From: an archaeon
GTDB taxonomy: Archaea > Nanobdellota > Nanobdellia > Pacearchaeales > GW2011-AR1
Reading direction: 5' to 3'
Assembly (NCBI GenBank): GCA_043810775.1
Contig: JBDRNU010000005.1
Coordinates: 1-22,347 of the forward strand
Length of the DNA stretch: 22,347 nucleotides
Both the position numbers and the translations under genes were made by a program. Positions 1 through 22,347 of this stretch are shown piece by piece. A model generated the notes under the pieces. The model searched no databases and was not told the DNA's origin. It saw only the letters and a program-made list of their open reading frames with translations. Every line of letters begins with the position of its first letter. The first letter of the stretch is position 1.

Positions 1-1
1 A

Positions 2-250
2 ATTGAAGCAATTAAAATTGTCAGAAAGCTCGTAGGAGAAACTCCCTACCCAGATGAATGCTCTCCAGGCACTATTCGCGGAGATTTTGCTCACATTTCA
101 AAAGTCTATGCTAATAAGCATGAAAAAAAAGTAGGCAATCTGATTCATGCTTCAGCTAACGAAAAAGACGCTGAATTTGAAGTTTCTCTCTGGTTCTCAA
201 AAAAAGAAATGCATACTTATTCTACAGTCCACGATAAGCATATAATTTAA
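2..250 (+). CDS. ndk: Nucleoside diphosphate kinase, C-terminal part (5' truncated by window)
   Basis: Manual translation from position 2: IEAIKIVRKLVGETPYPDECSPGTIRGDFAH...GNLIHASANEKDAEFEVSLWF...; PGTIRGDF and NxIHAS (catalytic His) are NDK signatures; stop TAA 248-250. Confidence 0.93.
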   Translation: MEAIKIVRKLVGETPYPDECSPGTIRGDFAHISKVYANKHEKKVGNLIHASANEKDAEFEVSLWFSKKEMHTYSTVHDKHII

Positions 251-964
251 TTATTTTTTATTTCTCAAGTAAAAAAATAAAATAGATGCCAAAATTAGTA
301 TCTCACCTATAAAGAATATTATCCAATTATAGCTTAAAGGAATATATTCTGAAATAATCTCCATAAATTCATGATTGCTAGCTAAAGTTAAAAACTCGCG
401 AAAATATCCGTTTTCAAGCATTAATTTCCCATAGTCAAACAAAAAAGTATAAAGTATAATGAGCGAGCCGCTAATAAAAAGAATTTTCTCTCTCAAATCT
501 ACCCTTATATTTTGGTTTCTTGCCTGAAAGTTAAGTATCAAAATAGACACTAAAATAATAGTTAGAGAGTATAAAATTGGAACTATCATCGGGCTTGCCC
601 ACGGAATAGGAATAAGAAAAAGCAAATCCCAAGTCAGCACTGAACTAGGCCAGTCTAAGATTACCTTCAGCCATATATAATAAAAAATATCCCAGATTGC
701 AAAACTATAAAAAAAGTATGCTAGTTTTCCATAAAACTTCTTCCCAGCCAAAAAAGCCACACAAGCAAGCATTACAATTGTAAAAAACTCGCGAACCCAC
801 TCTATTAAAATTATACTTGGATTAATCAACCCTGAAAGCGGAAAGTCAAATCCATTTGGATAAAAAAGCATCCTTAAATAAACCACTACAACTGTCTCAA
901 TAAAAGCCATAGCTATTGCAAAAAGTCCAACAATGGCTAGCTTTATACTATCCTCTTTTTTCAT
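251..964 (-). CDS. Multi-pass membrane protein of unknown function
   Basis: 237-aa ORF with about 6-7 hydrophobic segments and conserved-looking motifs (ETVVVVYLR, WDIFYY, WDLLFLIPIPW); its stop abuts the ndk stop. Confidence 0.75.
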   Translation of the reverse strand: MKKEDSIKLAIVGLFAIAMAFIETVVVVYLRMLFYPNGFDFPLSGLINPSIILIEWVREFFTIVMLACVAFLAGKKFYGKLAYFFYSFAIWDIFYYIWLKVILDWPSSVLTWDLLFLIPIPWASPMIVPILYSLTIILVSILILNFQARNQNIRVDLREKILFISGSLIILYTFLFDYGKLMLENGYFREFLTLASNHEFMEIISEYIPLSYNWIIFFIGEILILASILFFYLRNKK

Positions 965-1031
965 CTTAAATCTTCATCAGAAGTTTAAGAGGCAAAAACT
1001 TCAGTAGTTTTTTCATAATACACCTTCTCAA

Positions 1032-1046
1032 GGAAACTTTATATAT
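1032..1046 (+). promoter_or_regulatory. Archaeal BRE/TATA promoter of tRNA-Arg
   Basis: GGAAAC followed by TTTATATA (1038-1045), about 25 bp upstream of the tRNA 5' end at 1067. Confidence 0.6.
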
Positions 1047-1066
1047 TATTCTGTGCTTTATCTAAA

Positions 1067-1150
1067 GTCCCCATAGTTCAGCGGATAGAACGCGACCTTG
1101 CGGAATTTTGTAAAAAGGTTGAGACCGGGGTTCAAATCCTCGTGGGGGCA
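1067..1150 (+). tRNA. tRNA-Arg(GCG) with 12-nt intron at 37/38 (1104-1115); CCA not encoded
   Basis: Acceptor GTCCCCA/TGGGGGC, D stem GTTC/GAAC, anticodon stem CGACC/GGTTG, anticodon GCG 1100-1102, T arm CGGGG-TTCAAAT-CCTCG; 19 nt between anticodon stem strands = 7-nt loop + 12-nt intron. Confidence 0.92.
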
Positions 1151-1278
1151 TTATGCAATTGAACGAAGTGAAATTGCATTTCCCAAGGGGATTTAGTGAC
1201 AGCCAAACTCTGATATTCAAATCCCGAGCTTTTTCACGAGGCAATATTATTAATTAAATAACGAGTGAGGGAGCGAGT

Positions 1279-1291
1279 TCGTGGGGGCATT
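1279..1291 (+). repeat. 13-bp direct repeat of the tRNA 3' end (att-like)
   Basis: TCGTGGGGGCATT at 1140-1152 and 1279-1291. Confidence 0.75.
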
Positions 1292-1348
1292 TAAACCTAA
1301 AGTTTTATAAAATATAAAATCCCTATAAATGCTAGAAGAGGTGTTATA

Positions 1349-1756
1349 ATGAATAAACTAACAAAAAAAGTTTCTAATAAAAATACAGAGTTAAATGCAC
1401 TTAGTTTTAGAGAAATTCTAGCAATAATATTTATATCACTTCTTATAATCTCTCTAGTGGTAAGTATTTTCTACGAATTTAAAAATAATAGTTCTGATTC
1501 ACAAAAAGAGTTGACTAATACCCAAAATCAAGAAACAACTCCATCTACAACTTCTCCTACAACTACAAATCCTCCTGAAAACCAGGAAGTAGAATATGAC
1601 TGTAATTATGTATGGTACCAACAAATAGTTGATAAAACTACAAGAGAAATTTTATGGATTTGCACACTTGATAGGCCTTATTGCAAAGCAGGAACAACTC
1701 AATGTTGTAAATGGACTCAAACAACAAGGCACTATGATTGTCAAGAGATGAAATAA
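1349..1756 (+). CDS. Membrane-anchored surface protein with Thr-rich linker and C-terminal 6-Cys module
   Basis: GAGGTG RBS at 1338-1343 and TTTATAAA box near 1304; one TM helix, TTPSTTSPTTT linker, C..C..RPYC..QCC..C module. Confidence 0.8.
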   Translation: MNKLTKKVSNKNTELNALSFREILAIIFISLLIISLVVSIFYEFKNNSSDSQKELTNTQNQETTPSTTSPTTTNPPENQEVEYDCNYVWYQQIVDKTTREILWICTLDRPYCKAGTTQCCKWTQTTRHYDCQEMK

Positions 1757-1758
1757 AA

Positions 1759-3594
1759 ATGAAACTAAAATATTTACTTTTGATTTTTGCCACAATCTTT
1801 TTTTTGTCAAATGTGCATGCTGCAACTGTTTCATGTATAACTGAGAATACTTTCCCACAAATAGTAAAAATTAATAATATTAATTATCCTTGTAATGAAG
1901 CTAGGCCCTATTGTAATTTTGAAAAAGCCAGTCAGGGAATAGGGCAGTGTTGTGCTAGTTATGGGCCTTATTCTAATTGCATATACGCTTGCACAGAAAC
2001 CTGGTGGTGTTCTAGCTGGACTGCATGTACAAATAATCAGCAGACAAGAACCTGCACTGATTCAAATAATTGTGGAACTGTTAATACTAAACCTGTGATA
2101 AGTCAGAGTTGCACATGCACAGAAAATTGGGATTGTAATTGTTGGAGTAGATGTGACACAGGAGATACTAAACAAACAAGAACCTGCACTGATTCAAATA
2201 ATTGTGGAACTAGCACTACTAAACCTATAACTGAACAAAATTGCGATCCAAATGCACTGGTAAAAATGTATTGGCCAGATATTATACAAGGAGATGTCAC
2301 AGGAGTGGGCAATACTGGTCTTAAAATAGGAGGAAACTATAGATTCTATGTCAAACAGATAAATAAAGCATCAAATCCTAAAACTGTAACTTTAATTTTA
2401 ATGAAATCTGGAGTAGATTTAATAGAAAGAACAGTTTCTGAAAATGAAACTTTTAATTATGCTGATATGATTACAGCAAAACACATCAAGATTTATGAAA
2501 ACAACAATTATGTTGAATTTTCTCTTGATGATATTTGCTTACTCCCTTCAATTGCCCCCATAGGATTTGTACCCATTACTAATGGAGCAAATAGATTTGC
2601 ACTCGCACAAGGACAATATCTTGACGCTGGTTCAGGTTATTATCTAGGAATAAACTCAATTGATGCAAAAGCATCTCCAAAACAAGCATGGATAACTCTT
2701 TGGGGGGATGGGGGGATAAAAAAAGATGATAAAGTTGTTACTCAAGACGAGACATATATATACAAGGAAAAATCATGGCAAGGAAAATCAGATGTTCCTA
2801 TGTTCAGTACAAAAATTAATTCTATTTTTGCTGGAGCCACTTCAGATATGGTGCAATTGACAGAAACCTCTCTTAATGCATGGATATATTTTTATGCTTC
2901 AAATCCAGAACCACATATAGATTATTCTTTACCGTGGCAAGCATGTACAGAAAACTGGCAGTGTTCTTCTTGGAGCTCTTGCACAAATAATCAGCAGACA
3001 AGAACCTGCACTGATTCAAATAATTGTGGAACTGTTAATACTAAACCTGTGATAAGCCAGAGTTGTACTGTTGCAGATAATTCTTCATCTTCAAATTCCG
3101 AGTCAACCCAGCAACAAACTCAGTCCTCACAAGAAACTCAAACTCAATCCCAAGATAATCAAGAACAATCTTCATTCCAAAACAACCAACAGCAATATCC
3201 TGCATTATCCCCAGATATGGCAAATCAAAACAAGAATGTAGAAAGAATGGAGAATAAATCAATTATAAAAATTGGCAATAATTCTGTTGAAACTACTTTG
3301 GGAGTTATTGAGGAAGGTTCAAAAATTTATATTAATACTTCTGAAGGGAAAATAGAAATTAAAATTTCTCCAGAAATAGCAATAAATCAAAGTAAAGATA
3401 TGGAAAACATTTACAAGATAACAATTGAGGAATACCAAGGAAAAGTAGTTTATTATATTTTTGGGATGAGAAAAGCAAAACTCTTGCTGATTTTTTCAGT
3501 TATGGCAGAAATTGAAACAAAAATAGATGTTGAATCAGGAAATATTCTTGAAATAAAAAAGCCCTGGTGGGTTTTTTTAGCTTCTGGAGTTTAG
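1759..3594 (+). CDS. Secreted Cys-rich surface protein: N-terminal Cys module, three TSP1-like CTE(N/T)WxC..W..C..QTRTCTDSNNCGT repeats, S-layer (DUF1608-like) domain, Q/S linker, PepSY-like C-terminus
   Basis: Likely start ATG 1759 (MKLKYLLLIFATIFFLSNVHA signal peptide) just after upstream stop; repeats visible in protein and DNA; C-terminal IDVESGNILEIKKPWWVFLA. Confidence 0.85.
   Translation: MKLKYLLLIFATIFFLSNVHAATVSCITENTFPQIVKINNINYPCNEARPYCNFEKASQGIGQCCASYGPYSNCIYACTETWWCSSWTACTNNQQTRTCTDSNNCGTVNTKPVISQSCTCTENWDCNCWSRCDTGDTKQTRTCTDSNNCGTSTTKPITEQNCDPNALVKMYWPDIIQGDVTGVGNTGLKIGGNYRFYVKQINKASNPKTVTLILMKSGVDLIERTVSENETFNYADMITAKHIKIYENNNYVEFSLDDICLLPSIAPIGFVPITNGANRFALAQGQYLDAGSGYYLGINSIDAKASPKQAWITLWGDGGIKKDDKVVTQDETYIYKEKSWQGKSDVPMFSTKINSIFAGATSDMVQLTETSLNAWIYFYASNPEPHIDYSLPWQACTENWQCSSWSSCTNNQQTRTCTDSNNCGTVNTKPVISQSCTVADNSSSSNSESTQQQTQSSQETQTQSQDNQEQSSFQNNQQQYPALSPDMANQNKNVERMENKSIIKIGNNSVETTLGVIEEGSKIYINTSEGKIEIKISPEIAINQSKDMENIYKITIEEYQGKVVYYIFGMRKAKLLLIFSVMAEIETKIDVESGNILEIKKPWWVFLASGV
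2029..2102 (+). repeat. 74-bp intragenic direct repeat, copy 1
   Basis: Identical to 2983-3056; a 36-bp core also recurs at 2176-2211. Confidence 0.9.
2983..3056 (+). repeat. 74-bp intragenic direct repeat, copy 2
   Basis: Identical to 2029-2102. Confidence 0.9.
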
Positions 3595-3605
3595 GAATAA
3601 TTAAA

Positions 3606-3735
3606 ATCAAGAAGTCCTTGAGTTTACCACACACTAAAGTGTGTGGTTTGTTTGGACTTCTGGATGCTCAGAAAAATAAACTACATCCTTTAGGATGTAG
3701 ACAATGCTTTGCATTGTCAAATTTTTCTGACATAA
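3606..3735. repeat. Multi-hairpin palindromic element, short copy (REP/PATE/MITE-like)
   Basis: Stems GAAGTCC/GGACTTC, ACCACACAC-TAAA-GTGTGTGGT, TCAGAAAAAT/ATTTTTCTGA, CTACATCC-TTTA-GGATGTAG, GACAATGC/GCATTGTC; shares linkers with 4585-4860. Confidence 0.85.
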
Positions 3736-3738
3736 AAA

Positions 3739-4176
3739 CTATTTCTTTTTAACTGTATCAGATTTCTTAATCAAAAATCCGCCAATAATCAAGCTTATAG
3801 CAGCTATCATTGTTAAATAAACTCCAAGACCATTATTCATGACAACATCTACTGTTTTTGAAGGAATAACTTTTGTTGTATAAATCCAAATAAGTCCAGC
3901 TGTCAAAAAAGCAACTACTCCAAGAATTATTGTAAGTATCTTTGACTTTCTAAAAAATAATAATGCAATTGCAATAACTCCACATCCTGCACTAACATAG
4001 CCAAACTTCATCCCAATACCACTAATAGACTGACTCTCTAAATTAGGAGCTAATGCAGAAAGCTCAGCTGAAAAAGAACCACTAGCCCAAGTTAAAAATG
4101 CTGCAATTATTAAAACAATAGAAGCAATAATAACTAATAAATTTTCCCAATTACTGTAAGCCTCTTTTAAATCCAT
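3739..4176 (-). CDS. Small four-helix membrane protein of unknown function
   Basis: 145 aa with four hydrophobic segments. Confidence 0.75.
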   Translation of the reverse strand: MDLKEAYSNWENLLVIIASIVLIIAAFLTWASGSFSAELSALAPNLESQSISGIGMKFGYVSAGCGVIAIALLFFRKSKILTIILGVVAFLTAGLIWIYTTKVIPSKTVDVVMNNGLGVYLTMIAAISLIIGGFLIKKSDTVKKK

Positions 4177-4210
4177 ATTTAATAAAATTTAAGAGTATAT
4201 TTAAATCTTT

Positions 4211-4528
4211 TTATCTAGGATTTAACAAATTTTTATCTATTAATTCCCAAGAACCACCCATAAGTTCACACTCCTTTTTTGAAGGAGCATTAATATAAGT
4301 TATATTTTTTTCAGTTATGGCATTTGCAGGCATGCATTTTTTAGATTTTAATTCGCAAACACTAGCATAGGAAGGGCAATCATCATCAGTATTGCATGTC
4401 CCGATTTTATTGATTTTGTTGATATCAGTTATTACACAAAGAGCCATCTTATCTCCAGAAAATACAAAAACAAAGATAATTATCAAAACAATAACCCCTA
4501 CCCCTATAAAAATATATTTCACATTCAT
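4211..4528 (-). CDS. Small membrane-anchored Cys-rich protein
   Basis: N-terminal TM helix, CNTDDDCP..C..C and CELMGGSW motifs. Confidence 0.75.
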   Translation of the reverse strand: MNVKYIFIGVGVIVLIIIFVFVFSGDKMALCVITDINKINKIGTCNTDDDCPSYASVCELKSKKCMPANAITEKNITYINAPSKKECELMGGSWELIDKNLLNPR

Positions 4529-4584
4529 AAATAGAACAAGATTTTAGCATATAAAAATTTATTGATTAAAAACTAATTAAAAAT

Positions 4585-4860
4585 ATCAAAAAGTTCCTTG
4601 AGTTTACCACATGTCAGAATTAAAAATTCTGGGCACTGTCAAAATCTATTGATTTTGAAGCCTTTAAAAGGTGTGGTTTGCTGGAACTTTAGGATGCTCA
4701 GAAAACTGAAGGTTTTCGGGCACAGAAAATTGCAAAATTCAAAACAATTTTCTTGTGCTCAGAAATGCTCATCCACATCCTAAAGCTTCAGGAATGAAAA
4801 TTCCTGATAGTCATCAAAAATCTTTGATTTTTGAGAGATGTGGTTTAATTTATGACATAA
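4585..4860. repeat. Multi-hairpin palindromic element, long copy with three nested two-hairpin inserts
   Basis: Same scaffold as 3606-3735 (ATCAA..CCTTGAGTTTACCACA..GTGTGGTTTG..GGATGCTCAGAAA..TGACATAA) with extra hairpin pairs at about 4613-4660, 4695-4755 and 4786-4836. Confidence 0.85.
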
Positions 4861-4875
4861 TATTTAGGGCATTTA

Positions 4876-5478
4876 TTAAGAATATCCTGTAAACTCCCAG
4901 CCATCAAACAAGGCTCTTCCATCTAAAACATCTAAAACAAGCTCTCTAATTTCACTAGAGCTATAATTATTATTCCTTGCTTTCTCTACCCCTTCTTCAG
5001 ACAGTTTCATCAGCATATAAGCTATTTTCCCAAGAGTCTTTTCCTTGCCATTTCTATCAAAATATAATTTAATATCAAAGCTGAAAAAAGCTCTTCCATC
5101 AGCTTCCCTTAATTTATCAGCTTCCTTGCTTCCTCCAATCTCATGACTAGCCACCAGCTCCCAAACCCCATCAATATAATCTTTTAAATATCCCTGGTTT
5201 ATTAAAAGAGCTTTCATAAATTCAGCTGACCTTAAAGCATGCTTTCCCTTATACTTGTCATAATCTGTCAATTTTTTCAGTTTAGAATCAGTTTCTTCAC
5301 TAACTGATCTTTCAATATCATGCCCTAAAGCTGCAATTTGCAGCTCTTCAGGAGCATCTGGATTTAGCTCTAAAAGAGTTCTATGTACAGTTTCAGCATG
5401 AGGCAGATTCCAAAATGCCATATCTCCCTCTCTTAAAATTTTCCTGATTTCACCTAAAGTTTCTTCTAATCTTGCCAT
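4876..5478 (-). CDS. HD-superfamily metal-dependent phosphohydrolase (DUF4202-like)
   Basis: H...EELQIAALGHDIERS...HALRSA...HE..ADKLREAD motif pattern. Confidence 0.75.
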   Translation of the reverse strand: MARLEETLGEIRKILREGDMAFWNLPHAETVHRTLLELNPDAPEELQIAALGHDIERSVSEETDSKLKKLTDYDKYKGKHALRSAEFMKALLINQGYLKDYIDGVWELVASHEIGGSKEADKLREADGRAFFSFDIKLYFDRNGKEKTLGKIAYMLMKLSEEGVEKARNNNYSSSEIRELVLDVLDGRALFDGWEFTGYS

Positions 5479-5597
5479 AACTAAAGCTTATAATCTCAAT
5501 ATTTAAACTTTCCTAAAGCAAAAGCCTTTTATAGTCACTATTTATAATAAAATCATGGGGTGGTGCTTGCCTCAGAAAGCTAATTCTGAGTAAAGAA

Positions 5598-6812
5598 ATG
5601 GTAAAATATCACTTCACTAGCAGTAACCAAGAAAAGCTCATAGTAGAATATTTTAAATCAGGAAGCTTTAATAAAGCCACATACTCAATTCAAGGAAATA
5701 AACTTCTTGTATTTAAAAATCTAGAAGGTAGCCTAATTCTTGAAGACCTCTCAAGACAAGAATTTAACAAGCTTCATTTTGGGCAAGTTACCCGCGTTCC
5801 TCACCTAGAAAGAAGCATTGATGCTGAAGAAGGCCCACGCTTTGACCTTGCCTCATTTGACCTTGAATATGCTTGCAAACAGCTAGAAGAATCACGAAAA
5901 AGAAGAGATAAAATAGGGCATATAGATGATATGGTTGCTAGATACATTAAAAATGCTAGATATAATACTCCCCATCGTCTAAAAGAACTTGCAGCCTCTC
6001 CAGAAACTCTTAATCATATTATCTCAACACAAGAAGAAAACATCGAGCAACTTGCAGAAGTCTGGTTTCCAACCTACTTATCAACACTAACTGAACAGCT
6101 TGAATCTAAGCTACTAGCTTTACAAAAAAATTTTGAAAAAAAAGTAAGGGATTATGTTCATCCTGAAGGAGATTCAAAAAAAGCTTCAAAAAAAATTCAC
6201 TCTTCAGATATTTTAGGTTCAATTTCAGAAATTTATAAGTCATTCCAGCAAGCACTCTCATTTATGTCACAGCATCCAAACTTTGATACTCAATCAGCTT
6301 CAAACTACTGGCAAAATCTAGATTCACTAGCTGAAAAGCTAAATGGTTTTGAATTTCTAAAGTATGATCCAGAATTTATATCTCATCTCTCAAGGCACTT
6401 TCCAGGAACAAGTACGCCAGGTTCAATATTTACTAAGCACTGCTTTCAAAATCCAATCCAGGTTATTGACTGGGCATTTAGTATATTAAAAAAACCAGAT
6501 TCAAAGTCATTTTATCAGGGGCAAATACTTCACTATACAGCTAAAATGCCTAATACAGTAGGTCTTGATGCAGTAATTCTAGTTTCAGAACTGCCTGATA
6601 ATACTGAAATTAAAAAAGAAAAAAGAGATGGACTTCACGAAATTAATGTAGCTTATGGCATTGAAAAAAGACCAACAAACCTCATAACAATAGTAGCAGG
6701 TCCAATTCCAGAAAAAGACTATCATGGCTTTCTCTCAATTTTTCCAGGAAAAAACTATCCTCCAATAGAAGAAGCCCCTGAAGTTTGGGAAGAGCTTGCA
6801 TTTATAGCTTAA
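5598..6812 (+). CDS. Hypothetical protein (helical N-terminal/central region; alpha/beta C-terminal domain)
   Basis: 404-aa open frame; no confidently recognised family; 3' end overlaps convergent gene by 11 bp. Confidence 0.7.
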   Translation: MVKYHFTSSNQEKLIVEYFKSGSFNKATYSIQGNKLLVFKNLEGSLILEDLSRQEFNKLHFGQVTRVPHLERSIDAEEGPRFDLASFDLEYACKQLEESRKRRDKIGHIDDMVARYIKNARYNTPHRLKELAASPETLNHIISTQEENIEQLAEVWFPTYLSTLTEQLESKLLALQKNFEKKVRDYVHPEGDSKKASKKIHSSDILGSISEIYKSFQQALSFMSQHPNFDTQSASNYWQNLDSLAEKLNGFEFLKYDPEFISHLSRHFPGTSTPGSIFTKHCFQNPIQVIDWAFSILKKPDSKSFYQGQILHYTAKMPNTVGLDAVILVSELPDNTEIKKEKRDGLHEINVAYGIEKRPTNLITIVAGPIPEKDYHGFLSIFPGKNYPPIEEAPEVWEELAFIA

Positions 6813-8184
6813 TAAAAGTATGATGCTTCACTAAAATTCCAAAATCTTTTCCAGACTCCTTGCACAGCCTCATAATATACTTCCTGGCAAGATGGTCCAT
6901 ATTTTGAAAAGCCTTAAGACCAGCTAGTTGCAAGCCATGCGCAATAATAGAAGTGTCCCTCACCCTAATAACTCCAAACATTTTCTTTAAATCCTCTAGT
7001 GAATCCCCTTTAACAATAAAATCATTCATAATATGTAGCAAAATATAGCCATCTTTTAATCCAATTTCAAAAGGGCTCTCTTTTTCAAAGCCATAAATCT
7101 CTTTTGTTGCTTTTTTATACTCACTCTTAAATTTTTTTAAGTCAGGCCTTGAAGTTTCAACTCCGTTTTTTCTTAATCTATGCTGGGAAATAAGCTCCAA
7201 AACTCTGTATAGCCTGCTTACAGCATCTTCAAAAGTCCCAACTTCAGCTTTCCTCAAAGCATTTACATATAAGTCAATAATAATATGGAGATTAAATTCA
7301 TCGCTTAACTTTTCAGGATTTTTAACATCTCCACTAGATAGAATTTTTAAAACCTCAAAATTACTTTTAAGCTCAGGATTAAACTTAAGATTATACTGCT
7401 TGGCTTTTTTCAATAAAGAGTCCATCCTATGAAAAGCTGCAGGAAAATTAAAAGAATTCCAATGCAAATAACACTCAGATAAAATTTCCTCAGTCTCAAC
7501 AGTCCTGGGATCAGTAACCCTTTCCCTTAACCTTTTATAAAAAAATAAAGATGCTCCAAAATTATATCTGTTAAAAAGTTTTATTGATTCTTTTCTTTCC
7601 AAATCTCCAAAAACTTCAAACGGATTCTTGACTTGCACTAGCTTTTCAGTTCCAGGAAGGCCTCTCTTAATATCATCAACCCATCCCTCATCAATATAAA
7701 CTAAATCAAAACTAAAAAAAGCTCCAACAATCCCTGCACCAGCAGACATTATTCTCTTTCCTCTAGTTAAATCTAAAATAACTCTCTTGCCATAAAATAA
7801 GTCAAGTCTCTTCCTTATTTTCTCATAAACATCAGCTACATCCATTTCATCATAATTTAAAGTATCAATAATGTAATCTGCAGCCCTTAATCCTGTTTTT
7901 TGAATTATCCTGTCAAGAAAGTTTTCCTTAAATTCATGAGTTCCTAAAAAATAAACCTTTTTTGGCTTAATGGCTTTAATTAGTAATATATAATAACTAG
8001 ACTCAAGTCCAGCAGGAAGAACAAGCCAGTCATAATTTTCATCTAAGCTATTTTCACTAAGAAACTTCTTCTCAATTTCAGGAAAAAGTTCATCCCAGTA
8101 AAGCTCATCAGCTTCAGCTATCTTGCATACTTTTATCAAGCTAATCCACTGCTCTCTAAGAGCCTCAAGTCCCTTAATCTGCAT
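6802..8184 (-). CDS. CARF-HEPN ribonuclease, TIGR02710 / Csm6-like family, with no cas genes in window
   Basis: CARF motif ILDLTRGKRIMSAGA; NPFEVFGD..LFNRYNF; DLYVNALRKA..FEDAVSRLYRVLELISQHRL; HEPN motif RDTSIIAHG near the C-terminus. Confidence 0.82.
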   Translation of the reverse strand: MQIKGLEALREQWISLIKVCKIAEADELYWDELFPEIEKKFLSENSLDENYDWLVLPAGLESSYYILLIKAIKPKKVYFLGTHEFKENFLDRIIQKTGLRAADYIIDTLNYDEMDVADVYEKIRKRLDLFYGKRVILDLTRGKRIMSAGAGIVGAFFSFDLVYIDEGWVDDIKRGLPGTEKLVQVKNPFEVFGDLERKESIKLFNRYNFGASLFFYKRLRERVTDPRTVETEEILSECYLHWNSFNFPAAFHRMDSLLKKAKQYNLKFNPELKSNFEVLKILSSGDVKNPEKLSDEFNLHIIIDLYVNALRKAEVGTFEDAVSRLYRVLELISQHRLRKNGVETSRPDLKKFKSEYKKATKEIYGFEKESPFEIGLKDGYILLHIMNDFIVKGDSLEDLKKMFGVIRVRDTSIIAHGLQLAGLKAFQNMDHLARKYIMRLCKESGKDFGILVKHHTFIKL

Positions 8185-8220
8185 AAATTAGCATGTTTTT
8201 AAGAATTATAAAATTATCGG

Positions 8221-8661
8221 TTAAACTTTTTTATTGAATCTCTCGACTTTTTGACAATCCAAAAGGCCTGCAGTGGGAAATAAAACTTCAGAAAAAGTCT
8301 TAACTTTTGCTCCCAATAAAGTTTCTAAACTTTCAACTTCCACTAATATTAATAAACTTCTTTCAATAAAAGATTTTACTATTGCTTTCCCAGATTGAGG
8401 GGATATTTGCCCCGCATAAGCCTCTAAATCCTCTTTATCAACACCCACAAACTCTCCTCTAATCCTAGATATCATTAAAAATCTATATGCAAATTCTTCA
8501 GATCCAGACGAGTCTAAACTTGATGGAACAGGTTTGTTAGGACAAGTTTCTATATCGTATTGTGCACTAAGTCCTCTAGAATTCTTATCAGTATAAGTTA
8601 CTCGAAAAAAACAACTAGCTTTTGGTTCCATATTAGTTAAATATAATTTTTCTTCTACCAT
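8221..8661 (-). CDS. Hypothetical protein
   Basis: Open frame directly downstream of radA; ATG at 8661 follows the radA stop (ORF track start 8682 overlaps radA). Confidence 0.6.
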   Translation of the reverse strand: MVEEKLYLTNMEPKASCFFRVTYTDKNSRGLSAQYDIETCPNKPVPSSLDSSGSEEFAYRFLMISRIRGEFVGVDKEDLEAYAGQISPQSGKAIVKSFIERSLLILVEVESLETLLGAKVKTFSEVLFPTAGLLDCQKVERFNKKV

Positions 8662-8662
8662 T

Positions 8663-9670
8663 TTAAACCTTGGGCTCGTCATCCTGCAGTCCGCCCTTAG
8701 TTACAAAGAAAACAGTTTCATTATCTGGCAGGTTAGGGCTGTCAATTAGCTTAGCTACTCTCGAGCCTTTTTTGCCTCTTCTTAGATAAATTCTGTAAGT
8801 AGAAGCATGCCCTACAATATTCCCTCCAATCGCAGTAGTGGGATCTCCAAACATCATTGCAGGATTAGACATAACCTGATTAGTCACATATACTGCAAGA
8901 TTATGCTGTTCTGCAAGTTTCATTAAATTATGCAAATATCTGTTCAGCCTCTGCTGCCTGTCAGCTAGCTGTCCTCTTCCAGAAAACTCAGCTCTAAAAT
9001 GTGCAGTCAAGCTGTCCACTATTACAAGTTTTATATTCTCACCTTTTTTAATCATCTCCCCAACCTTATCCACTAATAATATCTGATGATCAGAATTAAA
9101 AGCCCTCGCTACAAAAATATTTTTTAAGATTTTTTCAGAATTAGCTCCAATTGCCTCAGCCATATTCTTGATTCTTTCTGGCCTGAAAGTTCCTTCAGTA
9201 TCAATATATACTGCCTTCCCATTAGCCCCACCCTTATCAAATGGGAGCTGGACATTCACAGCTAGTTGCAATCCTAGCTGTGTTTTTCCGCTACCATAAG
9301 CACCAAAGGTTTCAGTAATAGCCTTGGTTTCAATACCTCTTCCTCCCAGAAGCGCATCTATATTCTTGCTTCCAGCAGTAATATTATTTACCTCTTCTCT
9401 TTTTTTGGCATATTCAAGTCCATCTTGAAATCCAAGATCCATCATTTTCCTGGCTGCCTGAATAGCCTTTCTAGCAACTGCTTCTCCTAGTCCTGCTAGT
9501 TCAGATAAGTCAGATGGCCCCATTACTGCTAGACCCATTAAATCATAAACTCCTGCATCTTCAAGCTTCTTAGCCACAGTTGGCCCTATTCCTGGTAAGT
9601 CAGTTAGTTTAGGCTCAGCTTTTTCCTCTTTTTCAGTTTTTTCGTCTTTTTCATCCTTTCCCTTAGTCAT
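8663..9670 (-). CDS. radA: DNA repair and recombination protein RadA
   Basis: N-terminal HhH (LTDLPGIGPTVAKKL), Walker A GAYGSGKTQ, YIDTEGTFRPER, LVIVDSLTAHFRAE, VTNQV, GGNIVGHASTYR; likely ATG start 9670. Confidence 0.97.
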   Translation of the reverse strand: MTKGKDEKDEKTEKEEKAEPKLTDLPGIGPTVAKKLEDAGVYDLMGLAVMGPSDLSELAGLGEAVARKAIQAARKMMDLGFQDGLEYAKKREEVNNITAGSKNIDALLGGRGIETKAITETFGAYGSGKTQLGLQLAVNVQLPFDKGGANGKAVYIDTEGTFRPERIKNMAEAIGANSEKILKNIFVARAFNSDHQILLVDKVGEMIKKGENIKLVIVDSLTAHFRAEFSGRGQLADRQQRLNRYLHNLMKLAEQHNLAVYVTNQVMSNPAMMFGDPTTAIGGNIVGHASTYRIYLRRGKKGSRVAKLIDSPNLPDNETVFFVTKGGLQDDEPKV

Positions 9671-9746
9671 TTCATCAAATACCCTCAATTCTTTATAAAG
9701 ATTTATTCAATTGTAGTATAGATATTAGAGAATATATAAGATAAGA

Positions 9747-10661
9747 TTAAGCTTTTTCCAAGATAATAATCTTATCCTTAGTGTTATAATTTAACCCCTT
9801 TATATTGCGCTGGATTATTTTAAACTCTTTTCTTGCTTTCATCCTATTCACATTATAATTTTTTGAAATAGGGGGTATTTTACTTGCAATATTATTAGGA
9901 TAATCAGCCGGCGAATAGCCATAATAAAATATCTTGCCATTTTTACTTAATCTCTTTCTCAATTCTAGGAAAATATTATCATATACCCACATAACCCTAT
10001 CTCTTGTCTGCTCTTTAAAGAATTTTCCAGTAAAATAATTAGGGACATTTGAAAGATTAATAATATCAAATTTTTCTTTTGCAACTCTCCTGTTTTTAGC
10101 TATATTTTTCAAATCCTCACAAATAAATTCAAGCCTGATTTTTCTTGCAATTACCTCCATCTTATTATAAGCCCCTATGTTTTTTATGTAAGAATTAATT
10201 GCAGTTTTCGAAACACTTTTAAAATAATCTCTCTGTCTGAAATACCTAGATCTTGCCAGCTTCTTGCCATCTAAATTAAATTCTCCATATAGTTTGTCAA
10301 AAAAATTCTTAGTTTTCCTATCTAGCTTATTTCTTAATTTAACATAAATATTGTAATCAAACCCCTGATTTACCTTGCTCTCTCCAAAAAACTTCAGGAA
10401 ATCCTTATAATCAAGCTCACTTAAAGCAGCAATCTTCAGTTTTGTTATAAGCTTACATCTTTTATTTAAATCAAAACCAATTACTTTACTTGCACCAAAA
10501 AAATAAGCATTTAACACCTGGTCCCCAGAACCACAGACAGTTAAAACCTTTTTATTTTTTAGTCCAAGCATGGGATAATAACTGCTTATCATCTCAGTAG
10601 CATAAACATACATTGGAGCAGATTCAGACATTGGCTCTTCCTTAATTTTCTTTCCTTTCAT
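9747..10661 (-). CDS. DUF3419 / BtaA-like SAM-dependent transferase
   Basis: TE motif, VLTVCGSGDQVLNA, GFDLN..LKIAA, FDIINLSNV match DUF3419-type proteins; likely ATG 10661. Confidence 0.65.
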   Translation of the reverse strand: MKGKKIKEEPMSESAPMYVYATEMISSYYPMLGLKNKKVLTVCGSGDQVLNAYFFGASKVIGFDLNKRCKLITKLKIAALSELDYKDFLKFFGESKVNQGFDYNIYVKLRNKLDRKTKNFFDKLYGEFNLDGKKLARSRYFRQRDYFKSVSKTAINSYIKNIGAYNKMEVIARKIRLEFICEDLKNIAKNRRVAKEKFDIINLSNVPNYFTGKFFKEQTRDRVMWVYDNIFLELRKRLSKNGKIFYYGYSPADYPNNIASKIPPISKNYNVNRMKARKEFKIIQRNIKGLNYNTKDKIIILEKA

Positions 10662-10662
10662 T

Positions 10663-11118
10663 TTAAACAAAAATTAAAATAAAAAATAGCAAGTCAAAAA
10701 AAACTAAAAATACAAACAAGCTAGTCTCAGTGACAGTTCCTGTTTTGAAATGCCAGTGGCTTCTTTTTTCATAAGGCCAAAAAGGCTGAACTCCCTCAAC
10801 CGTAAACGCATCAGCAAAAATATGTAGGCCATATCCTAGGAAAAAAGCCAGGCTTACTGAAGGAAGGAAAAAAGCCAGCAATATTGAGATAAAAAAAGCT
10901 ATAGTCAGGCTATGAAAAACCCCCCTATGCTTGCTTATATACTTAAAAAATCCAAAACCTTTTTTATGGCTTATAGTACTAGCTCCAGAATCAACATCAG
11001 GCAGTAAGGTAGCAAATAATACAACTGCTATGAATATCCAATCATTCACATTCTGAATATGTGGCAATAGCAGTAAAATAAAAAATACGCTTATTGCCAA
11101 ATGTGTTCTTAATAGCAT
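10663..11118 (-). CDS. Membrane-bound metal-dependent hydrolase (YdjM/DUF457 family)
   Basis: RTH, LLPDVD, HRGVFHS, HIFADAFT..GVQPFWP motifs. Confidence 0.88.
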   Translation of the reverse strand: MLLRTHLAISVFFILLLLPHIQNVNDWIFIAVVLFATLLPDVDSGASTISHKKGFGFFKYISKHRGVFHSLTIAFFISILLAFFLPSVSLAFFLGYGLHIFADAFTVEGVQPFWPYEKRSHWHFKTGTVTETSLFVFLVFFDLLFFILIFV

Positions 11119-11121
11119 CTT

Positions 11122-11976
11122 TTATTTTCTCCTAGCTAAGTATTGGATAAATAGGTTTTTATTCTTTTTCTTTTCTTGGAAATCATAATATATTTTCTCA
11201 ATAACAAAATCCTTGCTTAAAATTTCCACCATATCTTTCTGGTAAATAGGATATAAATCTAATTTACTCCATTTCTTTGCTTCTTTGTCATAGTAATGCA
11301 AAACAATAACAGTATCACTAATATAAGCTGGAAAAACAAGGACCTTATTCTGAAAGCCATGATAATACACTGTATAATCAAAAGTAAAATTATCAAATAT
11401 TTTTTCTTTTGGCAAATTCATTAGCGAGCGAATGTAATCATAATCTCTTGAATCAATAAATAAATATCCTCCTTTTTTGATTAACTGGGCAAACTTGCTG
11501 ACAATACTCTGCTGGGCATTTTTAGTATATTCTCTAGTTCCTCCACCAATATAAGTTAATGAATTTCCTGTTAAAAACCCAAAATCAAACAAGTGAGTAT
11601 ATTCAGGATTGGCTTTTGGTAAATCTAGCCAATTTGATTTATGGATAATTACTTCCTGTTTTTTCTTCTTAAAAAGTTCGCTTGCTTGTTGAATAAAATT
11701 CTCGTCAACCTCATTTGCTTCAGCACCCTGTAAAGGATATTTTTCTTTTCTAAGAAATTCTATAATTCCGCTTAATTCAGTGCCTCCACCCACCCCAAAA
11801 TCAATTACACTTTTTAACTTGTTTTTCCTTATAAGATTAGTAAAAAATTCAGTTTCTTCTTTCTTAGCTCCACCCTTAAATTTAGGATAAATTTCCTTTT
11901 CCCAGCTAACAAACTTAAAATTAGAAAATTCTTCAATAGGATTACTAATATAAGGTAAAGTATTCACAAAAACCAT
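11122..11976 (-). CDS. Class I SAM methyltransferase, glycine/sarcosine N-methyltransferase-like
   Basis: VIDFGVGGG motif I; SNWLDL, GNSLTYI, GGYLFIDSRDYDYI, YYHG, YYDFQE parallel GSMT/GNMT motifs; GAGGTG RBS then ATG at 11976. Confidence 0.72.
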   Translation of the reverse strand: MVFVNTLPYISNPIEEFSNFKFVSWEKEIYPKFKGGAKKEETEFFTNLIRKNKLKSVIDFGVGGGTELSGIIEFLRKEKYPLQGAEANEVDENFIQQASELFKKKKQEVIIHKSNWLDLPKANPEYTHLFDFGFLTGNSLTYIGGGTREYTKNAQQSIVSKFAQLIKKGGYLFIDSRDYDYIRSLMNLPKEKIFDNFTFDYTVYYHGFQNKVLVFPAYISDTVIVLHYYDKEAKKWSKLDLYPIYQKDMVEILSKDFVIEKIYYDFQEKKKNKNLFIQYLARRK

Positions 11977-11978
11977 TT

Positions 11979-12920
11979 TCACCTCTTGTTTTCTAAAGCC
12001 TCAATAAGCTTCTCAATATCAAGGTCTTCTATCTTATCTATAAATAATTCCTTAGTATTAAAAAGTTTGTTTTGCCTCAAACTTCCAGAAAACATTGCCT
12101 CTTTTCCAAGCATAATCTCCTTTTCCCTTAAAAAACCCTCTCCTTCTAGCTCCTTAAATCCAAGTTGATTAATCTGCTCAGAGAATAATACTGCCCTGAT
12201 ATTCTCAGTGCCATCATCTAAAACTAAGGTTATCAAAACTCTTCTTTCAGGAACCACCTTTCCGTGCGCCTCGCAGGTATATCCATCTTGCACTGGTGTA
12301 GCTTTTTTACTGCACTCAGGGCATACATAAAAAAACCTTGGCTCAAAAATCTGCATAATTACAGCTCTTGATTTCATAGACTCACCAATCTTAACTTCAT
12401 CTAATTTTCTCTCAAAAAAAGACCTCTCAGTCTTTACATTGTCTAATTTTTCAGAGCTTAATTTAATGTCAGAAAATCCAGTCAGGTGAATCTCATTATT
12501 TCTCAGGCTTGCATTTGAAACATCAATAATATTATCTTTTTTTATGCTTCCGTCTTCAATTAGTTTAATATGGTTAGTATCCCATAAAACTACTTTTACA
12601 TTCGCAGTTTCATCAGCAAGAATAAAGCTTCCTATCTTTCCTTCACGTTCACCCTTCTTATACTCTCTTACAGGAAACATCTGGATTATCTTTCCAGTCA
12701 GGTTAATTTTTCTCATTCCAGGCATAATCTCATTAATCTTGACTTTCTGCTTGTCAAAATTTATTCCCAGCTCAGCTGAAATAATCTGAATAGCTCCCTC
12801 TTTGCTTATTAATCCAGAAAGCTTGGCTCTCTTAGCTTCCACTCTCCTGTCAATCTCCTCCCTTCCTAATCCGCTAGCTTTCATAATTCTGTCAACTAGC
12901 GTCTCATAATCCTGAATCAT
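11979..12920 (-). CDS. rpa: Replication protein A (OB-fold ssDNA-binding, Zn finger)
   Basis: N-terminal LSGLISKEGAIQIISAELG, OB fold (LADETANVKVVLWD), CPECSKK..CEAHG zinc finger, LDDGTENIRAVLF. Confidence 0.88.
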   Translation of the reverse strand: MIQDYETLVDRIMKASGLGREEIDRRVEAKRAKLSGLISKEGAIQIISAELGINFDKQKVKINEIMPGMRKINLTGKIIQMFPVREYKKGEREGKIGSFILADETANVKVVLWDTNHIKLIEDGSIKKDNIIDVSNASLRNNEIHLTGFSDIKLSSEKLDNVKTERSFFERKLDEVKIGESMKSRAVIMQIFEPRFFYVCPECSKKATPVQDGYTCEAHGKVVPERRVLITLVLDDGTENIRAVLFSEQINQLGFKELEGEGFLREKEIMLGKEAMFSGSLRQNKLFNTKELFIDKIEDLDIEKLIEALENKR

Positions 12921-13056
12921 TTTAAATCTCTCTTGAGTTTAAGAGGTAGAAAATTTTTAATTTTCTTCATTTTACTGCAAACCTAACTTAGTTTAAAAGG
13001 ATTGTTGTGAATAAGGACATAATTAAATTTATAAACCGCTTTTCTCTCGCCTTATT

Positions 13057-13248
13057 ATGACTAATTTATATATGGAAAATAATTGGGTGGATAAATATAT
13101 AATTAATCCTGCATTATATACAGCAGTTATTGTCAGCCTTGCAGTAATGCTATCAAAAGGTATTGAGTCTTTGTCAGATTTTTCAAAAATAGAACGCAAC
13201 TCAAGACAGTCAGAATCAAAAATAAATTTAATAATAGATAATAAATAA
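13057..13248 (+). CDS. Small hypothetical single-TM protein
   Basis: 63 aa, one hydrophobic helix; TTTATAAA box near 13028; stop 1 bp before EF-1beta start. Confidence 0.55.
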   Translation: MTNLYMENNWVDKYIINPALYTAVIVSLAVMLSKGIESLSDFSKIERNSRQSESKINLIIDNK

Positions 13249-13249
13249 A

Positions 13250-13522
13250 ATGAGTTTCGTAGCAGTTAAAGTTAAAATAATGCCCTCTTCACCAGATATA
13301 GATTTAGAAGAAATCAAATCTAAAATTACTGAAAAAATTGAAGCAGAAGAAGGCAAAATAAATAATATTGAAGAAGAGCCTATAGCTTTTGGTTTAAAGG
13401 CAGTTATAGTTACTCTTGCATGGTTAGAGACAAAAGAAAGCTCAATCCTAGAAGACTCTCTTTCTTCAATAGAAAATGTAAGCTCAGTCCAGATTATTGA
13501 CTATAGACGAGCTTTCGGATAA
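13250..13522 (+). CDS. ef1b: Translation elongation factor aEF-1beta
   Basis: KIMPSSPDIDL, EEEPIAFGLKA, IENVSSVQI signatures; 90 aa. Confidence 0.95.
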   Translation: MSFVAVKVKIMPSSPDIDLEEIKSKITEKIEAEEGKINNIEEEPIAFGLKAVIVTLAWLETKESSILEDSLSSIENVSSVQIIDYRRAFG

Positions 13523-13523
13523 A

Positions 13524-14126
13524 ATGTTGAGTAAAGAACAAGCAGATAATATAAAAAAAGAACTCTTAAATCAGCTTGAGTCATTTCCTGCTGAGCAGAG
13601 AGAAACTGTAAAAGCCCAGATTGAAGCAATGAATCCTGAACAGCTTGAGCAGTTTCTCATTCAAAATAAGTTGATAAAAGATGGTGAAAATGGGAAATGC
13701 ATTTTCTGTGAAATTACAGGAGGAAGTGTCCCAAGCTTCAAAATAGATGAAAATGCTGAATCTATTGCAGTTCTTGAGCTGAATCCTCTTTCAAAAGGCC
13801 ATATTATAATAATCCCAAAAAAACATTTGGCTAAAAACGAGATTCCAAAATCATCCTATGAACTAGCTGACTCACTTTCAGAAAAATTAAAGAAAAAGTT
13901 TAATTCTGAAAAAGTTGAAATTTCTGAATCAGAATTCCTGGGCCACGGGATACTTAATATTATTCCTAGCTACTCTGGAGCTAAGCTTGAGAAAAAGCAG
14001 GCTTCTAAAGAAGAGCTAGAATCACTTCAAAAAGAGCTTCTTGCAGAAGAAGCTTCAGAAAAACAAGAGATTATTGAAGAACCAGAAGAGAAAGTAATTT
14101 ATCGGGCTCCAAGAAGAATTCCTTAA
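13524..14126 (+). CDS. HIT-family protein with degenerate histidine triad
   Basis: CIFC, LELNPLSKGHIIIIPKKH; triad position reads HGILNIIP; likely ATG 13524. Confidence 0.8.
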   Translation: MLSKEQADNIKKELLNQLESFPAEQRETVKAQIEAMNPEQLEQFLIQNKLIKDGENGKCIFCEITGGSVPSFKIDENAESIAVLELNPLSKGHIIIIPKKHLAKNEIPKSSYELADSLSEKLKKKFNSEKVEISESEFLGHGILNIIPSYSGAKLEKKQASKEELESLQKELLAEEASEKQEIIEEPEEKVIYRAPRRIP

Positions 14127-14968
14127 AATAAGCCAAATACTTCAAAAAATCCGCCATAATAAAACCAAGCTACTACTAGTATTATAAAGGCAATTAAAAA
14201 TGCAGGTACAAAGGGAATTCCCTCTTTAACATATATACTTTTTCTTGACTTCTTTAGGATTTTTAAATCTCTGATTGTAAGCCCCTGCCAGTTAGGTTTT
14301 ATTAAGTTTATTCCAATTCTGACTTCCTTGTAAAGCCAGTCTCCCTCAACTAACTTGCTGGGCTTTACTTTCTTAACCATACAGCTCTCTTCAATTGACC
14401 TTGCATAAGTATAAAGAAAAGGAAAAATAAAAATTAAGACTCCTAAAAATAATATAAATTTTTCACTAAAATATGAAGCTGTAATCAGAATAATTATAAA
14501 AACAACTAAAGCAAAAATAAAAGCAAACTTATTTTTAATAAACTGTACTTTAAACTCTTTTGCAAATTTCTTTCTAAATTTGAAAGTTAGCACAAAACTA
14601 TATAGTAATCCATATACACTGCCAGCTAGCAATAATAAGAAAACAAATACTAAAAATATGCTTAAATTAATTGCAAACGAGCTTGAAAAAGGCAGTACAG
14701 GACCTAAAGCAATTAATAATTTAGCGTCACCGCCTGCAAAAATCTTTCCATAATAGAAAATATAACCTAGGGCAAAAAATATGGCAAATCCTATTAACCC
14801 CTGCACTAGAAATGAGGCATCAGCCTCAATCAGGCTTTTCATTACACGATAGGATAATGCTACAGCTACTAGTGAAAAGTTGAGCCAATTAGGAACCTCT
14901 CGCTTTCTTACATCGCTAATACTCGCAGCTACTATCCATATAGCTGCCAATATAATCAGAAAAATCAT
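14123..14968 (-). CDS. Prepilin/class III signal peptidase (A24, PibD/FlaK/EppA-like)
   Basis: SDVRKREVPN, GGDAKL catalytic Asp motifs, LVEGDW, EGIPFVPAF; multi-TM. Confidence 0.92.
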   Translation of the reverse strand: MIFLIILAAIWIVAASISDVRKREVPNWLNFSLVAVALSYRVMKSLIEADASFLVQGLIGFAIFFALGYIFYYGKIFAGGDAKLLIALGPVLPFSSSFAINLSIFLVFVFLLLLAGSVYGLLYSFVLTFKFRKKFAKEFKVQFIKNKFAFIFALVVFIIILITASYFSEKFILFLGVLIFIFPFLYTYARSIEESCMVKKVKPSKLVEGDWLYKEVRIGINLIKPNWQGLTIRDLKILKKSRKSIYVKEGIPFVPAFLIAFIILVVAWFYYGGFFEVFGLF

Positions 14969-15090
14969 TTTTCTTCCTTTTTTTCTATTTCTTGGCTTCT
15001 AAATTTTCCGCCTTTCTTGTAAACTCTATAAAGGCGCTTTTTCTTTTTGTCTCGTTTTGTTTTTCTTCTCTCAGGAAATCCATAATCCAT
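14965..15090 (-). CDS. Small basic protein, 41 aa (not in ORF track)
   Basis: MDYGFPERRKTKRDKKKKRLYRVYKKGGKFRSQEIEKKEEK; starts 1 bp after upstream stop and ends in ATGA overlap with the peptidase start. Confidence 0.7.
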   Translation of the reverse strand: MDYGFPERRKTKRDKKKKRLYRVYKKGGKFRSQEIEKKEEK

Positions 15091-15091
15091 T

Positions 15092-15406
15092 TTAGCAAGT
15101 AATACTATCACATTTAACATCAATTATCTCACTTCTACAAGTTACATTTACAAATCCATCTACCTCTCTAAGCCTTTCACAAAAATCATACTTTAATCCA
15201 GAATCACAAGCAGCCTTGCATGCAGAAATTGTAACTTGAGTATCAGAAGGTGAAGTCTCTTCCAAGTTTCCAGAAAATCTTTCAAATCCCCCTGTAAAAA
15301 ATAAAACTAGTGCAATTAGTACAAATATTCCTAGAATAATTATAACTAGAGTTGATATTGCAATTTCCATACCTCTCGAGCTGATTCGCGAGACATTCTT
15401 TTTCAT
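15092..15406 (-). CDS. Class III signal peptide (pilin-like) Cys-rich protein
   Basis: SRG/MEIAISTLVIIILGIFVLIALV; CKAAC..YDFC; AGAGGT RBS. Confidence 0.8.
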   Translation of the reverse strand: MKKNVSRISSRGMEIAISTLVIIILGIFVLIALVLFFTGGFERFSGNLEETSPSDTQVTISACKAACDSGLKYDFCERLREVDGFVNVTCRSEIIDVKCDSITC

Positions 15407-15420
15407 TTTACCTCTTTTTC

Positions 15421-15446
15421 AATAGCGAGCGGGTCAGCGAGCTATT
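15421..15446. repeat. Small GC-rich palindrome (AATAGC-GAGCGGGTCAGCGA-GCTATT)
   Basis: 6-bp inverted repeat around a GARYG..AGYGA core also seen at 1153-1179 and 1260-1279. Confidence 0.55.
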
Positions 15447-15483
15447 TATCATAACTAAATTAAGAATTAAGAGTTTTTAAAGT

Positions 15484-16110
15484 TTAAGCTGAACAAGCAC
15501 CACTAGCAGAAGTAGTTCCAACAGCTGGAGTAATTGTACATTTTGGATTGGCAGTATCACACTGAGCTGTTTCGCACTTACAAGGCAATGCTGTATTTGC
15601 AGCTGAACCGTCTGTAAATGCACAAGCTGAAACTATAGTAGCTGCAGTTCCAACACAACAAACATAATTATAAGAAATTATTCCCCAATTTTTATCAAAT
15701 ACCTTAGTATTATCTTCAGTTGTTCCTGAAGGGCAACTGCCTTTTTTTGCTGTTTCTCCAGTACACTTAACTTCATCTCCACAATCATTTTGATAATTAC
15801 ATGTAAAGGAACAGTCAGTAGGACGAACTCGGTCATCAGAAACGCATGTTGCAGTGATAGGATCTGCTTCTTTTGAAAATCTAACTTCTCTTGATGTGCA
15901 ACAATAAGTGTACTTTCCTGAAGTAGTGCAAGCATAAGAACAAGCCTGCTTAACTGAATCAACATTTACAGGTGAAAAATATCCGGAAATCTTGCCCCAT
16001 AAATTCCCCCACCCAGTCCCAAAACCCAAGGCAATAACAACAAGAACAATTATAGCTAACACTATTACCACTAGCGTACTAATAGTCATCTCTGCGCCTC
16101 TTTTATTCAT
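15484..16110 (-). CDS. Class III signal peptide (pilin-like) Cys-rich protein
   Basis: KRG/AEMTISTLVVIVLAIIVLVVIALGF; CSYAC..YTYCC paralogous to 15092-15406; TTTATAAA about 25 bp upstream. Confidence 0.85.
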   Translation of the reverse strand: MNKRGAEMTISTLVVIVLAIIVLVVIALGFGTGWGNLWGKISGYFSPVNVDSVKQACSYACTTSGKYTYCCTSREVRFSKEADPITATCVSDDRVRPTDCSFTCNYQNDCGDEVKCTGETAKKGSCPSGTTEDNTKVFDKNWGIISYNYVCCVGTAATIVSACAFTDGSAANTALPCKCETAQCDTANPKCTITPAVGTTSASGACSA

Positions 16111-16150
16111 TTAAGGAATAACAAAATATTATTTATAAACCTTTCTACAT

Positions 16151-16897
16151 CTACATCACAAAACTCAATTTAACAGACTCATACTTGCCATTAATTATAA
16201 ATTTCTTCTTGCTAGTAAGCTCAACTAAATTCCTGCCAGCAGAAACTGGCTTAACTTTTACATTAAAATTATCTAGCTTAGAAGAAATACATCCTCCTCT
16301 ATCACTCTCACTAATGCATCCCTTGCAAGCATAATAAATATCCTGAAAACTAGCTAATCCCATTTCACTCAAGCTAATCCCAACCCTGACATTAAGAGGA
16401 TAATTGCTCCAGTCTATTTTTACTCCCTGACTATCACTAATATAACCCTCAAACTTTCCCCCATCAGCCCTTACAATAATGCTATTTCCATCAACAGTAT
16501 ACTCCAAGTTATAGCTGTCCAGGCCATATAAAACAGCATCAGGCTTATTCAAGCTAGACTCAATCCTTGCCCTAAACTCTTCATTAATATTGCTGTTTAA
16601 ATTTTCAAAAATAATATATCCTATATCTTGTGCATTTCCTTGAGCATAAAAATTATCTCCAACCATACTCTTATAAGCATCAATAACTGCCTGTTCAGAT
16701 AAAAAATCAAGAGATAAAGCAAAATTCTGTTCTTGTGCAAAAACACTTGTCAAAACCCCATAATTAAAAGTCCTGTCTTCAAGCTTGCTTCCCTGAGTAA
16801 TAAAAATAAACAAAGCTGAAAAAAATACAAGAAGAACCCCAACTGTAAAAATCATAATTACAATTTCAAGTCCCCTCTTATCTCTTAACAAACCCAT
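16151..16897 (-). CDS. Class III signal peptide protein
   Basis: DKRG/LEIVIMIFTVGVLLVFF. Confidence 0.78.
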   Translation of the reverse strand: MGLLRDKRGLEIVIMIFTVGVLLVFFSALFIFITQGSKLEDRTFNYGVLTSVFAQEQNFALSLDFLSEQAVIDAYKSMVGDNFYAQGNAQDIGYIIFENLNSNINEEFRARIESSLNKPDAVLYGLDSYNLEYTVDGNSIIVRADGGKFEGYISDSQGVKIDWSNYPLNVRVGISLSEMGLASFQDIYYACKGCISESDRGGCISSKLDNFNVKVKPVSAGRNLVELTSKKKFIINGKYESVKLSFVM

Positions 16898-17565
16898 CTT
16901 TCTTTATACTCTATTTTAATTTTATTTCCATTATAATCAAGCTCAGCAATTGCAGAAGGCACCTCATTATAAAACCTGACTAATTCAGGCAAAGCCTGCA
17001 CTTCTGGATCTCCATTATCTAATCTATAAGTAAAAATCTCTCCAACATTATTTGAAGTAGCAAGTCCTTGTTTTCCTATTTTGTAAAAATGAGCAGTAGG
17101 AGTCTTAATATAATACTCTCTGCACTCATCATCTATCAAGCTCCTTATTGGAGTAACTACTCTAAATAAGTCATCTTTATTTACTCCAATTGAGGAAAGT
17201 TGCCTTTCATTCCATATTCCCAGCTTAAAAATATTATTCATATCAGAAATATCAGTCTGAAGACTTTGAATAGCCTCTTGCTTTAGTGTTGAGTCAGTAT
17301 AAGGAATAGCATTAAGAATTAACATGTCTTTTACTAGCACATTCTCACTTACACCATCACCATTAATATCATACTGCACACTAGTTCTCAGCAAGCTATC
17401 TAAAGTGTAAGAAAGGAAAAAATAAGAAATCTCCTCCCTGTCGCCTCCACCTATATTCAAAGCTAAAACCAATGCAATAAAAATAAATCCAACTGCTAAG
17501 ATTATAATTATTGAAGGTATCCAAGTTATCAAACTTTCAATCTGCGCTCTTTTATGTCTTAACAT
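16885..17565 (-). CDS. Class III signal peptide protein
   Basis: Likely start ATG 17565: MLRHKRA/QIESLITWIPSIIIILAV; contains DINGDG. Confidence 0.78.
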   Translation of the reverse strand: MLRHKRAQIESLITWIPSIIIILAVGFIFIALVLALNIGGGDREEISYFFLSYTLDSLLRTSVQYDINGDGVSENVLVKDMLILNAIPYTDSTLKQEAIQSLQTDISDMNNIFKLGIWNERQLSSIGVNKDDLFRVVTPIRSLIDDECREYYIKTPTAHFYKIGKQGLATSNNVGEIFTYRLDNGDPEVQALPELVRFYNEVPSAIAELDYNGNKIKIEYKERWVC

Positions 17566-18046
17566 TTTGTTCAGTCTTATAAACTCCTGAAATAATTTCA
17601 ATATCATTTAATTTATATCTAAAGCACTGAGGTAGCTTCTCATGGCTCTCACCAATTTGAATTCCAGCAAATTTCTTTCTTTTGCTTTCTTGCTGCAGCT
17701 CACAGTAAACTCCTCCCCCCTCATCCCCATAAATAATCTCACCACTAGGGGAAATAATCTTAATATAATATTCAGAATCTATAATAATCCCGCACTCTTT
17801 TCTTAGCAATACTAAATCCTGGCTAGCTAACCTATCCAACTTGCCAGTTAGCTTTCCATTATCAACTAAACAGTCATAGATTTTCAAAGAAAGAATCTGC
17901 GCCTCCAATCCTCTACTGTCAATTTCCTTGCTCCTTACAATAAAAACTCCCGCAACTAAAAAAAATGCCACCAATACAAACATTATAAACCACCAGATAA
18001 TAGTAATATCCTCAGCTCTCTTATCGCGAATAATTTCTCTAATCAT
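17552..18046 (-). CDS. Class III signal peptide protein
   Basis: DKRA/EDITIIWWFIMFVLVAFF; four Cys. Confidence 0.78.
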   Translation of the reverse strand: MIREIIRDKRAEDITIIWWFIMFVLVAFFLVAGVFIVRSKEIDSRGLEAQILSLKIYDCLVDNGKLTGKLDRLASQDLVLLRKECGIIIDSEYYIKIISPSGEIIYGDEGGGVYCELQQESKRKKFAGIQIGESHEKLPQCFRYKLNDIEIISGVYKTEQNVKT

Positions 18047-19058
18047 CTTTCAATTTAAAATCAGATTTAATATCATTAATTGGAATAGCATAAGCTCTGT
18101 TAGTGTCTCTCTGCTTGCCAAAAACCATTCCAACTACTTTATCTTCCTTAAACAATGGCGAACCACTATATCCCTCATTTATAGGAATACTAGTGCTGAT
18201 AATATACATCTCTTTTTCTATTCCCTGTTCTCCAATTATAACATTTACATTTCCAACCCCAGTTATCTTACCATCAATCCTGCTTATAGTTGTTGAATAT
18301 TCAGGAGTTCCTAAAATATAAACATCATTTCCAACCTGCAAGTCCCTTGAATTGCCTAATTCCAAAGCTTTCCCTGAAATTCTTCCATTGTCAATAAGAA
18401 CACTGTCTTTTTCTTGGTTATATTTCTCAATATTCCCTATTAAGATTCCATTATCTAAATCTCCACCATCTTCAATATAATAAAACTCATAAAGGCTTTT
18501 CTCAGCTACATGCCACGCGCTTACTATCTTAATTCCATCTTCGCTATTAACAAAAAAACCAGTTCCATAAGCTTTGTTTCCTGCTCCTAGCTTAAAAACA
18601 CTCTCATCAGCTTGCACCTCACTAGCACTAGGCACTTCAACACTACTCTGCTGAGCTAATAAATTAGGGTCAAACTCCCTATTAGCAACACTTAGCTTCA
18701 GATAATACTTGCTTCTATCTTTGTAAGTCAGCTCAGCCTTGACATCATTAAAAAAATCATAACTATATCCCTTGCCATTGCTCAGCTTAACATTTACCTT
18801 ATTTCCAATAATACTAATTTCAGGCTCAATTCCTCTTGCTCTCGCTAGGTAATTTCCTTTTTCAAAATTAATTGAAAATTCAGCTCCTGGCTCAGCAGAA
18901 TCAATAATTAAGGCTATTTGCTTTGCATAGCTTTTTTCCAATGTCAAGGCTCCAGAAAAAGCTCCTGCCATAAAATAAAATAATACTCCTAAAAACAAAG
19001 CTACCAGTATTAAGAATATAATCCTATATAATAAATCCTCACTGCTCCCTCTTTTCAT
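18039..19058 (-). CDS. Class III signal peptide protein fused to trypsin-like serine protease
   Basis: MKRG/SSEDLLYRIIFLILV; C-terminal GTGFFV, VSAWHV, DSVLI, GYSGSPL. Confidence 0.85.
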   Translation of the reverse strand: MKRGSSEDLLYRIIFLILVALFLGVLFYFMAGAFSGALTLEKSYAKQIALIIDSAEPGAEFSINFEKGNYLARARGIEPEISIIGNKVNVKLSNGKGYSYDFFNDVKAELTYKDRSKYYLKLSVANREFDPNLLAQQSSVEVPSASEVQADESVFKLGAGNKAYGTGFFVNSEDGIKIVSAWHVAEKSLYEFYYIEDGGDLDNGILIGNIEKYNQEKDSVLIDNGRISGKALELGNSRDLQVGNDVYILGTPEYSTTISRIDGKITGVGNVNVIIGEQGIEKEMYIISTSIPINEGYSGSPLFKEDKVVGMVFGKQRDTNRAYAIPINDIKSDFKLKDD

Positions 19059-19062
19059 TAAT

Positions 19063-19212
19063 ATACTAAATTTCCTTGCAATTTAAATTTAACTCTATCA
19101 TAAAGCTTAAATATCCTAGAATAATGCTAATTCTATCCTTGGGTAAAGAGTTCTGATATGAGTTAAAATGAATAGAAGGCAATTTTTAGGGAAAGCTGCA
19201 TTAGGAACAGCT
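19063..19212. repeat. Divergent promoter plus Tat-leader module, copy 1
   Basis: About 150 bp highly similar to 22168-22316, including TGCTAATTCTATCCTTGGGTAAAGAGTTCTGATA and GAGTTAAAATGAATAGAAGGCAATTTTTAGGGAA. Confidence 0.9.
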
Positions 19213-20925
19213 TATTTAATGACAGCAGGCGGAATCTTAATTCCTTCAACTGTAAAAGCCTCGCAAGAAGAGACTTTAAAAGCTGTAAAATTTGAACCAA
19301 GTTATTCTGAAGTTTTTGACCTTGAAGTCAGAAACATGCTCGGCAATCCTACTGGCGAGAAAATACCAGTGCAGGTTTCAAGCGGAATTGACAATAAGGC
19401 AATGTATATCTCTTTAAAACCTCTAGACCAAGAGCAAAAAGTAAGGGTAAATAAATTTACTAAGCTGGATTTAGTAACTCCAACTAGTATGCATTTGCAA
19501 TCAGCGCGTCTATTTCAAAATCTCCGTGCTTTTGGTATGCTAGGCGAGCCGCAATGGTACGAGCTAGCCTCTCAACCCTATCCAATAGCTCTTAGTGAAA
19601 TGCTTTTAATGATGGGAAAAAGCGAGCTTGATGTTCCTCGCTTATCTTCATGGGAATCTAGACTTCGCCAGTACAAAGAACAGCGGGAGCTATGGGGAGC
19701 TCAAGACCTGGAATTTATAATTGAAGATACAATGGAAAAATGTGGAAATAATACAGCTTACGAAAGATTCCTTTTTGGTGAAATCCGCGAGCTTGACGAG
19801 AAAATGAATCTCACTCTAGGAAACAGTGTCCAGGAAGTAATTAAAGTTAATTATCTGGGCGAGCTAGGTGACGCTCCAGCCTACGCTTTAATAAAAGCCT
19901 CATTTACACCACCTCACAAGTCAAGTCAAGCCGAGCTAGTTGAGCTTATTCCAATTGGCACTTCAGAGATTATTGAGAAGAATAAAGAAGCAATTAAAGC
20001 ATTAGATATTCAGCTTTCATCTTCAGCTCCTCCTGAAGGCAAGTCAAAAGTCAAGGGAATGAAGATGAGAATGGTTGGAGTGAAAACTGAGGAGGATATT
20101 GGTATAAGTAATATGTATCTTATACTAAATTATGATCCTCAATCAGGAAGATTTTTAGTAACTGGAAGTGATATTAAATATAATTTAGCTGACCGTTCAG
20201 TCTTAGATAGAGATCTTAATCTTATAAAATTAATTCCTTATCATAAAGGAGGAGTAACAACATTTCTTCTTCCAGGAGGAAATAAAGTTATCTCAACCTA
20301 TATTCCAACTTCAGGACAACCTGCTTCAATCCCAGGTATAAGCGCATATGACTTATTTGAATATGATTTGAATTCAGGAGCCACAAGAAAAATAAGTGAC
20401 ACAAACTGGGCAGCACAACAAGCTCATCCAGAAGATATTGATAGAAAAAATGTAGAAAGGAATTTCGAATACTATTTCAAAGGTCATAAATTACCTACTA
20501 CTAAAGTAGATGAGCAAATAGCTTATATGATAGAATCTCCAGATAGGAAGAAAATAATATTTGGCTATCAAGCTAATCCTCAATTCTCCCTTTATGATTC
20601 AGAAACAGGAAGGACTCTTGATTTTATGGCAAATGCCCCTTTAGATCGTGAAGAACCTAAATGGGCATATGATAGTGAACGATTCACTTACTCCCAACAA
20701 CTAGTCAGTGGAGGAGACAAATGGTACTCTATAATAGTTTCTGACTTGCAAGGAAATAATAGCTTATTATTCAGAGAAAAAGTTGAAGATTTAGAAAAAG
20801 CGATGAGAAACCAATTCATACCAGACGGAAATCCTGTAATTATTTCTGACACAGAGGCAGTTGGAATTGGATGGAATGCAAATAATGAACATGCAATAAT
20901 TAAGTACCAGCTTTCTTATGAGTAA
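19168..20925 (+). CDS. Twin-arginine-type signal protein with C-terminal TolB/PD40-like beta-propeller
   Basis: MNRRQFLGKAALG..VKA leader; SPDRKKIIF and PKWAYDSERFTY repeats. Confidence 0.72.
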   Translation: MNRRQFLGKAALGTAYLMTAGGILIPSTVKASQEETLKAVKFEPSYSEVFDLEVRNMLGNPTGEKIPVQVSSGIDNKAMYISLKPLDQEQKVRVNKFTKLDLVTPTSMHLQSARLFQNLRAFGMLGEPQWYELASQPYPIALSEMLLMMGKSELDVPRLSSWESRLRQYKEQRELWGAQDLEFIIEDTMEKCGNNTAYERFLFGEIRELDEKMNLTLGNSVQEVIKVNYLGELGDAPAYALIKASFTPPHKSSQAELVELIPIGTSEIIEKNKEAIKALDIQLSSSAPPEGKSKVKGMKMRMVGVKTEEDIGISNMYLILNYDPQSGRFLVTGSDIKYNLADRSVLDRDLNLIKLIPYHKGGVTTFLLPGGNKVISTYIPTSGQPASIPGISAYDLFEYDLNSGATRKISDTNWAAQQAHPEDIDRKNVERNFEYYFKGHKLPTTKVDEQIAYMIESPDRKKIIFGYQANPQFSLYDSETGRTLDFMANAPLDREEPKWAYDSERFTYSQQLVSGGDKWYSIIVSDLQGNNSLLFREKVEDLEKAMRNQFIPDGNPVIISDTEAVGIGWNANNEHAIIKYQLSYE

Positions 20926-21915
20926 TTAAGGAATAGACGCAAACTCAGTGCATTTTAAATTATTTAGTTCTTTAATATCAAATTTTACTAAAGCTGGTGG
21001 CTGGTAGCTATACTCTGAATTACCAATTTTATTATTATACCAAATAGCAATTCCTCCAGCAGCTAATACTGCTACTGGAGCTCCAACCACAGTTAAAGCT
21101 AAACCAGTAACTGCTACTGTACCAACTAATTCTTTAATATAACCAGGTTTAGCTAATTGGGAAACAATAACATAACCATTTTCATTATCTAAGTCAATCA
21201 TCCAATCATCAACATCAATTTTTCCATCATTATTCTCATCTTTAAGAGAGTTCTTATATTCAGAGTTTTCTTCTATAATCTTTTGTTGAGATTGCTTAGT
21301 CTCAAGCCAGCTGTTAACTCCTGGATAAATCTGGCTCAAGTAACTATTTTCTCTAGAGTCTTTTTTTTCTTGTAATGTATAAAATATCTGGCTATAGGGA
21401 ATATTGTCTATCTTATCCTGAACCTCGCTGTCAAATCCAATCCTGGAACAAATAACACAATAATTCTGGCTAGATATTTTCCCCTCGCCCCAATTCACCT
21501 TTCCCTCCCCCAAAGCCGAATTGCACTCATACATTGATTCTGCAATTTTCTCAAGTATCTTTCCCTGAACTTGCACATCATCACCGCTAACTTTCACTTC
21601 TTTAATAGGATTTTTACTAGTGCCAATCATCCCCTTGCATCCACCACCCCCCATTCCAATGCAGACTTTTTCTGTCTGGCAGGATATTGGAATATACTTT
21701 CCAGCATTTCCAGTCAAAAAATCAATTTGATTTAAAGTTCCCCTTAAGATAACAGAAAAATGACACCACCATCCATTTATTTGGTGCTCAAAGCCAAGAA
21801 AATACCAAAATCCAAGCAATACCAGAAAGCTAATAATCACAATAATCAAAGCTATCAGCTCATTCATAGTAAGCTGAACTCCTCCCCTTTTTGTTCCTAA
21901 TTTTCTTAGTTTCAT
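20926..21915 (-). CDS. Class III signal peptide protein, Cys-containing, with second hydrophobic segment
   Basis: TKRG/GVQLTMNELIALIIVII; CHFSVILR, MYECNSALGEG, YCVICS; DENNDGKIDVDD. Confidence 0.8.
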   Translation of the reverse strand: MKLRKLGTKRGGVQLTMNELIALIIVIISFLVLLGFWYFLGFEHQINGWWCHFSVILRGTLNQIDFLTGNAGKYIPISCQTEKVCIGMGGGGCKGMIGTSKNPIKEVKVSGDDVQVQGKILEKIAESMYECNSALGEGKVNWGEGKISSQNYCVICSRIGFDSEVQDKIDNIPYSQIFYTLQEKKDSRENSYLSQIYPGVNSWLETKQSQQKIIEENSEYKNSLKDENNDGKIDVDDWMIDLDNENGYVIVSQLAKPGYIKELVGTVAVTGLALTVVGAPVAVLAAGGIAIWYNNKIGNSEYSYQPPALVKFDIKELNNLKCTEFASIP

Positions 21916-22163
21916 CAGCTAGCACCCATTTTTTTAAACATTAAATAGACTCCTGCTAAAAAAGCTAAAAGTACAACTATTCCAATTAAAATCTCTATGA
22001 TAAGTTTATGCTCTTCATTAAGGCCTCTTTTCTCAGAAATTCTCAAATATTTGAATTTCTGACGATCTCGAAAATTAAATTTTCGATGACTACCAAAAAT
22101 TAATGAATTTTTGGAGCTGTCAAAAAAGTAACTAATAATCCTCTTCTTTTTTGAAGTGTTCAT
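21915..22163 (-). CDS. Mini pilin-like protein with palindromic element in its leader
   Basis: EKRG/LNEEHKLIIEILIGIVVLLAF; stop overlaps the next start by 1 bp; leader unusually long (about 47 aa). Confidence 0.65.
   Translation of the reverse strand: MNTSKKKRIISYFFDSSKNSLIFGSHRKFNFRDRQKFKYLRISEKRGLNEEHKLIIEILIGIVVLLAFLAGVYLMFKKMGAS
22031..22118. repeat. Three-hairpin palindromic module inside a CDS
   Basis: TCAGAAATTC/GAATTTCTGA, TCGAAAAT/ATTTTCGA, CCAAAAATT/AATTTTTGG; reverse complement matches linkers of 4784-4836. Confidence 0.85.
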
Positions 22164-22167
22164 CTAA

Positions 22168-22316
22168 ATACTAAATTTTCTTGCAATTTAAACTTATTGG
22201 ATAGTTAAGCTTAAATATCCTTAATTAGTGCTAATTCTATCCTTGGGTAAAGAGTTCTGATAAGAGTTAAAATGAATAGAAGGCAATTTTTAGGGAAGGT
22301 TGCATTAGGAACAGCT
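22168..22316. repeat. Divergent promoter plus Tat-leader module, copy 2
   Basis: Highly similar to 19063-19212. Confidence 0.9.
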
Positions 22317-22347
22317 GGACTTATTCTAGGTTGTAGTCCTAATCAAG
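22272..22347 (+). CDS. Twin-arginine-type lipoprotein, N-terminus (3' truncated)
   Basis: MNRRQFLGKVALGTAGLILGCSPNQ: RRxFL plus lipobox-like ILG-C. Confidence 0.75.
   Translation, partial: MNRRQFLGKVALGTAGLILGCSPNQ

Follow-up and report, generated by a model that had tools for sequence, protein, structure and literature searches.

A Pacearchaeota-like archaeon encodes a Cys-repeat secreted protein with Methanosarcinia-type S-layer (DUF1608) modules, a putative host-binding adhesin

The gene described here lies at 1759..3594 on the + strand of the window, the whole 22,347-nt stretch of DNA that was analysed, and its translation is a 611-aa secreted modular protein. The open reading frame (ORF; 1738/1759-3594 (+), frame 1, with the stop codon within the span) contains the peptides quoted in the preliminary description of this DNA, and the protein collection contains an identical entry of 611 aa (P0002). 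The protein comprises three Cys repeats and two modules, has a cysteine content of 4.3%, and its translation contains no CxxCH motif. It begins with a predicted Sec signal peptide (1759..1821, +; residues 1-21, VHA and then A22, as read by inspection), followed by an N-terminal Cys-rich module (1822..1989, +; residues 22-77); together these align with the N-terminal regions of both P0011 (34% over 254 columns, E 4e-33) and P0021 (32%, E 2e-22). Cys repeats 1 and 2 (1990..2244, +; residues 78-162) have the pattern C-x3-W-x-C-x2-W-x2-C ... C-x-D-x2-x-C-G and are matched among relatives more often than any other part of the protein. Cys repeat 3 (2944..3069, +; residues 396-437) is likewise matched in many relatives, and is followed by a low-complexity linker in which S, Q, T, and N are abundant (3070..3225, +; residues 438-489). 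The coding DNA of these repeats is itself duplicated: a 142-nt direct repeat, with its left copy at 1987..2128 (+) and its right copy at 2941..3082 (+), is 85% identical overall and includes a 62-nt core with 100% identity, and the pair encloses repeat 2 and both modules.

The protein closes with a C-terminal tail domain (3226..3591, +) that ends in KPWWVFLASGV. The C-terminus of the protein, ...KKPWWVFLASGV, lacks a long hydrophobic stretch, and no C-terminal membrane helix was found in the translation. The tail has a PepSY/TseB-like fold by predicted structure only: in a search of Atlas structures, all predicted models, it matched small hypothetical proteins of Nanobdellota and CPR (TM 0.84) and PepSY/TseB clusters (TM 0.52-0.61). 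In the same kind of search the likeness of the W-C-W-C repeats to TSP1 was weak (TM 0.29-0.37), below the bar for naming a family. Neither the W-C-W-C repeats nor the tail gave a Pfam match at E <= 1.

The better conserved of the two modules, copy 2 (2566..2877, +), is a DUF1608 middle sub-domain. It matches Pfam PF07752 (S-layer, DUF1608) with 39.0 bits and E 6e-10 over residues 280-368, that is nt 2596-2862, against a curated gathering cut-off of 30 bits; the threshold is also passed at the same place by residues 167-400 (47.1 bits) and in a six-frame search of the genome (39.2 bits). With a profile of 32 homologous modules from which the query was left out, copy 2 scores 101.8 bits over residues 281-370. 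The PF07752 match spans only model positions 112-200 of 259, and a full-unit profile (322 positions, built from 26 full units) places copy 2 at positions 157-246 and copy 1 at 166-214. DUF1608 is thus represented by a middle module of about 95 aa, and the complete domain is absent. Against TIGR01567 (S-layer family duplication domain, NCBIfam) the full protein scores 31.1 bits and residues 167-400 score 34.4 bits, both below its cut-off of 121.9 bits.

Copy 1 (2320..2541, +) is a degenerate version of the same sub-domain, with a profile match at 2320-2493 and a modelled beta-sandwich that extends to 2541. In a single-sequence search with the 32-module profile it scores 22.5 bits (E 6.5e-9) over residues 188-245, or nt 2320-2493, and the A1 profile finds it at nt 2320-2475 with 28.9 bits (E 9.8e-7 for one genome). 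The full-unit profile places it in the module part, outside the DUF1608 N-part. By BLASTP the two copies share 24% identity over 50 residues (E 2e-4). An AlphaFold2 model with a mean pLDDT of 82.9 shows both as seven-stranded beta-sandwiches, with the seven strands in the same order and 100 residues apart; pLDDT is 86-95 by block for copy 1 (model residues 19-92) and 92-98 for copy 2 (model residues 101-204). The top Foldseek match of the model is 3u2g (E 1.3e-6). PDB entries 3U2G and 3U2H, the DUF1608 structure of Methanosarcina acetivorans MA0829, were reportedly described by Arbing and colleagues in 2012. Superposition of 3u2g on copy 2 gives Z 13.9 and an rmsd of 2.9 A over 111 residues, with model residues 100-224 lying on MA0829 residues 393-510, vs. 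Z 8.0 for the next unrelated structure entry; copy 1 alone reaches a best structural match of only Z 4.2.

Copy 2 and MA0829 residues 393-510 therefore share a fold at low sequence similarity (the sequence match has E 0.0015, and the structure-based alignment shows 19-20% identity). Its best identities, 49-56% over about 95 residues, are to tandem-DUF1608 proteins, one of which is source-named Ca. Methanoperedens, and tblastn against Methanoperedens genome contigs gave 51-52%. Conserved stretches of the module include 'SIDAKA-P-Q-W' and 'SIFAGATSDMVQL', and alignments show the hallmark motifs of the module almost unchanged between copy 2 and native S-layer proteins. Both modules are homologous to the DUF1608 middle sub-domain of Methanosarcinia and are closest to the Methanoperedens type. 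The preliminary description had placed a Methanoperedens-like S-layer DUF1608 domain at 2596-2870 and a weaker sister copy at about 2317-2490, within a DPANN-style surface protein; the profile matches, the identities, and the secreted Cys-rich protein in a Pacearchaeota-like genome bear out each of these points.

The genome in question is a draft of 26 contigs that is 80% complete. The closest named relatives of its RadA, from Pacearchaeota or Nanoarchaeota, are 78-89% identical, and the organism is a tiny, probably symbiotic archaeon. The scaffold of the protein is matched in 48 of 60 relatives, with matches limited to residues 41-194 and 329-611; residues 195-328 are matched by nothing except the gene itself. 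Within its own genome the repeat occurs in eight ORFs and the tail in three (the gene and two more), the module occurs in this gene only, and the paralogous repeat proteins bear other payloads. Proteins that consist of the tail only are present in relatives. The scaffold of Cys-rich W-C-W-C repeats and PepSY-like tail is native to the Pacearchaeota-like lineage.

The gene sits within a variable segment of 4.37 kb (1153..5519) whose left border is the 3′ end of a tRNA-Arg(GCG)-like gene (1067..1150, +). ARAGORN gives this tRNA an odd 4-base anticodon; the ortholog in G001, a genome of the same genus that is 85% complete, is a clean tRNA-Arg(GCG), and in the alignment the window copy has a short extra stretch. 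Contig C1 of G001 is collinear with window 137-1152 and then continues directly with 5520-5590, 5798-5840, 6740-8224, and 8661-9700, so that in G001 the tRNA-Arg(GCG) is directly followed by the ortholog of the gene at 5598-6812. The segment is tRNA-linked in the manner of an island, as it abuts the tRNA 3′ end and the corresponding site in G001 lacks it. Among its ORFs DUF4202 is the only Pfam family, no integrase was found, and its far border carries no repeat of the tRNA end at ≥14 nt. Among 25 relatives both flanking genes occur in G001 only, with one weak match in G041. Since the flanking genes are genus-specific, G001 is the sole relative comparable at the locus, and because just one relative can be compared, the difference may reflect a deletion in G001 as an alternative to a gain.

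Upstream of the gene, an ORF of 135 aa (1349..1756, +) ends 2 nt short of its ATG. The product has a membrane helix near its N-terminus, then a T/P-rich linker, and is Cys-rich towards its C-terminus; it matches no Pfam family at its cut-off. A paralogous relationship to the gene's N-terminal Cys module was considered; the two share a visible 'RPYC ... QCC' pattern, but the BLASTP match (E 0.09-0.6) is not significant. Just 3′ of the gene lies a copy of a repeated hairpin element (3601..3726) that contains terminator-like hairpins, is 79-87% identical to sequences on three other G001 contigs, and repeats at window 4595-4710; more copies of such an element occupy 4575..4858 within the variable segment, with matches of 76-100% identity on seven or more other contigs of G001. 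A scan for sigma-70 promoters, not relevant to an archaeon, returned 11 sites vs. 13.9 expected, and thus no excess. The GC3 of the modules is 0.197, which falls within the range of the other window genes (0.247 +/- 0.045, 0.169-0.334); composition therefore shows no foreign origin, and the GC and GC3 of the gene as a whole equal those of its neighbours.

PF07752 was found in none of the 60 relatives, and its one match in the gene's own genome is this gene. Among sampled genomes, many of them incomplete, the A1 profile found the module in 2 of 401 from the gene's own phylum; the module was also found in 2 of 201 from the phylum of a Micrarchaeota genome, and in 1 of 401 from the phylum of a CPR genome, this last being the seed alone, vs. 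148 of 151 from the class of a Methanoperedens genome. Two Methanoperedens genomes hold 18-19 module copies each. Very scattered in the three ultra-small phyla, the module is thus almost universal in the class to which a Methanoperedens genome belongs. A contig scan for named relatives, which used a single peptide pattern and is no census, returned eight loci. Two patterns drawn from the module alignment gave 38 matches on viral contigs, none of which was confirmed by tblastn, and thus no viral carrier. Published work treats the DUF1608-type S-layer domain as confined to Methanosarcinales and their close kin (PMC3361143 and PMC4460559).

The module is also found free of the rest of its domain in other proteins. 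Of 166 proteins examined, 16, including that of the gene, are Cys-rich and carry the middle module only. This group comprises secreted proteins with >2% cysteine in which W-C-W-C repeats flank a module about 95 aa long that has neither the N- nor the C-part of DUF1608; the gene's protein belongs to it with 15 further members, and no published description of such a group was found in the literature. The Cys-repeat kin include proteins from Ca. Micrarchaeota (P0024/L006), Ca. Magasanikbacteria of the CPR (P0021/L009), and the same-class genome G132, as well as P0011, P0020, P0060, P0071, P0103, and P0118. They share the N-terminal Cys module, the W-C-W-C repeats, and the free-standing module with the gene's protein, and they carry one to four module copies each. 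The collinear alignment with the Magasanikbacteria-labelled P0021 extends over 364 columns (36%, E 2e-57). The 585-aa relative from G132 bears the same tail, and a ...PWW-x-FL tail like that of the gene's protein is seen in P0064, P0103, P0118, and G132. The gene's protein differs in that a conserved and a degenerate module stand in tandem, whereas in P0011 and P0021 a second Cys module occupies this place.

Free-standing modules also occur inside Methanoperedens proteins and in many non-Cys proteins. In a 1633-aa Methanoperedens protein (L005), a single DUF1608 unit contains five tandem modules, flanked by its N- and C-parts. The middle sub-domain of DUF1608 is thus an autonomous unit that duplicates and moves alone. 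In phylogenetic trees, copy 2 falls among the free-standing copies, outside both well-supported canonical clades, and no starred clade includes it. The trees are unrooted, and the direction from canonical to free-standing copies is read from the distribution. The identity of copy 2 to canonical copies (median 48%, maximum 61%) is close to that to Cys-type copies (46 and 57%) and to other free-standing copies (44 and 58%), and since it is about equally far from all three groups, the immediate donor cannot be named.

Comparison with known systems places the protein apart from bona fide S-layer proteins. The major S-layer proteins of Methanosarcinales (MA0829 / SlmA1 type) have a signal peptide, two tandem full DUF1608 domains, a linker, and a C-terminal membrane helix, as outlined in PMC3361143. 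The gene's protein has a signal peptide by inspection and no full domain: it shares the fold of MA0829 residues 393-510 in copy 2, while neither the DUF1608 N- and C-parts nor full domains in tandem nor a C-terminal membrane helix are present. In identity, copy 2 stands at about 20% to MA0829 vs. 49-56% to Methanoperedens-type proteins. The tandem-DUF1608 proteins of that type (P0008, L003-L005) give the top identity, 51-56% over about 95 residues, and in L005 the middle module is independently repeated as in the gene's protein. However, they keep the DUF1608 N- and C-parts, contain 0-0.8% cysteine, and come from genomes of 2.8-3.3 Mb.

Re-use of DUF1608 has precedents. DUF1608 can be fused to other functional parts, which places these in the S-layer, and in the multihaem cytochromes of ANME it is likewise re-used to position another function at or in the S-layer (Chadwick et al., 2022, PMC9012536). 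Those cytochromes carry the whole domain, haem motifs, and act in the organism's own S-layer, whereas the gene has a sub-domain in a foreign ultra-small organism. The Borgs, genetic entities associated with Methanoperedens, likewise encode S-layer-domain proteins, with PF07752 present twice, and their authors raised mimicry of host proteins as an idea (PMC9879509). The Borg versions are complete S-layer proteins with tandem domains, encoded extrachromosomally, while here a sub-domain is part of an adhesin-like protein of a cellular symbiont. Attachment of CPR cells to Methanothrix is described in a preprint (bioRxiv 10.1101/2022.04.20.488981).

A horizontal origin of the module or gene is well supported by this distribution together with the absence of the 4.4-kb tRNA-adjacent segment from the same-genus genome. 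Since the GC3 is that of the gene's own genome, the transfer is not recent. Horizontal capture had been proposed in the preliminary description, and this much stands, given the patchy distribution and the segment missing in G001; its picture of a one-off fragment taken from Methanoperedens does not hold, as the middle sub-domain alone is present and the same Cys-repeat scaffold carries it in Micrarchaeota, a same-class genome, and a CPR bacterium. A private and recent capture is likewise contradicted by the position of copy 2 outside the canonical clades and by its GC3. The module pair, or the whole gene, would have been gained from a pool of free-standing modules derived from Methanosarcinia S-layer proteins, possibly with other episymbionts as intermediates, and long enough ago for the modules to adopt the composition of the genome. 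The identical repeat-coding stretches beside the modules would be likely sites of domain shuffling.

On balance, we favour reading the protein as a lineage-typical Cys-repeat scaffold with horizontally gained Methanosarcinia-type modules that together form a putative host-binding adhesin. Host docking by the modules is plausible. More specifically, and with less than even confidence, the modules may be the binding end of the adhesin, directed at the S-layer lattice, or its glycans, of a partner from the Methanosarcinia, for example Methanoperedens. The contacts would then be re-used native S-layer contacts of the middle sub-domain, the Cys repeats would act as a rigid stalk, and either the tail or the co-transcribed upstream membrane ORF would be the cell anchor. 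A complex prediction of residues 170-396 (alignment A2) with residues 69-696 of P0008 (alignment A3) scored 0.00 in two runs made without controls, which makes the binding reading neither stronger nor weaker. In a search of sequencing runs, two groundwater runs from one study hold part of the window (shares 0.24 and 0.08), no RNA run holding it was found, and both groundwater runs contain mcrA fragments that are 87-95% identical to Methanoperedens at a depth of 3-4; gaps in coverage along the mcrA locus are uninformative. As a host clue this co-occurrence is weak.

The modules could instead be general-purpose binding beta-sandwiches, for instance for a glycan or other polymer, that have spread as a handy payload with a target unrelated to the S-layer, in which case S-layer ancestry would be uninformative about the host. 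The varied partner domains of the first search (PKD, carboxypeptidase-regulatory-like, FGE-sulfatase, and others, by precomputed Pfam labels), the free-standing copies in many non-Cys proteins, the other payloads on paralogous repeat proteins of the same genome, and a CPR bacterium among the carriers are all in keeping with such a role. However, the near-unchanged hallmark motifs argue for a conserved contact and against a drifting binding site, and the module family is otherwise almost confined to Methanosarcinia, a narrow range also given in PMC3361143. We regard this possibility as lying on the unlikely side.

Less probable still is that the protein belongs to the organism's own envelope, as a minor S-layer-associated or wall-building part with no host contact. 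It is secreted, and Methanosarcina genomes have about ten DUF1608 paralogs each, mostly minor envelope proteins (PMC3361143). Against this, the sole PF07752 match in an 80% complete genome implies that the organism has no DUF1608 lattice which the protein could join, the absence of PF07752 from all 60 relatives and of the whole segment from the same-genus genome rules out a core wall component, and a C-terminal membrane helix is lacking. That the gene or contig derives from a co-assembled methanogen or methanotroph, or from a chimeric contig, can hardly be credited: the assembly is a 26-contig draft and the best public-run holders are metagenomes in which Methanoperedens-like mcrA fragments occur as well, but the gene has the GC and GC3 of its neighbours, those neighbours are Pacearchaeota-like with RadA close to named Pacearchaeota or Nanoarchaeota proteins, the module flanks are scaffold parts matched in 48 of the 60 relatives, and the borders of the variable segment lie within sequence collinear with G001.

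The adhesin reading that we favour has a broader form. The free-standing middle module might be a 'key' to host lattices, taken repeatedly from Methanosarcinia S-layer genes and passed among Pacearchaeota-like, Micrarchaeota, and CPR episymbionts on a shared Cys-repeat stalk, where it would slot into or bind the S-layers of Methanoperedens-like hosts; this broader reading is unlikely. For the carriers among CPR and DPANN, the hosts may lie outside the Methanosarcinia.

To our knowledge, how DPANN archaea and CPR bacteria recognize and attach to their hosts is largely unknown, and the hosts themselves are unknown for most lineages. The surface protein offers a concrete candidate module for host recognition, which might also serve as a genomic marker of organisms that partner with methane-cycling archaea, with an architecture common to a few archaeal and bacterial ultra-small organisms. 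The repeat-coding DNA and the tRNA-adjacent variable segment offer a possible route for payload swaps. If the function proves to be ordinary, the protein would still be a clean case of a surface-protein architecture transferred between domains of life; if the 'key' reading is true, the presence of the module in a symbiont genome would predict the lineage of its host.

The gene under study is a single ORF at 1759-3594 (+) of the window, a gene-dense stretch with a G+C content of 33.5%, and encodes 611 aa counted from the first ATG. Its translation reads as a typical Sec signal peptide (residues 1-21), an N-terminal Cys-rich module, two repeats of ~42 residues each (C-x3-W-x-C-x2-W-x2-C ... C-x-D-x3-C-G), a region holding two modules (copies 1 and 2), a third Cys repeat, an S/Q/T-rich linker and a C-terminal tail of ~120 residues ending in KPWWVFLASGV, with no C-terminal membrane helix in the protein. 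A small membrane-anchored ORF (1349-1756, +) stops 2 nt before the gene; its C-terminal Cys pattern (..RPYC..QCC..) resembles the N-terminal module of the gene product, at a similarity that is not significant, and it is a possible membrane partner of that product.

The preliminary description had placed a DUF1608-like S-layer domain near 2596-2870 and a weaker sister copy at about 2317-2490, and profile searches bear out both. Over residues 280-368 (nt 2596-2862), copy 2 scores 39.0 bits with PF07752 (S-layer, DUF1608), whose curated cut-off is 30 bits; no other place matches when all six frames of the 995-kb draft genome are searched. NCBIfam TIGR01567 scores the protein at 31 bits, below its cut-off of 121.9. 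An independent module profile, made from 32 homologous segments with the query left out, finds copy 2 at residues 281-370 (101.8 bits) and copy 1 at residues 188-245 (nt 2320-2493; 22.5 bits, E 6.5e-9), and a genome search with A1, our alignment profile of the module, locates copy 1 at nt 2320-2475 (28.9 bits). By BLASTP, the two copies share 24% identity over 50 residues (E 2e-4).

Copy 2 spans only positions 112-200 of the 259 in the PF07752 model. On a full-unit profile of 322 positions, to which 13 tandem-domain proteins contributed 26 full DUF1608 units, copy 2 falls at 157-246 and copy 1 at 166-214; both therefore correspond to the middle of DUF1608, without its N-part and C-part. That the domain in this gene is a partial DUF1608 is well supported. 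The middle module also stands alone in many other proteins, and a 1633-aa protein of a Ca. Methanoperedens contig (L005, ORF from locus position 943) has five of them in tandem, with the N-part before and the C-part after, so that the module is an autonomous unit. The same protein carries a further partial DUF1608 unit behind the amplified one. A review describes the solved DUF1608 domain as two sub-domains with a flexible linker between them (PMC9012536).

An AlphaFold2 model of residues 170-396, computed from a 51-row alignment (mean pLDDT 82.9, pTM 0.60), predicts both copies as confident beta-sandwiches with an identical order of seven strands at a 100-residue offset. The top two Foldseek matches in the PDB are entries of MA0829, an S-layer protein of Methanosarcina acetivorans (3u2g, E 1.3e-6; 3u2h, E 1.9e-5); by sequence, 3u2g is reached only at E 0.0015. 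With VIA-align, model residues 100-224 superpose on MA0829 393-510 over 111 residues at an rmsd of 2.9 A (Z 13.9, 19% identity); among unrelated entries the periplasmic domain of CcsBA comes next, at Z 8.0. Copy 1 alone gives no clear structural match (best Z 4.2). Homology of the modules to DUF1608 is well supported.

A word-indexed protein search with residues 170-410 found 20 proteins. The best matches (49-54% identity over ~95 residues) are 700-1050 aa long and contain full domains in tandem; one bears the label Ca. Methanoperedens. Three of the 20 have the architecture of the gene product, one being labelled Ca. Magasanikbacteria. An exhaustive representative search gave 277 clusters at E <= 0.001, 150 of them listed. 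Among the 166 proteins compared, 16 (the gene product included) have a high cysteine content of 2.4-8.5% and contain the module in free-standing form only, placed between W-C-W-C repeats; we call these Cys-type. Scanning species genomes with a single peptide pattern yielded 8 loci: four of Ca. Methanoperedens or Methanoperedenaceae (39-52%), one of a 'Methanobacteriota archaeon' (54%), one of an uncultured archaeon (52%), one of Ca. Micrarchaeota (48%; the Cys-type protein P0024) and one, also Cys-type, of Ca. Magasanikiibacteriota (39%). The Ca. Magasanikbacteria protein P0021 is collinear with the gene product across repeat 1, copy 2 and repeat 3 (36% over 364 columns, E 2e-57) and also matches its signal peptide and N-terminal Cys module (32%, E 2e-22); a further protein, P0011, aligns with the gene product in the same way. 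Unlike the gene product, both have a second Cys module at the position of copy 1. The tail (...PWW-x-FL) recurs in P0064, P0103, P0118 and a protein of G132, a genome of the same class. On a Ca. Micrarchaeota contig (L006; G458 C27:8834-12281), two neighbouring genes, for 733 and 593 aa, encode four free-standing modules apiece together with Cys repeats, the densest occurrence seen outside Methanosarcinia.

The counts that follow come from samples of often incomplete genomes, in which absence means not found among those searched. PF07752 matched none of 60 relatives (1 of the same genus, 35 of the same family, 24 of the same order). The A1 profile matched 2/401 genomes of the organism's own phylum (its own and G132, which belongs to another family), 2/201 in the phylum of the Micrarchaeota genome and 1/401, the seed alone, in that of the CPR genome, as against 148/151 in the class of the Methanoperedens genome. 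In that class, five genomes only, the seed included, score 140-165 bits and the rest at most 67 bits; A1 was made from Methanoperedens-type and Cys-type sequences, so that high scores of that type are in part built in. Module matches per genome number 19 and 18 in two Methanoperedens, 8 in the Micrarchaeota genome (two adjacent genes) and 1 in the CPR genome.

For phylogeny, 298 module hits in 165 proteins were reduced to the 280 covering at least 75 of 97 profile positions, and four identical rows were merged. The resulting quick tree (276 rows) contains an 89-row group (SH-aLRT 92, not starred) of all 29 Cys-type copies, 54 of the 62 other free-standing ones and 6 canonical or partial copies, inside which copy 2 is an early branch (support 83). 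In a careful tree of 102 hand-picked rows (all Cys-type, two from G132, 33 free-standing, 34 canonical and 4 partial), which is unrooted, rests on 97 columns only and has a bootstrap not fully settled, copy 2 joins other free-standing lineages in an unresolved polytomy, outside both well-supported canonical clades (30 rows, 97/90; 8 rows, 100/99), and no starred clade includes it. By local identity it is about equally far from every class. At 0.197, the modules' GC3 is within the spread seen for the window's other 24 genes (0.247 +/- 0.045, range 0.169-0.334), so the transfer was either not recent or came from another low-G+C organism. Of the horizontally captured S-layer fragment first proposed, the horizontal origin is well supported, the module being sporadic in the ultra-small phyla; judged from the sequences compared, its immediate donor cannot be named.

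A whole-protein search matched 48/60 relatives, confined to residues 41-194 (repeats), 329-464 (repeat 3 and short extensions) and 422-611 (tail); residues 195-328 found no match in the 60, the gene itself aside. Eight ORFs of the organism's own genome contain the repeat, mostly with membrane anchors and other ectodomains, and three of its proteins have the tail (window 3226-3591; C2:37978-38664 and C2:51559-52500). The tail domain (~120 aa, ending KKPWW-[AV]-[FL]-LAS) occurs in many small proteins of relatives and, by predicted structure, in CPR proteins. No Pfam family covers it, and its modelled fold looks PepSY/TseB-like. It is well supported that the scaffold is native to the lineage and the payload is not. 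A 142-nt direct repeat (1987-2128 and 2941-3082; 85% identical, with an identical 62-nt core) encloses repeat 2 and both modules, and could be sequence where recombination swaps modules.

In G001, a genome of the same genus, DNA collinear with window 137-1152 (73%) runs straight on to 5520-5590, 5798-5840, 6740-8224 and 8661-9700, so that 1153-5519 is missing. Within this variable segment are the upstream membrane ORF, the gene itself, a pair of small membrane ORFs and a gene for a DUF4202 protein. It also contains copies of a short, hairpin-rich repeated element (3601-3726 and 4575-4858) that matches many G001 contigs at 76-100%; the copy immediately downstream of the gene has terminator-like hairpins. 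No integrase was found in the segment, nor a repeat of the tRNA end at its far border. On the left, the segment is bounded by a tRNA 3' end; the tRNA gene (1067-1150, +) is orthologous to tRNA-Arg(GCG) of G001. The window tRNA has about a dozen extra bases right after the anticodon, possibly a small intron, because of which ARAGORN reads a 4-base anticodon. Since the flanking genes are genus-specific, further relatives do not tell insertion from deletion. In G001 the best match that bears the repeat is orthologous to another gene of the organism's genome.

The gene's neighbours in the window are of archaeal type and include RadA, aEF-1beta, an RPA-like protein and a prepilin peptidase. All 120 listed RadA proteins, the window's own aside, are 77-89% identical, the nearest organism-named being 'archaeon' (89%), Nanoarchaeota archaeon and Candidatus Pacearchaeota archaeon; relatives' genomes in the collection measure 0.4-1.4 Mb. 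A Csm6-like protein (6802-8184, -), with Csm6 HEPN and 6H domains and a weak CARF match, has an ortholog in G001 at the corresponding position, and no other cas gene or CRISPR array was noted in the window. At 14123-19058 (-), five small ORFs with hydrophobic pilin-like N-termini come after the prepilin-peptidase gene, as does a membrane-anchored trypsin-like protease; together they resemble a type IV pilus-like surface cluster. A 585-aa ORF (19168-20925, +) with a twin-arginine-like start (MNRRQFLGKAALG...) has no Pfam family at E <= 0.001.

Most simply, the gene product would be an adhesin, because its secreted disulfide-rich stalk presents, halfway along, an S-layer sub-domain that is exotic and highly conserved, and the organism is thought to be cell-attached. 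The rival readings take it for a general binding module, for part of the organism's own envelope or for an artefact of assembly. As to the host of such an adhesin, two groundwater metagenome runs of one study contain part of the window (word shares 0.24 and 0.08). When they were compared with a Methanoperedens mcr locus at a minimum likeness of 80%, both gave short contigs (163-577 nt, depth 3-4) that share 87-95% identity with mcrA and its upstream gene. All this establishes is that samples with this or a related DPANN genome also contain, at low depth, a Methanoperedens-like organism.

DUF1608 is stated to be confined to Methanosarcinales and a few other euryarchaea (PMC3361143; PMC4460559). 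Open full texts, with few subscription journals, yielded no published description of the middle module in DPANN or CPR proteins and no work combining DPANN, S-layer and Methanoperedens. There are precedents: whole DUF1608 domains place cytochromes in ANME S-layers (PMC9012536), Borg elements of Methanoperedens encode S-layer proteins, for which the authors suggest mimicry (PMC9879509), and CPR cells attach to Methanothrix (bioRxiv 10.1101/2022.04.20.488981). For the adhesin proposed here, the target would be related to the native partner of the module, the Methanosarcinia S-layer.
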